Position numbers and translations under genes: made by a program | Notes under the pieces: generated by a model | What the model was told of the DNA's origin: nothing | Seen by the model: the letters and a program-made list of their open reading frames with translations, nothing else | The model's database searches: none | Source of the DNA: an uncultured Clostridium sp. | Lineage (GTDB): Bacteria > Bacillota > Clostridia > Clostridiales > Clostridiaceae | Assembly (NCBI GenBank): GCA_964588775.1 | Contig: CAZPRO010000001.1 | Location: 113 to 64,112 of the forward strand | Direction: 5' to 3' | Length of the DNA: 64,000 bases | In this document: positions 1 to 64,000 of the stretch, piece after piece | How positions within the stretch are numbered: position 1 is the first letter of the stretch | How the letters are laid out: each line of letters opens with the position of its first letter

Positions 1-188
1 TCACTATTGATGTACTCCCATTCACCATTTTTTCTTAATCTAAGATCATTCTTTGTCAGTTGTTCTAATACCTGAGCACTATTTCCAAAATGTTTTTTCT
101 TAACATATATCTTTTGATTATTAATGGAAAGTATACATGTTAATAATATAAACGCCATAATTCCTACGATTATTTTTATTTTTTTCAT
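1..188 (-). CDS. hypothetical exported protein, N-terminal fragment (gene runs off left edge)
   Basis: Minus-strand ATG at 186-188, 6 nt downstream of AGGAGG (rc of 195-200). Translation MKKIKIIVGIMAFILLTCILSINNQKIYVKK... has a signal-peptide-like hydrophobic N-terminus. The frame stays open to position 1. It is truncated, so it is absent from the ORF track. Confidence 0.45.
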   Translation of the reverse strand, partial: MKKIKIIVGIMAFILLTCILSINNQKIYVKKKHFGNSAQVLEQLTKNDLRLRKNGEWEYINS

Positions 189-392
189 ATTTAACCTCCT
201 ATAGTGTACTAAGTGTACTATTTGAATTAATACACTTAGTATTATAGAGTTATTATTATTTTTTGTCAATAAAAAAATAAGACACCTCCTAATCAGTCAT
301 CTCAACCGATTATTCGATATCTTATTAAATCTTCATATATTTGTTGGCTATACTTTGTAAGGCTTACATGCTCTAAAGCTAGTAAAATAGCC

Positions 393-1229
393 CTATGATA
401 CTTTATTTTTAAGTCTTAATTTATCTGCAATAATTGCAATAAATTCAGAGTTAGTAGGTTTACCCTTTTCAGTATGAATAGTATAACCAAATAACTTATT
501 AATAGCTTCAACCTGTCCTCTGCCCCATGCAACTTCTATAGCATGTCTTATTGCTCTTTCTACCCTTGAAGCAGTTGTATTGTATTTCTTAGCTATTGAT
601 GGATACAATTCCTTTGTTACAGCTGAAAGAAGTTCCATGTCATTTACTACCATAGTTATAGCTTCTCTTAAGTACATATATCCTTTAATATGTGCTGGTA
701 CTCCAATTTCATGAATTATATTTGTGATTTCTGTTTCAAGGTCAGCCGGGCCTCCACTTTTGCTTAAAGATGAAGTACTTGCAAGTATTGCTGCTGTATG
801 TGGATATTGTTGTGTTACTGGTCTTGCAGATTCTACATTGTTAGTGCTTTTTGAAAACATTTCTCTTATTCTTTTTGTAAAAATCTCCATGTCAAATGGT
901 TTTACAGTATAATAATCTGCTCCAAGAGTAATGGCCTGTTGAGTTATTTTATCTTGTCCTACTGCTGATAATATTATTATTCTTGGCATTTTCATTAATT
1001 CCATTGAATTTATTCTTTCTAAAACACCTAAACCATCAAGATGAGGCATTATAATATCCAAAATTACTAAATCTGGCTGTTTTTCTTTAATCAATTCTAT
1101 TGCTTCTAATCCATCTTTTGCAATTCCAATAACAACTATGTCTTTCTGATTTAATAAATAATCATTTAAAATACTGCAAAATTCCTTATTATCATCTGCT
1201 ATTACTACTGATATTTTTCTATTTTCCAT
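393..1229 (-). CDS. spo0A: sporulation master response regulator Spo0A
   Basis: Receiver domain ([23 protein letters not shown]) plus the Spo0A-specific C-terminal DNA-binding signature [18 protein letters not shown]. Start moved to MENRKISVV (ATG 1227-1229), preceded by AGGAGAGG. It lies downstream of spoIVB, as in Bacillus and Clostridium. Confidence 0.95.
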
Positions 1230-1561
1230 GTTTTCCTCTCCTTTATAATACCTAGTGAAATCCCTCAAATTTTGAATTAAACTTTCTACTAATATTAATA
1301 TATTCTACATTTTACCATTATTTCCTTTAAACGAGGGTATGTATTTTTAAAATATTTTCTTTTACCTTTTCTATTTAATTTTGTGTATTATAAATAGTAT
1401 TACCCATATATCTTCCACTATTTGTAAATTATATACTTTTCTTCAGATTTTGTAAAGAAAATTTTATAATTTTTCTCATTAATTTGAAAAAAAATTATAT
1501 TCTATTAGAATATGATTTTTACTTTTTCTTTATTATACAATATTTTACTCAAGAATACATT

Positions 1562-1605
1562 AATTATAAGATAAAAAGGCTGTAAAGCCTTTTTATCTTA
1601 TAATT
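1562..1605 (-). terminator. rho-independent terminator (21-bp perfect hairpin) after spoIVB
   Basis: Perfect inverted repeat 1562-1582 / 1585-1605 with GC core AGGCT/AGCCT, a 4-nt loop and a T-run on the minus strand. It overlaps the spoIVB stop codon (1593-1595). Confidence 0.8.
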
Positions 1606-2762
1606 CCTGCATCTTCAAGCATCCATTCTATATATATGCCATAACCTGTATCTGGCTTATTTATTAATACATGAGTTACTGCACCTACAAGTTTTCCTTT
1701 TTGCACTATAGGACTTCCACTCATTCCCTGAACAATTCCTCCTGTTTTATCTAATAATTCTTGATCTGTAATTCTAATTACCATACTTTTTGAATCCGGC
1801 TCCCTTTGATCATTTAATTTTTCTATTTCAATAGAATATTCCTTAGGTCCATTTTCATCTATGGTAGCTATTATTTTTGCAGGTCCAGGAACTATTTCAT
1901 TTCTTGCTGCTACTTTTACATTTTTATTTAAAGTCTTTGAAAGTTCCTTATCATAATAACCATAAATTCCACTTTTTGTATTTTTATTTATTGTGCCGCA
2001 TGGTTCTTCTTCATTTACAAAAACTCCTCTAAGTTCACCAGGACATCCTCTTTTTCCCTTTTTAACACTTATAATTGATGATTCCAAAATATTCCCCTGT
2101 TTTATAACAAAGGGTTCATTGGTATCACAATCTGTTACTGGATGACCTAATGCACCAAATTTGTGACTTTTATTGTGATAAAAAGTCATTGTTCCTACAC
2201 CTGCCGTTGAATCTCTTACCCACAAGCCAATTTTATAACTGTTTTCTTCCTTTACACATTGTATCTGCTTCGTTATTCTTTGGTTTTTTCTTATTATTTC
2301 CATATTTAAAATTCCATTATTAGACTCTTCTATTATGTGATGAAGATCTTTTGCATTAAATACTTCATTTCCATTAATTTTTATAATAATATCACCAATC
2401 TCCAGCCCTCCAGTTTTACCAGGACTTGTAATTTTTTTACCTTCTGCTTCCACGTCACTATAGCCAACCACTATTACACCATCAGAACTTACACGAACCC
2501 CTATAGGTATTCCTCCAAGCTGAACACTTAAATCATCTGTTTTTTTAACTTCAATATTTTTTACAGGTATTATACCAAGAAATTTCACTTCATATTTATT
2601 ATACTGGGCTGCTGAAGTATACAACAAAGGACTATCTTTAAGGACATCATTATTACTATAAACTGTATCAGGTATTTTAAAAAATAAAATCATAGGAATT
2701 AATAGTAGTGTTAGGATTAGAGTCAATGTAAAAGTAATAATATTTCTTAAAAACATTTTCAT
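1593..2762 (-). CDS. spoIVB: SpoIVB peptidase (S55 signalling protease, PDZ domain)
   Basis: N-terminal TM segment, PDZ-like region (GGLEIGDIIIKING), and catalytic-region motifs GALGHPVTD and GMSGSPIV. GGAGGAG SD lies upstream of the ATG at 2762. Conserved position between recN and spo0A. Confidence 0.9.
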   Translation of the reverse strand: MKMFLRNIITFTLTLILTLLLIPMILFFKIPDTVYSNNDVLKDSPLLYTSAAQYNKYEVKFLGIIPVKNIEVKKTDDLSVQLGGIPIGVRVSSDGVIVVGYSDVEAEGKKITSPGKTGGLEIGDIIIKINGNEVFNAKDLHHIIEESNNGILNMEIIRKNQRITKQIQCVKEENSYKIGLWVRDSTAGVGTMTFYHNKSHKFGALGHPVTDCDTNEPFVIKQGNILESSIISVKKGKRGCPGELRGVFVNEEEPCGTINKNTKSGIYGYYDKELSKTLNKNVKVAARNEIVPGPAKIIATIDENGPKEYSIEIEKLNDQREPDSKSMVIRITDQELLDKTGGIVQGMSGSPIVQKGKLVGAVTHVLINKPDTGYGIYIEWMLEDAGIIR

Positions 2763-2894
2763 ATTTCTCTCCTCCTTCTGATTTTATAATTATAATTTTC
2801 CCTAAGATTAATCGTCCTATCCTATAATAACTTTGTTATAGTTTACAAATAGTTTACATCCTAGTAAAAATTCTAAGTTAAGTTTTTTTATAAA

Positions 2895-2929
2895 AAAAAT
2901 AAAGCCATATGTTGCATGGCTTTATTTTT
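2895..2929 (-). terminator. rho-independent terminator after recN
   Basis: Hairpin AAAGCCAT(2901-2908)/ATGGCTTT(2916-2923), extended by A/T pairs and flanked by long A- and T-runs. Confidence 0.75.
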
Positions 2930-2952
2930 ACCAATAATGTATAGTATATGTA

Positions 2953-4668
2953 TTACTTTTTATTATTTATTTCAATTTTTTTAATATTACTAAGACTTAT
3001 CATTTCCTTTACATTATTTATTACTGCATCTGTTATATCATTACCACATAACATTTTACATATTTCTAGTTCCTTTTCTTCTGCACCAAGTGCCTTAACC
3101 TGAGTATATGTTTTATCATCAATAACATTTTTAGAAATAAAATAATGATGATCTGATAATATGGCAATTTGAGGAAGATGAGTAATACATAATACCTGAT
3201 GAGTTCTTGAAAGCTGATACATTTTTTCTCCAACTCTCTGGGCAACAGCTCCGCTTATTCCTGTATCAATTTCATCAAATATTAAAGTAGGGATTTTATC
3301 CTTTTCAGCAAAAACACATTTTAACCCAAGCATTATTCTTGACAATTCTCCACCTGATAATACTTTTTCAAGAGGCATTAAAGGTTCTCCTGGATTAGTT
3401 GATATAAAGAATGTAACTTCATCAAAACCTCGTTCATTAAACTCATCCTTTTTAGCAACTTCTATATTCATTCTTGATTTTTCAAGACCCACAAATGTAA
3501 GTTCATTTAAAATTTCACTTTGAAGTTTTTCAGCATATTTTTCTCTTATATTATGAACAGTTTCTGCTCTTTCTTTCATTTTTTCAAGTATTTCTTTTTC
3601 TTTTTCCTTTAATTCATTAATTATATTTTCAGAATTAACAATTTCATCATATTCCTTTTTGATTTTTTCATAGTACTTAAGAACTTCTTTTATTCCTTCA
3701 TCACTATTTACAAATTCAGATGCATATTTCTTTTTATACATATTTAATTCATATATTCTGCTATTTACCTTTTCTAATGTATTTTCATCATAAATAATTT
3801 CTTCACACATGTCACGAATTTCACGTGCATTTTCTTCTAAGGTATAAAAAGCACCTTCTATACTTTCCTTATTTTTCTTAATTTTATCAAAATGGTTTTC
3901 AATAGCCCCCAGTTCTGAAATAACTTTTGATAATAAATTTAAAACTCCACCATCTTCATTTCCATTAAGCATTTCATATGAAATGTGTAATCCATTATTT
4001 ATTTTTTCTGCATTTGAAAGTATATTAAACTGCTCCTTTAATTCTATTTCCTCATTTTCTTTAAGTTTTGCTTTTTCTATGTCTTCTATCTGAAATTTTA
4101 AATAGTCAAGAAGCTTTTCTCTATCAGTATTTCCAGTTATACGCAGTATTTCGTTTTGTACTTCTGTGTATTTTCTTTTTTCATTTAAATAAAGGGCTAA
4201 AGGTTCTTTTAATTCTTCTCCAATATATTCATCAAGCTGAATTATATGTGAACTTCTGTTCAAAAGCTCTGTGTTTGCATGCTGACCATGTATATCTAAA
4301 AGTTTACATCCTATTTTCTTTAAAATTGATGTTATAAAACTTTTACCATTTATCCTTATTAAATTTTTACCATTTATATGACTTTCACGGCTTATTATTA
4401 TTGTATCATCATATTCAATTTCATATTCATCTAAAACTTTTGTTATGGATTCATTATCAATTGTAAAAATTCCTTCAACATAAGTTTTATCTGTACCTGT
4501 TCTTATAAGGCTTTTAGAAAACTTTCCTCCAAGTACAAAATCTATAGCATCTATCATAATTGATTTTCCAGCACCTGTTTCACCTGAAAGAATATTAAAA
4601 CCTTCTTCAAAGTCCATAGATAAATCTTCAATAAGTGCAAAATTTTTTATATTTAATTGTATAAGCAT
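2953..4668 (-). CDS. recN: DNA repair protein RecN
   Basis: Walker A GETGAGKS, long coiled-coil middle, ABC signature LSGGELSR, Walker B LIFDEIDTG. 571 aa. Confidence 0.95.
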   Translation of the reverse strand: MLIQLNIKNFALIEDLSMDFEEGFNILSGETGAGKSIMIDAIDFVLGGKFSKSLIRTGTDKTYVEGIFTIDNESITKVLDEYEIEYDDTIIISRESHINGKNLIRINGKSFITSILKKIGCKLLDIHGQHANTELLNRSSHIIQLDEYIGEELKEPLALYLNEKRKYTEVQNEILRITGNTDREKLLDYLKFQIEDIEKAKLKENEEIELKEQFNILSNAEKINNGLHISYEMLNGNEDGGVLNLLSKVISELGAIENHFDKIKKNKESIEGAFYTLEENAREIRDMCEEIIYDENTLEKVNSRIYELNMYKKKYASEFVNSDEGIKEVLKYYEKIKKEYDEIVNSENIINELKEKEKEILEKMKERAETVHNIREKYAEKLQSEILNELTFVGLEKSRMNIEVAKKDEFNERGFDEVTFFISTNPGEPLMPLEKVLSGGELSRIMLGLKCVFAEKDKIPTLIFDEIDTGISGAVAQRVGEKMYQLSRTHQVLCITHLPQIAILSDHHYFISKNVIDDKTYTQVKALGAEEKELEICKMLCGNDITDAVINNVKEMISLSNIKKIEINNKK

Positions 4669-4693
4669 TAATACCCCACCTTTTAAAATTTAG

Positions 4694-5146
4694 CTAAGAT
4701 GATATTCTGTTCCTTATTCTTGCTGCCAGTTCTTCAGCACCTTCTAAGGTTCTTACCATTATAAATATGGTGTTATCACCAGCTACTGTTCCTGCAATAT
4801 CAGCATTTTCAAGCTGATCCAGGGCTTCTGCTGTAATAGGACCAGAGCCAGTAATTGTTTTTACAATTATCATTTTATCAACATTTTCAACTGAAAGTAC
4901 AGTATTTTCTAAAATATTGCTTAATCTATCTATTATATTTTTTTGCTCACCAGATGAAAGAGAATATTTTGATTTACCCTCTGAAGTTTGAATTTTTATT
5001 AATTTCAAATTCTTTATATCCCTTGAAACAGTTGCCTGAGTAACATCAAAACCTTCTTTTTTTAATTCTTCTGCCAATTCTTCCTGAGTTTCTATTTCCT
5101 TTTTTCCTATAATTTCAAGTATTTTATTGTGCCTTTTTGATTTCAC
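4694..5146 (-). CDS. argR: arginine repressor ArgR/AhrC
   Basis: 150 aa. Winged-helix N-terminus ([15 protein letters not shown]) and C-terminal oligomerisation domain ([11 protein letters not shown]). Conserved position next to recN. Confidence 0.9.
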
Positions 5147-5148
5147 TC

Positions 5149-6003
5149 TTAATCACCATCACATTCCTTAGAATTATTCAAAATCTTATTCCTTAAAACT
5201 TTAAAATAATCATAGTCATCAAATAAGAGAAGTTTTAGTCTCTTTTTATGCTCACTTATTATAACTCTATCATTATGATTAACTTCTACTGCCTGCTGAC
5301 CATCAACAGTTAAAAATACTTTTTCATCTCTATTATCTGCAATTATTTCAACTTTGCTGTTTCCATTTAAAACTATTGTCTGCATGCTTTTTGTATGAGG
5401 ACATATAGGTGTTATCATTATTATTTCCAAATCTGGATATATAAATGGACCTCCTGCTGAAAAAGAATAAGCTGTAGAACCTGTAGGCGTTGCTACAATA
5501 AGACCATCACCTCTGAATGTTGTATACAGTTTATTGTCCACATACACCTTAAACTTAACCATTCTTGATAAGGTTCCTTTTGCAATAACAATATCATTAA
5601 GTGCCTTAAAACTTTTTTTACTATTTCCTTCTGATTTAAAAATATGACCCCTTAAAAGCATTCTATCTGTAATTTTGTACTGTTCATTTTGAATTTTTTC
5701 AATTGCCATATCAATATCTGAAATTTCTATACTTGATAAAAAACCTAGATTTCCGATATTAATACCCAATATAGGTTTATTAAAATCTTCACTTATGTTC
5801 CTTGCAATTCCAAGAAGAGTTCCATCTCCTCCAAGTACAACAAGGAGATCAATATTATTTAAATTCTGCTTATCTATATCGTAGGAATTAAAAATATAAA
5901 TATCCTGCAGCTTAAATTTTTCTCTGAATTTTGATACTACTTTATTTAAAATAACATTACCTCTGTCTTTTAATGGATTTATTGCAATGCCGATATTTTT
6001 CAT
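5149..6003 (-). CDS. nadK: NAD kinase
   Basis: GGDGTLL motif and a conserved C-terminal region ([15 protein letters not shown]). 284 aa. Confidence 0.9.
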
Positions 6004-6018
6004 AGCCCCTCCGAAAAA

Positions 6019-6831
6019 TTATATTTCTATATGAGATTTTTCAACCACATTTTCAACATCTTCACGTACAAATTCACTTGATTTCCCATTATCTTTACTA
6101 AAATATACAAGATATTCTCTGTTTCCTTCAGGACCCTTTATAGGAGAAAAATCAAGCCCCAATACATTTAAATTGACACTTTTTAAAAAATCAACAATGT
6201 CATAAACCACTTCTTTATGAGTTGAAATTTCACGTACCACTCCTTTTTTTCCCACTTTTTCCCTGCCTGCTTCAAACTGAGGTTTTATAAGTGCCACAAC
6301 TTCTCCTGTATCCTTTAGTAAATTAATAACTGCTGGCATTATTTTTTTTAAGGATATAAAACTTACATCTATGGATGCAAAATCAAGAAGTTCATCATTT
6401 ATATCCTTAGGAGTAACATATCTTATATTTGTTCTCTCCATACATACTACTCTTTCATCACATCGAAGTTTCCATGCAAATTGACCATATCCTACATCAA
6501 CAGAAAACACTTTAGATGCACCATTTTGAAGCATACAATCTGTAAATCCTCCCGTTGATGCTCCTATATCCATACAGGTTTTGTTTTCAAGGACTATATT
6601 AAATTCTTTCATTGCTTTTTCCAACTTTAAGCCGCCACGGCTTACATATTTTAAAACATCTCCCCTGTATTCTATTTTAGCTTCAATACTTACCTTTTCT
6701 CCTGCTTTATCAATTTTTTGCCCATCCACATAGACTTTTCCTTCCATTATACATGCCTTTGCACGTTCTCTTGACGTAATTATATTTCTTTCAACCAAAA
6801 GCACATCCAGTCTTTCTTTTTTTGCAGCCAT
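6019..6831 (-). CDS. tlyA: TlyA-family rRNA 2'-O-methyltransferase (hemolysin A-like)
   Basis: S4-like N-terminus (RLDVLLVERNIITSRERAKACIMEGKVYVDG) and FtsJ-type SAM motif MDIGASTGGFTD. Confidence 0.85.
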   Translation of the reverse strand: MAAKKERLDVLLVERNIITSRERAKACIMEGKVYVDGQKIDKAGEKVSIEAKIEYRGDVLKYVSRGGLKLEKAMKEFNIVLENKTCMDIGASTGGFTDCMLQNGASKVFSVDVGYGQFAWKLRCDERVVCMERTNIRYVTPKDINDELLDFASIDVSFISLKKIMPAVINLLKDTGEVVALIKPQFEAGREKVGKKGVVREISTHKEVVYDIVDFLKSVNLNVLGLDFSPIKGPEGNREYLVYFSKDNGKSSEFVREDVENVVEKSHIEI

Positions 6832-6848
6832 ATTCAGTTCTCCTTAAT

Positions 6849-8699
6849 TTAATCATAAAGTTTTAATATTTCGTTATAGATACTTTCTACATCTAAATTA
6901 TTTTCTTTGTATAAATCATTCATGGTTCCCTGATGAACAAAGGATTTATATCCAATACATTTGAATCTTCCATTATAATGTGAACTTGACAAAAAATCAT
7001 TTACAGCACTTCCTAAACCACCATAAATCATATTATCTTCCAAAACTAAAATATTATAATTCCTTCTGATTATACTTTTAAGCATATTTTCATCCAAAGG
7101 TTTAATAAATACTGCATTAACCAGCATAGGCCTTACACCTTGCTCATATAATCTTTCACAGGCAACATAACTATGCTGAAGGATTCTTCCTGAACATATT
7201 ATACATACTTTGATTCCTTCATTTATTACTTCCCATGTGTTTTCCTTAATTTCCTTTAATGGTTTAAGCTTAACTGTGTCTGCTCCTTTAGGATATCTTA
7301 AGGCAATTGGTTTTTTTACACTTAAAGCATATTTAAGAAAACTCTTCATTTCTTCCATACATTTAGGTGCAATAATTGTCATGTTAGGTATTGTATTTAA
7401 AAACGGAACATCCATAATACCTTGATGGGTTTCACCATCATCTCCAACTATACCTGCTCTGTCTATTGCAAACACAACATGAAGATTTTGAATACATATA
7501 TCATGAAGTATTTGATCATAAGATCTTTGAAGAAATGTAGAATACAATGCAACAACAGGTTTTAAGCCGCTAACTGCCATTCCTCCAGCCATAGTAACTG
7601 CATGTTCTTCTGCAATACCCACATCAAAAAAGCGTTCTTTAAATTGCATCTGATAATCTGCAAGACCTGTTCCAATAGGCATTGCTGCTGTAATGGCAAC
7701 TATATCTTTATCATCTTTTGAAAGTTCAGTCATTGCTTTTCCAAAAGCCTTTGAATATGAAGTCTGACATTTTCCTTTTAACTCTCCGCTTTCAGAATCA
7801 AAAGGTCCTATTCCATGATACTTCATAGGACTTTCTTCTGCCAGCTTATATCCCCTGCCCTTTTGTGTTATAACATGTATTATTACTGGTCCTTCAATTT
7901 TTTTTGCTCTGTTTAATATGTCAGTCAGTTCTTCTATATTATGTCCATCAACAGGTCCTATGTACTTAATTCCCATATTTTCAAAAAGCATTGATGGTAC
8001 AACAAGCTGTTTGATACTATCCTTTACTTTAGAAATTTTTCCTGCTATGTTCTGGCCTATTTTACTATGTCCAAGAGATTCATTTATTTCTGTTTTTAAT
8101 TTATTGTATTTAGGTGCCATTCTTATATTATTTAAATATTTTGATAATCCACCTACATTTTTTGAAATTGACATCTGATTATCATTTAATATTATTGTCA
8201 AATTTGTTTTATTATAACCAGCATCATTTAAAGCTTCCAATGCCATTCCACCTGTTAATGCTCCATCGCCAATGACAGCTACAACATGATATTTCTCATT
8301 TTTTATATCTCTTCCCCTTGCAATTCCAAGTGCTGCTGATATGGATGTACTGCTGTGACCTGTATCAAAGAAATCATATTTGCTTTCTGCTCTTTTAGGG
8401 AACCCACTCATTCCTTTATACTGACGTAGTTTTTTAAACTGATTTTTTCTTCCAGTCAGCATTTTGTATACATAACTTTGATGTCCTACATCCCATATAA
8501 TTTTATCACTGCTAAAATCATAAGCCTTCATAAGGGATACAGTCAGCTCAACTACTCCAAGATTGGAAGCCAGATGGCCTCCTGTTTTTGAAACGCTTTC
8601 TATAAGAAATCTTCGTATCTCTTCACATAAAATTTCACATTTATCATAATTTAATTTTTTCACATCATCTGGAAAACTTAACTGTTCCAATAATTCCAT
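6849..8699 (-). CDS. dxs: 1-deoxy-D-xylulose-5-phosphate synthase
   Basis: GGHLASNLGVVELT, GHQSYVYKMLTGR, ThDP motif GDGALTGGMALEALN. 616 aa. Confidence 0.95.
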   Translation of the reverse strand: MELLEQLSFPDDVKKLNYDKCEILCEEIRRFLIESVSKTGGHLASNLGVVELTVSLMKAYDFSSDKIIWDVGHQSYVYKMLTGRKNQFKKLRQYKGMSGFPKRAESKYDFFDTGHSSTSISAALGIARGRDIKNEKYHVVAVIGDGALTGGMALEALNDAGYNKTNLTIILNDNQMSISKNVGGLSKYLNNIRMAPKYNKLKTEINESLGHSKIGQNIAGKISKVKDSIKQLVVPSMLFENMGIKYIGPVDGHNIEELTDILNRAKKIEGPVIIHVITQKGRGYKLAEESPMKYHGIGPFDSESGELKGKCQTSYSKAFGKAMTELSKDDKDIVAITAAMPIGTGLADYQMQFKERFFDVGIAEEHAVTMAGGMAVSGLKPVVALYSTFLQRSYDQILHDICIQNLHVVFAIDRAGIVGDDGETHQGIMDVPFLNTIPNMTIIAPKCMEEMKSFLKYALSVKKPIALRYPKGADTVKLKPLKEIKENTWEVINEGIKVCIICSGRILQHSYVACERLYEQGVRPMLVNAVFIKPLDENMLKSIIRRNYNILVLEDNMIYGGLGSAVNDFLSSSHYNGRFKCIGYKSFVHQGTMNDLYKENNLDVESIYNEILKLYD

Positions 8700-8714
8700 C
8701 CTTAATTACCTCTA

Positions 8715-9593
8715 TTATTTTTCTCTATATAGGAGCTTTTTTGTAAGCTCTATAAGACATTCACAATCTACACTTAAAGAATTTAAAATCCCTATACACT
8801 CTTCTGTCATCTCTTTACATAATTGTATAGATTTTTCCAGCCCATACACACTTATATAATTAGTTTTATGGTTTTCTTCATCCACATGTACCTTTTTTCC
8901 TAAACTTTCTGTATTACCTACAACATCTAAAATATCATCCTTTATTTGAAAAACCATGCCAAGCCTTTTCCCAAATTCATTAAGCTTAATCAAATCTTCT
9001 TCTGGTGCCCCACCCATAATAGCACCACTTACAATAGCTGCTTTAATAAGAGCTCCTGTTTTTTTAGCGTGCATGTATTGAAGTTCTTCCTTAGAAATAT
9101 CCTTTCCTTCACTTATAACATCAACAACCTGACCACCTATCATGCCTTCTGCTCCTGCTGCACTGGCTATTTCATAGGATGCTCTAAGTGCCTTTTCCCC
9201 TTCTTCCATACTAAATTTCATCATAACTATCATTGCTTCATTCAAAAGAGCATCTCCTGCAAGAACAGCTATGTTTTCTCCAAAAACCTTATGATTTGTA
9301 GGTTTTCCACGTCTTAAGTCATCATTGTCCATACATGGAAGATCATCATGTATGAGGGAATATGTATGAATCATCTCAATGGCTGCACTCATTTCTAATA
9401 TTTCTTTGTAATGCCCCTTATAAATATAATAGGAAAGAATCATTAAAAGGGGTCTTACCCTTTTTCCACCTATATTTAAACTATAGCCTGAAGCTTCATA
9501 AATTATTTTATTATAACTCCCTTTATCTTTAAAATAATTATTGAGATATTCATTTAATTCCTCTACAATCCCATTAAGCTTCAACACTCTCAT
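8715..9593 (-). CDS. ispA: farnesyl/geranyl diphosphate synthase
   Basis: First Asp-rich motif [17 protein letters not shown] and second FQIKDDILD. Start placed at the internal MRVLKL (ATG 9591-9593), which has AAGGGAG upstream; the track start at 9614 has no SD. Confidence 0.9.
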
Positions 9594-9795
9594 CAAACTC
9601 CCTTTCCTTTTCATTTTTAATTATTGAAATTTTTCCTTCGTATGAATCAAGGGTTTTATACATTTTATTTACTATTTTTACACCTTCTTCATAGGATTTC
9701 ATAGTTTCTTCAAGAGTACTTTCACTGCTTTCAAGACCATCCACAATTCCTTGAAGTTTTAATAACATTTCTTCATAACTTTCTTTTTTTGCCAC
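9574..9795 (-). CDS. xseB: exodeoxyribonuclease VII small subunit
   Basis: 73-aa helical protein ([14 protein letters not shown]) immediately downstream of xseA. Confidence 0.85.
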
Positions 9796-9807
9796 AATAA
9801 AAACTCC

Positions 9808-11007
9808 TTACTTTAATGGAATAAATTCTCCATTTACATACCCATCTTCAAACCTAATACTAATATTCCTTTTATGTTTAAGTTCCTTGGTTTTTCTTAT
9901 TATTGTCTTATTTTCATCTTCAATTATAACATATCCTTTTTTCATTACATTAATAGGATTATGGGCAGAAAGAAGATTGTTTAAATTAATAAGCTTTGCT
10001 TTTTCTGATTCTATTTTATTTTTTATAAGATAATCAAGTTTTTCCTTAAGTCTGTCACATTCTACATAACTTTCTTCAACTTTCCGCAAAGGGCTATAAA
10101 AAGTCAGCATATGCTTAAGAGATTCCATTTCATTTCTGCATTGTTTCAATTTAGATAAAACACAAGTTTCCAGCTTTTCTTCAAGACCTTTAATGTTACC
10201 AATCATTTCATAATATAAAGGAACAGCCATTTCTGCCGCCTGAGATGGAGTTGATGCCCTTACATCAGAAACAAAATCACATATTGTAAAATCAGTTTCA
10301 TGGCCTACAGCTGATATTATAGGAAGCCTTGATTTAAACACTGCATCTGCAAGTTTTTCTTCATTAAAGTTCCATAATTCTTCAATAGAACCGCCTCCAC
10401 GCCCTACAATAATCAAGTCCACATCTTTCTTCTTGTTAAAATACTCAATTCCCGAAATAATTTCTTTATATGCATTTATTCCTTGAACCCTTGCAGGATA
10501 TAATACTATATCCACCATTATATTTCTTCTTCTTGAAACATTAATAATATCTTTTATTACAGCACCAGTTGAAGAAGTTACCACTCCTATTCTTTTAGGA
10601 TAAGACGGAAGAGGTTTTTTTATTTCCAAATCAAAGTATCCTTTTTCCTGAAGCTTTAATTTTAATGCTTCAAATTTTGCAAACAGCTCACCTTCACCCT
10701 GTTTTTTTATTTCACTACAATATATCTGCATACTTCCAGTAGCCGCATACAAAGACCCATAACCAGTTATTACAACTTCCATTCCCTCTTTTATATCAAT
10801 GTTAAGACTTACTGCATAACTTTTAAACATTACACAGTTAACTCTGCACATACTATCCTTTAAAGCAAAGTAAATATGCCCACTGCTGTGAAATTTTAAA
10901 TTAGAAATCTCCCCTTTTACAGAGAGATTACTTAATATAAAGTCATCATCCATTACTCTTTTAATATAGTTATTAACTTCACTAACACTTAATGTTTTTA
11001 TTCTCAT
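9808..11007 (-). CDS. xseA: exodeoxyribonuclease VII large subunit
   Basis: N-terminal OB-fold region, [11 protein letters not shown] motif and C-terminal coiled coil. 399 aa. Confidence 0.9.
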
Positions 11008-11845
11008 ATTTACTTAACGCCTCACATGCATTATTTATTAAAAGAGTAGTAGTAAGAGAACCTACACCTCCAGGTACAGGCGTAATATATCTGCAATTGT
11101 CTATTACCTTTTCAAAATCTACATCACCTGTCATTTTGCCATCAACTCTTGATGTTCCCACATCAATTACTACAGCATCACTGCTTACATAAGTTTCATC
11201 TATGAATTTTGGTTTTCCCATGGCTAAAACTAATATTTCTGCCTTTTTACATATTTCCTTTAGGTTTTTTGTTCTGGAGTGACATATTGTAACTGTTGCA
11301 TTTTCATTTAGAAGAAGCTGGGCAAGAGGTTTTCCTACTACATTGCTTCTGCCTACAATTACTGCATTTTTACCACTTATATTAATATTTAAACTTTTTA
11401 TTAAAGTCACAACACTGTTTGGTGTATTTGGAAGAAATGAAGGTTTTCCCATATAAAGTCTTCCCTGACTTTCATATGTCATACAGTCTATATCTTTATA
11501 TGTACTTATTTCATTTACAATTCTTGTTTCATTAAATTTCTTAGGCAGAGGAAGCTGTAGTATAATACCACTTATGGCATTATCTTCATTTAATTTATGT
11601 ATTGTATCTATTATGGTTTCTTCACTTTCATTTTCATCTATTTCAATTTTTAAAAATTCAACCCCCAAAGCTTCTGCAGCTTTTTTCTGAGCATTTATGT
11701 AAAACACTGAACCTCCATCATTTCCTACTAAAATTGATGCTATTTTAGGAATCGAAAGATTTAAGGCCTTTCTTTCAGCTACTTCTTTTTTTATCTTTTC
11801 TTTCAAATCTGATGCAACTCTTTTTCCATCTATGATCTGCCCCAT
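10982..11845 (-). CDS. folD: bifunctional methylenetetrahydrofolate dehydrogenase/cyclohydrolase
   Basis: [14 protein letters not shown] and [10 protein letters not shown] motifs. 287 aa. Confidence 0.95.
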
Positions 11846-11874
11846 AGTTTACACCCCTTTATTATTGTTTAAGT

Positions 11875-12276
11875 TTATTTTCCTTCTATTTTATCAAGAA
11901 CTCCATTAATGAAGGATACACTTTTCTCATCAGAATACTTTCTTGTTATTTCTAAAGCTTCATTTATTGTTACTGCCTTTGGTATTTCTTCATCATATAA
12001 TAATTCATAAACTGCCAGCCTTAATATACTTAAATTAACCTTTGAAATTCTTTCTATTTTCCATTTATTTAAGTTTTCTTTTATTGTATTATCTATATTT
12101 TCTTTATTTTTTTCTATGCCAAATACCACTTTTCTTAAATATTTCATATCAATTTCATTAATGTTCTCTTCATAATTTTCAACGAAATTTTCAACTGTTT
12201 CATTGGCACTGTCCTTAGTTAGCATCATACTGAATAAAAGTTCCATTGATTTTTCTCTTGATAATTTTCTGTTCAT
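11875..12276 (-). CDS. nusB: transcription antitermination factor NusB
   Basis: 133 aa. C-terminal [24 protein letters not shown] is typical of NusB. Conserved position upstream of folD. Confidence 0.9.
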
Positions 12277-12362
12277 TTGATCCTCCTAAAATATGAGTAC
12301 ACTTTTTCTATAATTTAATTATACACACTTTGCTTTACTTTTAAACCCAAACTGCATGGAAA

Positions 12363-12388
12363 CACCCTCTGAAAATAATCAGAGGGTG
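12363..12388 (-). terminator. hairpin terminator after the asp23-like gene
   Basis: 10-bp GC-rich stem CACCCTCTGA/TCAGAGGGTG with a 6-nt loop. Only a short T-run (TTT) follows on the minus strand. Confidence 0.5.
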
Positions 12389-12396
12389 AAATAGAA

Positions 12397-12777
12397 CTAT
12401 ACAGTCTCACTTTGATCCTTTTTGGGAATATAGATGCTTTGAACTGTAATATTTACAGCCTCAACCTGCAGTCCTGTCATAGCTTCTACTGTCCTTTTTA
12501 CATTATCCTGAACCATTGACACAAGATCCATAATCTTTCTGCCATATTCTACTGCAACACTCATATCAATTGTTGCCTTATCTTCTGCTAAAGTGACTTT
12601 TGTTGTTCTAACTCCATTCTTTTTGTTTTTAAATAAGTTTGATATGTTTCCGCCAATTCCACTTGAAGCATCTGTAATACCTTCAATTTCTTGAGCAGCA
12701 ATTCCTGCAATAACACTTACAACTTCATCAGAAATTTTAACAACACCTATATTTTCATTCTTTTCAAATTCTTCCAT
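12397..12777 (-). CDS. Asp23/Gls24-family alkaline shock protein
   Basis: GVVKISDEVVSVIAGIAAQEIEGI is typical of Asp23. Start moved to MEEFEKN (ATG 12775-12777), which has AAGGAGG 9 nt upstream. Confidence 0.85.
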   Translation of the reverse strand: MEEFEKNENIGVVKISDEVVSVIAGIAAQEIEGITDASSGIGGNISNLFKNKKNGVRTTKVTLAEDKATIDMSVAVEYGRKIMDLVSMVQDNVKRTVEAMTGLQVEAVNITVQSIYIPKKDQSETV

Positions 12778-12864
12778 GCACTTAAGCCTCCTTAGTTTTG
12801 CTAACAGCAAAACATGCTAATCTTTAGTTTATTATATCAAATAACATTTCACATTACAAATATA

Positions 12865-13392
12865 TTATTTCTGAACTTCTATAATTACATCCTTAATATT
12901 TGAAATATTTTGTACAATTTCCTGAATTGCAACACTATCATTTTCAGATATTGCTTTTTCACTTTTAATGATTACGGTAGCTTTATTTTCATCTAACATA
13001 CATAAAGCATCTTCATACCCTTTATTTTTTATGCTTAATTCAATTCTTCCTTCATTATCCTTTAGCATTGTTTTCTGTGTTAATTTTTCTGTTGCTTCAT
13101 CTTTCTGATTCTGTGATGTATTGTCATCACTTATTATTGCTTTTAAACTTTCAATAGTTGAAGAATCCTTTTGTTCTCTTTCACTTTTTGAATCATAAAA
13201 GTAATTTACAGTTTTTGCCGAAGTTTCTGTTGCCTCTCCTGTTTCCTTTTTACTTATATTCTCTGAAGATAATACCTGGCTTAAATCTGTTGGATCATTT
13301 AAGCCTCCATTATTTAATTTGGCAGCCAGCATTCCAACACATAATATTAATGCCAGTAAAGTAAAAATAATCCCACACTGCTTTTTTGTCAT
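12865..13392 (-). CDS. spoIIIAH: stage III sporulation protein AH
   Basis: Last gene of the spoIIIA operon by position. Single N-terminal TM segment, low-complexity linker and YscJ/FliF-like C-terminus. Start moved to MTKKQCG (GGGAGG 8 nt upstream). Confidence 0.8.
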   Translation of the reverse strand: MTKKQCGIIFTLLALILCVGMLAAKLNNGGLNDPTDLSQVLSSENISKKETGEATETSAKTVNYFYDSKSEREQKDSSTIESLKAIISDDNTSQNQKDEATEKLTQKTMLKDNEGRIELSIKNKGYEDALCMLDENKATVIIKSEKAISENDSVAIQEIVQNISNIKDVIIEVQK

Positions 13393-13430
13393 AATATTTT
13401 CCTCCCATCCTTTTTTCATAATAATATATG

Positions 13431-14033
13431 CTATTTTTTCATTGTATATACGTTAACTTTATCCAAACTTAAGTCATATATTTTTGATACAGCCATTTCA
13501 ATATCATATTTTATCCTGCTGTCCTCTGCTCCCTGTGCAACTACTATAACTCCTACAACTTTAGGTTTATAGGTAGTAATAATAAAAGGTTCATTATTAC
13601 CCTGATTATTTGTCATAACAACTGTACTTCCATCACTATTTACGTTGTTAATTCTCCTTCCTCCTGATGTATCACTTTCTTCTGTTTTTGATACCTGTGA
13701 ATTTTCATCATATGCAGGCTGCTTTCTTGCATCACTTTCAAAAGTAATCATTACATCAACATCACCTACACCCTCTATTTTTTTTAGAATATTTTTTAAA
13801 TCTGTCCTTTGTTTTTCTTCATAATCCTGTTTGGTTTCACAGGCTGTATTAGAACTGTTTTCTTTTGCTGTATTTAGGCTCACATTATTTTTTTTCCAGC
13901 CTGAATTTCCATCTGACGAAAAAACAACATTAACTGCTATAAGCAAAAATGCTGTTATAATGCAAATGGAAAGAATATTGCTTATTTTTTTATCCTTAAT
14001 TTTTTTTTGCAGTTCTTCTATGAGCTTACCCAT
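13431..14033 (-). CDS. spoIIIAG: stage III sporulation protein AG
   Basis: N-terminal TM segment and C-terminal ring-building motif region (VGVIVVAQGAEDSRIKYDIEMAV). Operon position. Confidence 0.85.
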   Translation of the reverse strand: MGKLIEELQKKIKDKKISNILSICIITAFLLIAVNVVFSSDGNSGWKKNNVSLNTAKENSSNTACETKQDYEEKQRTDLKNILKKIEGVGDVDVMITFESDARKQPAYDENSQVSKTEESDTSGGRRINNVNSDGSTVVMTNNQGNNEPFIITTYKPKVVGVIVVAQGAEDSRIKYDIEMAVSKIYDLSLDKVNVYTMKK

Positions 14034-14628
14034 TATTTCTGCCCTCCCTGTTTTTCATTTCATAAATATTTATTTTATCTGAATTAACTTTAAGCTCATT
14101 ACTTAAAAAATCTTTCACATCTTTATATTCACATTGTTCTTCTAAAACATCCTCATTAATATTAACTTCTACCTTTCTAATTTGATTAACTCCACTATTC
14201 TTTATATATATATTAATATTTTTTATGTCATATTCCATACTATCACTGTTACACTGACATACAGCAGTACACTGAAAATTCATATTTGAAAATTTTTCTT
14301 CAAGAAGCTTAACTATTTCATAGGAAAGTTTCTTTTCAAACTGCCTGTTTAAATCATTATCATTATGTGAACTATAAACTTCCAAAGAATTATTATTTTC
14401 ATATTTTTCCACTTCATATTCATATGATCTCATAGTTTCTTCAATAGTATTGTTTTCATTGGTAATAAGTTTTATTATAGGATTTATCATTACTGCCATA
14501 AATATGATTCCCAGCACAAAACTCACATATTTCTTCATTTTATTATCTGGAGAAATTATTTCTACTGCACTTATAAATATTATTAAAACAGCTATATTAG
14601 TAACAAATTCCTTAATTATTCCTATCAT
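14026..14628 (-). CDS. spoIIIAF: stage III sporulation protein AF
   Basis: Two N-terminal TM segments plus a soluble C-terminal domain. Operon position between AE and AG. Confidence 0.8.
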   Translation of the reverse strand: MIGIIKEFVTNIAVLIIFISAVEIISPDNKMKKYVSFVLGIIFMAVMINPIIKLITNENNTIEETMRSYEYEVEKYENNNSLEVYSSHNDNDLNRQFEKKLSYEIVKLLEEKFSNMNFQCTAVCQCNSDSMEYDIKNINIYIKNSGVNQIRKVEVNINEDVLEEQCEYKDVKDFLSNELKVNSDKINIYEMKNREGRNNG

Positions 14629-14629
14629 T

Positions 14630-15856
14630 TTATAAGCCCCCTACAATATATTTTCCACAGGAAGCTATTATTCCAAGAAGCACAAAGGACATAAGGCTTA
14701 CAGTAAGTACACAGGATGTTATTAAGGTCATGGATTTTCCTGCTGCTTCCAAGGATTTTATAATTCTTGAATCGCCTACAGGCTCTATAACAGCACTGCT
14801 TATTTTATAAACTATTGTCATTAAAAACAGCTTAATTAATGGATACAAAATAATAAATACTATTATAAGAAGGCCTATGGAACTTACAGCATTTTTTATT
14901 AAAAGAGAATATGCTGCAACTGAAGCAATTGCATCTGAAAAGGCTTTTCCTACTACGGGTATAAAGTTATCAACAGCATATTTTGCAGTCTTTAGTGTAA
15001 CTGCATCTATGGTATTTGAAGCAATTCCCCTTATGGTTAATATACCAATAAAAAAAGTTATAATTATTCCCTGTCCCCATAAAATTACCTGCTTAAATAA
15101 GCCACACAGATTATTTATTTTATGCTTCTTAGACATATTATTTACAAATTCAAGAACAAATTCCATAAGTATAAGAGGCAATATAACATCTGCATATATC
15201 TTGGGAATGAATATCACGCAAAACAAAATTACAGGATCAAGGGTTGCTGCAGTTGTATATCCTCCGCTTGCACTTATCATAGTAACAAGAATGGGCAGAA
15301 GAGCACTCATAAAATTAGAAATATTATTAATAACATCTTTAGCTACTGAAATTGATACAACAAAACTTTTTGAAAGAATCATTATAATAACTGCATAACA
15401 GGCATAAAAAGCCACTTCTGATATGTTCTCATTAGAAAATGCGTCTTGAAGATTTTTTAGAAGAGAACACAATAAAGCAATTATTATAATTGATATAGTA
15501 AGGTGTACAACTACATTAACTTCTTTAAATAAAATATTTAATATATATCTGCCAATCTCTTTAACAGATAAATTTCCAGTACCATTTTTAATATAGCTTT
15601 CCAAAAAGTCTTGAGGCTCAAATTCCTTAGGTATTTCTGAATTTATTTTCATATTGTTTATATAATCATAAAGAGCATTTATATCTTCTTCTGCTTCTAT
15701 TCCTATATCTTCTTCCAAAATTTCCTTCTGATTATTTGTAGTATTTTGTGCATAAACTATTGTTTCATATGTAAAATTATTATGGGGCAAAAATCCTGCC
15801 ATAATAAAACCAATAATTACATATATACAAATTGTTAACCTTCTTATCATCTTCAT
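14630..15856 (-). CDS. spoIIIAE: stage III sporulation protein AE
   Basis: 408-aa polytopic membrane protein with a signal sequence. Operon position. Confidence 0.85.
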   Translation of the reverse strand: MKMIRRLTICIYVIIGFIMAGFLPHNNFTYETIVYAQNTTNNQKEILEEDIGIEAEEDINALYDYINNMKINSEIPKEFEPQDFLESYIKNGTGNLSVKEIGRYILNILFKEVNVVVHLTISIIIIALLCSLLKNLQDAFSNENISEVAFYACYAVIIMILSKSFVVSISVAKDVINNISNFMSALLPILVTMISASGGYTTAATLDPVILFCVIFIPKIYADVILPLILMEFVLEFVNNMSKKHKINNLCGLFKQVILWGQGIIITFFIGILTIRGIASNTIDAVTLKTAKYAVDNFIPVVGKAFSDAIASVAAYSLLIKNAVSSIGLLIIVFIILYPLIKLFLMTIVYKISSAVIEPVGDSRIIKSLEAAGKSMTLITSCVLTVSLMSFVLLGIIASCGKYIVGGL

Positions 15857-15865
15857 ATATTACAC

Positions 15866-16258
15866 CTACATTATCTGCAAAATAGAATTAAGAACTGCTA
15901 AAAGTATTGGTACTGCAAGAAGCAATATCATTACTTTTCCTGAAAAATCAACCTGTGCTGCAAGAGAATCTGCATTGGCATCTCTGCATAAAGAACTGCA
16001 GAATGATGCTATATATGATATGGCTAAAATTTTTATTATAATTCCTATATACACAGAATCAATATCTGACTTTCCTGCAATGGTAGTTACAAAATTTATT
16101 ATTTCTTTAATAGGCTGTACAATCATTAACAAAATAATAGCTCCACTTGCCAAGAGGAGAAGAACATTAAGTTCACTTCTACTATGCCTTAAATATATAT
16201 TTATAAATAATGCTGCAAATGTTATACATACAATTTTTATTATGAGCATATGCATCAC
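15866..16258 (-). CDS. spoIIIAD: stage III sporulation protein AD
   Basis: 130-aa protein with four TM segments, directly abutting spoIIIAC. Confidence 0.85.
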   Translation of the reverse strand: MMHMLIIKIVCITFAALFINIYLRHSRSELNVLLLLASGAIILLMIVQPIKEIINFVTTIAGKSDIDSVYIGIIIKILAISYIASFCSSLCRDANADSLAAQVDFSGKVMILLLAVPILLAVLNSILQIM

Positions 16259-16459
16259 CTACATCATAAACATAGTTTTTACTGTATTAAAAAGATCTCC
16301 AATTATTGAAACTATCATAAGAAGTATAATTACAATTCCTGCTATATTGGTTATTGCTGCTATTTCTCCTTTTCCACTGCTTGTTAAGACCTTATCCAAA
16401 ACAACCAGAAGTATTCCTGCACCTCCAATTTTGAAAAGTATAGTAAAATCCTGCATCAT
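16259..16459 (-). CDS. spoIIIAC: stage III sporulation protein AC
   Basis: 66-aa protein with two TM segments (GGAGILLVVLDKVL). Operon position. Confidence 0.85.
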   Translation of the reverse strand: MMQDFTILFKIGGAGILLVVLDKVLTSSGKGEIAAITNIAGIVIILLMIVSIIGDLFNTVKTMFMM

Positions 16460-16485
16460 TATCCTCTCCCCTCATTTATAATTAT

Positions 16486-17004
16486 TCATATTAGGAAAAT
16501 TACAATAATAAATCCTGCACACACTCCAACATATCTATATAATTTCACATTTCTTTTTGTAAGCTCATGAGCTTCCTTAATGCTTATTTTTAATTCTTCT
16601 TCTGTTATATCAAATAATGCTTTTTGTCCATCTATGGTACTTTCACCTAATGATTTAAAAAAATCAGAAAACAGACACACATCACTTTTTTCAAAATATA
16701 GATGCTCCTTTACTTTGTTATATTCCTCTTTTGCTGCTTCATAAATACTTTCAGCATTTCCATCTATAAGCTTTGCTCTCAAATTTAGAAGAATATGCTG
16801 CATAGGCTCACTACACTTTTTACTTACCTTCCCAAAGGCTTCTTCAATAGGTGAATAGAGAAATACTATTTCATTTTTCAGCATAAGAAGTATTTTATTA
16901 CATTCTTTAAGCTGCTGCTCCCTTTTTCTAAAGGATTCTCCATATATAAAACCGGCATATGAAAAACTTACAAATATAATTATAAGACTTGCTATTTTAA
17001 ACAT
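16486..17004 (-). CDS. spoIIIAB: stage III sporulation protein AB
   Basis: 172 aa with N- and C-terminal TM segments and a helical cytoplasmic domain. Overlaps the spoIIIAA stop. Confidence 0.85.
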   Translation of the reverse strand: MFKIASLIIIFVSFSYAGFIYGESFRKREQQLKECNKILLMLKNEIVFLYSPIEEAFGKVSKKCSEPMQHILLNLRAKLIDGNAESIYEAAKEEYNKVKEHLYFEKSDVCLFSDFFKSLGESTIDGQKALFDITEEELKISIKEAHELTKRNVKLYRYVGVCAGFIIVIFLI

Positions 17005-17939
17005 TCCTTTTCTCCCTTACTAATTTTATATATATTCTTAATAGTGCCGGCACCATTATCACTGCTTAAAACTACAACTCTTTCTATAATTTCATTTTCA
17101 ATTAGAGATGATAATATTTTCCTTTTACTCAAATCCTCTATGCATGACCCATGAATAGATGTTATTATTTTTACTCCACAGTTAAAGGCAGTAAATAGGG
17201 CTTTAACATCTTCCTCACTTCCTATTTCATCACATATTAATGCTTCCGGAGATAAACTTCTTACTGCCATAATAAGGCCATCCTTTTTTTTACAATTATC
17301 AAGGACATCACACCTTATTCCAAGATTGTTCTGAGGCACTCCCATATAACAGGCAGCAATCTCACTTCTCTCATCAATTATAGTTACTTTATGACCATAA
17401 TATTTAAAATCTAAAATATCAGCATCATCAATACCACTTGAAATATTTCTTGCTATATCTCTTAAAATTGTAGTTTTGCCACACTTAGGCGGTGAAATTA
17501 TTATGGTATTGTATATTTTATCTTTAGACACTATATACTTCATTATTTTATTAGAACATCCAATAACTTCACTGCTTATTCTTATGTTTACACTGGAAAT
17601 ATTCCTTATACCCTTAATTTGTCCATGTTCATTTATACATTCTCCCCCAATTCCTATTCTATGTCCTCCCTTTATTGTAATGAATCCATTCCTTAAGTCT
17701 TCTTCATAGGCATAAAGTGAGTATCCAACTGTCTTCTTTATTAAATTTTTTATATCTTCTTTGCTGCAAATATAATTAACAATGCTTTCTCCATATTTTG
17801 AATATACCAAAATAGGCTGTCCTATCTTTATCCGTATTTCATAAAGTTTTTCTTTAGTTATTCTTTCATAAAGTTTTTCATATAAATTATCAGGCATAAG
17901 ATTTAATATTTCTTTCTGTCTGTTTAAAATATTTTTCAC
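16992..17939 (-). CDS. spoIIIAA: stage III sporulation protein AA (secretion-type ATPase)
   Basis: Walker A SPPKCGKTTILRD and Walker B-like LICDEIG. GTG start (17937-17939) after AGAGGCGG. First gene of the spoIIIA operon. Confidence 0.9.
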   Translation of the reverse strand: MKNILNRQKEILNLMPDNLYEKLYERITKEKLYEIRIKIGQPILVYSKYGESIVNYICSKEDIKNLIKKTVGYSLYAYEEDLRNGFITIKGGHRIGIGGECINEHGQIKGIRNISSVNIRISSEVIGCSNKIMKYIVSKDKIYNTIIISPPKCGKTTILRDIARNISSGIDDADILDFKYYGHKVTIIDERSEIAACYMGVPQNNLGIRCDVLDNCKKKDGLIMAVRSLSPEALICDEIGSEEDVKALFTAFNCGVKIITSIHGSCIEDLSKRKILSSLIENEIIERVVVLSSDNGAGTIKNIYKISKGEKECLK

Positions 17940-18030
17940 CCGCCTCTTACATTGTTATGTTCTATTAATATACAGTTACCCCTAAAAATATTCCCTTCTC
18001 TTAAAAATATGTAACATAAATTTTTAAAAC

Positions 18031-18078
18031 AAAAATAGAACCTGTAATGGAAAACTGTGCATTACAGGTTCTATTTTT
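18031..18078 (-). terminator. rho-independent terminator closing the dynamin-like GTPase operon
   Basis: 19-bp perfect inverted repeat AAAAATAGAACCTGTAATG (18031-18049) / CATTACAGGTTCTATTTTT (18060-18078) with a 10-nt loop and a T-run. It sits 14 nt after the stop at 18092. Confidence 0.8.
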
Positions 18079-18091
18079 ATGTTTTATAAGT

Positions 18092-19870
18092 TTACATTGT
18101 AATTAATAAACATTTATTTAACAAAAAATCTATTTCATTTTTTAATCTTACCAGTTCTTCTGTATTTAAGTCCTTTAGTTCGTTTTCATCATCCTGGAAT
18201 TCATTGCTTAGCTGCTTGTATAATATTGTTATTTGTTCCTTTTTCTTATCTCTTAAAATATCACTGTGTTTTTTTACTGCATATCCTATATCTTCAGCCC
18301 ATTTATTTACAGCTTCACTACTCATTTCTTCTGCATCTTTCTCCCAGTTTATAGATGTAAATAAAGCAAAAACAGAATCCCTAAATATGTTTAAATATTC
18401 TGTTATGGCTTTTATGGATGTTGCTTTTATTACTCTTATAAAATAAGAAAAATGTTTTCCCTTTTCATTGGAAAGTTCATCATTAATTCCTAATTTTTTC
18501 ATATTTGAATAGGTATTTTTTGTTTCCACACCTTTTTCATATTTTCTAAGCATATCTCCTGCTATTTTCTTTATATCATCTTCTATATGTATGTCAATAA
18601 GCCCGCTTAAAACTTCACCATAAGATGGCATTCTTTCTCTAATTTTCCCTTCAAAATCCTTAAGAAGATTTTTTAGTAATTCATCAATCTCTCTCTCTAA
18701 AACTCTCATTTCATCTTCTATATAATTTATAAGATTTTCAGTCTGCTCTGTTGTAAATTTTGATATATAGTATTCTTGAAGAAGATTAATGGTTTCATCT
18801 TTCTTTCTCTTATTTTGTTTATCATATATTATATTATTAATTTCTTCTTTTATGGTTAATGCAGCCTTATCTATATATTTTACTGACGATAATTTAATTT
18901 TAGCATATCCTCTTTCCACATTTTCCATAATTCCAGTTTTTTTATCTAAAAGAGCTTTATATAATTTTATACATTCCTCAATATCCCCTCTTTTTGATTC
19001 AATACCTGCAATTCTAGAATTAATTTTTATGTTACATTCCTGTAAAATGAAATCCTGATACCCTTTTAAATTATGTGCTAATTCTTCTCTTTTACTTTCA
19101 TCATTGGTTCTTTTATAAATATAGTCAAATAGCTGTCTTGTATCAGGATTCTTATCTGGAGAACTCTTTATTAAGAATGACTGTGCTTTTCTTTTTGTAC
19201 ATTTTTCAAAATTTTGTCCTATTTCAATTATTCTTTTATTTTCCTCTGTAACATCCTTAGGACACATTGTAACTGCCAGAATAATTTCAACATCGGAATT
19301 TATTACTTCACCTACATAACTTAAAAACTGAAAATCATATTCACCAAAACCAGCTTTATATGAAACTGTATATACTATAAAATCACTTTCTGGAATAAAT
19401 TCTTTTAAAACTTCTTCATGATAACTTTCTAATGAGCCATATCCAGGAGTATCAAACAATCTAAAATTATCATAGTCTTCATATTTTGACTGACCTATAT
19501 AACGTAGCCTGTGAATATTCTTTAATGGATTTATAACATAAGAATCAAACTGTTCTTTTTCAATTTTTCTGTAAGTACTGTCCTTATTAATTAAATAAAA
19601 AATATCTTCAGTATTTTTTCTAATGACTATTTCAGTTATTATGCTTGTAGTTGGTTTTACACTTTCTTTTAAAACTTTATTTTCAAATAAACTATTTATT
19701 ATTGTGCTTTTCCCACTACTGGTTTCTCCAAGCATGACAACATAATGAGCTGGATTTAATATTCTGTCTTTTATTAAGGAATTTCTATTTATTATTGAAT
19801 CTATTCCCATTTCACGTACTACTCTGTCTATTCTCTTTTGTCTACCTATACATTCCTCAAAAATATCCAT
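18092..19870 (-). CDS. dynamin-like GTPase (DLP-S, no obvious membrane segment)
   Basis: G1 GETSSGKST, G2-region PTTSIIT, G3 DTPG, followed by about 350 aa of Lys/Glu-rich helical sequence. Its SD GGAGG overlaps the stop codon of the upstream gene. Confidence 0.7.
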   Translation of the reverse strand: MDIFEECIGRQKRIDRVVREMGIDSIINRNSLIKDRILNPAHYVVMLGETSSGKSTIINSLFENKVLKESVKPTTSIITEIVIRKNTEDIFYLINKDSTYRKIEKEQFDSYVINPLKNIHRLRYIGQSKYEDYDNFRLFDTPGYGSLESYHEEVLKEFIPESDFIVYTVSYKAGFGEYDFQFLSYVGEVINSDVEIILAVTMCPKDVTEENKRIIEIGQNFEKCTKRKAQSFLIKSSPDKNPDTRQLFDYIYKRTNDESKREELAHNLKGYQDFILQECNIKINSRIAGIESKRGDIEECIKLYKALLDKKTGIMENVERGYAKIKLSSVKYIDKAALTIKEEINNIIYDKQNKRKKDETINLLQEYYISKFTTEQTENLINYIEDEMRVLEREIDELLKNLLKDFEGKIRERMPSYGEVLSGLIDIHIEDDIKKIAGDMLRKYEKGVETKNTYSNMKKLGINDELSNEKGKHFSYFIRVIKATSIKAITEYLNIFRDSVFALFTSINWEKDAEEMSSEAVNKWAEDIGYAVKKHSDILRDKKKEQITILYKQLSNEFQDDENELKDLNTEELVRLKNEIDFLLNKCLLITM

Positions 19871-19881
19871 ATTTTTACCTC

Positions 19882-21657
19882 CTAAGCATAATTTATTCCA
19901 TAGTCTCTTTGAATACTCATTAATAAATCAAAATCTTTCTTAAAACTTTCAATATGTTCTTCTGTATACTGGCTGTCATATTGTTTTTCTATACTTTTTA
20001 TATCATCCTTAAAACTATCTTCTATATTTTTCCTCATTGTTTTCATTGATTCATCAACTTCCAGCTGTTTTGCTCTTAAATCATCAAGTATTTCTTCTTT
20101 TAAATAATTCCTTAAATCTTCTATCATAGGTTTTAAATCCTGCATGGTTAATTCTGCACGAGTTTTTAATATTTCATGCTTCATATAGTCTCCAATAAGA
20201 GAAAATACTATACCAATTCCCATTCCTGTTAGAATACCTATTGGACCACCAAGAACAGAGGCTGCTGTTATTGTTCCTATTATTCCTCCTGATAGTCCAA
20301 GAATTGATGGAAGGGTATTTTCATATTTTACTTCACTTTCTTTGTTAAAAAATGAAATATTTTCATATGTTCCATTAAAATTTTTTATTGTAATGGTTCC
20401 TAATTCTTCATTTAGACTGTCTATTAAAGAACTTACACTTTTTAAAATTTCATCCATAATATCATTAATTGCTTTATCTGAAAGTTCCTTATAAATTACA
20501 CTTAATTTTTTTCCATCAACAATTCCCTTATCTACAATTCCCTTTATATCATAAGTAAGCTTTTCTATTTTCTCATCAATTAAATCTGAGCCTTCATTAA
20601 TTAATTTTTCAAGGCTCTCTTCTGCATTGTTTCTTATGCTTCTAAATCTTTTTTTATTATGACTTATTATGGTTTTTAGTTCATCTATCTTTTTTCCCTT
20701 TTCTGCTTCATTTTCATAACTTTCACGTTCAGCTACTGTACTAAAAGTTACAATCTGATCATGTAAATTTTTAAAGCATTCATTTAATTTTGTTTTTAAA
20801 TTATTTTCAAGATTGTCACTATAATTTTCGCTTACTTTAACAATTTCATTTATAACATTTTGTATACCACTGTCTGCATATTCCTGCAGGCTGTTTTCAA
20901 GGCTTCCTTTTAATGCCTTATATACATTAACTATGTTCACTTTTAAAGTTTTTTTATCATTATGTTCAATTGATATAGTTTCCAGCACACTTTCATTATG
21001 TTCTTTTGCATCTTCTGCATCCTCTGCAGTTTCATCATTCCATTTATTTTGAACAAATATGGTATTAGAAAGCTTTGACCATAAAGCACTTATAAAATTC
21101 TTTTCTGTGCGTGTTATAGGAGGATTAGTACGTATAATAAAAATACCGCATACAAGTTTATTTACATAATCTAAAGTTGTCTGCTGATTTTCAGGAGTAA
21201 GGCTTCCCACTCCTGGCAAATCAACCAAGACTATACCATTCTTTAATATTTCACACTGACTATAAATAATTATTTTTTTTACATTTAATTTATTTGCTTC
21301 ATTATAGTCATTATGAACATACTTTTCCAATTCACTTATATTAATTATTTTTTCAGGTTTATCATGAAAAAAGATTATAGCATCAGTATTATTACCATAT
21401 TTAATTTCTACAGGAACACAGGTTGTTTCGTCAACATCACTTGGCAGTATATTATCATTTCTTAAAACTGCATTTAAAAAACTGCTTTTTCCTGCTCCCT
21501 GAACACCTAAAACTGGCATTATAACCTGATTATTTTCCATATTTTTAATAAAATGATTAAAATATTCAATAACCCCCATTTCCCTGTTTTCATTCTTCAA
21601 ATATTTATCTACAAGATAATTAAACCTTTTGTCATTTATGATTTCTTTATAAATCAT
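19882..21657 (-). CDS. dynamin-like GTPase with predicted membrane-inserting hairpin (DLP-M)
   Basis: G1 GVQGAGKSS, G2-region ETTCVP, G3 DLPG, G4-like NKWND and a helical stalk-like remainder. Gly-rich hydrophobic stretch LPSILGLSGGIIGTITAASVLGGPIGILTGMGIGIVFSLIG lies near aa 445-490. Confidence 0.7.
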   Translation of the reverse strand: MIYKEIINDKRFNYLVDKYLKNENREMGVIEYFNHFIKNMENNQVIMPVLGVQGAGKSSFLNAVLRNDNILPSDVDETTCVPVEIKYGNNTDAIIFFHDKPEKIINISELEKYVHNDYNEANKLNVKKIIIYSQCEILKNGIVLVDLPGVGSLTPENQQTTLDYVNKLVCGIFIIRTNPPITRTEKNFISALWSKLSNTIFVQNKWNDETAEDAEDAKEHNESVLETISIEHNDKKTLKVNIVNVYKALKGSLENSLQEYADSGIQNVINEIVKVSENYSDNLENNLKTKLNECFKNLHDQIVTFSTVAERESYENEAEKGKKIDELKTIISHNKKRFRSIRNNAEESLEKLINEGSDLIDEKIEKLTYDIKGIVDKGIVDGKKLSVIYKELSDKAINDIMDEILKSVSSLIDSLNEELGTITIKNFNGTYENISFFNKESEVKYENTLPSILGLSGGIIGTITAASVLGGPIGILTGMGIGIVFSLIGDYMKHEILKTRAELTMQDLKPMIEDLRNYLKEEILDDLRAKQLEVDESMKTMRKNIEDSFKDDIKSIEKQYDSQYTEEHIESFKKDFDLLMSIQRDYGINYA

Positions 21658-21659
21658 GT

Positions 21660-22295
21660 TTATTCATCTCCATATTTACGTCTATTAAATAATTTATAAA
21701 AAAAAGATTTATTGCTGTATTCCAATTCCTCCATTATACTTTTTAGTTTTTTATCATGTTCTTTTTCATAATTACTAATTGTTTCCATAAGCATATTTTT
21801 TTCATCTATTACGCTTTTTATATTATTCATTTTATCATGAAGCAGCATTTTATTATCAAAAAAATTTCCTTCCACGCTTTTCTTCAGTTCATCAATTTTG
21901 CTGTTAACTGCAATTGTATTATCATTGTTAACTTTAACTCCTTGAAGCAATAGTGATGTATCTTTAATAAGCTTATTTATTCTTTCATTTAATATATTAT
22001 CTTCTTTAAGCATTACATTATTTATACATTCATTTAATACATCTTCTATAGATAAGGTCATTTTTGAAATACTTTTATTTATATCTTCTATTTTCTCAAT
22101 TATTTCTTCATTTTCATCAATTAGATCTTCTTTTAAATCATTAAGCTTTTTTTCTATTGGCCTAATACTAAGAGAAATATCTTTTTGTAATTCTTTTGAA
22201 ATTCTGCTTAATGAACCTGCCATTTCATCAGCCAGTTCTTCCATAATATTTTTAGTTACTTCATCACATTCTATTAATATATCATTATGTTCCAC
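21660..22295 (-). CDS. acidic coiled-coil protein of unknown function (operon partner of the DLPs)
   Basis: 211 aa, strongly Glu/Asp/Lys/Asn-rich with heptad-like periodicity. Basic/aromatic C-terminal tail SFFYKLFNRRKYG. GTG start with AAGGAGA upstream. Its stop is 2 nt from the next start (TAAacATG). Confidence 0.55.
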   Translation of the reverse strand: MEHNDILIECDEVTKNIMEELADEMAGSLSRISKELQKDISLSIRPIEKKLNDLKEDLIDENEEIIEKIEDINKSISKMTLSIEDVLNECINNVMLKEDNILNERINKLIKDTSLLLQGVKVNNDNTIAVNSKIDELKKSVEGNFFDNKMLLHDKMNNIKSVIDEKNMLMETISNYEKEHDKKLKSIMEELEYSNKSFFYKLFNRRKYGDE

Positions 22296-22310
22296 TATGT
22301 ATATTCTCCT

Positions 22311-24776
22311 TTACTGCTCTTTTTCTTTCATGAAAAACAAAAGTATTTCTTCAATTATTTTCCGCTCTTCTGTGCCTCTTGAAAGACAATTCTCAAGAAT
22401 CCGTTCTTTTAATTCCTTATATTCACTTAAAATCATGTTTTTTCTATTCTGACATTCAATAAGAAGCATATTATATATTGGATTTTTTGCACTTATAAGT
22501 ACATAGCCCATATTATTAATATCGTAATTATTTTTTATTTTTTCTCTTAATTCAAAAATATCATGAAGCAGTTCTTTAATTATATCTGCATTTATAAATT
22601 CCCTTGAAGAATCTATAACTATATTTAAATTTGTATTATTCTTTAATAGAAAGTGATTTAGAAAGACACTGTTAATTATATGCTTTTCTGTTGAACTTAT
22701 CTGTATTGCATTTATAATACAATACATAACATAAAATTTTCCAGCCTTGCTTTCTATATAACTAAATAGTTCATCTTTATAAATACAATTTTCATATATT
22801 ATTATTATGTTATCTTTTTCAATGTAACCATTATTTATTAATGATGAAATCTCATGTTTTTCCAAATTCACATTATGAATTCTATATAAAAACTGAAGAT
22901 CTATGGTATAGTCATATATCCAGAATACTTCTGGTGCTTTCATTTTATTAATAAATTTTCCAATTACAGCATAATTTCTTTCATAAAAATTGTGTGCCAG
23001 TTTATAAAGATTAAAATTAGTATTGTTCAGCGAACATTTTATATATTCTTCTTTTTTTAAAAAAGTGCCTTCTATTCTTTCTACATTACTATCTGCATTA
23101 TACTGTCCTTTGATTTTTTCTTTCAAATCCATCAATTCCAGATAAACTTTTTTTATTTCATTTAAGTTATAGTTGAGTTTTTCCTTTTTCTTGTAGCTAT
23201 TTCTATTTTCTTCAATAGTATTATATATATCATTTATACATTGTGCATAATTAGAACTCCAGCTATATAATATGGATGCAAACTTATTTTTATTTTTTTC
23301 ACATATTTCAATGACTTTATTAATAATTGATTCCTTATCAATAACATCTTCATCATAATTTTCCTCATCATATCCCCACTGCTTATTTAACAATGTAGAA
23401 ACAAACCTTTTTCCTCTATTTAATGTACCCTCTTTTTTCACAAGCCTTCTCTTTGTTTCATGCTTTGTCTTTATATCATTTATATCCAGTCCTTCTACAT
23501 GGTCACTGGGAAACATATAACTTTTCCTTAAATCCAGATTTAATTTTAAAAAAATATCTGTCTTTTTACTTTCACAGGCTCTTACAATATTTAAAATATC
23601 CTTTTCTGTCTGAAGATTTTCCTTATTTATACTCCAAATAATATCAAGATAGCTTCCCACTTCATTTGAGCTTTCAGTACATATTTTATCTATTACCTTT
23701 TCAACAACAGTATCTGTACTTTTTATTTTTTCTGCTATTTCATCTCTGCTCTTCTTAAAAAAGGCCATAAGACTTTCTATTTCATAGGCATCTATTTCTA
23801 CAATTCCATTAATTTTTTTTAGCATTTCATCTTCAGTTGAAATTATAAAATCAATTCTTTTTTCTATGCTGTTTAACCTCATTTTATGAAGCTTTGGAAT
23901 TATTTTTTTTGCTGCATTTTCTATAGCATGCACAAATAAATCCAAATTGGATGCTTCATATAAATGTGCATCCTTATACCAAGTTCCCTTTAAAGCATAT
24001 AACGCAGAAATCTGAATAATATCTGCTTCATTTAAGCAGCATGTGTTTAATAAGTTTCTGGCTCTTTCCATATGCTTATTTAATATATCATTCTTGGTTT
24101 CTAAAATAACTCCATCTTTTCCAAGCTTAGGCTCAATAGAATCAATCATATTTTGAATAAAAATAATTTCTTTTCCCTTTTCACTAACATAGGATATTTT
24201 TTCTTTATTAACACTATCGCTGCTAGCTTTAACTGTGCTTAAAAACACACATACATCAATAGTTGGCAGCAAAATTTCCAAAGTAAGCTTCTCATGTACT
24301 TCCAAATCACAGGCATCCAGCCCCGGACTATCTATTATTTGAATATTTTCATTAAATATAAATTCTGGAGTCTTTATATCGATTTGTTGAACATCATACT
24401 TATTTCCTACATTTACACTTTCATCTGCATATTGTTTTATTATTTCTTCATTTAAATCCTGTCCTTCTATTTTAAGCAGGCTTCCATCTCTAAAATAAAT
24501 AAGTGCTTCTTTGTTTACACCCCTGCCACAGGTAATAATAATGCTAGAACTTGGTTTAATGGATACTGGAAGTATTTTTTCTCCCAAAAGTGCATTAACC
24601 AAAGTTGACTTTCCACTGCTTGTCACACCAATCATGGCTATTCTTACTTTTTGTGTAACATGCTCTTCTGCTCTATGTTCAAACCAGCTAATATCGTCTG
24701 CATATCTGTTTTTTCTATATTCATTTTTTGATAAAATATCTATAACTTCTTTTATTATCGTACTTTCTTCCTGCAT
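22311..24776 (-). CDS. large dynamin-like GTPase with about 500-aa uncharacterised C-terminal region (DLP-L)
   Basis: G1 GVTSSGKST, G3 DSPG, G4-like NMID, G5-like ISAL in the first 300 aa or so. Start placed at MQEESTI (ATG 24774-24776, GGAGA 5 nt upstream). The track start at 24788 is the alternative. Confidence 0.7.
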   Translation of the reverse strand: MQEESTIIKEVIDILSKNEYRKNRYADDISWFEHRAEEHVTQKVRIAMIGVTSSGKSTLVNALLGEKILPVSIKPSSSIIITCGRGVNKEALIYFRDGSLLKIEGQDLNEEIIKQYADESVNVGNKYDVQQIDIKTPEFIFNENIQIIDSPGLDACDLEVHEKLTLEILLPTIDVCVFLSTVKASSDSVNKEKISYVSEKGKEIIFIQNMIDSIEPKLGKDGVILETKNDILNKHMERARNLLNTCCLNEADIIQISALYALKGTWYKDAHLYEASNLDLFVHAIENAAKKIIPKLHKMRLNSIEKRIDFIISTEDEMLKKINGIVEIDAYEIESLMAFFKKSRDEIAEKIKSTDTVVEKVIDKICTESSNEVGSYLDIIWSINKENLQTEKDILNIVRACESKKTDIFLKLNLDLRKSYMFPSDHVEGLDINDIKTKHETKRRLVKKEGTLNRGKRFVSTLLNKQWGYDEENYDEDVIDKESIINKVIEICEKNKNKFASILYSWSSNYAQCINDIYNTIEENRNSYKKKEKLNYNLNEIKKVYLELMDLKEKIKGQYNADSNVERIEGTFLKKEEYIKCSLNNTNFNLYKLAHNFYERNYAVIGKFINKMKAPEVFWIYDYTIDLQFLYRIHNVNLEKHEISSLINNGYIEKDNIIIIYENCIYKDELFSYIESKAGKFYVMYCIINAIQISSTEKHIINSVFLNHFLLKNNTNLNIVIDSSREFINADIIKELLHDIFELREKIKNNYDINNMGYVLISAKNPIYNMLLIECQNRKNMILSEYKELKERILENCLSRGTEERKIIEEILLFFMKEKEQ

Positions 24777-24941
24777 TTTTATCTCCATACAAATAACTTA
24801 TCTATGGCTATCTTATCATATTTTTATTACTTAACCAACGATATTTTTCTTAATTTTTATTATATTCACCTTAAAAATCCATTAACTTTGATTTTTTATA
24901 CAATTTTGCAGCCTTTTCTTAATTACAAATAAAATAACAAC

Positions 24942-24970
24942 TTGACTAAGTATTTCATTAAATGTATATT
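24942..24970 (+). promoter_or_regulatory. sigma-A-type promoter for the DAHP synthase gene
   Basis: TTGACT (24942-24947), 17-nt spacer, TATATT (24965-24970), about 37 nt upstream of the ATG at 25007. Confidence 0.45.
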
Positions 24971-25006
24971 TACTAGGTAAGCAATTATATTAATGGGGGG
25001 AACAAA

Positions 25007-26035
25007 ATGAGTTTTACAAGCGTAAGAAAAATGCCTTCACCAGAAGAAATGAAAGCTGAATTTCCTTTAGAAGAGCATTTAAAAAAAATTAAAGAACAGA
25101 GAGATACTGAAATAAAAGAAATTTTTAGTGGAAAATCTGATAAATTTGTAGTAATAATCGGGCCTTGCTCTGCTGACGATGAAGATTCTGTTTGTGACTA
25201 TGTAAACAGGCTTGCAAAAGTTAATGAAAAGGTTAAGGATAAACTTTTCATTGTACCTAGAATTTATACAAATAAACCAAGAACTACAGGAGAAGGCTAC
25301 AAAGGCATGCTTCATCAGCCAGATCCTGAAAAATCACCAAATATGCTTGAAGGTTTACAATCAATTAGAAAAATGTTTATTCGTGCAATAAAAGAAACTT
25401 ACCTTACACCTGCTGACGAAATGTTATATCCTTCAAATCATGAATATTGTGAAGACTTATTAACCTATGTAGCAGTTGGAGCAAGAAGTGTTGAAAATCA
25501 ACAGCACAGATTAACTGCCAGCCTTGTAGATGTTCCTGTTGGAATGAAAAATCCTACAAGCGGAGATTTAAGTGTAATGTTTAATTCTGTAACTGCTGCT
25601 CACTGTCAGCATGATTTTCTTTACAGACATCATGAGGTAAAAACAAGTGGTAATCCATACGCTCATGTTATTATGAGAGGCTCTGTAAATAAACGCGGCG
25701 TTAATATTCCAAATTATCACTATGAAGACTTAATGCATGTTTTAGAACTTTATAAAAAACATGATTTTCCTAATCCAGCAGTAATTGTTGATGGAAATCA
25801 TTCTAACTCTGGTAAAAAATTTGCTGAACAAATTCGTATAGTACAAGAAGTTTTACATAGCAGAGACTACAACCCTGAATTAAAGAAACTTGTTAAAGGT
25901 GTTATGATAGAAAGCTACATTGTTGAAGGCAATCAAAAAATAGATGAACATATTTATGGTAAGTCCATAACAGATCCATGTTTAGGCTGGGAAGACACAG
26001 AAAGATTATTATATGATATAGCTGAACGAGTTTAG
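25007..26035 (+). CDS. aroG: 3-deoxy-7-phosphoheptulonate (DAHP) synthase, class I
   Basis: IIGPCSADDE and KPRTTGEGYKGM motifs. 342 aa, typical AroF/G/H length. The paralogue assignment (F/G/H) cannot be determined. Confidence 0.85.
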   Translation: MSFTSVRKMPSPEEMKAEFPLEEHLKKIKEQRDTEIKEIFSGKSDKFVVIIGPCSADDEDSVCDYVNRLAKVNEKVKDKLFIVPRIYTNKPRTTGEGYKGMLHQPDPEKSPNMLEGLQSIRKMFIRAIKETYLTPADEMLYPSNHEYCEDLLTYVAVGARSVENQQHRLTASLVDVPVGMKNPTSGDLSVMFNSVTAAHCQHDFLYRHHEVKTSGNPYAHVIMRGSVNKRGVNIPNYHYEDLMHVLELYKKHDFPNPAVIVDGNHSNSGKKFAEQIRIVQEVLHSRDYNPELKKLVKGVMIESYIVEGNQKIDEHIYGKSITDPCLGWEDTERLLYDIAERV

Positions 26036-26080
26036 ATATAAGAAAATCACTGCAATATTTTGCAGTGATTTTCTTATATC
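26035..26080. terminator. bidirectional terminator between convergent aroG and prs
   Basis: 20-bp perfect inverted repeat GATATAAGAAAATCACTGCA / TGCAGTGATTTTCTTATATC with a 6-nt loop. Confidence 0.8.
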
Positions 26081-26090
26081 TTTAATTATT

Positions 26091-27182
26091 TTATTCATTT
26101 AGCAGATCATGAATTACTCTTGTAGCATCCATATATTTAGCAATTGATCTTCCATGATTTAATCTATTTATAATTCTTGCACATAATTCAGATAAATCTG
26201 CTCCATAAAACCATGGAGAATTCTTTAATTTTTCTGGAAGATAAGAAAGATTAGTTGAATAAATTCTGCTTATTATTCCTTCTTCATATGCTCTGTCAAA
26301 CTTTTCTAATCCTTCTGTAAAGAATGCAAATGTTGCAGCAACATATACATTTTTTACATTTCTTTTTTTAAGTTCTTTAGCTATATCAAGTACTGATTCA
26401 CCTGATGCTATCATATCATCAACTATAAGAACATCTTTTCCGTTTACATCTCTTCCCATATATTCATGCTGAACTATAGGATTCTTTCCATTTACTATTG
26501 TTGAGTGATCACGACGCTTATAAAATAATCCCACATCAACTCCTAAAGCACTTGAATAATAAATGGCTCTATCCATAGCCCCTGTATCAGGACTTATTAC
26601 AAGTAATTTTTCTTTATCTAATTCTAATGTTTTTTCATTATGTACTAATGCTTTAACTATATCATATGTTGGATAAATATTTTCAAAAGATAATGTAGGA
26701 ATTGCGTTTTGAATATTAGGATCATGTACATCAAAGGTTATAATTTCATCTACTCCCAATCTTTCAAGTTCCTGAAGTGCTAAAGCACAGTCAAGAGATT
26801 CTCTTCCCTTTCTTCTATGCTGTCTTGATTCGTATAGAAGGGGCATTATTACTGTTATTCTTGCTGCTTTTCCCCTTATGGCTGCAACAGTTCTCTTTAT
26901 GTCTTGAAAATGTTCGTCCGGCCCCATATGATTTTCAATATTGAACATTTTATAAGTACAACTATAATTACCTACATCACATAAAATATAAATATCTTTT
27001 CCTCTAACTGTTTCAGATATTTTTACCTTCCCTTCTCCATTAGAAAATCTAATTTCATTTAAAGGAATCAGAAATGTATCACTTGTTTTTCTCTTCTTCT
27101 GAACATATTTTTCAATAGCATTGCCAAGTTCCGCACAACTTTTTAATGCTATTATTCCAAGTTCATGATTTAATTCAGTCAT
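26091..27182 (-). CDS. prs: ribose-phosphate pyrophosphokinase
   Basis: PRPP-binding loop VDDMIASGESVLD and TFDVHDPNIQ. Start moved to MTELNHE (GGGGAGG upstream). Confidence 0.85.
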   Translation of the reverse strand: MTELNHELGIIALKSCAELGNAIEKYVQKKRKTSDTFLIPLNEIRFSNGEGKVKISETVRGKDIYILCDVGNYSCTYKMFNIENHMGPDEHFQDIKRTVAAIRGKAARITVIMPLLYESRQHRRKGRESLDCALALQELERLGVDEIITFDVHDPNIQNAIPTLSFENIYPTYDIVKALVHNEKTLELDKEKLLVISPDTGAMDRAIYYSSALGVDVGLFYKRRDHSTIVNGKNPIVQHEYMGRDVNGKDVLIVDDMIASGESVLDIAKELKKRNVKNVYVAATFAFFTEGLEKFDRAYEEGIISRIYSTNLSYLPEKLKNSPWFYGADLSELCARIINRLNHGRSIAKYMDATRVIHDLLNE

Positions 27183-27365
27183 TGTAGCCTCCCCTTTTGA
27201 TATATTAATCAAAATTTGTATATTCTTTAACAATAACAGTATATACTAAAAAATATTATTTATAAACACTATTTTTGATTTTTATTATCAATTTTTATTT
27301 TTTTACAAATGGTAACGTTTATAAATTTTTTTATTTATTTTTAATATTAACAAGTTTTTGCCACT

Positions 27366-28001
27366 TTAATCCATTATGTTACAAAGAAATAAATATTGTT
27401 TTCTCATAATTTTATTATACCATTCTGTCTTTATTATACTTATGTAGCCATCTATTAATGATTTTACTTGCTTATCTTTTGAACACTGTTCATATATTGA
27501 AATAGTAAATAGTAATACTATACTTCCACCAATAATTCCTTTAGACATACCTCCCATATTATTTTTTAAAATTAACAATATGGATAATAATATTATTCCA
27601 CATATTGAACCATAACTTATATATTCTATCTTCTTTTTTAATGATTTAACTTTTATTTTTAATTCATCAATGATTTTAACATCATGACAAATTTTTATTA
27701 AATCTTCCTTATACAGTTCCAAAAATTTTTTTGTAATATATTCCATATACTGTTCAGTATATAATTCATCAATATTCATACACATAACAACCTGATATTC
27801 ATAGTCCTCCAAAGCTTTAAACTCATATTCATCATTCTTTTTTAAGCTTGGAATTCTCACCACCACATTAGCCTCAGAATCAAGCGATAATTGGTAATTT
27901 TCATTGGACACACTGCCAAATTCTTCTTTTATTATATCCAAGACAGAATCTAACATCTGATCTGCCAATTTTTTACCTCTTAAATAGTCTAATATTGTCA
28001 T
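27366..28001 (-). CDS. hypothetical membrane-anchored protein
   Basis: Soluble acidic N-terminal half, then two hydrophobic segments (ISYGSICGIILLSILLIL, GIIGGSIVLLFTISIY). Start placed at MTILDYL because an extended -10 (TGATATAAT) lies downstream of the track start at 28091. Confidence 0.5.
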   Translation of the reverse strand: MTILDYLRGKKLADQMLDSVLDIIKEEFGSVSNENYQLSLDSEANVVVRIPSLKKNDEYEFKALEDYEYQVVMCMNIDELYTEQYMEYITKKFLELYKEDLIKICHDVKIIDELKIKVKSLKKKIEYISYGSICGIILLSILLILKNNMGGMSKGIIGGSIVLLFTISIYEQCSKDKQVKSLIDGYISIIKTEWYNKIMRKQYLFLCNIMD

Positions 28002-28041
28002 ATTACATCCACTCACTTTATATATAATCATGTATATATCC

Positions 28042-28050
28042 ATTATATCA
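28042..28050 (-). promoter_or_regulatory. extended -10 promoter element (TGaTATAAT)
   Basis: The reverse complement of 28042-28050 reads TGATATAAT, about 40 nt upstream of the ATG at 28001. Confidence 0.4.
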
Positions 28051-28129
28051 CAATTAATATATAAAGTAACGTTATTATATTGTTTTTCCATATATGTAAA
28101 TTATATTTCTTTGCTAAAAAAATACAACA

Positions 28130-28182
28130 AAAAAGTGCTGCACATAATTAAGGTTTTAACTCAATTATGTGCAGCACTTTTT
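28130..28182 (-). terminator. rho-independent terminator after the SufC/SufBD-like pair
   Basis: 20-bp perfect inverted repeat AAAAAGTGCTGCACATAATT / AATTATGTGCAGCACTTTTT with a 13-nt loop and a T-run on the minus strand. Confidence 0.8.
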
Positions 28183-28192
28183 CCCATATACT

Positions 28193-29110
28193 TTATTTTA
28201 AAAATCCATTAATTATACATTCTTCTGCTTCTTTTTCAGTAAGTCCTAAAGTCATAAGTTTAATAAGCTGTTCTCCAGCTATTTTTCCTATTGCAGCTTC
28301 ATGAATAAGATTTGCATCAACATTATTTGCTGCAATTTCAGGAACAGCCTTTACTGTAGCATTATCCATAATTATTGCATCACACTCACTATGTCCTGCA
28401 CATTTTGCATTACCCTTTATATTTGCTAAAAAGACCTGATTTGAATTATCCCTTGCAACAGAACGAGATGTTACATGTGCACTTGAACCATCTCCATTCA
28501 TTTCAACATGGAAACTTGTTTCAGCAGACTGTTTTCCATGAGTCATAATTTTTTCCTTAACAACTATTTTAGCCCCTTTTGCAAGAACAGCTTTTGTTAT
28601 TCTCTTTGTTGAATCTACACCTTTTATCTGAACTGTATCCATTTCCATATAGCCGTCTTCATTTATATTGACTATGGTTTCTGGATTTAAAACATTATCT
28701 CCATTCCCATTTCCTTCTCCATAATGTTTTTCAATGTATTTTACTTTTGCATTTTTTTCAATATAAAAAGTGTGTATTCCATCATGTTCAGCTTTTTTAT
28801 CACCATCATTATGAATACCACATCCAGCTATAATAGTTACCTCTGAATTTTCTCCAATATGAAAATCATTATATACAATTTCACTAAGTCCGCTTTGTGT
28901 TAATATTACAGGAATATGTAAACTTTCATTTTTAGTATTAGGTTTTATGTATATGTCTATACCACTTTTATCTTTTTTCTTTACAATTTCTATATTGGCA
29001 GTTGAATTCATGCTAACTGCCTGTCCATCAACTCTTATATTATATGCACCAACTGGAATATCATGAATTCCTGATATTTCACTTAATAAGTTTTTCTTCA
29101 TTTCATCCAT
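28193..29110 (-). CDS. SufB/SufD-family Fe-S cluster assembly scaffold-like protein (short form)
   Basis: C-terminal signature LIHEAAIGKIAGEQLIKLMTLGLTEKEAEECIINGFL and beta-helix-like repeats. 305 aa, shorter than canonical SufB. Confidence 0.75.
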   Translation of the reverse strand: MDEMKKNLLSEISGIHDIPVGAYNIRVDGQAVSMNSTANIEIVKKKDKSGIDIYIKPNTKNESLHIPVILTQSGLSEIVYNDFHIGENSEVTIIAGCGIHNDGDKKAEHDGIHTFYIEKNAKVKYIEKHYGEGNGNGDNVLNPETIVNINEDGYMEMDTVQIKGVDSTKRITKAVLAKGAKIVVKEKIMTHGKQSAETSFHVEMNGDGSSAHVTSRSVARDNSNQVFLANIKGNAKCAGHSECDAIIMDNATVKAVPEIAANNVDANLIHEAAIGKIAGEQLIKLMTLGLTEKEAEECIINGFLK

Positions 29111-29112
29111 GA

Positions 29113-29877
29113 TTACTTCTCTCCTTTACATATTCTGCAGTTATCTGCTGCTGATAATAATTGTGGCAGTATTTCATCCTTTACCCCATACTTACTTATT
29201 TCTCCGTTTTCAATAAGTACTATATCATCTGCTATGTTTAAAATTCTTTCCTGATGAGAAATAATTATAATTGAGCCATCATTATCTTTTCTCATATCTT
29301 CAAAAATATTAATCATATTTTTGAAACTCCAGATATCTATTCCTGCTTCAGGCTCATCAAAAATAGAAAGCTTTGTATTACGAGCAAGAATTGTTGCTAT
29401 TTCAATACGTTTTAATTCTCCTCCAGAAAGACTTCCATTAATTTCACGATTTATATATTCCTTTGCACATAAACCTACTTTTTGCAGATAATCACATGGA
29501 TTAGGAGCAATTGAAATACCTGCACTTTTTTGTGCATGACTCTTTTTTCCTGCAAGGGTTAAAAGGTCTTTTACTGTAATTCCCTTAAATCTAACAGGCT
29601 GCTGAAATGCAAAACTCATTCCAAGATTAGCTCTTTCTGTTATATTCATATTTGTAATATCTGTTCCATTGAAAATAATTTTACCACTAGTTGGGGTTTT
29701 AACACCACTTATTATTTTAGCTAAAGTTGATTTTCCTCCACCATTAGGTCCAGTAATTACTACAAATTTAGAATTATCTATTTTTAAATTTATATTTTTT
29801 AGTATGATTTTTTTTATATTGTTTTCTTCTACTTCAAAACAAATATCTTTTAGTTCTAACACACTATCCGCTGCCAA
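29113..29877 (-). CDS. SufC-like ABC ATPase
   Basis: Walker A GPNGGGKST, signature LSGGELKR, Walker B IFDEPEAGID, H-loop ISHQ. Its stop is 2 nt from the SufBD-like start. Confidence 0.8.
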   Translation of the reverse strand: MAADSVLELKDICFEVEENNIKKIILKNINLKIDNSKFVVITGPNGGGKSTLAKIISGVKTPTSGKIIFNGTDITNMNITERANLGMSFAFQQPVRFKGITVKDLLTLAGKKSHAQKSAGISIAPNPCDYLQKVGLCAKEYINREINGSLSGGELKRIEIATILARNTKLSIFDEPEAGIDIWSFKNMINIFEDMRKDNDGSIIIISHQERILNIADDIVLIENGEISKYGVKDEILPQLLSAADNCRICKGEK

Positions 29878-30000
29878 AAATTATCCTCAGCAGCTCACTC
29901 CCTTCTGTATCTTTAATATAAATGCTACTATTTTAGTATAATCACATCATTTTATAATAATACCATATTAATTCATTTATGAGAAGTTCTTTGCTTTAGG

Positions 30001-30699
30001 CTATATTATATTTTTTCGTATACTCTTTCCTTTTTCACAATAAGAATTATCGTTTACACTCTTTACTCTGAATATACCATTTTCATACTCTAAAAGAGAT
30101 ACACTAGAATTATCTAATTCTCTAATATCAAAGCTTTTATCTAAATAATCTATTATAAGCCGTATCATTCCTCCATGGCCTACAACAAGTATGTTTCCAC
30201 CTTTTTCTTCATTTTCCACGCATACCTGCTTTAAACCATTCATAATTCTTTTTAAGGCTGTTTCATAATCTTCTGCTTCTTTGGTTTCATCTAATAGCGC
30301 TGTAGTATCACAATAGACTCTTTGAAAATCGTATTTTTTCTCTATTTCTTCAATTGATGTTACATTAAGCTTATTCAATATGGCCTGAAACATATCCCTT
30401 TCCAGACCTCCTTCAAACTTGCCAAAATACACTTCACGAAGTTCTTCAATTTGAATAAGTTCTAGCTGCTCATTGTTCCTATTTTCTTTTATTACAATTT
30501 CTGCTGTTTTAACAGCTCTTCTCAAATCACTGCTGTATACCTTATTAAAGGGAATATGACTTAATCCATAACCAACATTTACAGCCACATCAATACCTTC
30601 TTTTGTAAGAACTCCATCACACCATCCTTGAGTCCTATGAGCTCTATTTAAAATAGTCTGACCATGTCTCATTAAGTATATATTTAATTTGTTTTTCAT
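30001..30699 (-). CDS. histidine phosphatase family protein (phosphoglycerate mutase-like)
   Basis: LMRHGQT (RHG motif) and GHGGMIR. Start moved to MKNKLNIY. Confidence 0.8.
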   Translation of the reverse strand: MKNKLNIYLMRHGQTILNRAHRTQGWCDGVLTKEGIDVAVNVGYGLSHIPFNKVYSSDLRRAVKTAEIVIKENRNNEQLELIQIEELREVYFGKFEGGLERDMFQAILNKLNVTSIEEIEKKYDFQRVYCDTTALLDETKEAEDYETALKRIMNGLKQVCVENEEKGGNILVVGHGGMIRLIIDYLDKSFDIRELDNSSVSLLEYENGIFRVKSVNDNSYCEKGKSIRKNII

Positions 30700-30726
30700 T
30701 TCTCCACCACCCATATAGTAAATAGT

Positions 30727-31335
30727 TTATTTAAATATTTTATCTCCAAATATAACAAAATTCTGAAGAATCAAAAAACATTTTATATCTATTTTTTTAT
30801 TACTTCTTAGTATTTCTTCTGCTTCCTTTCTATCTATAAGCATAGGTTCTATACATTCATCATCTTCCAAATGTTCTGTATTTATGTTTCCTTCACATAT
30901 GCAATATATAAAACTCACTGACTCATCTGTCATTCCAGGTGATAAATATAATTTTTCTCCACTTTTATCTTCTAATATAGATACAAGTTTAAGTCCAGTT
31001 TCTTCCATAAGTTCTCTTTTTACTGAATCCTTAGCACTTTCTCCCTCATCAATAAGGCCTGCTGGCAATTCATATATAAAATCATTAGCCGGAATTCTAA
31101 ACTGCTTTATAATAACCAGTTTTTCTAAATCTTTATGAAAAGCTGCAATTACAACAGCATCATCCTTACCTTCCTTATTATTATAAAATATATCTTTTAT
31201 TTCTTCTTCTTTTTTTCTAGTAGCAATCATCCATGTTCTCTTGCATCCTTTTTTATTTTCATAGTCTGCCTTATAGAAACTCAAAAATTTAGTTTTATTT
31301 AATGGCTCAATATTTGTTATTTTATTTCTAATCAT
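30727..31335 (-). CDS. NUDIX hydrolase (ADP-ribose pyrophosphatase-like)
   Basis: Nudix box GLIDEGESAKDSVKRELMEETGL. Start moved to MIRNKIT (GAAGGGG upstream). Confidence 0.8.
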   Translation of the reverse strand: MIRNKITNIEPLNKTKFLSFYKADYENKKGCKRTWMIATRKKEEEIKDIFYNNKEGKDDAVVIAAFHKDLEKLVIIKQFRIPANDFIYELPAGLIDEGESAKDSVKRELMEETGLKLVSILEDKSGEKLYLSPGMTDESVSFIYCICEGNINTEHLEDDECIEPMLIDRKEAEEILRSNKKIDIKCFLILQNFVIFGDKIFK

Positions 31336-31636
31336 AAATACTGCCCCTTCCATAATAAAGTTTACAATCAATTAAATAACCCATATAAACCTGTTCATTT
31401 TCTATATTTTACAAAATCATTTAATTCTATTTTTTCTATTAATATCTAAAAATTCTTCTATCCCATATCTATTATATCATGAATAAATTATGAAAAACAA
31501 AAAAAATAAGGGTCTGCCGCATAAAGATAAAATGCTGAATATTCATCTGCTTAATTTTAATAAACAGCCATTTAATATTCCATCTTTTAATAAAATGCAA
31601 CAGCCTTTTATTTTTTAATTTACAAATATAATATTT

Positions 31637-32137
31637 TTAACCTTCACATAAAATTTTCTTATATTTTCCTGATAAAATTTTCATAACTGGAACTCCAATA
31701 ATTGTTACTACTACCAGTTCTCCTGCTGCTACTTCCATAATAGATAGTATAAGTGGAAGATTATATAAAATTTTAAGCATAATTCCCACTATTAATCCAT
31801 TAAATACAGCAGGCCATATTGATGCAATTAATAAGGATTTGGTTTCCTCTTTTATAACTTTTTTAGTTAAAGTTATGGCATATACACTAAAAAATGTAGC
31901 CAATGTTCCAAAAATAACATCTGCAATTCCATTAGGTCCTAAAACATTTGCAATAAAGCAACCAAGAGTAAGACCACCAATGTAAAACGGATCAAAAAAA
32001 GCTAAAAGCACCATAATTTCTGATACTCTAAATTGAACTGCACCATAACTTATTGGTGCCAGTCCCAAAGTAATAGCAGCATAAAGAGCTGCAATAATAG
32101 CGGTTCTTACAAGTCTGTTTGTTGTTTTCTTATTCAT
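31637..32137 (-). CDS. queT: QueT-family queuosine-precursor transporter (ECF S-component-like)
   Basis: 166 aa, about 5 TM segments. N-terminal LVRTAIIAALYAAITLGLAPISYGAVQFRVSE resembles the QueT family signature. Confidence 0.65.
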   Translation of the reverse strand: MNKKTTNRLVRTAIIAALYAAITLGLAPISYGAVQFRVSEIMVLLAFFDPFYIGGLTLGCFIANVLGPNGIADVIFGTLATFFSVYAITLTKKVIKEETKSLLIASIWPAVFNGLIVGIMLKILYNLPLILSIMEVAAGELVVVTIIGVPVMKILSGKYKKILCEG

Positions 32138-32260
32138 TTTTATTCCCTCCAGATTTCATACTAAAAGCTCCTGCATAAAACCACCATATATTAGTATTTC
32201 TACTTGTTTGTTTTTTAAAAAAAGTGGCAGTTATGTATAACCACCACGACAAATAAACAT
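32138..32260 (-). promoter_or_regulatory. structured queT leader; possible preQ1-type riboswitch (unconfirmed)
   Basis: On the minus strand: GTGG-TTATACATAACTG-CCAC stem-loop followed by T7-A6-CAAACAAG (32203-32247). A second GGTGGTT motif lies upstream of SD GGAGGG. See the corresponding finding. Confidence 0.25.
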
Positions 32261-32467
32261 AAAAATAATTAAATTTTTATATAAAATTAACCGTAGTTTT
32301 GTTTTAAGTTCATTAAATCAAAGTAATGCATTTTTTAATAAACTTAGTCAGGAGGCTTTCGAACTGACTTATTAAATTTCTTAATTATTATATCAAATAT
32401 ATTTTTTTCTTCAAGTATTTTTAGAATTTTTTCAAATCAATTGCAATTAATTTCTTATTAATTAAAC

Positions 32468-34177
32468 TTATAACTTAAATTTTCCAGAATTATGGTTAAG
32501 TTCAGAAGATAATTCCACAAGCTTTTGTACAGACTTTGCACATTCAGATATTATTTCATTTACTTCATTCATTGTTGCTGATGTTTCTTCTGTACTTGCT
32601 GCATTTTCCTGAGCTGTAGCTGCCAAACTTTCAACATTATCTAATACCTTGTTTTTTAACTGTGTCAAATTATTAATCTGTTGAACTATTACATTAATTT
32701 CTGATACTACTGTATCTATTTCATGCTTCAGGTCTTTAAACACATTTTTTGCAGTCTCAAGCTTATGATTCTGCTCATTAATAATGTTTTCAACATTATG
32801 CATTGTATCAACACTGCTGTTAGAATCCTGTATAAGTTTTTCAACCACTTTGTCAATTTGATCAGCTGAACTTTGAGACTGTTCTGCAAGAACTCTTATT
32901 TGTTCTGCAACAACTGCAAATCCTTTTCCAGCTTCCCCTGCTCTGGCAGCTTCAATGCTTGCATTAAGAGATAAAAGATTTGTTTGATTTGCTATATTGG
33001 ATATTAAATTAGAAGCAATTTTTATTTCATTAGCAGAATCATTTGTAACACTTGTTTGCTTATTAACAACATCTACACTATCTTTTGTCTTTTTGCTTAT
33101 ATTTTCCAATTCATTAATTGTAAAATAAACTGTATCATTACATTTGCTCATATTTTCAGAACTCTTAAATAGAGATTCTACACTTTTAGTTGTATTATCT
33201 ATTACTTTTCCTATATTTATAATCTGTTCATTTGCACTTTGACTTTCATTAGCCTGAACTGAAGCACTATTTGCTATTTCATTAACAGCAGTATCAATGT
33301 TATTTATGGATTCTGTAGCATCATTAAAAGACCTGCTATATTCATCTGCAAACTGCTTTAATTCATCTGATACATTAACAACACTTAATACTGTTTCTCT
33401 AAGAGATAAAACCAAGTTTTTACTGGCCCTTAAAATATCTCCTATTTCATCATTTCTATGTTCTAATTTACCCATTTCTTTTTGTACTATATTTCCCTTT
33501 GATACTTCATCTATCTGTACTTTTGCATTTTTAATGGCTGAAACAACAGCCCTGACAGCAGCATACATAACAATTATGCAAAGCATTACAACTATAACAG
33601 TCCATGCCACACTTTCAAATACAGTCTTATTTAACCTTACATTAACATCTTCCTTGTTTTTACCTACAAAAACCATTCCTACAATTTCATTGCTATTTTC
33701 TTGCTTTAGTGGAATATAGCTTGCACAGCAGTCAACATCTGCTATTTTTATATTTTTTGTATAATACTTTTCACCTTTATTTAACACCTTTTCAATTACT
33801 TTATCATCAGCTTTTGTTCCTACAATTCTATTTCCATCACTATCCTTAATGCTTGTTAGTACACGGGTATCACCACAAAAAACTGTAACATAAAGTCCTG
33901 TCTCTTCCATAAGCCTGTCCACATAATCTGAATGATTGTTAATAATGTAATCACCTTTTCTAAAATCATTTCCTACCATCATATATTTATCCTGGTTTAT
34001 AGCAGAAAAATTTTCAATAACATTGTATCCAACAGAATTTAATTGCTCTTCTAAAAGCTGATTGGTTATTTCCATCTCACTTTTTATACTTCCCACAGTT
34101 AACACTATGCCTAAGAATATCATTGGTGCAATTACAAGAAACATCATTTTAGCCATAAATTTCACTCGCATTTTCAT
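32468..34177 (-). CDS. methyl-accepting chemotaxis protein
   Basis: N-terminal TM segment, periplasmic Cache-like sensor, second TM segment and HAMP domain. Highly conserved signalling hairpin [34 protein letters not shown]. Confidence 0.9.
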
Positions 34178-34455
34178 ATAAACCCTACTTTCTAATTATA
34201 TCTTTATTTAAAGCAATGAATATTTTATTAGGAAATTTTGAATAGGCTTATTGCCCTAAAGCATTTTTCAATTCAGCAATAATAATAATTATTATTATTA
34301 CAATTATACACTATTTATCCTTATACTGCAATTATTATTATGGATTTCAGTTCCACATCATATAGAAATAATAGGCCTTGTAACTTCAATCTGATTTCCT
34401 TCACAATCTATAAACTCCAATACTTTATTACATCCTATTACTGTTAGAGAAAAAA

Positions 34456-35355
34456 TCACCTTTTTTTGCAATACTTCAAAAATCCATCTTCTATAACAAG
34501 GTCTAACTTATTAGTTTCACTTAAATATTCTACATATGAGCGAAGCATTCTTTCTATTGTATAATATTTATATTCTGTATTAACTGGAATTTTGAATTCC
34601 TTTATTACCTTCCTTAATATTTCTTCCATTGTAAGTCTTTCATTAATGACTTCCCATATTTTTTCTCCACGTTTCTTATAAAATTTAATATTATCAGTTA
34701 TTAAATTTTCTATTTCATCTATACCATAAATTCCTTTATGTGCTGATACATATATACTGCTTTTTAATTCATAAAGTTTTTCCTTACTTGCTAAATCTTC
34801 ACTTAAAACAAAAGCATAGGGCATTTTTGCACCTTCCATAACACTTCTGCTTATTAATGAATCTCCTAAGTAAGCCACATCATCTGGAGTTATAATGCAT
34901 ATATGGGCTGGTGTATGACCTGGAGTATGAAAAATTTTAAATTTTATTCCACACACATATATACTTTTACAATTGGGTTCTATCATAATATCTGTTTCAC
35001 AAACCATGTGTCCAAAATGTTTTATTACATCTGTAAGACTTTGAGTTCCATAAAATGCCTTTAAATTAATGGGACTGCTGCATATAAGGGCTTCATAGGA
35101 AGGCATAGCTATAACTGCCCCATATTTATCTTTTATATGTGAACAATTTCCTATATGATCAATATGAGCATGGCTTACAATTATACCTTCCACTTTAAAA
35201 TTATTTTCTTCCAATATTCTGTCTATTCCTTCTCTTTCCTTTATCCATCCGCAATCAAGCATTATTATTTCCCTATCATTAATTTTATAAAAGGGTATAT
35301 ATGTCATTCCAGTATCTATTGCAAAGGTATTTCCTTTTATCTTCCTTAGTTTCAT
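34456..35355 (-). CDS. MBL-fold metallo-hydrolase
   Basis: HxHxDH motif SHAHIDHIGN plus downstream His/Asp ligands (HTPGHTPAH). Confidence 0.8.
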   Translation of the reverse strand: MKLRKIKGNTFAIDTGMTYIPFYKINDREIIMLDCGWIKEREGIDRILEENNFKVEGIIVSHAHIDHIGNCSHIKDKYGAVIAMPSYEALICSSPINLKAFYGTQSLTDVIKHFGHMVCETDIMIEPNCKSIYVCGIKFKIFHTPGHTPAHICIITPDDVAYLGDSLISRSVMEGAKMPYAFVLSEDLASKEKLYELKSSIYVSAHKGIYGIDEIENLITDNIKFYKKRGEKIWEVINERLTMEEILRKVIKEFKIPVNTEYKYYTIERMLRSYVEYLSETNKLDLVIEDGFLKYCKKR

Positions 35356-35541
35356 AATTTTATATTAGTCCTTTCCTGCATAAGCATATATTTTTTTATT
35401 TAATACAAATTTCATTATACACTTAATTTTATATTATATGGAGCTGTGTCATTAAACATTACAGCCACTATATCTAGCATTATTATAAAATTACAATACT
35501 AGATGTACTATAATTTAACCTTTATACAACAGCCCCATCAA

Positions 35542-36516
35542 TTACATATATACTTTAGAATTAAAGCCTCTATTACTGTCCTTTTCTATGTTTAATACAG
35601 AAAATAATTCTTCTGTTATTTTTTCATATTCCCTGCATTTCTGAACTTTTCTAATCCTTTTAGCATATTTGCTGCTATCTGCAAATATATGTATCATATA
35701 AAACCAGAATTCTTTCATCTTAAATAATGAATTCTGGTTTTCCCCAAAGATTTCTTTATACCCCAAATAAATATCATTATGAAACTGTTCTAGCTTTTCT
35801 TTAGTAACTACACAGCCATTTTTTATTTCATCTAATAATCCCGGATTACCTAACAGGCCTCTTCCAAACATTATCCTTTGAAGAGGTTTAATTTCTTCTA
35901 TAATACTATTATACTGGTTCTTATTAAAAATATCTCCATTATAACAAACAGGATTTTTGCTATTTTCTATTCCATATTTAAACATCTTCATATTAGGAAC
36001 ATTTTTATAAAAATCTTTTTGAATACGGGGATGAATAATTAACTCTTCTAAAGGATATTTATTATAAATATCTAATATTTCATAAAATTCATCAGCACTA
36101 TCCTTTCCTATTCTTGTTTTTATAGAAATCTTTATTTCTATTCTGCTGAATATATGTTCTAAAAATTCATCTAATTCCTTCTTTTTAACAAGAAACCCTG
36201 AACCTTTATACTTAGATACAACAGTACCAGACGGACATCCAAGATTAAGGTTAATTTCTGTATATCCCATTTTCTTCAATTCATTTGCTGTAGAAATAAA
36301 ATATTCTGCATTATTGGTAAGTATTTGTGGTACTGCTTTTATATTTTTATTATGTTCTGGCAGAACATCATTTAATTCTCTTTTTGTAAATTCCCCATGC
36401 ACTGTGGGTGAAATAAAAGGCAGAAAATATTTATCCATACTGCCAAAATATTTTTCAAAGGCATTTCTATAAATATATCCAGTGATTCCTTCTAATGGTG
36501 CAAAGTAATATTTCAT
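35542..36516 (-). CDS. tRNA-dihydrouridine synthase family protein
   Basis: N-terminal APLEGITG, NLNLGCPSGTV (GCP motif) and TIM-barrel length. 324 aa. Confidence 0.75.
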   Translation of the reverse strand: MKYYFAPLEGITGYIYRNAFEKYFGSMDKYFLPFISPTVHGEFTKRELNDVLPEHNKNIKAVPQILTNNAEYFISTANELKKMGYTEINLNLGCPSGTVVSKYKGSGFLVKKKELDEFLEHIFSRIEIKISIKTRIGKDSADEFYEILDIYNKYPLEELIIHPRIQKDFYKNVPNMKMFKYGIENSKNPVCYNGDIFNKNQYNSIIEEIKPLQRIMFGRGLLGNPGLLDEIKNGCVVTKEKLEQFHNDIYLGYKEIFGENQNSLFKMKEFWFYMIHIFADSSKYAKRIRKVQKCREYEKITEELFSVLNIEKDSNRGFNSKVYM

Positions 36517-36592
36517 AAAACAAAAAACTCCTTAATTTATCTGCTATTTACATTCAAATCCTATTCTACCTATAAAACATGATTTTGTACAG

Positions 36593-36632
36593 AAAAATGA
36601 GAAAGAAAACTTTTAACCATTTCCCTTCTCAT
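36593..36632 (-). terminator. rho-independent terminator after the carD-family gene
   Basis: On the minus-strand RNA, AUGAGAAGGGAAA pairs with UUUUCUUUCUCAU (13 bp including 2 G-U pairs), followed by UUUU. Confidence 0.6.
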
Positions 36633-36640
36633 CTTTATTT

Positions 36641-37138
36641 TTACTTAATAATGCTATTTTTTATATATTTATTTACCATATCTTTAGGAATATTCAAAGC
36701 TACTGCAAATTCATTATCTATATATTCTTTTGCTTTCTTTAAATACCTGTCATCCATAATTGACAATTTCTTACCTTCTGCAGCACAAATTTTCTTTCTT
36801 TCCAAAATAATTTTTATTAATCGCAAAAAATCACTACAGCTAAATTTACTGTACATTTCTTTAAATTTTACTTCTCTTTCCTTATTATCTTGTATCCATT
36901 CCACATTAAGCTTATTAATTCCCCTAATAAGTTTATCAACTTCTTCTTTGCTTATTATTTTTCTCATTACTACTTTATCATTATCAACTGGTGTAAAAAT
37001 CTTACCATTCTCATAAAGAGGTTCTAAAGTATAATATTCTTTTTTTTCGCCGCTTCTGTATAAATTTGGTATTCCAATATCAACTACTTTGCATACGCCA
37101 TTACCTCCATAAATAATATAATCATTAATTTTAAACAT
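36641..37138 (-). CDS. CarD/CdnL-family transcriptional regulator
   Basis: N-terminal Tudor-like FKINDYIIYGGNGVCKVVDIG. Start moved to MFKINDY (GGAGGA 6 nt upstream of ATG 37136-37138). Confidence 0.75.
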   Translation of the reverse strand: MFKINDYIIYGGNGVCKVVDIGIPNLYRSGEKKEYYTLEPLYENGKIFTPVDNDKVVMRKIISKEEVDKLIRGINKLNVEWIQDNKEREVKFKEMYSKFSCSDFLRLIKIILERKKICAAEGKKLSIMDDRYLKKAKEYIDNEFAVALNIPKDMVNKYIKNSIIK

Positions 37139-37259
37139 ATGTTTTCCTCCATATATCCATCTTTGTGTTTTTAACAACTATACAAAAACAAGCTGTAATG
37201 TTCTGTATGAGCCTATATTTACATTTTACCAACAAAAAAAATTTTTTGTAAGTTAAATT

Positions 37260-39020
37260 TTATTCTATATTTCTAAATACACCTAAAAGATCCAGTATTC
37301 CATACCCCCATTGAGGATTTGGATATACATCATTGGGTCTTTTAATTGTTCCTCTAAGAATATAGGTCTTTAAGGTTTCAGAATATAAATAGGGCTCATT
37401 CTTTTCAACAATTGCCCACTGCATTAAAATTGCTGCTGCTCCTGCCACTACTGCACTGGCTGCTCCTGTACCATTAATTACAACTTCTGCTTCCTTTGTT
37501 CCTATAGATTTTACATCTACTCCTCCACATGCTACATCAATTTGGTTAAATTCTGAATCAAAAAAATACATGCCGCTTGTGGGCTCTATACTAAAATTAT
37601 TCTGATTGTATGCTGCAACTGTAATACTATATCTTCCTGGTCCCGGATTTGTCATAGTTCCATAATTATCAGGAGTGCTGAATCTTGTTCCATTTAAAAG
37701 CAGATCTTTTTGAAGCATCCACATATTAAATGCACCATTAACTATATATTCACCATGTACACGACATTTCCATATGCCAGGCTGCAATTTGGAAAATTCT
37801 ATAGAAATCAATTCATCTCCCGTTAAATCATCAGGAAGATAGTATCTAACAATACCATAACTTCCTTCAAAAATAAATTTTTCAGTTTCAATTTTTTTCA
37901 TCTGTGCAGGTATAATTCCAGTACTTTCACCTGATGGAGAAAAAAGTTCAATAGACATGGTATCAGGATTATCTGCCCATAATTCCATTCTTAAATAATT
38001 CTGTTCTTGTGAAACATAGAATTCCACATCTCTAAACTGACCAGCACTATTAATGTATCCTGAAACATGGTTTGAAGCTTCTCCCTCATTTCCTGTTCCC
38101 GTAATAACTGTTATACCAATATTAAAGCATATTTCATCTATAAAATTTTCTAATATACCATTTAACCTATGATTTCCTAAAGTAGTTCCTAAGGGCAGAT
38201 AAATAACCATTGGAACATTATTTTTTATGGCATAATCATATAAGTATTGAAGTGCAGTCATAATAGATGCCATGTCATATACAGGAACTCTGCCCTTTAA
38301 ATTTTCTTCTATTACAAGGGCACGTACCAGCTTTACAACTACAAAACTACATTCAGGTGCTGCACTTATTACTCCCCTATTATTAACCCCTGCTCCTATT
38401 AAGGATGCCATTGCTGTTCCATTACCAAGGTCATCTACTGAAGAAACTATGTTATAGGGATTACCTCCATTTTTAAACTCGTTTATGGCATTATTTATCT
38501 GTTCATTGGTAAATTCCTTTCCAAAAGGTACATTGGATTGACCATTTTCAGTTATGGTCTGATCCCACAGACTTAAGATTCTGCTCCTATTGTCTTCATA
38601 CATAAATTCTTCATTTAAATAATCAATTCCTGTACCTATAAGACCAACTACAACATTCTTTCCTTTTAGCTTCATAGGAGCCATCTTTTGAATAATATCT
38701 ATATTAGAAGCTGAAACTGGACTTATACTTTCAATATTCTGTATACTGTCTTTTACAATTCCCTGAAGTGTATATAAATAATATCTGCTTACATATACAA
38801 TAGATGGAAATATATTGTTTCTATTATTGAAATTACTTTCATTAATACTATTATATTTAAATGTAACAATTGCATATTTTTCATTTATTACTGTCAAATA
38901 GTACTCCTTGCTTAAGACAGAGGCATCTTTTTCTATACTCCCCTGGTATTCAACAACATAACTTATATATGATGGGCTATTAAAAACATGGGATGGGGCA
39001 TTATTAAATCTTGAATACAA
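37260..39020 (-). CDS. Csp-type (germination-specific) subtilase homologue, catalytically dead pseudoprotease
   Basis: S8 subtilase scaffold with a Csp-like prodomain (YVVEYQGSI). Triad positions read GTGIDY (Asp to Gly), GNGT (His to Asn) and NGTGAASAVVAGA (Ser to Gly). The oxyanion Asn in GTGNEG is kept. Confidence 0.75.
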   Translation of the reverse strand: MYSRFNNAPSHVFNSPSYISYVVEYQGSIEKDASVLSKEYYLTVINEKYAIVTFKYNSINESNFNNRNNIFPSIVYVSRYYLYTLQGIVKDSIQNIESISPVSASNIDIIQKMAPMKLKGKNVVVGLIGTGIDYLNEEFMYEDNRSRILSLWDQTITENGQSNVPFGKEFTNEQINNAINEFKNGGNPYNIVSSVDDLGNGTAMASLIGAGVNNRGVISAAPECSFVVVKLVRALVIEENLKGRVPVYDMASIMTALQYLYDYAIKNNVPMVIYLPLGTTLGNHRLNGILENFIDEICFNIGITVITGTGNEGEASNHVSGYINSAGQFRDVEFYVSQEQNYLRMELWADNPDTMSIELFSPSGESTGIIPAQMKKIETEKFIFEGSYGIVRYYLPDDLTGDELISIEFSKLQPGIWKCRVHGEYIVNGAFNMWMLQKDLLLNGTRFSTPDNYGTMTNPGPGRYSITVAAYNQNNFSIEPTSGMYFFDSEFNQIDVACGGVDVKSIGTKEAEVVINGTGAASAVVAGAAAILMQWAIVEKNEPYLYSETLKTYILRGTIKRPNDVYPNPQWGYGILDLLGVFRNIE

Positions 39021-40839
39021 AATTCTTCACCACCATTTCTTCAGGAATTCTGAAAAATAATTTTCCACGAGAATACTCTTTAAATTTGTCATGTCTTGAA
39101 TATATTCCTGCTATATTATTAAATACCCCTGTAAAATCAAATTTTCCATACCCTAGTGATTTATCTGGGTATTTAATGTTATCACTTCTGTCAGCCCCTG
39201 CTGTAAGATAACTTATAATTTTTGCTGAATACATCTCCCTATCATTTCCATCAACAATTCCCCATTGCACCAGCAGAGCACATGCTCCTGCAACTATAGA
39301 AGCCGCTGCTGTTGAACCGCTGACCGAAACCTTTGTATCATTAGGTCCTACTGCATTTATATCTACTCCTGGTGCTGCTATATTCGGTTTAATAATCCTA
39401 TAAAGAGGAAATCCTCTTCCTGATTCAGCCATAACAGCATTTGTTATCTGATTATAATAAGCCACAGATATTACATTCTTAGTTCCCCCTGATGCTGTTA
39501 AGGTCTGGTCTGGATAGGGTTCAGTAAATACTGTATCAGGAGGTAGTATTTTATGGGGAGGCAGCCATATATCAAATCTTCCATCAACAATATATACTCC
39601 CTTTAAATTAAACTTCCATATACCCTTTTTTATATTTTTGAAATAAATGGTAATAACCTGATTACCAGTAATACTATCCGATACTTCATTTCGTACATTC
39701 AACTGAGTATTTTCATAAATAAACTTAAAATCCGTTCTTGAATCCTTAGGCTGTATAAAATTTGTATCCTGCCCTGAAGGAGATATGATAGATAATGCCA
39801 TTTTGTTAGGTTTACGCACCCATATTCTAAAATACAATTCATTCATATCACGAGGTATATTTAATTCCCTTGTCACCACTTCACCTGCATTATTCATAAA
39901 GCCTGCTGCATGACCAGCTGCTGCTCCTTCATTTCCACAGCCGCTTATAAACACAAGGCCTCTTATAGATGCTATTTCATCAACATATCTTGAAAACAAA
40001 TCACTACCATCATGACTGTAATCTGTTGCACCTACAGCATTTACTATTATCATAGGTTTATTTCGATATAGTGCATAACTCTTTAAATACTCAAATCCTT
40101 CTACTATAGTTGAATAATCATAAACTGAAATTCCAGTGATTTGATTTTGAGCAAGTACTTTTTTAAAAAATTCTGATTCTTTCAGCTTAATAATAACATA
40201 ACTGCAGTCATTGGCTATTCCCTTAAAATTCTCATCATATCCTCTTGCTCCAACAATACTTGCAATATTTGTTCCATGACCAACCTCATCCTTTGATGGA
40301 ACAATACTATAAGGATCTCCTCCCTGTCTTGCAAGTTTTATGGCAGCATTAATTTGATCTTCAAAAAATACTTTTCCACTGGCAACTCTATTGTATTCAA
40401 TGGGTTCACTCATATTCTGCCAGTTAAAATGATTCAGACTCTGATCCCATATTGCTTCAATTCTTGTGGTATCATCTTCTCTTATAAATTCTCTATTCAT
40501 ATAATCTATGCCTGTATCTACAATCCCTACAAGAACTCCTGACCCAGTCAAATTTAAATAAGGATTTTCTTTAATGGGTCTTATATTGCTCACATTATTT
40601 GCTGAAGTTCCTTCTAGAACAAATACACTTATATAACTTATAAATAGAATGGCTGGTATCCTATCCTTTACATCATTAATTATATCTCCAACAGCAGAAA
40701 TAACTGCATATTTTCTATTTATAATAGATGCATATATATTAGGTATTTTTTTTACCTGACCAATTAAATCTCCTCTATATTCAACAAGATATTTATATAT
40801 GTCTGACGAATTTATAAGCTTTTGGGCATATTCAGTCAT
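39004..40839 (-). CDS. Csp-type (germination-specific) subtilase homologue with Thr at the nucleophile position
   Basis: Prodomain YLVEYRGDL, VDTGIDY (Asp), GHGT (His), GCGNEG (oxyanion Asn). The nucleophile motif reads SGSTAAASIVAGA, against the canonical SGTSxAxP. Overlaps the downstream csp-like gene by 17 nt. Confidence 0.75.
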   Translation of the reverse strand: MTEYAQKLINSSDIYKYLVEYRGDLIGQVKKIPNIYASIINRKYAVISAVGDIINDVKDRIPAILFISYISVFVLEGTSANNVSNIRPIKENPYLNLTGSGVLVGIVDTGIDYMNREFIREDDTTRIEAIWDQSLNHFNWQNMSEPIEYNRVASGKVFFEDQINAAIKLARQGGDPYSIVPSKDEVGHGTNIASIVGARGYDENFKGIANDCSYVIIKLKESEFFKKVLAQNQITGISVYDYSTIVEGFEYLKSYALYRNKPMIIVNAVGATDYSHDGSDLFSRYVDEIASIRGLVFISGCGNEGAAAGHAAGFMNNAGEVVTRELNIPRDMNELYFRIWVRKPNKMALSIISPSGQDTNFIQPKDSRTDFKFIYENTQLNVRNEVSDSITGNQVITIYFKNIKKGIWKFNLKGVYIVDGRFDIWLPPHKILPPDTVFTEPYPDQTLTASGGTKNVISVAYYNQITNAVMAESGRGFPLYRIIKPNIAAPGVDINAVGPNDTKVSVSGSTAAASIVAGACALLVQWGIVDGNDREMYSAKIISYLTAGADRSDNIKYPDKSLGYGKFDFTGVFNNIAGIYSRHDKFKEYSRGKLFFRIPEEMVVKNFVFKI

Positions 40840-41062
40840 ACTTTTTTAAATCCTTCAACATTATTATCATATCCATAATATGATATTCTAAAATTTCTGT
40901 TAAAAAAATAAAATCCAGCTCCCTGACTTGCCATTTTTATAAATATTACACAAGTTAATGATTCACCAAAAAACAAATTGAGCAATTTTATACAATATAT
41001 ATGTCCCAATCTATTTTATACTATGTACATAATATAAATTTAATAAAAAGGTGGTATTTATT

Positions 41063-41455
41063 ATGGAAACTAAAAATTTATTTGAACAATTTAATGAAGG
41101 TAAGTTAAGCTTGCCTAACAAAGAAATACTTTTTTCTGAATTGGCATGGAATCAGCATCCAACTTTTGAAGGAGTAGAATTAAAACATATTATTACTTCT
41201 AAAGATACTAATGGTGAATTCAGCTATCATTTGGTTAGAATTGCACCTAACAAATCTATAGGTTTACATGTTCATGAAAATCAGTTGGAAACTCATGAAA
41301 TAATATCAGGAAATGGATATGCAATCAATAATGGAGAAAAATTAAATTATGCTCCTGGAATAATTTCAATTTTTCCAAAAAATATTCCTCATGAAGTTTA
41401 TGCTGGTCATGACGGTTTATATATTTTTGCAAAATTTTTTCCAGCTCTTGTTTAA
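41063..41455 (+). CDS. cupin domain protein
   Basis: Cupin motif GLHVHENQLETHEIISGNG and a second motif with PKNIPHEV. ATG at 41063 with AAAGGTGG 8 nt upstream; the track start at 41051 is GTG within the SD. Confidence 0.75.
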   Translation: METKNLFEQFNEGKLSLPNKEILFSELAWNQHPTFEGVELKHIITSKDTNGEFSYHLVRIAPNKSIGLHVHENQLETHEIISGNGYAINNGEKLNYAPGIISIFPKNIPHEVYAGHDGLYIFAKFFPALV

Positions 41456-41492
41456 ATCAAAGCTTATGCATTTATTTAAATGAAAGCAAATT

Positions 41493-42248
41493 TCATCTTA
41501 AAAAATGAAAAGAATCAATATACTCATTAGGTGTTAATCCCAGTATATTTTTAAAATGTCTGATGAAATGACTTTCATCATAAAAACCACAGCTTAGGGC
41601 TGCTTCCATAATATTGTAATTCTCGTTTAAATATTTCTGGCTTTTTCTTATTCTATTTTGAATTATAAATTTATGGGGTGTAAGCCCTATTTCATTTTTT
41701 ATTAATCTAATCAAATAGTACTTGCTTATATTAACTTCTTTTGAAATATATTCAATATCATACTTTTCCTCAGGACTTGACACAATCTTATCTATAATAT
41801 TAGTAATTCTTCCTTCTATTTGTCTATGATTATTTTCATCAAAAATAACTTTTATTACATTTAAAAATATATTTATATTTTTAAATGTAATAAAACCTTT
41901 GTCCATGATTTTTTTTAAATCATCTATAACAATATTTTTAATATAATCATATTCTAAATACTGCAGCTTCTCTTTATTCAAACATATACAAATCATACTA
42001 TATCTATCATTTTCAGGTATTATAGAATGAACTTCATAAGGTCTTATTACATGATACATTCCTTTTTCCAACACAAAACATTTATTCATGCCTTTAATTT
42101 TTATTTTTCCCTCCAATAAAAATAAAATACTGTATACAGAAACATGATTGTGCATAGGATATAATATATTAGAATTTGAAGTAATTATATATTCTATTCC
42201 AACTCTATCTTTAAAATATTTTACACTTCCTTTATTCATTCTTATCAC
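41493..42248 (-). CDS. AraC-family transcriptional regulator
   Basis: Cupin-like N-terminal sensor and C-terminal double HTH ending ALSCGFYDESHFIRHFKNILGLTPNEY. Confidence 0.85.
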   Translation of the reverse strand: MIRMNKGSVKYFKDRVGIEYIITSNSNILYPMHNHVSVYSILFLLEGKIKIKGMNKCFVLEKGMYHVIRPYEVHSIIPENDRYSMICICLNKEKLQYLEYDYIKNIVIDDLKKIMDKGFITFKNINIFLNVIKVIFDENNHRQIEGRITNIIDKIVSSPEEKYDIEYISKEVNISKYYLIRLIKNEIGLTPHKFIIQNRIRKSQKYLNENYNIMEAALSCGFYDESHFIRHFKNILGLTPNEYIDSFHFLR

Positions 42249-42260
42249 CCTTAATTAGTT

Positions 42261-43103
42261 TTAATTAATCTGCAATTGAGCTCCTGTTTTATTAACAAAT
42301 ACTCCATCACAACATTTATTTAATATATTTCCTGCCTTAACTCCAGTACAATGAGATAATCCAATTATATTCATTTTTTTATTTTTTAAATATTCTGCAC
42401 TTTTTTTAATTCTATAATCATTTGCTGAAATAAGATGTGTTCCTCCAATTATTCCAAAAATCTCTTCTCCTTCATATTCCTCTATACTATCTATTATGTT
42501 TAAAAAACCTGGATGTGCACATCCAACAAGAACAATTAATCCATTTTTAGTTTTTAAACCAACTGCAATTTCCTCCTGGAATTTATCAGTAATATATTCA
42601 TTATTATTTGTTTTAATTTTTAAAGCTTCATTATATTTTTCAAAACCATGAATTCTTTTAAAATTAGTAAAAACAAAAACTTCATTATTGACCTTATATT
42701 TATTTTCACATATGGCTTTAACCTTTATACCCCTGTTTTTTAAATAGACTTCATCAAAATCTATTCCATTATATCTGTAAGTATTATTATCTTTATTATA
42801 ATGATATTTATTTGAATTTTCAAAAAAATTGCTTCCAACTATCACTTGTGGCAGTATATTATAAGTTTCTAAGAGGAGTTTTAAACCTCCACAGTGATCA
42901 TAATGCCCATGACTTAATATTAAAGTACTTATACTCTTTAAATCTATGTTCATCTTCTCCGCATTTTTTAAAAAATCTCCACTCTGACCTGTATCAAATA
43001 ATATATTTCCATATGAAGATTCTATAAACATAGATAGACCATGTTCATTTATAAGAATTCCCTTATCATCTTTTGTATTTTCAATTAATGTTGTTATTTT
43101 CAT
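42261..43103 (-). CDS. MBL-fold metallo-hydrolase
   Basis: LILSHGHYDHCGG motif. 280 aa. Confidence 0.75.
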   Translation of the reverse strand: MKITTLIENTKDDKGILINEHGLSMFIESSYGNILFDTGQSGDFLKNAEKMNIDLKSISTLILSHGHYDHCGGLKLLLETYNILPQVIVGSNFFENSNKYHYNKDNNTYRYNGIDFDEVYLKNRGIKVKAICENKYKVNNEVFVFTNFKRIHGFEKYNEALKIKTNNNEYITDKFQEEIAVGLKTKNGLIVLVGCAHPGFLNIIDSIEEYEGEEIFGIIGGTHLISANDYRIKKSAEYLKNKKMNIIGLSHCTGVKAGNILNKCCDGVFVNKTGAQLQIN

Positions 43104-43320
43104 AATCTTTCACCTCAATGGATATTTTATTATTAAATTTTATTTCTGACACATTACTGCCACATTTCATTAGTATAATAATTATTGTAAAGTTAGTAAT
43201 TAATTTTATTTTTCATTATTATCCCTTTAATAAATATTTGTTTTAAATCACCAGTTCTTCCCTATACTGGTGATTATAAATTTAATTTTTTCATAAGTAT
43301 ATCCCTTTATAATATAAAAG

Positions 43321-43355
43321 AATGCCGGCTTATTCCCCCTATATAAGCTGGCATT
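43321..43355 (-). terminator. rho-independent terminator after the HAD hydrolase gene
   Basis: 13-bp stem AATGCCGGCTTAT / ATAAGCTGGCATT (one G-U pair) with a T-rich tail on the minus strand. Confidence 0.65.
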
Positions 43356-43362
43356 TTAATCT

Positions 43363-44013
43363 TTACTTTCTCTTCAAATAATCCTTTACCTGTATGAGAT
43401 CATGTAAAATTATTATGGCTTTTTCTCTCATTTCATCTGTAGAAGGCAGTAAGTCTGGAACCATGATAGGCTTCATTGCTGCACTATAGGCTGACCTAAT
43501 TCCATTATAAGAATCTTCCACTGCATATGTATCTTTAGGGTCTACATTCATTTTCTCACATGTCATAAGATAAATATCTGGATATGGCTTGCTCCTTTGC
43601 AGCAAATCTCCGCCCATAATAGTATTAAAATATTCATATAATCCAGCTTCCTTTAATTCCTTTGTAACAATTTCTATTCTTGTTGAAGAAGCAAGTCCTA
43701 TTACATATTCTTCTTCTTTTAAATAATTCAGCAGCTCTTCCACTCCCTTTTTTAAAGGAAGTCCTTCCTCTTCTGCTGTTTTGTGAAAAAGTTCTGAAGC
43801 CTTATCTCGAAATTCTATATAATTGAAATCTGTTCCATAGATTTTTTCCATTGTCTTCTTAGTACTTTCTCTTGTAGTACCTACACATTTAAGAAAAGAC
43901 TCTTCAATATTATTTAATCCATACTCTGGAGCATAATGTTTCCATGTTCTTAAAACTAACTGTTCACTGTCAAATATTATACCATCCATATCAAATACTA
44001 TACTCTTCTTCAC
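43363..44013 (-). CDS. HAD-superfamily hydrolase (beta-phosphoglucomutase-like subfamily)
   Basis: Motif I VFDMDGIIFDSE, motif II GLASST, motif IV-like EDSYNG. Confidence 0.8.
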   Translation of the reverse strand: MKKSIVFDMDGIIFDSEQLVLRTWKHYAPEYGLNNIEESFLKCVGTTRESTKKTMEKIYGTDFNYIEFRDKASELFHKTAEEEGLPLKKGVEELLNYLKEEEYVIGLASSTRIEIVTKELKEAGLYEYFNTIMGGDLLQRSKPYPDIYLMTCEKMNVDPKDTYAVEDSYNGIRSAYSAAMKPIMVPDLLPSTDEMREKAIIILHDLIQVKDYLKRK

Positions 44014-44027
44014 AAACCACTTCTCCT

Positions 44028-47000
44028 TTATATTCTGTTGAAAGCCCTTGCAAGCATTAACTTAATTCTATTCATCTGGTTAACTTCACTTGCACCAGGA
44101 TCATATTCTATTGTTACAATATTCAATTTTTTATTTATATTTTTAAGAGCCTTAATACTTCCTCTAACTATTGTATGTGATGGAAGACACCCAAAAGGCT
44201 GCATACATATTATATTATTAACTCCCCAGTTTGAAAGTTCAAGTATTTCTCCTGGAAGTTTCCATCCTTCACCAGATTGATTTCCAATAGATAAAATCTT
44301 TTCTGCATTTTCTGCCATTTCATCTATCCTTTCAGTAACATAAAATTTCTTGCTTTTCTTTAATGCATTAATATATATTTTTTGATATTTTTCTATAAAC
44401 TTTATAACCATCTCACCTGTTATTTTACTTAAAAATGTTCCTTCCAGCATTTTATAGTTAAATACTTTTATTTTAGCGTTGGCAAGAAACATTGTTAAAA
44501 AGTCATTATGAACAACTTCCACTCCTTCATTCTCTAGCATTTTTATAATATTATTATTTGCTACATCATTAAACTTAACTAACAGTTCTCCTACAATACC
44601 AACTTTAGGTTTTTCTTCACTTACAATAGAAACATTTTCAAAATCCCTAATAACTCCTTCAATTATATTCTTAAAATGCTTGGATAAAGGCTCCTTAAAG
44701 GATTCTCTGCATATATTAATCCATTTTTCGTAAAGTTTATCTACCGTTCCTGAAATTTTCTCATAAGGTCTTATTCTATGTACTACTCTTGATAATAAAT
44801 CTCCATATATAATTCCTGCAATTGCTTTCTTAGCCATATCAAAAGTAATCCCTTCAAGAGCATTTGCCTTTTTAACTCCAGCAAGATTAAATGAAATTAC
44901 TGGTATATTTTCAAATCCAGCTTCCTTTAATGCTTTTTCAAGAACTTTTACATAATTTGTAAACCTGCATTGTCCCTCACTTTGTGCCAAAAGAACTGCA
45001 GTATTTTCCAAATCATATTTTCCAGATTTTAAAGCTTCTATTATCTGACCAATTACCACTACTGCTGGATAGCACATATCATTGTTTACATACTTTATAC
45101 CTTCATTAACTGCATTTGACGAATTATTTAATACTACAATGTCATATCCATTTTGTTTAAACAAACCTTGTAGTACATCAAAATGAATTTTGGAGAACTG
45201 TGGAACAATTATAGTTTTTTCCTTGCCTGGATTTACATATTCCTTAGATTCATCCTTATCCAAAGCTGCTGCAACTAAATTCCAGCCATTCGCATCTCTT
45301 TCTTCTACTGCTGCTTTGAGAGAACGAAGCCTGATTCTTGCTGCACCTAAATTACTTCCTTCATCAATTTTTATATTGGTATAAATTTTGTTTCCTTTTT
45401 TTAATATATCACTTACAGCTTCAGTAGTAACCGAATCAAGACCACATCCAAATGAAGTTAATTGAACAAGATTTATATCATTCATGTTTAATATGAAATT
45501 TGCAGCCCTATATAATCTTGAATGATAAGCCCATTGGTCAACTATATTGGCTTCTTCTTTAAATTCTCCAAAACAAGCAAGAGAATCTTCTGTAAACACA
45601 GCCATGTTAAGGCTTGTAATAAGTTTTGGAATTCCATGATTAATTTCCGGATCAATATGATATGGTCTTCCGCTTAACAGGATACCCTTAATATTATTTT
45701 CTTTTATGTATCTTAAGGCTTCCAAACCTTTCTGCTTTATGTCTCCCTTAAATTTTTCCTGCTCTTCCCATGCCTTTTCAACTGCATTATCTATTTCTTT
45801 AAATGGGATATTAAATTCTTTAAGTTCTTCCTTAAGTCTTCTCTTTAATCTTTTCTTATCTGCAATTGGCAGAAAGGGATTCATAAATTTAACATTATTT
45901 TCTTTTAAAGAATCCACATTGTTTTTTATAACTTCTGCATAGGAAGTTACAACGGGACAATTAAATGTATTAGCAGCCTTTTCAAATTCTCTTTTTTCAT
46001 GAACTATACAAGGATAAAAGATCACCTTTATATTACGCTGAACTAAATCTTCTATGTGCCCATGAACAATCTTTGCAGGATAACATGCTGTTTCTGAAGC
46101 AATTGAAGAAATCCCCTTTTCATATATCTTCTTACTTGATGGAGATGAAACTTCAACTCTAAATTTGAGTTCTGTAAAAATAGTAAACCATAAAGGATAA
46201 TTCTCATATATATTAAGTACTCTGGGAATACCTATTATTCCCCTTTTAGCTTCTTTCTCTGACAATGGTTTGTAACTAAATAATCTTTCATATTTATATT
46301 CATAAAGATTAGGAATTTCTTCATTCTTTTTCTTTAACCCTAAAGGTGCTTCACATTTGTTACCAGCTATAAATCTGTTCCCATTTGCAAAAGTATTAAT
46401 AGTAAGCATGCAATTGTTTCCACATCTTCCGCACCTTGCAAAAGCCGACTTCATATTAATATTTTCTATTTCTTCCTTGTCTGCAATAGTACTTTTATAA
46501 CCCTTTGTATATCTTTCCTTTGCTATAATTGCAGCTCCAAAGGCACCCATAAGACCAGATATATTAGGTCTTATTACATTTTTTTTGCTTAATAATTCAA
46601 AACTTCTAAGCACAGCGTCATTATAAAAAGTTCCACCTTGAACAACTATATTTTGTCCAAGTTCCTCACTGTTTCTAAGCTTTATAACTTTATAAAGAGA
46701 ATTTTTTACTACTGAATAAGCAAGACCTGCTGCAATATCTTCTACAGAAAATCCTTCTTTTTGAGCCTGTTTAACTTTAGAATTCATAAATACAGTGCAT
46801 CGTGAGCCTAAATCCACTGGATTTTTTGCTAAAAGTGCCTTCTTTGCAAAGTCTTTTATTTCAATTCCAAGAGATTTTGCAAAAGCCTGAAGAAAAGATC
46901 CACATCCAGCTGAACATGCCTCATTTAAAGTAATGCTTGCAATATTATTATTTTCAATTCGCAAGCATTTCATATCCTGACCACCAATATCAAGAATAAA

Positions 47001-48257
47001 ATCTACATCTCTATGAAAATATTTAGCTCCTTTATAATGGGCTACTGTTTCAATTTCACCAATATCAATTTTAAATGCTTCCTTTAAAAGTCCTTCTCCA
47101 TATCCAGTTACTGCTGAATTGACAATTTCAGCCTTGTCTGGCAGTTTGCTGTATATATCCTTTAGTATTTTTGTTGTTGTATTAACTGGGTTTCCCTTAT
47201 TATCTGAGTAATAAGAATATACTATTTCACAATTATCATTAATAAGAACAGCCTTTGTTGTTGTAGAACCTGCATCTATTCCAAGATAACAGCGCCCATC
47301 AGCCAGACTTATATCGAACTGTTTTACTACATTTTCACTATGTCTTTTAACAAAACTATGATATTCTTCTTCATTTTCAAACAAAGGTTTTAATACATGT
47401 TTTTTTTCTTTTGTTTCTTTATGAGCCTTGTTTATATTATTTATTAAAGCGTTATAACTGGTAACTCCCTTTCCACCACTCATAAGTGCAGTTCCCATAG
47501 CTACATATAATTCTGAATTTTCTGGAAAAATCACTTCTTGTGGTTTAAGATTTAAAACTTCAATAAACCTTTTCCTAAGCTCTGAAAGGAATGTAAGAGG
47601 TCCTCCTAAAAAAGCAACATTTCCTTTTATTGGATGCCCACAGGCAAGTGCACTTATACTTTGCATGACTACTGCATGAAAAATAGATATTGCTATATCT
47701 GCTTTTTCTGCTCCTTCATTAATTAAAGGCTGTATATCTGTTTTGGCAAAAACCCCACATCTTGCTGCTATTTTATATATCTGCTTATAATCTTTTGCTT
47801 CTTCATTAAGCTGCGTTGCATTCATATCAAGAAGAGATGCCATTTGGTCAATAAATGCTCCTGTGCCTCCTGCACATGTACCATTCATTCTCTGCTCAAC
47901 ACCATTTTTCAAATATGTAATTTTGGCATCTTCTCCTCCAAGTTCAATTATTACATCAGTTTCAGGATTATATTTTTGTACTGCCTTTGTACTTGCTACA
48001 ACTTCTTGAACAAATTCTACCTTTAACTTTTCTGCCAGACCCATTCCTCCAGATCCTGAAACAGCAGTATACAATTCATATTCTTCAAATTCATCTATGG
48101 TATTTCTACAATCTTCCAGGCATTTAATAAATGCATTCTTAATTTCTGAATAATGTCTTCTATATGTTTTATACAGAAGTTTTTCTTCTTCATTTATTAC
48201 TACCATTTTAATGGTTGTAGATCCAATATCCACACCCATCTTTAATGTGTTTTTCAT
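44028..48257 (-). CDS. fused CoA-substrate-specific enzyme activase-like protein (two BcrAD/BadFG ATPase modules plus dehydratase-like C-terminal region)
   Basis: 1409 aa. Two actin-fold ATPase starts, GVDIGSTTIKMVV (aa ~10) and GIDAGSTTTKAVL (aa ~325). Cys cluster CGRCGNNC, then about 750 aa of C-terminal domain. Confidence 0.7.
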   Translation of the reverse strand: MKNTLKMGVDIGSTTIKMVVINEEEKLLYKTYRRHYSEIKNAFIKCLEDCRNTIDEFEEYELYTAVSGSGGMGLAEKLKVEFVQEVVASTKAVQKYNPETDVIIELGGEDAKITYLKNGVEQRMNGTCAGGTGAFIDQMASLLDMNATQLNEEAKDYKQIYKIAARCGVFAKTDIQPLINEGAEKADIAISIFHAVVMQSISALACGHPIKGNVAFLGGPLTFLSELRKRFIEVLNLKPQEVIFPENSELYVAMGTALMSGGKGVTSYNALINNINKAHKETKEKKHVLKPLFENEEEYHSFVKRHSENVVKQFDISLADGRCYLGIDAGSTTTKAVLINDNCEIVYSYYSDNKGNPVNTTTKILKDIYSKLPDKAEIVNSAVTGYGEGLLKEAFKIDIGEIETVAHYKGAKYFHRDVDFILDIGGQDMKCLRIENNNIASITLNEACSAGCGSFLQAFAKSLGIEIKDFAKKALLAKNPVDLGSRCTVFMNSKVKQAQKEGFSVEDIAAGLAYSVVKNSLYKVIKLRNSEELGQNIVVQGGTFYNDAVLRSFELLSKKNVIRPNISGLMGAFGAAIIAKERYTKGYKSTIADKEEIENINMKSAFARCGRCGNNCMLTINTFANGNRFIAGNKCEAPLGLKKKNEEIPNLYEYKYERLFSYKPLSEKEAKRGIIGIPRVLNIYENYPLWFTIFTELKFRVEVSSPSSKKIYEKGISSIASETACYPAKIVHGHIEDLVQRNIKVIFYPCIVHEKREFEKAANTFNCPVVTSYAEVIKNNVDSLKENNVKFMNPFLPIADKKRLKRRLKEELKEFNIPFKEIDNAVEKAWEEQEKFKGDIKQKGLEALRYIKENNIKGILLSGRPYHIDPEINHGIPKLITSLNMAVFTEDSLACFGEFKEEANIVDQWAYHSRLYRAANFILNMNDINLVQLTSFGCGLDSVTTEAVSDILKKGNKIYTNIKIDEGSNLGAARIRLRSLKAAVEERDANGWNLVAAALDKDESKEYVNPGKEKTIIVPQFSKIHFDVLQGLFKQNGYDIVVLNNSSNAVNEGIKYVNNDMCYPAVVVIGQIIEALKSGKYDLENTAVLLAQSEGQCRFTNYVKVLEKALKEAGFENIPVISFNLAGVKKANALEGITFDMAKKAIAGIIYGDLLSRVVHRIRPYEKISGTVDKLYEKWINICRESFKEPLSKHFKNIIEGVIRDFENVSIVSEEKPKVGIVGELLVKFNDVANNNIIKMLENEGVEVVHNDFLTMFLANAKIKVFNYKMLEGTFLSKITGEMVIKFIEKYQKIYINALKKSKKFYVTERIDEMAENAEKILSIGNQSGEGWKLPGEILELSNWGVNNIICMQPFGCLPSHTIVRGSIKALKNINKKLNIVTIEYDPGASEVNQMNRIKLMLARAFNRI

Positions 48258-48336
48258 TTTGTCCTCCTACAATATGACATATTTTATCTTTAATAATTAT
48301 ACAACATATTTTTAACACTTAACACATTAAATAAAC

Positions 48337-48362
48337 AAAAAAACAGCTAAGTGCTGTTTTTT
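48337..48362 (-). terminator. rho-independent terminator after hslO
   Basis: Stem AAAAAAACAGC / GCTGTTTTTT with a 5-nt loop, 9 nt after the hslO stop. Confidence 0.6.
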
Positions 48363-48370
48363 ATTGATTA

Positions 48371-49246
48371 TTAATATTTTAAAAGTTCACCAATATCCTC
48401 TTTAGTAAATTCATATTTTTTATTACAAAAATTACATACTATTTCTTCACCTTTTCCGTCATCATATAATTCTTGAAGATCTTTTTTTCCTATTGAAACA
48501 AGAGCCTTTTCTACTCTTTTACGACTACAGTCACACTTATATGCCGGCGTGCTGACCTCTAGAATTTTAAGCTCCATACCTTCAAAGATAAATTCTAAAA
48601 TTTCTTCAATAGTTTTTCCTTCATTAATCATTGTTGTTATAGGCGGTACTTCCTGAAGTCTGTATGTAATAACATCAGCAAGAAGTTCATCACTTCCCGG
48701 CATCATCTGTACTATAAATCCTCCTGCACATTTTATGGATAAATCCCTATCCACTAACACTCCAAGAGAAACAGCAGAAGGCGTCTGTTCTGATACAGTA
48801 AAGTAAAAAGCAAAATCATCTCCTATTTCTCCAGTTTGAATGGGAACCTGACCTACATAAGGATCTTTAAGTCCTAAATCTTTTATTACGTATAATATGC
48901 CATTAGTTCCTACTGCTCCTCCTACATCCAGCTTTCCTTTTTCATTTAATGGTCTGTCAACATATGGATTTCCAATAAATCCTTTTACACTACTATCACT
49001 ATGAGCAGTTACTGTTATTCCATTTATGTCTCCGCCACCATTTATCTTTAAAGTTGTTACTTCCTTATGGCCTTTAAGCATTGACCCCATTAATGCTCCA
49101 GCTGTAAGCATTCTTCCAAAAGCAGCACTACAAACTGGTGTACAGTCATGAATTTTTGTGCCTTCATTAACAAGATTGGTTGTTATTGCTCCAATTATTC
49201 TTACCATTCCATCTTTTGCTGTAGCTTTAATTAATTTATCTTCCAT
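48371..49246 (-). CDS. hslO: redox-regulated chaperone Hsp33
   Basis: C-terminal zinc centre CDCS...CNFC and conserved N-terminal core. 291 aa. Confidence 0.9.
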
Positions 49247-49263
49247 ACTTATTTACCCATCTC

Positions 49264-50007
49264 CTATTTTCTTTTTCTTACTACATATAATATTCTCTCT
49301 GATTCTTCATTTACTGGTTTATTACTATATCCATCAAACTTATGTAGTATTTCAAAATTATTTTTGTAAAGAACCTGACTTACATACTCATCTCTATATG
49401 CTCTTTCATAATGTTCTTCATCAAATCTCTCGTATAAATTATTTTTATTTTTTACAAAAAAAGTTAAAAACATATTTGAAACTTCATCTTCAAAAATATT
49501 TTCCCATGTGTAAAATACCTTAGGGGAATCATATGTAAAAATATTATTTCCTAATATTTCACTTAATTTATACCATGAATTCATATCAAACACAAACAGA
49601 CCATTTTCTTTTAAGTGATTGTATACTCCTTTTATATAATTTTCAAAATCTTCTTCGTCTATTATGTAATTACTGGAATCAAGAACACAGGTTATTAAAT
49701 CAAATGTATGATTCAAATTAAGTTCAGTCATATCCTGACATATTACTTTAGACTTAATTTTCTTTGAATGCAGCTTTTCATATGCAATACTAAGCATATC
49801 ATGAGATAAATCTACTGCATATGTATTTTTAAAATTTTTCCCAACTATGCAGCTTACATTTCCTGTTCCACATGCTAAATCGAGATAGTCATTATTATCT
49901 ATATTGTATGTATGACAAATTTCTTTAATTTTATTATATATTTTCTCATAATTGATGTCTTCATTTATTAATTCATCATATATTGCTGCAAACTCTTCAT
50001 ACGCCAT
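49264..50007 (-). CDS. class I SAM-dependent methyltransferase
   Basis: Motif I LDLACGTGN and post-I acidic residue AVDLS. 247 aa. Confidence 0.8.
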   Translation of the reverse strand: MAYEEFAAIYDELINEDINYEKIYNKIKEICHTYNIDNNDYLDLACGTGNVSCIVGKNFKNTYAVDLSHDMLSIAYEKLHSKKIKSKVICQDMTELNLNHTFDLITCVLDSSNYIIDEEDFENYIKGVYNHLKENGLFVFDMNSWYKLSEILGNNIFTYDSPKVFYTWENIFEDEVSNMFLTFFVKNKNNLYERFDEEHYERAYRDEYVSQVLYKNNFEILHKFDGYSNKPVNEESERILYVVRKRK

Positions 50008-50095
50008 TTATATGTCACGCCCTTAAATATTTTTCTTATTTCCTAGTATATTATATCTTAAAACAGCCCATAGTCAATTATTTAAAATTATCCCA

Positions 50096-50347
50096 TTAAT
50101 TTTTTTTATTTAATATGTCCTTATTTAAAGGAATTTTTAAAGTTCTCTTTCTTTTGTTCATAAGCCCTCCAATTCTTCCAGTTTCCTGTGCTGATAATCC
50201 TCCCCAGCCTTCTCTTACAACCTTATCTATAAGACCAAGCTCCTCTGCTATTTCATACTTCATTTTTTCTCTCAGCTTTTCTGCTTCTGTTAATTCCTTG
50301 TTATTTTTAAGCTTCGATTTTATTACTTTTTTTAATGGTGCACTCAA
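50096..50347 (-). CDS. alpha/beta-type small acid-soluble spore protein, SspF-like
   Basis: KMKYEIAEELGLIDKVVREGWGGLSAQETGRIGGLMNKR parallels the B. subtilis SspF pattern KYELAKDLG...GGWG...G..VKR. Confidence 0.65.
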   Translation of the reverse strand: MSAPLKKVIKSKLKNNKELTEAEKLREKMKYEIAEELGLIDKVVREGWGGLSAQETGRIGGLMNKRKRTLKIPLNKDILNKKN

Positions 50348-50562
50348 ATAATCACTTCCTTAAAACAATTATTTTTTGTTTTACTATATTCTTGCCTAAA
50401 TATATTTATCTTATTCTGCAGATTTTAAGGTTCCACATTCTAAAATATAGACGTCATTCATAAAAATGTATATACTATATTATATCTAAGAATTTTATTG
50501 TTTTTAGAAACTCTTTATTTGAACCTGTATATTATAATATATAACTATCTTGGAGGATTTTT

Positions 50563-51444
50563 ATGTCCATATTTAAAGGCTCAGGAGTAGCCATAGTTAC
50601 TCCCTTCAATAAAAATGGTGTTGATTTTGCTACTTTAGAAAAGCTATTAGAATATCATGTATCAAATAAAACTGATGCCATAATAATTTGTGGAACAACT
50701 GGTGAAGGTTCAACCATGTCATACAAAGAAAAAGAAGAAACTATAAAATTCGCTGTTGATGTTATAAACAAACGTATTCCAGTAATTGCAGGAACAGGCT
50801 CAAATAATACCTCTTCAGCAGTAAAAATGAGTAAATTTGCTCAATCTGTTGGAGTTGATGGACTTCTTGTAATAACACCCTATTATAATAAAGCAAATGA
50901 AAATGGCATTATAAAACATTTTGAAGCAATCAATAATGCTGTTAATATCCCCATTATTGTCTATAATGTACCCTCTAGAACTGGTGTAAATATAAGTCCA
51001 CAGACTTTTCTGAAATTATGCAGTTTAAAAAATATTACTGCTATAAAAGAAGCCAGCGGTAATATGAGTCAGATAGCTGAAATAAAAGCTTTATGTAAAG
51101 ATAAAATTGATATTTATTCTGGTAATGATGATTTAATTGTGCCTATAATGTCCCTAGGAGGAATTGGTGTCATATCTGTTCTTGCAAATATAATACCTGA
51201 AACAGTACACTATATAACCAGCTTATGTTTAAAAGGAGATTTTAAAAAAGCTTCTGAAATTCAACTTAAATATATAGATTTAATAAATGCTCTATTTATG
51301 GAGGTAAATCCTATTCCTATAAAAACTGCTATGAATTTAATGAATCTTAATGCTGGTTTATTAAGACTACCTTTGTGCGAAATGAGTGAAGATAATAAAA
51401 ACAAATTAATATCTGCACTTAAAGATAAAAATTTAATTAAGTAA
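50563..51444 (+). CDS. dapA: 4-hydroxy-tetrahydrodipicolinate synthase
   Basis: [18 protein letters not shown] and the Schiff-base Lys context AIKEASG. GGAGGA SD. Confidence 0.95.
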
Positions 51445-51446
51445 GG

Positions 51447-52214
51447 ATGATGAATAAAATGGTTAAAGTAATATTAAATGGCTGCTGTGGTAAAATGGGC
51501 AAAATGATTACAGAATGCTCAAAACAGTTTTCAAATTTAGAAATAGTTGGAGGTATAGATAAATTTCCAAGTCCTGCTCCATATCCAGTTTTTAAATCTC
51601 CAGAAGAATTAAACATTGAATATGATGTATTATTAGATTTTTCAAGAGCTGATGCCCTTGATGGTCTACTAGCTCTTACAGAAAAAACAAAAAAACCTTT
51701 TGTTATCTGCTCAACTGGCTTTTCTAAAGAACAGCTTGAATTAATTGAAGAAAAAAGCCAAACTCTTCCTTTATTCAGATCAGCTAACATGTCATTTGGA
51801 ATAAACTTAATAAACTCATTACTAAAAAAGGTTGCTCCTATGCTTTATGGCAACTATGACATTGAAATAGTTGAAAAACATCATAATCAGAAAGTTGATT
51901 CTCCAAGTGGTACTGCTGTTCTTTTAGCTGATACAATTAAAGATTCTTTAAAGGATGAAACTAAATTTGTTTATGGCAGAGAAGGGAATCATAAGAGAGA
52001 ACAAAATGAAATTGGCATACATGCAATAAGAGGCGGTTCTATTGTTGGTGACCATGATGTTATCTTTGCTGGTACTGGTGAAGTAATTGAAATTTCACAC
52101 AAAGCTATTTCAAGAGAAGTGTTTGCAATAGGTGCTTTAAAGGCATGTGAATACATGGCTGATATAACAAAACCAGGTCACTATGATATGAATGATGTAA
52201 TAGGACTTGAATAG
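51447..52214 (+). CDS. dapB: 4-hydroxy-tetrahydrodipicolinate reductase
   Basis: NAD(P) motif [10 protein letters not shown] and [15 protein letters not shown]. The exact start among three nearby ATGs is uncertain. Confidence 0.9.
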
Positions 52215-52312
52215 ATAATTACAATAAAAAATAGAAATGGTTATACTCAAACACGTTTTTTAACAATATTTATATATTATATTGTATGTAACTTTTTAAT
52301 TTAACAAAAAGC

Positions 52313-52365
52313 AGGCCGTCTGCGTAACTAATGAGAAAATTAGTTATGAGTCGGCCTTGTATTTT
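52313..52365 (+). terminator. terminator after dapB (compound hairpin)
   Basis: Outer stem AGGCCG/CGGCCT (52313-52318 / 52352-52357) and inner stem TAACTAAT/ATTAGTTA, followed by TGTATTTTT. Confidence 0.65.
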
Positions 52366-52369
52366 TATA

Positions 52370-52822
52370 TTATATAATCCTGTTCATAACTATATATACT
52401 ACAAACAATATTATTCCTTGAATTCCAAACACTACAAGCAAAGTATTAAATATATATTCATTTATTAATCCTAAAATTAATATTCCTACATATGAAGCAA
52501 ACAAACATATAAAAAAACTTACTGCTGCTGTTTTTTGTAGTATTATTTTATTTCGTTCATCTCTATATTTAATTTCTGCTTCCTTAAATTTTTTATCATT
52601 ATTCATTGTATATAAGTTAATAATTATAGTTATTGTTCCAGCACCAATCAAACCACCACCTGTTCCTCTGTAAAACCCTTTAGCAAAATCATCTACTTTA
52701 ATGCCATTTCCTACTGTATACAATGTTAAACCTATTGCTGCTATTCCCAACAAAACTAAAATAAATGAAATAATATTTCCAATAATAAGTTTCTTTCTAA
52801 ATGATATTTTTTGCATAATCAT
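52370..52822 (-). CDS. hypothetical 4-TM membrane protein (partner of the XRE regulator)
   Basis: 150 aa with four hydrophobic segments. Its start overlaps the stop of the upstream HTH gene (ATGA at 52819-52822). Confidence 0.6.
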   Translation of the reverse strand: MIMQKISFRKKLIIGNIISFILVLLGIAAIGLTLYTVGNGIKVDDFAKGFYRGTGGGLIGAGTITIIINLYTMNNDKKFKEAEIKYRDERNKIILQKTAAVSFFICLFASYVGILILGLINEYIFNTLLVVFGIQGIILFVVYIVMNRII

Positions 52823-53016
52823 TCCTCCTCAAAAATAAATATTTCTTCAATTGATAATCCAAAAAACTTTGCTATTTTATGTGCAAGCAATAATGAAGCA
52901 TTATATTTCCCATTTTCAAGTGATATTATTGTTTGACGTGTAACCTGAACCTTTTCTGCGAGTTCTTCTTGAGTCATTTTGTTTGCCTTCCTCAGCTCAC
53001 TAATACAGTTTTTCAA
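52819..53016 (-). CDS. XRE-family helix-turn-helix transcriptional regulator
   Basis: 65 aa. MTQEELAEKVQVTRQTIISLENGKYNASLLLAHKIAKFFG is a canonical Cro/C1-type HTH. TTG start 7 nt after GGAGGTG. Confidence 0.85.
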   Translation of the reverse strand: MKNCISELRKANKMTQEELAEKVQVTRQTIISLENGKYNASLLLAHKIAKFFGLSIEEIFIFEEE

Positions 53017-53037
53017 TCCAATTCACCTCCATTTGAA

Positions 53038-53101
53038 ATGTAAACTCCACTTTACATTTGATAGTATAGCACACTTTACAATTCATGTAAAGTGTGCTAT
53101 A
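53038..53101. promoter_or_regulatory. paired palindromic operator-like sites sharing TGTAAA/TTTACA half-sites
   Basis: ATGTAAA-N6-TTTACAT at 53038-53057. A 16-bp perfect inverted repeat TATAGCACACTTTACA / TGTAAAGTGTGCTATA at 53065-53101. Both lie 20-85 nt upstream of the XRE start. Confidence 0.45.
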
Positions 53102-53265
53102 CATCATTTTATATTTTTAACACTACAATAAATGCTTTTTAATTATTACAGCACTCATTCTAATGCAGATTAATTCACTAAAAAATGGCTGTAACACTAG
53201 GCAGATAAAAATCCACCAGCTACAGCTCACCTTTCTATGTTTTATTAAAACATTTCCTTTAGAAC

Positions 53266-54408
53266 CTATTTAAAATTTCTTTTTACAAATCTTTCAAGCC
53301 TATCAAAAGCTTCTTTTAACTCTTCATCACTATAACAATATGTTATTCTCATATATCCTTCTCCCAATTTTCCAAAAGCATTACCAGGAGTAATTCCCAG
53401 TTTTTCCTCATACAATAATTTTTCACAGAACTCTTCTGAAGACATATTAAATTTTTTAATTGATGGAAAAATATAAAACGCCCCCTTAGGCTCTGTCACA
53501 TCAATATTCATTTCCCTAAGTCTCTTCATACAGTAATTTTTTCTCTTTTCAAAAGTTTTACGCATATTTTCTGCATCATTTAATGCATATTTAAGTCCTG
53601 CCAAAGCTCCATACTGTCCAATTGATGATGTACATGATACTCCATATTGATGTACTTTCATTATTTCCTTCATATATTTTTCAGTACATGCCACATATCC
53701 AATTCTTATACCAGTCATTGAAAATAACTTTGAAAATCCGCTTACATATATTATCTGATCTTTTATTTCTTTTATCTGAGCTACTGAATAATAATCATCA
53801 AATATTATTGCAGAATACATTTCATCTGTTACTGCAATTAAATCATTTTCTTTTATCAGTTCCACAAGTTCATCTCTTTGATTCTTATTAAGAATTGCTC
53901 CTGTAGGATTGGATGGGAAGGATAATATAATATATTTTATTTTCTCTTTTTTTATCTTGTCTCTTATTTCATCTATTTTTATAGTAAAATCTTCATTTAA
54001 TCCATAATTAATCACTTGAGCACCAAGGATTCTTGCAATATTTTCATAGGCTGGATAAGCTGGTGAAGATATAAGAATTTTATCTCCTTCATTTAAAAGA
54101 GCACTAAGAACTGAATACAAACCTTCACTTCCACCCACAGTAAGACATATTTCATCTTTATTATATTCAATATTAAATTGTCTTTTTAAATATTTGCTTA
54201 TTTCTTCTCTAAGTTCTGGTATTCCTTCATTTGATGTATATGTTGTTTTATTTTCATTAACAGCCTTTATCATAGCTTTCTTTACCACATCTGGAACATA
54301 AAAATCTGGCTGCCCTAAAGTTAAAGATATAGCCCCCTGCACTTTTTTTACTTTATTTGAAAATCTTCTGATTCCTGATATTTGTACATCATTTAAAAAT
54401 TTATTCAT
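53266..54408 (-). CDS. PLP-dependent aminotransferase, class I/II (candidate N-acetyl-LL-diaminopimelate aminotransferase)
   Basis: PLP-Lys motif SGFSKLFSMTGIRIGY and NPTG. Sits between dapB and dapH. Substrate assignment rests on context only. Confidence 0.75.
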   Translation of the reverse strand: MNKFLNDVQISGIRRFSNKVKKVQGAISLTLGQPDFYVPDVVKKAMIKAVNENKTTYTSNEGIPELREEISKYLKRQFNIEYNKDEICLTVGGSEGLYSVLSALLNEGDKILISSPAYPAYENIARILGAQVINYGLNEDFTIKIDEIRDKIKKEKIKYIILSFPSNPTGAILNKNQRDELVELIKENDLIAVTDEMYSAIIFDDYYSVAQIKEIKDQIIYVSGFSKLFSMTGIRIGYVACTEKYMKEIMKVHQYGVSCTSSIGQYGALAGLKYALNDAENMRKTFEKRKNYCMKRLREMNIDVTEPKGAFYIFPSIKKFNMSSEEFCEKLLYEEKLGITPGNAFGKLGEGYMRITYCYSDEELKEAFDRLERFVKRNFK

Positions 54409-54564
54409 TGCTGTTACCTCCCCATATTTATCAATTAATTTTACAACATAATGTATATTTATTCAATTATTACCCCTAATTTTTCCTAATATGTCTTTTA
54501 AAAAATTGTATTTTTTATTATAATGTTATTGTTGTAATTATGATAATAAAAAAGGAGTGATATA

Positions 54565-55275
54565 ATGTCATACAATTTAACAGATCCTTATGAAATTGCA
54601 AGATTTATTAAGGAATCTAAAAAATCAACTCCAGTAAAAGTTTACGTTAATGGAGATTTAAGTGAAGCTGATATGAGTGACATAGAATGGTATGGAACTA
54701 AAGGCTTCTACATATTAATGGGTGAATCTGATTCTATAACAAAAATCGTTTTAGATAATAAACATCTCATAAAACATTTTAGAATAGAAAATGACAGAAG
54801 AAATTCAGCTATACCTATGCTTGATTTATTACAGGTTGACGCAAGAATTGAACCAGGCGCTATAATAAGAGATAAAGTTACAATCGGAAAAAATGCCGTT
54901 GTAATGATGGGTGCTGTAATAAATATTGGTGCTGTAATTGGTGATGGAACCATGGTTGATATGAATGCTGTTGTTGGAGCAAGAGGTCAACTTGGCAAAA
55001 ATGTACATTTAGGTGCTGGTTCTGTTGTTGCTGGAGTTTTAGAACCACCAAGCAAAGATCCATGTAGAATTGGAGATAATGTTTTAATTGGTGCAAACTC
55101 AGTAATCCTTGAAGGTGTAAAAATAGGAGAAGGTTCTGTTGTTGCTGCTGGTTCTGTTGTTACTGCTGATGTTCCTTCTGGAGTTGTTGTTGCTGGTTCT
55201 CCTGCAAAAATCATTAAAAATGTTGATGATAAAACCAAAGATAAAACTCAGCTTTTAGATGATTTAAGAAAATAA
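54565..55275 (+). CDS. dapH: 2,3,4,5-tetrahydropyridine-2,6-dicarboxylate N-acetyltransferase
   Basis: 236 aa. N-terminal domain plus left-handed beta-helix hexapeptide repeats ([36 protein letters not shown]...). AGGAG SD. Confidence 0.85.
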
Positions 55276-55307
55276 TAAAAGACGGCCTTCTGCCGTCTTT
55301 TATTATT
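55271..55307. terminator. bidirectional terminator between dapH and the SSB-like gene
   Basis: 16-bp perfect inverted repeat with core AAAAGACGGC / GCCGTCTTTT, a 5-nt loop, and A/T runs on both sides. Confidence 0.8.
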
Positions 55308-55316
55308 AAGCAAGTA

Positions 55317-55973
55317 CTATACTGCACCTTCTTCTCCTGAATTATCACTTTCCTCTTTTGTAACCTTTTCCATTTTTGAAATAGATACTTCATAGGCAAT
55401 TTTCTTTATAACTTCTGTATCAGACACCTTCTTTTGATATTCTCTGCTTTGAAGTCTTCCCCATACTTTAATGTTATCTCCAACATTTAAAGTCTGACAG
55501 AATCTTGAATTCCTTCCCCATGCAATTGTAGGTATATAATCAGATTTATTATAAGCTCTATTTACAGCCAGCAGAACATCTGCAATTTCTCTACCAAAGG
55601 GAGTTGTCCTATAAACTGGTTCTTTGCATATATATCCATCAAGAAAAATCTCATTAGGATTTTTGCTTCTTTCAATGCAAGGTTCAATATTTCTTGCAAA
55701 AACAGTTAAAATTAATTTGTTTGATCCATCTACAAATTTATTATATGATCTTAATTGGCCTTCTACAATTATTTCTGTTCCCAATTCCAAATTAATATTA
55801 CTTAATAATCTTTCTGATACAGTTATATTTAAATTATCCACTGAATCACTTAATCTCATTACTTCTAAATTGAATGTATAAAACCCTTCTCCATACATTT
55901 CATGGCTAAATTCTAGTCCAGAAGTAACCTTGCCTTCTAGATACATTTTGTTATTTAGCATTAAATTATCCAT
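55317..55973 (-). CDS. SSB-like protein with two tandem OB-fold-like halves
   Basis: Two copies of the SSB beta-strand pattern, IIVEGQLRSYNKF (aa ~70) and IKVWGRLQSREYQKK (aa ~165). The acidic tail EESDNSGEEGAV lacks the canonical terminal D-D-D-I/L-P-F tip. Confidence 0.6.
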   Translation of the reverse strand: MDNLMLNNKMYLEGKVTSGLEFSHEMYGEGFYTFNLEVMRLSDSVDNLNITVSERLLSNINLELGTEIIVEGQLRSYNKFVDGSNKLILTVFARNIEPCIERSKNPNEIFLDGYICKEPVYRTTPFGREIADVLLAVNRAYNKSDYIPTIAWGRNSRFCQTLNVGDNIKVWGRLQSREYQKKVSDTEVIKKIAYEVSISKMEKVTKEESDNSGEEGAV

Positions 55974-56100
55974 TTGTAATCCCTCTCTCTATCAGCTATT
56001 ATTTTAGTATATTTTTACACTAACCCTTAACATGTATTACCATTATAATACAAAAACCATAATCTTTTCAATATAATTAGGTTAAATTTGTAAAAAACTT

Positions 56101-56862
56101 TTAATTTTCATGTTGAACTCCATTCTTATCAATATAATAACTATCTTTGTAAATCATCTCACCTACTGTTTTAAATTCATATCCCTTACCCTTTAAGTCA
56201 ATAATTATTCTTTCCAAATTCTCTGGTGTATACTTTGCATTGTTATGAAAAAGCATTATTGCCCCTGGATGAATATTTTTCATTATTTTATTGTATTCAA
56301 CTTCACATCCAAGTTCTTTCCAGTCAACAGAATCAGCATCCCATTGTATAGCATAATGTTTTAAATCATTTACCTTTTTTACTGCTTTTTCATTATAATC
56401 TCCACTTGGAAATCTAAATAAAACAACCTCTTGTCCTGTATATTTTTTAATAATTTCATCAGTTTTCATAATTTCTTCTTCCATTTTTTGTTCATTTATT
56501 TTGCTAAAACCAGGATGCATATAACTATGATTTCCTATTTCATGCCCCCTTTCTGTAATATCCTTTAACTTGTTTACATTCTCTTCACTATAATTTACCC
56601 ATCCTCCCATAATGAAAAATGTTCCCTTTATATTATATTTATCAAGCAAATCTAATATTACTGATAAATTGTCTTTTTCAGCCCAGTTAATATCCAATGT
56701 AATGCTTACAACCTTATCACTTGTGTCAACAGAATATATAGGCTGACTAAAAGTATTTTTAGTTAATACCTCCACATTATTTTTTTGTGATACTGTAGAA
56801 ATAAACATTATAGTTAATAATAATACCATATTAAATACAATTTTAAATGTTCTTTCTCTCAA
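56101..56862 (-). CDS. polysaccharide deacetylase (NodB homology), PdaB-like sporulation type
   Basis: Signal/TM N-terminus. Motif 1 variant ITLDINW (compare TFDISW of PdaB-type enzymes) and His motif GNHSYMHP. Confidence 0.7.
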   Translation of the reverse strand: MRERTFKIVFNMVLLLTIMFISTVSQKNNVEVLTKNTFSQPIYSVDTSDKVVSITLDINWAEKDNLSVILDLLDKYNIKGTFFIMGGWVNYSEENVNKLKDITERGHEIGNHSYMHPGFSKINEQKMEEEIMKTDEIIKKYTGQEVVLFRFPSGDYNEKAVKKVNDLKHYAIQWDADSVDWKELGCEVEYNKIMKNIHPGAIMLFHNNAKYTPENLERIIIDLKGKGYEFKTVGEMIYKDSYYIDKNGVQHEN

Positions 56863-57101
56863 TTGCCCTCCAATTACATAATACTTTATTATTAACTATA
56901 TTCAAATGTTTTTAATTTATAACATTTAGATATATAATTTTGTAAAATAATTACATTAATGTAACTATTTTTATTTTATTTTTAATAATTTATTATGTCA
57001 ATAATAATTTATTATTTTTTCAATTTTATTATTATATATTTTCACTAAAATATAAATTATGCTATAATAAACATGAAAGTTTTTTTGTCATGGAGGTAAA
57101 G

Positions 57102-57626
57102 ATGTACGAAAATTCAATGGAACTAGCAGAAAATAAATTATTAATGTTATATATATTAAAATCAATTAAGGAACCCATATCAAATACTCAGTTTACCGAA
57201 ATCATCCTTGAAAACAACTTTATGAATTATTTTACTTTCCAACAATATCTATCAGAACTTGAAGTTTCACAATTTGTTCAGTATCGCAGCAATATGGACA
57301 AAAAAGTACTAACATTGACAGAAAAAGGAGATAATGTCCTAGAATTATTCAAAGACAGATTATCTCCTGAAAAAATTTCTTTAGCAGATAAATATATAAA
57401 ACAAAAATGGGCTGTTATAAAAAAAGAGTTAAGCATTCATGCTGATTATACTTTAGGAAATAAAGATAGTTTTATAGTAGATTTAAAAGCAGTGGAAGAT
57501 GAAAGTCTTCTTATGGAACTAAAACTTACAGTTCCTACAAAAGAACAGGCTGCATCAATATGTTCTAAATGGAAAAAGAACCCTTCTCAAATTTATACAA
57601 ATATAATAAATCTTCTTATAAATTAA
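57102..57626 (+). CDS. DUF4364-like putative winged-helix protein
   Basis: N-terminus ELAENKLLMLYILKSIKEPISNTQFTEIILENNFMNYFTFQQYLSEL matches my memory of the clostridial DUF4364 family. Start at the ATG 5 nt after GGAGG. Confidence 0.5.
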   Translation: MYENSMELAENKLLMLYILKSIKEPISNTQFTEIILENNFMNYFTFQQYLSELEVSQFVQYRSNMDKKVLTLTEKGDNVLELFKDRLSPEKISLADKYIKQKWAVIKKELSIHADYTLGNKDSFIVDLKAVEDESLLMELKLTVPTKEQAASICSKWKKNPSQIYTNIINLLIN

Positions 57627-58513
57627 AATTCTTCAAAAATCATAGTATTAGGTTCTTTTCCTATTGCTATGGATTTTTTTTGGTTATTTAAAGCATCTAT
57701 TATATAAAGTCTTCCACAGAAATAATCTGCACAATATATATTATTATTATTTACTACCATTCCTCTAGGCATACTGCTTTCTATTATTATGCGCTTTTCT
57801 TCTTTAAAGTTTTCTAAATTAACAACACTTATACTTCCTTCTAAAAAATTGCTTATATATAATTTTTTTTCATATTCAACAATATCAACAGGACCTGCTC
57901 CTACAGACACTTCTCTTAATTTTTTCATAGAACTTAACTCTAACATTAATATTTTCCCATTACTTCCATAACCAAAATTGCTTATAACTATAAATACATA
58001 CTGTCCATTTGATGAAATAATACTTTTTACTGGTGAATTTCCCACATTTATTTTATCTGTAAGCTTATTTTTAAAAAAATCAAATAAACTTATACTTTCT
58101 TCACCCATATTAGTTATTATAGCATTTCTTTTATGATTATAGAGAGTAATTTGATTAGGATGATTTCCAACTATAACCTCATACTCAATTTCCTCTCTAT
58201 TCATATCATAGCTTTGTACACAATTTGCTTCACCACACAATACATATATTTTTCCATTAACACATGTAACATCATTAGGATATGGCCCTACTTCTATATG
58301 TTCAATTTCTTCAAAAGTACGCTTTTTTAATATAGAAACTGTATTATTATAACTATTGGCTAAAATAATATTATTTTTATCCACATACATACCATGAGGT
58401 CCAAATGTTGTTTTCTTTTCTCTGCTGACTGCTACGTTATATGCCTTTTCTTTTTCTATATCAAATATACTTAATGTATCTGACCCTGCATTACATATAA
58501 TTATATAACTCAT
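57623..58513 (-). CDS. YVTN-type beta-propeller repeat protein
   Basis: Roughly 40-residue repeats with recurring G-x-x-P/V-x-N-x-x-S-x-S-V motifs (VGPYPNDV, VGNHPNQI, VGNSPVKS, VGAGPVDI). 296 aa. Confidence 0.6.
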   Translation of the reverse strand: MSYIIICNAGSDTLSIFDIEKEKAYNVAVSREKKTTFGPHGMYVDKNNIILANSYNNTVSILKKRTFEEIEHIEVGPYPNDVTCVNGKIYVLCGEANCVQSYDMNREEIEYEVIVGNHPNQITLYNHKRNAIITNMGEESISLFDFFKNKLTDKINVGNSPVKSIISSNGQYVFIVISNFGYGSNGKILMLELSSMKKLREVSVGAGPVDIVEYEKKLYISNFLEGSISVVNLENFKEEKRIIIESSMPRGMVVNNNNIYCADYFCGRLYIIDALNNQKKSIAIGKEPNTMIFEEF

Positions 58514-58654
58514 TCTTCCCTCCTTGCTTTTTTATTTCTAGTATATTCTTATTAATATTTATTTGATACATCTTTTTACATTTGTCTTTATTATTTGACA
58601 TTATTTTAATATAATATATTTATAATTATATATAGGTATATAGGAGGAATTTTT

Positions 58655-58906
58655 ATGTTTACTTATAAAACAGAAGGAGTATGTTCTTCAAAAATTGATA
58701 TTGAAATAGAAAATAACATTATAAAATCAGTTGCATTTACTGGAGGCTGCAATGGTAATCTTAAAGGAATTTCTCAATTGGTATGTGGAATGAATATAGA
58801 TGATGTTATAGAAAAATTAGAGGGAACTCTTTGCAGAAATAAAGAGACTTCATGTCCTGACCAGCTTGCAAAAGCTCTTCTACTTTATAAAAGCCAACAG
58901 AACTAA
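58655..58906 (+). CDS. TSCPD-domain small Cys-rich protein
   Basis: 83 aa with GGCNGNLKGISQLV and CPDQLAKAL, typical of the small four-Cys TSCPD family. AGGAGGA SD. Confidence 0.65.
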   Translation: MFTYKTEGVCSSKIDIEIENNIIKSVAFTGGCNGNLKGISQLVCGMNIDDVIEKLEGTLCRNKETSCPDQLAKALLLYKSQQN

Positions 58907-58974
58907 AAATGAAATCCTTATACAAATTATCATTTATATAAGGAGACAATACTTAAAAAATTGTGGTGAAATAA

Positions 58975-59128
58975 TAAGCAAGTCATGAATTTTTTATTCT
59001 TTAATTTTGAGATGCAGAATTCTTAAGTTATGAAAATCTGTAGATATGTTTATCCTACTGAAGATTTATTATAATACTTAGAATTTTTACCTTAAAATTT
59101 TAGTAATAAAAAATCCATGACTTGTTTA
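58975..59128. repeat. long imperfect inverted repeat / extended hairpin in a convergent intergenic region
   Basis: 24-nt arms TAAGCAAGTCATGAATTTTTTATT (58975-58998) and AATAAAAAATCCATGACTTGTTTA (59105-59128) match 22/24. The flanking and internal sequence is also partly self-complementary. Confidence 0.6.
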
Positions 59129-59219
59129 CTATTTTAAAACCTTATTATATCATAAGTTTATCAAATATTTGTCACTTATTACTTAAACTATAATTCACTT
59201 AATTTAAATTAAACTTTCT

Positions 59220-61172
59220 TTATTGTATAAAATCAGCCTTTCTATAGCTGGTCAATAAGGATAATGTACTTTCAATTTCATCAACTACATCCTGATAGCT
59301 TAAATATACATCTATACTAATACTGCTATAATCCTCATTTACTGTTTTTACAGCACCATAGATATATTTATTAGATCTAACCAGATTATAAATTATCTCA
59401 TTATTAGATTTTGACAGGTAGCCAATTACATATCCATTATAGGTTGTAACTGTATTTATATCACTATTATTTCTTATTGGTACAATGTATATAATACTTT
59501 TTTCCAATAGCTCATTATTAATTTCACTCATATCAACAAAATTAACACCTTCAACTTCTAATGTTGACAATAACACGTCCTTAACATGAGGTTTTATCAC
59601 GGCATATTTATTTATATCTATGTATTTTTTACGTTTATAGTTCTTTTTTCCTATAAGTATATCCAGTTCTTCTCTTAATATGCTGTTTACTTCTCTGTCT
59701 TTTATTTCTATTATTGTATCCTTATCATAATCATCTAAAATTTCTTTTATAATATTTAAATTATCTATTGCACATTTTCTTGTTTCAATAACCGGACTGT
59801 TTAATGCTTCCATATTTATACTTTTAAAAATATCTTCATTTCCTTTAAATTTAATATTGCTGATTATAATAAAATAACACACATGCTCTATTTCATTATA
59901 CTTTATGTCTTCAATCTTTATGGAATCCTGCCCGCTTAAAATATAAGATTTATTTAACTTATTTAATCCTTCAGTTAAAACAAGCCTTTCTAAAGATTTA
60001 TTCTCACATGAAAAAGCATAATTGTAAATAAATGGCGAATTAAAATTTCTTATAAATAAATTTTTAAATTCTGCCTTCTTTAACTTATATTTAATTCTTT
60101 CAGCACAAGCTAAAATAATATCTGCATCCATATCTATATTTATTAATTCATATGACAAAACTTCAGTCCATCTTTTGTCTTTACATATGTTTCTGCATTT
60201 ATAAAGCATTTCCTTACATATTTCCAAAAATTCTTCCTTTCTGGAATTGTCTTTACCACATGTGTTATATAAAAGAAAATCTTCAGCAAAATTCATTATG
60301 GCTGCTATACAATATAATGAATATATTCCTCCAAACTTTTCACTCACAGTATTAATAATATAATTGCATATTTTCAATCCAATATTAATTTCATTTATTT
60401 CATATTCATTAAATAGATATCTTCCTACATACATTGCAATTTTTTCAAATTTATCTTTATTATATTCATTTTCATCAATATATTTTTCAAAATTATATGA
60501 TAAAAGTGTATATTTTAGCATTTCGCTAATTGCTTCATTATTATTAAGACCTTCTTCTATAAGCCACTTTCTCATTTCTTTATTAACTACATTTAAAGAC
60601 ATAACAGATAAAATCCTGCCATAACCATAAGAGTTTTTACACAAATGAAAAATCTTATGGTTTTCATTTCTGTGCTTCAAAATCTGAATATAATAAAATA
60701 TGTATTCATTATGGCACGAAAATACTCTACATAATTTGTTTAGTTCACCATCATTTAATACAACTGCTACTATAATTGAAGCTTTTAGTGCTTCACTATT
60801 TTCAGTTTCTTTTATTATTTTTTTAAATACTTCTATGAGATCATTTCGCAATTCTGGTCTTTCACTCAATGACTGGGAAAAAAAATCAATAAAATAATCA
60901 TAATAAAATATTATGTGATTTCTTTTTACAAATATTTCAAATCCTTCATAAAAATCCTTTTCTCCATATGTATTAATTATTTTTTCTGACAATTTAGTGC
61001 TTACATTTATCTTCTGCCATTTTTCAAATTTTTCAGAATGACTGCTGCAATTTTGCAGATACTCATCCCTTCCTGAATACTCTAAATTTTGATAAGGATA
61101 TATTCCTTCTGGATTGATATCATAAAATTTTTTTACTTCATCATAAATTCTGTTACTTTTTTTTAATTTCAT
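59220..61172 (-). CDS. hypothetical 650-aa protein: helical N-terminal region, possible HIRAN-like C-terminal domain
   Basis: No catalytic motif recognised. The C-terminal 90 aa or so (LEVEGVNFVD...IYIVPIRNNSDINTVTTYNGYVIGYLSKSNNEIIYNLV...YGAVKTV...ISIDVYLSY) loosely resembles the HIRAN pattern. Confidence 0.4.
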   Translation of the reverse strand: MKLKKSNRIYDEVKKFYDINPEGIYPYQNLEYSGRDEYLQNCSSHSEKFEKWQKINVSTKLSEKIINTYGEKDFYEGFEIFVKRNHIIFYYDYFIDFFSQSLSERPELRNDLIEVFKKIIKETENSEALKASIIVAVVLNDGELNKLCRVFSCHNEYIFYYIQILKHRNENHKIFHLCKNSYGYGRILSVMSLNVVNKEMRKWLIEEGLNNNEAISEMLKYTLLSYNFEKYIDENEYNKDKFEKIAMYVGRYLFNEYEINEINIGLKICNYIINTVSEKFGGIYSLYCIAAIMNFAEDFLLYNTCGKDNSRKEEFLEICKEMLYKCRNICKDKRWTEVLSYELINIDMDADIILACAERIKYKLKKAEFKNLFIRNFNSPFIYNYAFSCENKSLERLVLTEGLNKLNKSYILSGQDSIKIEDIKYNEIEHVCYFIIISNIKFKGNEDIFKSINMEALNSPVIETRKCAIDNLNIIKEILDDYDKDTIIEIKDREVNSILREELDILIGKKNYKRKKYIDINKYAVIKPHVKDVLLSTLEVEGVNFVDMSEINNELLEKSIIYIVPIRNNSDINTVTTYNGYVIGYLSKSNNEIIYNLVRSNKYIYGAVKTVNEDYSSISIDVYLSYQDVVDEIESTLSLLTSYRKADFIQ

Positions 61173-61226
61173 TGATATTACTTTATCCTTCCTTTTGTAT
61201 TACTTTAATTGTACCATAGTAATACC

Positions 61227-62534
61227 CTATTTTACCAACATTTTTCTAAGTATTTTTCGCATATCACCAATCATATATAAAGATCCGCTAATAATTATAA
61301 GATCATCTTTATCAGCTTCTTTATAAACTTTTAAAAACGCTTCTTCATAATCTTCAAAGGCCTCACAATTTGAATTGACTTTTAATATTTCCCTTTTCAA
61401 ATCTTCTGCAAGTTCTGCCCTTTCGCTATGTGGTGTTAAAGCAAATACCTTTTTTGCCTTAGGCGTAATTACTTCTATCATTTCATTAACCTGTTTATCA
61501 GCCAATATTCCTAACATAAGATACATATTTTTATATTGAAAATACTCATCTATTGTGCTGCTTAAAGATTTTATCCCACCAATGTTGTGGGCTCCATCTA
61601 TGACAACAAGAGGAGATTTTTTAATTATTTCCAGCCTTCCCTTCCATTCCACATCTTCTAGGGACTTTTCAATACATTCTTTGTCTATATGTATATTTTC
61701 TTTTGAGAGCAATACTTCTACTGTATTTATTGCAACTGCCAAATTAAGTATTTGATACTTCCCTAAAAGAGGAAGTTTTATATTATATGTATTGTAATTT
61801 CCTTTAACTTCAATTAACTGATAGTTATTTTCTTTATCTATAACCAAAAGCCTTGCATCTTCTCTTTTTACAATACATGCTTCTGCGTTCATTTCTTCAG
61901 CTTTTTTTAATATGATTTTTTCTATATTTTCCTCATTAGGATATAAAACAACACTCTTATTCTCTTTTATTATTCCTGCTTTTTGGTTTGTAATTTCTTC
62001 TATTGTATTTCCAAGAATATTCATATGATCCATACTTATTGAAGTAATTACACTAACTACAGGAGTAAGTACATTGGTAGAATCCATAGTACCTCCAAGA
62101 CCTACTTCTACTACTGCATAATCAACTTCTTCCTTATAAAAATATAAAAACATAAGTGCTGTCAATATTTCAAACTCTGTAGGGTGATCATATTTTTCCA
62201 AAACCACTACTTTTACAGCTTTTTTTACTTCTTCTAGAAGCATAACAAATACATCTTTTCTTATATTCTCCCCATTTATTTGAATTCTCTCTTCAAATAC
62301 TTCAAGATATGGTGATGTATACATTCCAACCTTATAACCGCATCCTCTTAACATTTTAGTAATCATTGCCGTTGTTGAACCTTTCCCATTTGTACCAGCA
62401 ACATGTACTATTTTTAACTTATCCTGAGGATTACCTAATATATCCAACAATCTATAGGTTCTTTTTAAACCATAATTAGAACCAAAACGTCCTACATTCT
62501 CTATATATTCCATTGCTTCTTCATATGTCATCAT
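61227..62534 (-). CDS. folC: folylpolyglutamate synthase / dihydrofolate synthase
   Basis: P-loop HVAGTNGKGST and Mur-ligase-like middle and C-terminal domains. 435 aa. Confidence 0.9.
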   Translation of the reverse strand: MMTYEEAMEYIENVGRFGSNYGLKRTYRLLDILGNPQDKLKIVHVAGTNGKGSTTAMITKMLRGCGYKVGMYTSPYLEVFEERIQINGENIRKDVFVMLLEEVKKAVKVVVLEKYDHPTEFEILTALMFLYFYKEEVDYAVVEVGLGGTMDSTNVLTPVVSVITSISMDHMNILGNTIEEITNQKAGIIKENKSVVLYPNEENIEKIILKKAEEMNAEACIVKREDARLLVIDKENNYQLIEVKGNYNTYNIKLPLLGKYQILNLAVAINTVEVLLSKENIHIDKECIEKSLEDVEWKGRLEIIKKSPLVVIDGAHNIGGIKSLSSTIDEYFQYKNMYLMLGILADKQVNEMIEVITPKAKKVFALTPHSERAELAEDLKREILKVNSNCEAFEDYEEAFLKVYKEADKDDLIIISGSLYMIGDMRKILRKMLVK

Positions 62535-62718
62535 TTTACTAACCTCTTTTACTTATTCTGTTTATCTAATTTTATAATACTTGTTTTAAATGTTCAACTT
62601 CCACTATTATTATCTAATTGAATTTATATGTATCGATTTTGATATTTTAAAATCTGTAGGCACTGTTAAAGCTACAACACCTACAAATAGAAAAACTGCA
62701 AAATAAACAGTACCTATT

Positions 62719-63561
62719 TTAATAAATATGCTTTTTATTTTCCTCCCTTAATAAGGAAAAGAGAATGCTGCTTAACAAAGTAATAAGTATAAATAATACT
62801 GAATTAGTTACTGATATGTGAATGTCAAATAAAATTACTATAAGCTTTACTCCTGTAAACATAAGAATAATTCCTACACCATATTTCATGTATTTAAACA
62901 TTTGATTCATTTCTTCTAAAATATAATACATACTTCTTAATCCTAAAACTGCAAAGATATTAGATGTATACACTATAAATGTATCAGTTGTAATAGAAAA
63001 AATAGCTGGTATGGAATCTATTGCAAATATTATATCACTAAACTCTATTATAAGAAGTACTGCAAAAAGAGGTGTGGCATAAAGTATTTTATTCTTTTTT
63101 ACAAAAAAGCGATTATTATCAATAGTATTTGTTACAGGCATAATCTTCCTTAAAAGTTTTACTGGAAAATTTTCATGAAATGAAATCCTTTCTTTTCTTT
63201 TTAATATCATCTTCAGCCCGCTATATATTAATATTAAACCAAATATAGATAGTACAAATTCAAATCTGCTTATTATTTTTACTCCCAATAAAATAAATAT
63301 AAATCTAAGTATCATTGCCCCCAGCACTCCATATAAAAGAACTCTTTCCTGATATTCTTTTTTTACACTGTAATTAGTAAAAATCATTAAAAATAAAAAA
63401 AGATTATCAAGGCTTAAAGACATTTCTACAATGTAGCCTCCAAAATATTCTACAGCACTTCTTTCTCCTCTTGATATAAATATATATATATTAAATATTA
63501 TTGAAAGACTTATCCAAAATATAAGCATAAACAGATTCTTTTTAGAAGTTTTATTTTTCAT
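62719..63561 (-). CDS. TerC-family integral membrane protein
   Basis: Polytopic, 280 aa. FAIDSIPAIFSIT and FAVLGLRSMYY motifs are typical of TerC/Alx. Confidence 0.75.
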   Translation of the reverse strand: MKNKTSKKNLFMLIFWISLSIIFNIYIFISRGERSAVEYFGGYIVEMSLSLDNLFLFLMIFTNYSVKKEYQERVLLYGVLGAMILRFIFILLGVKIISRFEFVLSIFGLILIYSGLKMILKRKERISFHENFPVKLLRKIMPVTNTIDNNRFFVKKNKILYATPLFAVLLIIEFSDIIFAIDSIPAIFSITTDTFIVYTSNIFAVLGLRSMYYILEEMNQMFKYMKYGVGIILMFTGVKLIVILFDIHISVTNSVLFILITLLSSILFSLLREENKKHIY

Positions 63562-63700
63562 AATTTCTCCTTATAATAAATAAAGACTACATAATTAATA
63601 TATTATTAATATGTAATCTTTATTACTATAAGTTGAATACATTCCAAATTATATTTCTTTAATATTCATGATACATTTTATCATTATAATTATAAGTTTA

Positions 63701-64000
63701 CTAATTTAAAGCTTCAATTCTAACTTTAACAGCTTGAAGCATTTCTGCATACTTAATTCTCTTTTCTTTTTCACCATTAACGACAGCTTCTGGTGCTTTA
63801 GCTACAAATCCTGCATTTCCTAGTTTTTTATCAATTCTTTCAATTTCACCTTCAAGCTTCTTAACTTCCTTATTTAATCTTTCAAGTTCTTTTTCTCTAT
63901 CAACTAAATCAAGAAGAGGCATAAATAACTCTCCGCCTTTAACTACTAGTGAAACTGCATTGGCAGGAACAAACGCTTTATCTTCTATAAATTCAACTTC
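63701..64000 (-). CDS. valS: valine--tRNA ligase, C-terminal fragment (gene continues beyond right edge)
   Basis: The frame is open to position 64000. The C-terminal coiled coil with KLGNAGFVAKAPEAVVNGEKEK is characteristic of ValS. The Met at 63922 in the ORF track is internal. Confidence 0.85.
   Translation of the reverse strand, partial: EVEFIEDKAFVPANAVSLVVKGGELFMPLLDLVDREKELERLNKEVKKLEGEIERIDKKLGNAGFVAKAPEAVVNGEKEKRIKYAEMLQAVKVRIEALN

Follow-up and report, generated by a model that had tools for sequence, protein, structure and literature searches.

The described bacterial dynamin-like protein (DLP) systems closest to the present locus comprise single genes, gene pairs of the Campylobacter type, fusions of the DynA type, and Eleos/LeoABC. 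Eleos is a two-gene dynamin system, or a three-gene system when LeoBC is split, which defends against jumbo phages and requires its P-loops. DynA is reported to provide phage tolerance through delayed lysis. The locus studied here lies in a 64,000-nucleotide stretch of DNA from an uncultured Clostridium sp., referred to below as the window, and holds three DLP genes (A, B, and C) together with a gene for a coiled-coil protein (X). The original prediction recognised no described system that combines three DLPs with a coiled-coil subunit. This still stands: the architecture differs from all of the forms listed above, and no description of A-X-B-C was found in the PADLOC 2023 models or by full-text searches. 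The cluster is read here, with a probability of about 55%, as a reduced, mobile triple-dynamin module whose family serves as an anti-phage or anti-mobile-element system.

Gene order and transcription signals in the window

Re-calling the reading frames reproduced exactly the four co-directional minus-strand ORFs predicted at 18092-24788. The genes and the signals around them are as follows:

22311-24788, minus strand, gene A, ORF of 825 aa
21660-22295, minus strand, gene X, ORF of 211 aa with a GTG start
19882-21657, minus strand, gene B, ORF of 591 aa
18092-19870, minus strand, gene C, ORF of 592 aa
18025-18086, minus strand, intrinsic terminator of 18 perfect pairs plus 7 outer pairs with a U-run after it, upstream of spoIIIAA
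24789-25006, no strand, intergenic region of 218 nt between gene A and the divergent DAHP-synthase gene

Direct reading of the junctions matches the predicted gaps of 2-15 nt, and Shine-Dalgarno sequences are present at each of them. The A-X junction contains TAA, AGGAG, and GTG in that order (gap 15 nt), the X-B junction reads TAAacATG (gap 2 nt), and at the B-C junction TAGGAGG overlaps the stop codon, with the ATG following 8 nt on (gap 11 nt). The hairpin said to close the unit is a strong terminator by folding, with an energy of -26.8 kcal/mol (z = -8.3) that none of 200 shuffles equalled; the sequence directly 3' of it is UUUUUGUUUU. Tight spacing and the terminator fit the earlier view of A-X-B-C as very likely one transcript, and the four genes would form one operon, although co-transcription is deduced only from gene spacing. 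The intergenic region presumably holds the promoter of the unit, and a TATAAT-like element can be read directly about 70 nt upstream of the A start codon. The promoter consensus scan did not flag this element, and because it was missed there, the promoter of the A unit is not established. The ORF of 825 aa assigned to A exists, but its true start is probably the second ATG at 24776 (Met5), giving 821 aa. Met5 does not vary among homologues, its ATG is preceded by GGAG at a distance of 6 nt, and the database copy of the protein has 821 aa.

The spo0A ... spoIIIAA-AH block lies downstream of the cluster and the divergent DAHP-synthase gene upstream, which is the position originally described, at the spoIIIA-side end of the spo0A block with DAHP synthase beyond. 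The neighbours of the window copy are housekeeping genes, with none for defence nearby.

Domain organization of the four products

The features assigned within the products are the following:

23979-24647, minus strand, G domain of A (aa 48-270), with G1 GVTSSGKST, switch I KPSSS, G3 DSPG, and G4 QNMID
23340-23468, minus strand, basic beta-hairpin/helix insert in the helical body of A (aa 441-483), from AF2 secondary structure
aa 565-585 of A, minus strand, disordered linker joining the helical body to the C-terminal domain
22314-23033, minus strand, C-terminal alpha/beta domain of A (aa 586-825), without a Walker A motif
20185-20307, minus strand, glycine-zipper hydrophobic hairpin of B (aa 451-491), SILGLSGGIIGTITAASVLGGPIGILTGMGIGIVFSLIGDY, predicted membrane anchor
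22230-22280, minus strand, N-terminal motif of X, ILIECDEVTKNIMEEL, pattern h-x-h-x-x-D-x-x-T
21672-21710, minus strand, basic-aromatic C-terminal tail of X, KSFFYKLFNRRKY, candidate membrane-targeting helix

All three large products exceed the Pfam gathering score of 27 bits for Dynamin_N (A 62.9, B 85.2, and C 55.4 bits), and the predicted motif pairs GVTSSGKST/DSPG, GVQGAGKSS/DLPG, and GETSSGKST/DTPG are all present and conserved in orthologues. The term paralogous, as first applied to them, is appropriate at the superfamily level but not for any closer kinship, as the three cross-match at just 27-41 bits and within the G domain only.

The AF2 model of A (pLDDT 78) falls inside the dynamin superfamily and has a BDLP-like body, in agreement with the original assignment. 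Its best Foldseek match is Nostoc BDLP 2j69 (E 2.9e-15, 689 columns), and the next matches, to Cj-DLP, IniA, and mitofusins, cover the whole body. The model thus describes A as a dynamin-like GTPase that, besides its G domain and BDLP-like helical neck and trunk, has an extra domain at the C-terminus. Within Clostridium, orthologues of A are 40-59% identical, and in other phyla the identity is 25-38%; the G-domain motifs show little or no variation among 25 Clostridium homologues and are kept in distant orthologues. The basic insert is modelled as strand 441-451, helix 455-467, and strand 473-483, with K442, K452, K460, and R461 invariant, and it sits at a sequence position similar to that of the hydrophobic hairpin of B. 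No hydrophobic segment was found in A outside the G domain. The insert may lie at the trunk tip and bind anionic lipid.

Modelled alone, the C-terminal domain of A reaches a pLDDT of 87.9 and a pTM of 0.86, and Foldseek gave no match to it in the PDB at E<=1e-3. Weak but consistent matches to small-GTPase folds (Sar1/Arf, Gtr1/Rag, Ras, and EF-Tu; TM 0.3-0.5) hint faintly at a small-GTPase-like fold. The domain as a copy of the G domain of A, B, or C was also considered, with a negative hhalign result. It is found in 54 of 1.84 billion cluster representatives; the long matches (about 730-875 aa) carry it at the C-terminus, and the shorter ones may be fragments.

A profile of B built from 20 orthologues aligns with Nostoc BDLP along almost all of its length (positions 33-600 with chain 58-685, E 9.6e-31), and B is a full-length BDLP-type GTPase. 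It has invariant G1, switch I (DETTCVP), and G3 motifs, its hairpin occurs at the same position in 12 of 12 B proteins (the window and 11 orthologues), and its small-xxx-small repeats are concentrated in that hairpin. C is the most divergent of the three. Its G1 GETSSGKST and G3 DTPG are invariant, while G4 reads N(R/M)xP, TMCP in the window, without the usual Asp. The C profile gives weak, mainly G-domain matches in the PDB (mitofusin/Fzo1 at about 5e-6), the longest of which reaches profile position 343, and no hydrophobic segment was found in the window protein.

The dedicated acidic coiled-coil subunit of 211 aa exists as predicted, matches no Pfam family, and recurs between A and B, where an ORF of at least 80 aa is present in 75 of 76 loci (87-479 aa). 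X proteins of Clostridium match that of the window directly at 59-203 bits. The N-terminal motif is seen in X proteins from six phyla, and a regular-expression search recovered it in 60 of 75 X proteins; X may dock onto one of the GTPases through this peptide. The tail motif occurs in 50 of 68 distinct X proteins versus 1 of 326 internal 40-aa windows; with a net charge of +3 to +6 and a hydrophobic moment of 0.41-0.74, the tail may reach the membrane.

Conservation and genomic context of the module

The order A (about 840 aa), X (coiled coil), B (about 600 aa), and C (about 600 aa) recurs in 66 fetched loci, and each A, B, or C orthologue scores best against its own counterpart. The hosts include Clostridium, Paenibacillus, Flavobacterium, Sphaerotilus, Synergistales, Cloacimonadota, Faecalibacterium, and gut and rumen metagenomes, a patchy spread over at least six phyla. 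In 45 loci C is followed by a gene E, and in many of these E is followed by F; both encode small helical proteins present in most lineages outside one Clostridium lineage. This longer form had been missed originally. The window cluster is a reduced four-gene subtype of a five- or six-gene module A-X-B-C-E-F. The Paenibacillus copy lies on a megaplasmid, one copy is flanked by two transposases, and different clostridia carry the module at different chromosomal sites, so that the module is horizontally mobile between phyla. Between the window and C. neonatale, the G domains share 70-88% identity, the stalks, the extra domain of A, and X 18-56%, and the flanking prs and aroG 87-91%. This divergence counts towards the defence reading, but weakly constrained coiled-coil regions would also be expected to diverge fast in the stalks, and nothing hinting at an arms race was found in phage and viral collections.

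The several dynamin genes invite comparison with Eleos, of which the cluster might be a divergent form with one extra dynamin gene. Both are multi-dynamin operons of defence islands, Foldseek ranks the LeoA structure 34th among the matches of A (E 2.2e-7), and, as the original proposal of a PADLOC check for Eleos/LeoABC had allowed for, the Eleos models are the sole defence models matched: the LeoBC model aligns with aa 42-389 of A (53.8 bits) and aa 261-576 of B (47.2 bits), and the LeoA model with C (35.4 bits). However, these matches are weak and partial against models of 559-601 positions, that of C covering only about 40 residues. Searches of the PDB by sequence from A, B, or C found BDLP, mitofusins, Cj-DLP, and IniA but not LeoA at E<=1. 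Moreover, Eleos lacks the coiled-coil X, both E and F, and anything equivalent to the A C-terminal domain, and the A-X-B-C(-E-F) order is conserved as a unit of its own in the 66 loci. An Eleos identity is consequently improbable.

The position in the window had also raised the idea of a sporulation-linked membrane remodeller, active in engulfment or forespore membrane fission together with the neighbouring spoIIIA channel genes. The cluster and spoIIIAA do share a strand, with spoIIIAA coming directly downstream, and Streptomyces DynA and DynB, dynamins reportedly acting in sporulation septation, would be a precedent. Yet the strong terminator separates the cluster from spoIIIAA, and the module is also carried by phyla that do not sporulate (as in Flavobacterium, Sphaerotilus, Synergistales, and Cloacimonadota), while its site varies among clostridia. 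The four genes recur together elsewhere, but their spoIIIA side is not kept: none of the other fetched loci has spoIIIA genes near the module, and the adjacency was seen only in the window. In C. neonatale the cluster has the same aroG-prs flank, with spoIIIA absent there, and in C. butyricum and the nearest SpoIIIAA relative, spoIIIAA is preceded by efp and a 120-aa gene instead of the cluster. C. butyricum is absent among the named A homologues listed. These flanks also disagree with a simple insertion into the spoIIIAA-aroG junction, and the spoIIIA adjacency is therefore a lineage-specific rearrangement. A sporulation role is highly improbable for the window cluster and close to refuted for the module family.

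The neighbourhoods of the wider family are of a different kind. Around full-length modules, type I restriction-modification lies directly upstream; PglZ and BrxL (BREX) also occur directly upstream, along with type IIG restriction-modification, NERD helicase, and SspE/HEC-06-like genes. Elsewhere the neighbours are two GmrSD genes and a WYL-WCX gene, an AAA_5 gene, or DpdJ/DpdD and a UvrD helicase on one side with AbiC and a KAP NTPase on the other. Among 21 separate metagenome loci, neighbours belong most often to the WYL family (7), with WCX (4); TmtA, PDC-S05, type I restriction-modification, Cas10/Cas6 (CRISPR type III), DRT reverse-transcriptase helicase, GmrSD, resolvases, and IS66 are also present. 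At least 10 of 36 non-redundant loci have a WYL gene near the module, often less than 1 kb from its ends. These figures are counts on a few dozen loci, without a genome-wide background rate, and some full-length loci (such as L086) have ordinary neighbours. The family is usually found among anti-phage genes, and the triple-dynamin module is therefore probably a new membrane-acting immune system, undescribed in the sources searched.

The accessory, defence-like character first proposed thus applies to the wider family, found in defence islands and mobile DNA, but not to the surroundings of the window copy. The latter and most four-gene Clostridium loci lie among aroG, prs, pabABC, alr, and hydrogenase genes, and this subtype has no E, F, or WYL gene; because of these features it may have been domesticated for another membrane task. 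A related view is that the whole module is a DynA- or IniA/IniC-like maintenance or stress machine repairing the membrane after envelope damage, with a domesticated subtype in the window. The closest solved relatives (BDLP, Cj-DLP, IniA, and mitofusins) are membrane-remodelling DLPs, B carries a membrane hairpin, no recognisable toxin or nuclease effector was found in the module, and in at least two species the four-gene loci seem to have descended vertically along with the aroG-prs block. On the other hand, the family is rare, patchy, and not core (the 54 clusters for the A signature domain), it has crossed between phyla and reached a plasmid, and it recurs in defence islands beside WYL-WCX regulators. 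It is also not evident why maintenance should require three specialised GTPases together with an adaptor and two small proteins. This view is possible but rather unlikely; it overlaps with defence because membrane repair of the DynA type is itself reported to give some phage tolerance.

Proposed mechanism and relation to known dynamin systems

If the module is an anti-phage or anti-mobile-element system, B would be anchored in the cytoplasmic membrane by its glycine-zipper hairpin. A would carry its family-specific alpha/beta domain, which lacks a P-loop, on the flexible linker, and would present a basic hairpin in the position of the hydrophobic hairpin of B. C, in which the guanine-specificity motif is altered, would be the third and divergent GTPase, while X would dock by its N-terminal motif and contact the membrane by its basic-aromatic tail. 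A, B, and C may form a hetero-oligomer at the membrane, with the trigger sensed through the extra domain of A, through X, or through both. GTP-dependent pairing of G domains would then remodel the membrane locally. This may seal or stabilise the membrane so that it resists phage entry or lysis, or it may disrupt the membrane and so abort the infection. The reduced subtype of the window may have retained this immune function.

Among the known systems, Bacillus subtilis DynA resembles the module in using multiple G domains together at the membrane but is encoded by one core gene as a fused polypeptide and has no partners of the X, E, or F type; matches to the NCBIfam DynA model are weak and partial (44.7 bits versus a 1600-bit cut-off). 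Mycobacterial iniBAC (6j72) likewise combines DLPs, IniA and IniC, with a non-GTPase partner, IniB, and a membrane-stress function, and IniA is a structural match. It differs in having two DLPs instead of three and in being chromosomal, lineage-specific, and not mobile. IniB is rich in glycine and is unlike X, a coiled coil with its own end motifs. Campylobacter jejuni DLP1/DLP2 (5owv), a top structural match, also consists of adjacent DLP genes with a presumed membrane-tethering hetero-oligomer, but it is a pair, not a trio, and has no adaptor gene between the GTPases. Sequence similarity to it is limited to the G domain, and we know of no defence-island context for this pair.

Eleos shares with the module an operon of several dynamin-superfamily GTPases, intact P-loops, and occurrence in defence islands across many phyla. 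The module differs in its three full-length, very divergent DLPs, X, and usually two small helical proteins, and nothing described in Eleos corresponds to the A C-terminal domain, the B hairpin, or the X motifs. Nostoc punctiforme BDLP (2j68/2j69) comes closest to A and B in both structure and sequence, and the G domain, the helical neck and trunk, and the membrane-binding tip are shared with it. BDLP is a single protein forming homo-oligomeric coats, whereas the module distributes these features over three specialised paralogues: B alone keeps the hydrophobic tip, A has a basic tip and an added domain, and C is highly divergent.

The gene cluster and its boundaries

The four minus-strand open reading frames (ORFs) of the cluster are present at exactly the coordinates of the original prediction, and A-X-B-C is a compact operon-like unit.

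22311-24788, minus strand, gene A, dynamin-like GTPase, ORF of 825 aa
21660-22295, minus strand, gene X, coiled-coil protein, ORF of 211 aa
19882-21657, minus strand, gene B, dynamin-like GTPase, ORF of 591 aa
18092-19870, minus strand, gene C, dynamin-like GTPase, ORF of 592 aa

Direct reading of the A/X junction gives TAA, AGGAG and the GTG start of X, and the X/B junction is TAAacATG, as had been described. At the B/C junction, the Shine-Dalgarno sequence TAGGAGG overlaps the stop codon of B, which also agrees with the earlier reading. The hairpin said to close the unit is a strong stem located 3' of C, with a perfect part of 18 pairs instead of the 19 bp first counted, extended by seven outer pairs, with a U-run behind it. 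The folding energy is -26.8 kcal/mol (z = -8.3), a stability equalled in 0 of 200 shuffles. The consensus terminator scan did not pick up this real hairpin because its loop is longer than 8 nt, and the consensus promoter scan performed no better than shuffles (47 found vs 50 expected).

Translation of A probably begins at the second ATG (24776, Met5), 12 nt inside the ORF, since this codon has GGAG 6 nt upstream and the resulting product matches an 821-aa entry, the length of the database copy of A. The first ATG (24788) has no Shine-Dalgarno sequence, and Met5 is invariant in homologues. The GC content of the whole cluster is 0.24-0.29, with a low of 0.24 in X and the 3'-terminal half of A (window 21500-23500), compared with 0.29-0.31 in the flanking genes.

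Three distinct dynamin-like proteins and a variable coiled-coil protein

The proposed assignment of A, B and C to dynamin-like GTPases is borne out by the Pfam Dynamin_N profile, which scores 62.9, 85.2 and 55.4 bits, respectively, against a curated cut-off of 27 bits. Membership in the dynamin superfamily, in the class of bacterial dynamin-like proteins (BDLPs) and mitofusins, is established for A and B, and for C it is established for the G domain only. A stalk superposable on solved BDLPs was found for A (AlphaFold model) and B (profile). The three proteins can be called paralogous only loosely, as they cross-match at just 27-41 bits and in the G domain alone.

All three proteins have intact, conserved G1, switch I and G3 motifs, and the catalytic motifs of these distinct dynamin-like proteins (DLPs) are conserved across phyla. 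The G4 motif reads N(M/K)xD in A, NKW-N-D in B and an atypical N(R/M)xP in C. In the window it is TMCP in C (aa ~200-206, region 19240-19270), where the usual guanine-specifying Asp is absent, and the same Asp-less G4 is seen in C orthologues of every phylum examined, which leaves the nucleotide preference of C in question.

The AlphaFold model of protein A (AF2, pLDDT 78) is divided as follows.

aa 48-270, G domain
aa 441-483, beta-hairpin/helix insert in the long helical body, with conserved Lys/Arg-rich sequence
aa 565-585, disordered linker
aa 589-821, compact alpha/beta C-terminal domain

In a Foldseek search, the body of A matched best with the Nostoc BDLP structure 2j69 (E 2.9e-15, 689 columns); further matches included Cj-DLP of Campylobacter jejuni, IniA, mitofusins and SynDLP, with LeoA only at rank 34. 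The basic insert occupies a position similar to that of the hydrophobic hairpin of B. Modelled alone, the C-terminal domain reaches a pLDDT of 87.9 and a pTM of 0.86, has no PDB match at E<=1e-3, and resembles small GTPase folds weakly but consistently, with the Walker A motif absent. A duplicated G domain was considered as its origin and rejected, as hhalign detected no relationship to the G domains of A, B or C (probability < 1%). What is left is the weak resemblance to small GTPases at the level of the fold. The domain is rare, with 54 cluster representatives in 1.84 billion proteins, and it lies at the C-terminus in long matches (about 730-875 aa), while shorter ones may be fragments.

The profile of B aligns to residues 58-685 of the Nostoc structure 2j68 (E 9.6e-31), which makes B a full-length BDLP homologue. 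A glycine-zipper hydrophobic hairpin (aa 451-491) recurs, without change of position, in each of the 12 B proteins examined, and through this hairpin B is the predicted membrane-anchored member of the trio. No hydrophobic segment was found outside the G domain in A or in the window's C, and no hairpin of membrane-binding type was found in the latter. C, with an invariant P-loop and DTPG, has diverged furthest of the three proteins, and its PDB matches are weak and mainly to G domains.

An ORF of at least 80 aa occupies the place between A and B in 75 of 76 loci, ranging from 87 to 479 aa, and the encoded X proteins, too divergent to be aligned throughout, have two conserved ends and a middle of variable length. 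The N-terminal motif is ILIECDEVTKNIMEEL in the window. The C-terminal end is a basic-aromatic tail, KSFFYKLFNRRKY in the window and PWYKKIF, PFYKKWF or PGYKRFF elsewhere, which is present in 50 of 68 distinct X proteins and in 1 of 326 internal windows.

Distribution and genomic setting of the module

Many Clostridium species, among them C. beijerinckii, C. botulinum, C. taeniosporum, C. puniceum, C. gelidum, C. uliginosum, C. manihotivorum and C. neonatale, encode homologues 40-59% identical to A, whose only annotation is 'dynamin family protein'. The same four genes in the same order are found in C. beijerinckii and C. manihotivorum. With one genome scanned per species, the order A-gap-B-C was also found in Flavobacterium, Sphaerotilus, a Synergistales bacterium, Cloacimonadota, Faecalibacterium and others. 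Each orthologue scores highest against its own counterpart in the window (A-A, B-B, C-C), which indicates that the triplication is old and that the unit has been passed around whole. A phage or prophage origin was rejected, as neither the 50,697 phage records searched by tblastn nor IMG/VR gave a match.

Profile HMMs and a metagenome scan place A, B and C in order in 66 fetched loci. The proposal that the four genes form a unit of their own is upheld as regards this order and has to be amended as regards gene content, because fuller copies add a gene E and often a gene F. E lies directly 3' of C in every lineage outside one Clostridium group and encodes a helical protein of 123-168 aa with the motif ADNMxxIIDIAKxIV; F, often the next gene, encodes a small helical protein of about 107 aa. 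Neither belongs to a Pfam family. Examples, with others, are listed below by fetched locus (L and a number).

L003:17156-17982, E/F
L084:9880-10650, E/F
L086:16591-17305, E/F
L087:18852-19656, E/F
L012:16743-17207, E/F

E is carried by 45 of the 66 loci (36 groups at 80% identity of A). Full-length copies lie, for example, in Paenibacillus sp. 37 (pART37, 400-408 kb) and in C. manihotivorum (CP025746, 1.442-1.450 Mb). Neither gene is found in 18 loci that have at least 1 kb after C, and all 18 are of the window's Clostridium type. A six-frame HMM search detected no E or F anywhere in the 64,000-nt window, which, judged by its gene content, carries a reduced subtype of the module. C. manihotivorum still has E and F although its A, B and C closely resemble those of the four-gene type, so the loss apparently took place within Clostridium.

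Several irregular copies were also observed. On a Lachnospira contig (L015:2179-7851), a methyl-accepting-chemotaxis-like protein takes the place of B and C after A and X, and this may be a decayed or rearranged copy. A few gut-metagenome copies (L155:5849-8011; L156:2084-4521; L151:3822-5684) have a truncated A match and an A-to-B distance of 1.9-2.4 kb (usually 0.3-1.3 kb), which suggests an insertion or a disrupted A.

The neighbourhood described for the window proved correct: spo0A, spoIVB, recN, dxs, xseA and spoIIIAH-AA lie downstream, and a divergent DAHP-synthase gene followed by prs lies upstream. These are housekeeping neighbours, and the window's own locus has no defence genes and no WYL gene. 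Four-gene loci occupy several chromosomal places, at pabABC/alr in the beijerinckii group and at aroG-prs in the window and C. neonatale. Between the latter two, prs is 91% and the DAHP synthase 87% identical, and the downstream flank is unrelated. The cluster itself is 51% (A), 51% (X), 66% (B) and 65% (C) identical, with divergence concentrated in the stalks, the extra domain of A and X, and G domains that are 70-88% identical. A second fast-evolving gene lies beside the cluster (27366-28091, minus strand): it encodes a 241-aa protein of no Pfam family, 50% identical to its C. neonatale counterpart, next to prs and the DAHP synthase at 87-91%.

The position next to spoIIIA had suggested either a simple insertion at the spoIIIAA-aroG junction or a role in sporulation. 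In C. butyricum, which does not appear among the named A homologues that were listed, efp and a 120-aa gene precede spoIIIAA instead of this cluster, and the same 120-aa gene precedes the closest SpoIIIAA relative (77% identity, on a short contig). Both genes are missing upstream of spoIIIAA in the window (17940-18091; compare L092:6728-7821), so that the synteny break coincides with the 3' end of the cluster and the spoIIIA adjacency is a rearrangement peculiar to the window genome. Insertion into an otherwise intact junction was rejected on account of these genes in relatives and of the cluster travelling with aroG-prs. No other fetched locus has spoIIIA genes near the module, and the module is also found in non-sporulating phyla. 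Beyond the adjacency itself, a sporulation role is very improbable for the cluster and effectively excluded for the whole family; for the window, a tempting but false link is thereby removed.

The other idea, that of an accessory, defence-like unit, fits the wider family: BREX, restriction-modification, GmrSD, Dpd, AbiC/KAP, CRISPR type III, DRT and WYL genes are among its neighbours.

Genes beside individual full-length (E/F-containing) modules
C. manihotivorum: type I hsdMSR directly upstream; DNA methylase, AAA_5 gene and transposase downstream
One metagenome-assembled genome: PglZ and BrxL, ending 224 nt before A
Cloacimonadota: type IIG enzyme, 2.6 kb downstream
Sphaerotilus: NERD helicase
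Flavobacterium: two GmrSD genes and a WYL-WCX gene
Paenibacillus megaplasmid: DpdJ/DpdD and UvrD helicase on one side; AbiC and KAP NTPase on the other
One contig: flanking transposases, one side and the other
A further contig: AAA_5 gene plus a protein of 968 aa

Another 21 metagenome loci, taken as a set of their own, contributed 137 neighbour proteins, among which WYL was the commonest family (7), with WCX (4). TmtA, PDC-S05, type I restriction-modification, Cas10/Cas6, a DRT reverse-transcriptase helicase, GmrSD, resolvases and IS66 were also present. At least 10 of 36 non-redundant full-length loci have a WYL gene near the module, often within 1 kb (at 24-990 nt upstream of A, or 32-760 nt beyond the final module gene) and in a few cases at 1.5-3 kb. 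These genes encode HTH-WYL-WCX regulators of the BrxR/CapW type, which control many defence systems, as a published abstract also states; examples are given below, with L137 and L165 flanked on both sides.

L084:1868-2842, HTH-WYL-WCX gene
L012:17603-18514, HTH-WYL-WCX gene
L137:17615-18622, HTH-WYL-WCX gene
L120:17683-18630, HTH-WYL-WCX gene
L165:8748-9932 and 17963-18958, HTH-WYL-WCX genes

The family is mobile and lives in defence islands and in the context of WYL regulators; this co-location, a raw count and not an enrichment over a genome-wide background, holds for the family, not for the window's own locus. In the Synergistales locus (L014:8239-11440), F is followed some 0.25 kb further on by three GTPase genes in tandem, all matching MMR_HSR1 and the first two also DUF697, which form a second multi-GTPase cluster adjoining the module.

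Proposed function and comparison with known systems

The module is best read as a membrane-acting, probably anti-phage dynamin system, with a probability of about 0.55. The structural and comparative part of this reading is close to certain. The immune function is suggested by genomic context and is less secure for the window's reduced subtype, owing to its housekeeping neighbours and to the absence of E, F and WYL; this trimmed subtype may have been domesticated for another task. Membrane maintenance of the DynA or IniAC kind would suit the protein class and the Clostridium context and fits poorly with the rarity, mobility and defence-island setting of the module, which makes it a rather unlikely explanation.

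Under the anti-phage reading, the three GTPases would assemble at the membrane with B as anchor, and X would bridge a GTPase to the membrane by its basic-aromatic tail. A trigger might be sensed by the extra domain of A, by X, or by both. GTP-driven pairing of G domains would then remodel the membrane, either stabilising and sealing it or disrupting it in abortive infection. Eleos, the LeoA/LeoBC anti-phage system, is the precedent.

A bolder version, tentative at best, is that of a new class of membrane-acting bacterial immune system made from three specialised dynamin-like GTPases. Here the P-loop-less, GTPase-like C-terminal domain of A and the variable X would sense infection and thereby license hetero-dimerisation of G domains. 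The hairpin of B would then either protect the cytoplasmic membrane from phage entry or lysis by sealing it, or open it so that infection aborts, and a BrxR/CapW-type WYL repressor would hold the system off in most lineages. Its animal equivalents would be the dynamin-like immune GTPases, which likewise come as several paralogues (Mx, GBP, IRG, GIMAP).

The module, with three presumably non-interchangeable dynamins, a dedicated putative membrane adaptor and usually two further small proteins, is a well-defined and testable candidate immune system in which dynamins would share out the work in an unusual way. It would be a further candidate in the catalogue of defence systems, would open a natural division of labour among dynamin paralogues (anchor, sensor, partner) to structural dissection, and would link bacterial and animal dynamin-like immune GTPases more closely. 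For annotation, the 'dynamin family protein' trios of Clostridium, Paenibacillus, Flavobacterium and gut and rumen metagenomes form one definable system with two subtypes.

In bacteria, dynamin-like proteins have been described as lone genes, in pairs or as fusions. To our knowledge, Eleos is their only established immune role. It has been described as a two-gene dynamin operon that lies beside defence systems in about 60% of cases and whose protection of B. subtilis against the jumbo phages AR9 and PBS1 depends on both P-loops. It consists of LeoA and LeoBC (or LeoA, LeoB and LeoC), whereas the module has three full-length DLPs with a coiled-coil gene between the first two, to which most relatives add E and F. 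The LeoBC profile matches A (53.8 bits, aa 42-389) and B (47.2 bits, aa 261-576) partially and at low scores, and the LeoA profile matches C at 35.4 bits, with a best stretch of about 40 aa. Among the PADLOC models, these weak Eleos matches are the sole ones attributable to homology; the matches of X to LmuB, ZorA and LeoA are likely coiled-coil noise. A divergent Eleos, for which the weak and partial HMM matches speak and nothing else does, is contradicted by gene content and is quite improbable.

DynA of B. subtilis (NF052648) unites two DLP halves in one polypeptide, whereas the genes are separate here, and no cluster protein scores above 44.7 bits with NF052648, whose cut-off is 1600. None of the NCBIfam models came near its cut-off for the cluster proteins. 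The view that no three-DLP system had been described agrees with the full-text literature, which yielded no bacterial three-dynamin operon, although this is no proof of absence; likewise, no description of the A-X-B-C architecture was found in the literature on Clostridium DLPs and Eleos variants within the libraries searched.

What the first reader, a model, noticed from the sequence alone, without database searches (positions are those of the whole stretch)
37260..40839. Tandem, overlapping Csp-type germination subtilases, neither with a canonical Asp-His-Ser triad
Both ORFs have the Csp architecture: a prodomain with the (V/L)VEY(Q/R)G pattern followed by an S8 subtilase core. They overlap by 17 nt.

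The downstream 586-aa protein has all three catalytic positions replaced:
- GTGIDY instead of DTGIDY (Gly at about residue 129).
- GNGT instead of GHGT.
- NGTGAAS instead of GTSxA.

The upstream 611-aa protein keeps Asp (VDTGIDY) and His (GHGT). It reads SGSTAAAS where subtilases have SGTSxAxP, which puts Thr at the nucleophile position with Ser one residue earlier.

In Clostridioides difficile, the degenerate Csp pseudoproteases (CspC and the CspA part of CspBA) act as germinant and co-germinant sensors rather than enzymes. In Clostridium perfringens the Csp proteins are active and cleave pro-SleC. A fully dead CspC-like protein beside a D-H-T variant suggests a receptor-type germination pathway and raises the question of what activates the cortex hydrolase. 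No sleC is adjacent.
Basis: partly seen in the sequence, partly recalled or inferred. Interest (0 to 1): 0.65.

Follow-up and report, generated by a model that had tools for sequence, protein, structure and literature searches.

The report
Degenerate Csp germination subtilase gene pair
An uncultured Clostridium-family spore-former carries two overlapping germination-type subtilase genes, one with all three catalytic residues lost and one with threonine replacing the catalytic serine, a state published for Clostridioides difficile's family but said to be absent from this one.

Summary
Two minus-strand ORFs overlap by 17 nt: 39004-40839 (611 aa) and 37260-39020 (586 aa). Both have the full Csp architecture of prodomain, S8 core and jelly-roll insertion.

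At the triad plus oxyanion columns, 206 of 241 aligned sequences read D-H-N-S. The 611-aa protein reads D108-H188-N303-T510. The 586-aa protein reads G129-N200-N311-G519.

- **Conserved module.** This is a stand-alone two-gene unit, a CspA-like gene followed by a CspC-like gene. The same unit occurs in C. septicum, C. perfringens, C. botulinum and about ten metagenomic lineages, never beside sleC or cspB.
- **Host.** It is a Clostridiaceae relative, the family published as having only intact Csp triads.
- **Dead copy.** It is under purifying selection (dN/dS 0.11). Its family has lost triad residues repeatedly.
- **Thr variant.** It recurs in six assemblies, always as ACA, one step from TCA. 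It probably arose twice.
- **Interface.** Positions matching the C. difficile CspA Arg896 / CspC Gln516 contact are conserved asymmetrically between the two families.

Best reading: a CspA:CspC-like heterodimeric germination-signalling module, with a dead subunit and an attenuated Thr subunit. This is a new variant of a known kind. Catalysis by Thr, and the identity of the SleC activator, remain untested.

The parts
39004..40839 (-). cspA-like gene (611 aa, 'W611'). Prodomain about residues 1-79, flexible linker 80-94. The subtilase core is interrupted by a jelly-roll insertion at about 310-425. C-terminal tail 577-611. Catalytic columns read D-H-N-T.
37260..39020 (-). cspC-like pseudoprotease gene (586 aa, 'W586'), TTG start. 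Catalytic columns read G-N-N-G.
39004..39020 (-). 17-nt overlap of the two reading frames, which suggests translational coupling. The same 17-nt overlap is found in L005, L006 and L008. The overlap is 8 nt in C. septicum and 14 nt in C. botulinum.
39027..39034 (-). Shine-Dalgarno-like GGTGGTGA, 6 nt upstream of the TTG start of the 586-aa ORF and inside the end of the upstream gene.
39310..39312 (-). Codon ACA = Thr510 at the nucleophile position of the 611-aa protein. The nearest relatives with Ser use TCA.
40516..40518 (-). Codon GAT = Asp108, the retained catalytic Asp of the 611-aa protein.
40276..40278 (-). Codon CAT = His188, the retained catalytic His of the 611-aa protein.
39931..39933 (-). 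Codon AAT = Asn303, the retained oxyanion-hole Asn of the 611-aa protein.
39811..39813 (-). Codon AAA = Lys343, equivalent to C. difficile CspA Arg896 (heterodimer H-bond network). This position is R or K in 110 of 116 upstream-family members.
   Evidence: PMC12880746
38634..38636 (-). Codon GGT = Gly129, replacing the catalytic Asp in the 586-aa protein.
38421..38423 (-). Codon AAT = Asn200, replacing the catalytic His in the 586-aa protein.
37464..37466 (-). Codon GGA = Gly519, replacing the catalytic Ser in the 586-aa protein.
37365..37379 (-). Codons for Glu548...Thr552, equivalent to C. difficile CspC Gln516/Thr520. The first position is Gln in 111 of 118 downstream-family members and Glu here.
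   Evidence: PMC12880746
40875..40882 (-). CATATTAT, a sigmaE/sigmaK-type -10-like element 43 nt upstream of the ATG, with AC 16 nt further upstream. Its status as a promoter is uncertain.
   Evidence: Similar CATAnnnT boxes occur at -32 to -38 in L001, L002 and L003 but not in L004-L006. Not tested statistically.

Best explanation
**What it is.** The two genes form a translationally coupled operon in an uncultured Clostridiaceae spore-former. They encode a CspA-like and a CspC-like member of the clostridial germination subtilase (Csp) family.

**Shown.**
- The downstream 586-aa protein is a true pseudoprotease. Asp, His and Ser are all replaced, the fold and most other conserved positions are kept, and the gene is under purifying selection.
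- The upstream 611-aa protein keeps Asp, His and the oxyanion Asn but carries Thr at the nucleophile position.

**Inferred.**
- The two proteins form a stable antiparallel heterodimer like C. difficile CspC:CspA.
- The heterodimer sits in the spore cortex region and senses or transduces a germinant signal.
- It acts upstream of a separately encoded CspB-type protease that cleaves pro-SleC.
- The Thr subunit is a strongly attenuated enzyme whose hydroxyl is still needed, most likely for slow, intramolecular removal of its own prodomain rather than for turnover on SleC.
For: **Family and fold.**
- Sequence matches to CspA, CspC and CspB structures reach E = 1e-67 to 1e-41.
- The AlphaFold models are confident: pLDDT 87 and 86, pTM 0.88 and 0.91.
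- The best Foldseek hits are 6MW4, 9PR8, 9PR9 and 4I0W, with TM 0.87-0.92 normalised to the target over about 580 columns. Other subtilases score at most about 0.5 normalised to the query.

**Type assignment.**
- Both proteins align at 36-40% identity to the CspA domain of CspBA-type fusions, and at 29-32% to the CspB domain.
- In an NJ tree rooted on CspB domains, the upstream family is sister to CspA domains and the downstream family is a separate clade.

**Conserved module.** An upstream gene of about 605 aa followed by one of about 575-585 aa, abutting or overlapping, occurs in C. septicum, C. perfringens, C. botulinum and nine metagenomic loci. Flanking genes vary, and no sleC or cspB lies within the sequence retrieved at any locus, 6-10 kb or to the contig end.

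**The dead copy is functional.**
- dN/dS is 0.11 at dS 0.23 (L005 vs L008). Intact pairs give 0.08-0.11.
- It retains 58 of the 71 columns that are at least 95% conserved in active members. The losses centre on D, H(+G) and S.

**Heterodimer.**
- The CspA Arg896-equivalent is R or K in 110 of 116 upstream members and variable in the downstream family.
- The CspC Gln516-equivalent is Q in 111 of 118 downstream members and variable in the upstream family (contact defined in PMC12880746).

**Germination role.**
- The window also carries spo0A, spoIVB and spoIIIAA-AH.
- Related C. septicum 'cspC orthologs' outside the sleC operon are genetically required for bile-salt-specific germination upstream of CspBA and SleC (PMC11300598).

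**The Thr is still constrained.**
- Thr (ACA) is invariant in six assemblies, and D, H and N are invariant beside it.
- Among 116 upstream-family members the nucleophile column holds only Ser and Thr (one truncated sequence is gapped there). One C. carnis relative has Cys. None has Gly or Ala.
- The concatenated tree puts the window group sister to a Ser-bearing pair at 98% bootstrap. Monophyly of all six Thr members is recovered in 1% of replicates, so Thr arose twice or reverted.
Against: - No biochemical data exist for any member of this pair family.
- Germination involvement rests on homology, and on C. septicum genes whose membership of these two families I could not verify.
- Heterodimerisation was not modelled. 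The window pair has Lys and Glu where the family consensus has Arg and Gln, and the central salt-bridge residues of CspC:CspA do not map cleanly.
- From my own knowledge, Ser-to-Thr replacement in classical Ser proteases usually costs orders of magnitude in activity, so the Thr protein may be fully inactive.
- Strict conservation of pseudo-active-site residues is also seen in non-catalytic C. difficile CspC, where it is needed for folding (PMC7200643). Conservation of Thr therefore does not prove catalysis.
- The rest of the genome is unavailable, so a cspB and a sleC elsewhere are assumed, not shown.
- The trees are NJ on p-distances with few taxa.
Confidence: 0.5

Rival explanations
1. Both proteins are completely non-catalytic. 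On this reading the pair exactly parallels the C. difficile CspC:CspA double-pseudoprotease heterodimer. Thr510 is kept only for structural reasons, and all proteolysis is done by a CspB encoded elsewhere.
For: - C. difficile works this way, and its CspC pseudo-active-site residues (Thr170, Gly485) are strictly conserved for folding rather than catalysis (PMC7200643, PMC12880746).
- Ser-to-Thr is generally crippling in Ser proteases (own knowledge).
- No compensating substitution specific to the Thr clade was found near the active site.
Against: - D, H, N and Thr are all invariant across six members only 56-59% identical to the window protein. In the dead partner the pseudo-His position drifted (N or I) and the adjacent Gly changed to Ser.
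- The upstream family shows only nucleophile-capable residues (S, T, C) at this position.
- Thr probably arose twice.
Confidence: 0.27
2. The 611-aa protein is a competent Asp-His-Thr protease that itself cleaves pro-SleC, or another spore substrate. The dead 586-aa partner is its allosteric regulator or germinant sensor. No separate CspB is required.
For: - Every pair examined keeps at least one subunit with a full D-H-N-(S/T) set.
- C. perfringens Csp proteins are active SleC-processing enzymes (PMC7200643 introduction).
- The prodomain-to-core linker of the 611-aa protein is the only long low-confidence internal segment, residues 80-94 with pLDDT below 50. That is compatible with a cleavable junction.
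Against: - Both proteins are closer to the CspA and CspC types than to CspB, the only type shown to activate SleC in C. difficile.
- C. septicum, which has the homologous pair, still needs cspBA for all germination (PMC11300598).
- Multiple-turnover catalysis with a Thr nucleophile in a subtilase scaffold is unprecedented, as far as I know.
Confidence: 0.13
3. The pair has a role unrelated to germinant signalling. Examples are processing of coat or cortex proteins during sporulation, or a non-spore function.
For: - The pair is never linked to sleC, cspB or ger genes in any locus examined, and its neighbours are unrelated housekeeping genes.
- No conserved sporulation promoter could be shown.
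Against: - The full Csp-specific architecture is present, including the jelly-roll insertion and a retained prodomain.
- Named relatives all come from Clostridium-type spore-formers.
- C. septicum genetics implicate non-sleC-linked csp paralogues in germination (PMC11300598).
Confidence: 0.08
4. The substitutions are sequencing or assembly errors, or the genes are decaying pseudogenes.
For: The window comes from a draft contig of about 65 kb belonging to an uncultured organism.
Against: - The same substitutions occur in five or more independent assemblies.
- Both reading frames are intact in all of them.
- dN/dS is 0.11-0.25.
Confidence: 0.01

Closest known systems
Clostridioides difficile CspC:CspA pseudoprotease heterodimer (PDB 9PR8, 9PR9, 6MW4; PMC12880746, PMC13434707)
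   Same: - The fold has the same three parts: prodomain, subtilase core and jelly-roll insertion. TM is 0.87-0.92 normalised to the target.
- The gene order is CspA-type followed by CspC-type.
- The CspC-type partner lacks a catalytic triad.
- The Arg896 / Gln516 contact positions are conserved asymmetrically between the two families.
   Different: - Sequence identity is only 27-28%, and scores fall far below the NCBIfam cut-offs for CspC_non_triad and CspBA.
- cspA is not fused to cspB.
- The substitutions differ. The CspC-like protein reads G-N-G instead of D-T-G. The CspA-like protein reads D-H-T instead of D-Q-A.
- The host is Clostridiaceae rather than Peptostreptococcaceae, so the origin is independent.
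Clostridium perfringens Csp proteases (CspB structure 4I0W)
   Same: Same family and architecture, from the same bacterial family. C. perfringens also carries an orthologous stand-alone pair of 606 and 584 aa.
   Different: The C. perfringens proteins, including its copy of this pair, have intact D-H-S triads. CspB is sleC-linked and cleaves pro-SleC. The window proteins align to CspB-type domains at only 29-32% identity.
[quoted passage not shown]
   Same: - The organisms are close: 51-52% identity between the window proteins and the C. septicum pair at L001.
- C. septicum has several csp paralogues in operons away from sleC.
- At least one has a non-Ser nucleophile.
- Genetic evidence supports germinant-specific sensing upstream of CspBA and SleC.
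   Different: - All C. septicum paralogues keep Asp and His and have Ser or Cys. None is a pseudoprotease.
- The homologous C. septicum pair (L001) appears to be among the paralogues that were never inactivated.
Subtilases that act only through autoprocessing (e.g. PCSK9) and engineered Thr-nucleophile trypsin (own knowledge; not tested here)
   Same: These are precedents for two ideas. A subtilase can need catalysis only once, for prodomain cleavage. Thr can serve as a weak nucleophile in a Ser-protease triad.
   Different: PCSK9 keeps Ser. Thr-trypsin is engineered, belongs to a different fold, and needed accommodating mutations. I know of no natural Asp-His-Thr subtilase.

Membership tests
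Csp family of clostridial germination subtilases (S8A with jelly-roll insertion) | Peptidase S8 subtilase core | tested here: met
   Pfam PF00082 E = 2e-18 and 5e-10. PDB sequence matches to CspA, CspC and CspB at 1e-67 to 1e-41.
Csp family of clostridial germination subtilases (S8A with jelly-roll insertion) | N-terminal prodomain plus a central beta-barrel jelly-roll domain inserted in the subtilase core | tested here: met
   The AlphaFold models have an all-beta block at about residues 310-425. Foldseek gives TM 0.87-0.92, normalised to the target, to 6MW4, 9PR8, 9PR9 and 4I0W over 570-588 columns. Ordinary subtilases score at most about 0.5 normalised to the query.
Csp family of clostridial germination subtilases (S8A with jelly-roll insertion) | Encoded by an endospore-forming member of the Clostridia | tested here: met
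   The window encodes Spo0A, SpoIVB and SpoIIIAA-AH. The best named Dxs and Csp relatives are all Clostridium or Inconstantimicrobium.
Csp family of clostridial germination subtilases (S8A with jelly-roll insertion) | Genetic linkage to sleC (canonical csp-sleC locus) | tested here: not met
   No sleC or cspB in the 64-kb window, nor within the flanks retrieved (6-10 kb or to the contig end) in any related locus.
Csp family of clostridial germination subtilases (S8A with jelly-roll insertion) | Presence in spores and a role in SleC activation or germination | not testable with these tools
   Needs spore proteomics and genetics.
C. difficile-type CspC (NCBIfam NF040808 CspC_non_triad) | Score above the curated cut-off, with D-T-G pseudo-active-site residues | tested here: not met
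   267 bits against a cut-off of 675. The residues are G-N-G rather than D-T-G.
C. difficile-type CspBA (NCBIfam NF040809) | CspB-CspA fusion protein scoring above the cut-off | tested here: not met
   308 bits against a cut-off of 1250, and only the CspA half is matched. The 611-aa protein is a single-domain Csp.
Pseudoprotease (catalytically dead homologue kept by selection) | Loss of catalytic residues together with purifying selection and a retained fold (586-aa protein) | tested here: met
   G129, N200 and G519 at the D, H and S columns. dN/dS 0.11. 58 of 71 conserved columns retained. pLDDT 86.
CspC:CspA-type heterodimer | Peripheral H-bond network between CspA Arg896 and CspC Gln516/Thr520 | tested here: inconclusive
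   At family level the pattern is met: R or K in 110 of 116 upstream members, Q in 111 of 118 downstream members, and each position is variable in the other family. The window pair has K343 and E548/T552, a possible salt-bridge variant. No complex model or binding data.
Active serine protease of family S8 | Asp-His-Ser triad plus oxyanion Asn (611-aa protein) | tested here: not met
   D108, H188 and N303 are present, but the nucleophile column holds Thr510. It is Ser in 110 of the other 115 upstream-family members.

The most novel reading that the evidence does not exclude
Thr510 is a working catalytic nucleophile. The 611-aa protein and its five relatives would then be natural Asp-His-Thr subtilases. 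They would have evolved twice from TCA-Ser ancestors. Their slowed chemistry may have been selected to make prodomain release, or substrate cleavage, a rate-limiting and signal-gated step in germination. In the window lineage the Thr enzyme is paired with a fully dead sensor subunit.
Probability: 0.3. Interest if true: 0.75.

Novelty: new variant of a known kind. Interest (0 to 1): 0.55.

Why it matters
**It contradicts a published generalisation.** Csp pseudoproteases are the germinant-sensing core of C. difficile. The field's stated view is that they are confined to the Peptostreptococcaceae, and that all Clostridiaceae and Lachnospiraceae Csps have intact triads (PMC7200643, 2020; PMC12880746, 2026).

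**This locus shows convergent evolution.**
- The CspC-like partner of a conserved CspA-like/CspC-like pair has lost its triad repeatedly and independently inside the Clostridiaceae. The states seen are GNNG, GING, CINS, GRDA, DHDG and DYDG.
- That supports the idea that CspC-type proteins are primarily sensors or regulators across the clostridia.
- It also supplies natural 'before and after' pairs for studying how a protease becomes a receptor.

**The Thr variant is a natural experiment.** The recurrent Ser-to-Thr change in the CspA-like partner bears on whether that subunit needs chemistry at all. It would be a rare enzymological case if it proves active.

**There is a practical point too.** The stand-alone pair also exists, uncharacterised, in the pathogens C. 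septicum, C. perfringens and C. botulinum.

Tried and rejected
1. **Genome scan.** A genome-contig scan with the 611-aa protein was meant to find the source genome and close species. It returned only an unrelated Ignavibacteriales hit. The organism is not among the species representatives, so the rest of its genome (cspB, sleC, ger genes) could not be examined.
2. **Sporulation promoter.** A CATAnnnT -10-like box lies 43 nt upstream of the ATG. Similar boxes occur in C. septicum, L002 and L003 but not in L004-L006. At this base composition about 15 such matches per window are expected by chance (my own rough estimate, not computed). This is left as inconclusive.
3. **Compensating substitutions in the Thr clade.** Only residues 15, 316 and 510 are clade-specific. 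Loss of the highly conserved Pro equivalent to subtilisin Pro168 looked promising, but it predates the Ser-to-Thr change because the nearest Ser relatives lack it too. Rejected.
4. **Register shift.** The idea that Ser509 is the real nucleophile is rejected. The alignments have no gaps there, and position -1 is Ala in four of the six Thr members.
5. **Pseudogene or sequencing error.** Rejected by dN/dS and by recurrence in independent assemblies.
6. **Central CspC:CspA salt bridges (D429/R456 with R1036/D1008).** These lie in loops and do not map reliably from the pairwise alignments. Not used.
7. **Literature.**
   - Kevorkian et al. 2016 (the original Csp triad survey) is not held in the library.
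   - Full-text searches found no report of a natural Thr-nucleophile subtilase.
8. **Complex modelling.** Not attempted. The structure tool returns no interface information.

Full report
**1. The observation**

The window has two minus-strand ORFs exactly as described. One runs 39004-40839 (611 aa, ATG start; called W611 here). The other runs 37260-39020 (586 aa, TTG start preceded by GGTGGTGA; called W586). They overlap by 17 nt.

Both hit Pfam Peptidase_S8. Both match the solved Csp structures over nearly their whole length:
- the C. difficile CspA domain (9PR9, 9T7M, 9SJ9_B), E about 1e-64 to 1e-67
- CspC (6MW4), about 1e-54 to 1e-57
- C. perfringens CspB (4I0W), 1e-41 to 1e-51

Neither reaches the NCBIfam cut-offs for C. 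difficile-type CspBA or CspC: 308 against 1250 bits, and 267 against 675 bits. They are Csp-family members but not orthologues of the C. difficile proteins.

**2. The catalytic columns**

I aligned the two proteins with 239 homologues.
- At the Asp / His / oxyanion-Asn / Ser columns, 206 of 241 sequences read D-H-N-S.
- W611 reads D108-H188-N303-T510.
- W586 reads G129-N200-N311-G519.

The pairwise alignments to C. difficile CspA agree with this. H188 and N200 fall on Gln757, and T510 and G519 fall on Ala1064. Those are the published pseudo-active-site positions (PMC7200643). The chain-to-CspBA numbering offset of 581 was validated on five residues. The CspB halves of CspBA-type fusions, which carry the canonical GTSMATP motif, put their Ser in the same column.

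The register-shift alternative fails for three reasons:
- There are no gaps in that region, and the invariant Gly is at -2.
- The AlphaFold helix starts at 509.
- In the six Thr-bearing proteins the -1 residue is Ser twice and Ala four times, while Thr is invariant.

**3. What the pair is**

*Conserved module.* The two-gene arrangement is widespread. An upstream gene of about 600-630 aa abuts or overlaps a downstream gene of about 573-588 aa. It occurs in:
- C. septicum (L001)
- C. perfringens (L004)
- C. botulinum (L013)
- nine metagenomic or MAG loci (L002, L003, L005, L006, L008-L012)

Flanking genes are unrelated from locus to locus. No sleC or cspB lies within the 6-10 kb retrieved on each side, or within the contig where contigs are shorter.

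*Type assignment.* Both window proteins align at 36-40% identity to the CspA half of CspBA-type fusions and at only 29-32% to the CspB half. In an NJ tree rooted on CspB domains, the upstream family is sister to CspA domains and the downstream family forms its own clade.

*Fold.* The AlphaFold models are confident: pLDDT 87.1 and 86.0, pTM 0.88 and 0.91. Foldseek finds CspC, CspC:CspA, CspA and CspB with TM 0.87-0.92 normalised to the target over about 570-588 columns. The score then drops sharply to ordinary subtilases. The Csp-specific architecture of prodomain, subtilase core and jelly-roll is therefore present in both.

**4. The host**

The window also encodes Spo0A, SpoIVB, RecN, ArgR, Dxs and the SpoIIIAA-AH operon. 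G+C is about 29%. The best named relatives of Dxs are all Clostridium species at 64-66% identity. The best named relatives of the Csp proteins are Inconstantimicrobium porci, C. septicum and C. chauvoei at about 50%. The organism is an uncultured lineage allied to Clostridium sensu stricto, not a member of the Peptostreptococcaceae. It is absent from the species-representative genome collection, so the rest of its genome could not be inspected.

**5. The degenerate states are real and selected**

| Locus | Upstream | Downstream |
|---|---|---|
| window | DHNT | GNNG |
| L006 | DHNT | GNNG |
| L005, L008 | DHNT | GING |
| L002, L003 | DHNT | DHNS |
| L009 | DHNS | CINS |
| L010 | DHNS | GRDA |
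| L011 | DHNS | DHDG |
| L012 | DHNS | D, H and S present (partial gene) |
| I. porci | DHNS | DHDS |
| C. septicum, C. perfringens | DHNS | DHNS |

*Selection on the dead copy.*
- Between L005 and L008 (dS about 0.23, unsaturated), dN/dS is 0.11 for the dead downstream gene and 0.18 for the Thr gene.
- The intact L002/L003 downstream gene gives 0.08.
- Of 71 columns at least 95% conserved in 200 D-H-N-S members, the dead clade retains 58. Its losses centre on Asp, His (plus the adjacent Gly) and Ser.
- The Thr clade retains 65 of the 71.

The downstream protein is a selected pseudoenzyme, not a decaying gene.

**6. The threonine**

- All six Thr members use ACA. The nearest Ser relatives (L009, L010, L012) use TCA, one transversion away.
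- In a bootstrapped NJ tree of concatenated pairs, the window group (window, L005, L006, L008) is sister to L009 (Ser) in 98% of replicates. Monophyly of all six Thr members is recovered in 1%. Thr therefore arose twice, or arose once and reverted.
- Within the 116-member upstream family the nucleophile column holds only Ser and Thr (one truncated sequence is gapped there).
- In a survey of 150 representatives at 50% identity (209 Csp domains), Thr occurs only in the query. A Cys variant occurs in an upstream-type protein of C. carnis. Gly, Ala and Asp variants are frequent in other Csp lineages.
- No active-site co-substitution specific to the Thr clade was found. The one candidate, loss of the Pro equivalent to subtilisin Pro168, predates the change.

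I read this as continued constraint for a hydroxyl or thiol at this position, which favours residual chemistry such as slow autoprocessing. It does not prove it. C. difficile CspC also conserves its non-catalytic pseudo-active-site residues strictly, for folding reasons (PMC7200643).

**7. Evidence for a CspA:CspC-like heterodimer**

In the C. difficile heterodimer, CspA Arg896 hydrogen-bonds CspC Gln516 and Thr520 (PMC12880746).
- At the Arg896-equivalent column, the upstream family has R or K in 110 of 116 members. The downstream family is variable there.
- At the Gln516-equivalent column, the downstream family has Q in 111 of 118 members. The upstream family is variable there.

This asymmetric pattern matches upstream = CspA-type and downstream = CspC-type. 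Together with the translational coupling, it supports a heterodimer. The window pair has K343 and E548/T552, which could form a salt bridge. That is a single case, and no complex was modelled.

**8. Most likely mechanism**

*Shown:* family, architecture, triad states, selection, and a conserved stand-alone operon in a spore-former.

*Inferred:*
- The two proteins assemble into a stable heterodimer in the spore.
- The dead CspC-like subunit acts as sensor or regulator.
- The Thr subunit is attenuated, at most self-processing.
- The signal passes to a CspB-type protease and SleC encoded elsewhere.

Support for the germination role comes from C. septicum. There, csp paralogues outside the sleC operon are required for bile-salt-specific germination, and cspBA and sleC are required for all of it (PMC11300598). 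I could not verify which of those genes belong to the two families defined here.

*Rivals:*
- a fully non-catalytic pair like that of C. difficile
- a competent Asp-His-Thr protease that itself activates SleC
- a non-germination function
- an artefact, which is refuted

**9. Comparison with what is known, and novelty**

Two papers from the leading laboratory state that Clostridiaceae and Lachnospiraceae Csp homologues all have intact triads, and that pseudoproteases are a Peptostreptococcaceae trait (PMC7200643; PMC12880746). The data here show otherwise:
- The CspC-like partner has lost triad residues repeatedly inside a Clostridiaceae clade. There are at least three or four separate events, judged from intact members nested among degenerate ones.
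- The oxyanion Asn has become Asp in the I. porci group.
- The CspA-like partner has acquired Thr.

Triad-degenerate Csp domains are not rare in metagenomic sequence space: about 30 of about 180 complete representative domains. The concept itself is known from C. difficile. This is therefore a new variant of a known kind, not a new category. The Thr state is the most unusual element.

**10. Limits**

- There is no biochemistry for any member.
- The trees are NJ on p-distances.
- The source genome is unavailable.
- Promoter evidence is inconclusive.
- The statement that Ser-to-Thr is usually crippling rests on my own knowledge of serine-protease enzymology, not on a tool result.

Noticed in passing
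window 18092-24788 (-): Three tandem dynamin-family GTPase genes lie at 18092-19870, 19882-21657 and 22311-24788. A 211-aa ORF with no family hit (21660-22295) sits between them. The group lies next to the spoIIIAA-AH operon, so a sporulation-linked membrane-remodelling role is conceivable.
   Followed up: partly
window 59220-61172 (-): A 650-aa ORF has no Pfam or NCBIfam match at all. It lies between a Mur-ligase-family gene and an NHL/beta-propeller gene.
   Followed up: partly
window 393-17939 (-): This stretch holds a classic sporulation neighbourhood. It contains spo0A (393-1268), spoIVB (1593-2762), recN, argR, nadK, dxs, ispA, xseA and folD, then spoIIIAA-AH (12865-17939). It confirms a chromosomal region of an endospore-former.
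   Followed up: yes
proteins P0360, P0361, P0364 (representative library): Some Csp fusions are giant. P0360 is 2411 aa with four Csp domains, one of them D-H-N-C. P0361 is 1739 aa with three domains. P0364 is 1242 aa with two domains, both triad-dead (GHGA and GYNA). No organism or context information is available.
   Followed up: partly
downstream-family clade around P0148 (Inconstantimicrobium porci) and 16 metagenomic relatives: The oxyanion-hole Asn is replaced by Asp (motif SGDEG, state D-H-D-S) throughout a 17-member clade that includes a cultured species. One member, P0147, has gone further to D-Y-D-G. This may be an intermediate stage of catalytic decay.
   Followed up: partly
P0153 cluster (Clostridium cadaveris) and P0382 (Clostridium carnis): Cys replaces the nucleophile Ser (D-H-N-C) in a downstream-type Csp of C. 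cadaveris and in an upstream-type Csp of C. carnis. This echoes the D-H-C CspC-1718 reported for C. septicum.
   Followed up: partly
L009 10001-11767 (SRR31431544): The sister lineage of the window group has an intact upstream gene (Ser, TCA). Its downstream gene reads C-I-N-S: Asp has become Cys, His has become Ile, and Ser is kept. This suggests that Asp and His were lost before Ser in the lineage leading to the window's dead copy.
   Followed up: partly
window 36579-37016 (+): A 145-aa low-complexity ORF lies antisense to the CarD/TRCF-RID-domain gene (36641-37177, -). It is almost certainly not a gene.
   Followed up: no
W611 residues 577-611 (window 39007-39111): Upstream-family proteins carry a C-terminal tail of about 35 residues beyond the subtilase core, ending in a conserved '...LFxRIP' motif. 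The tail is absent from the downstream family. AlphaFold predicts it as two short strands at low confidence. In C. difficile CspB a C-terminal extension wedges into the dimer partner.
   Followed up: no
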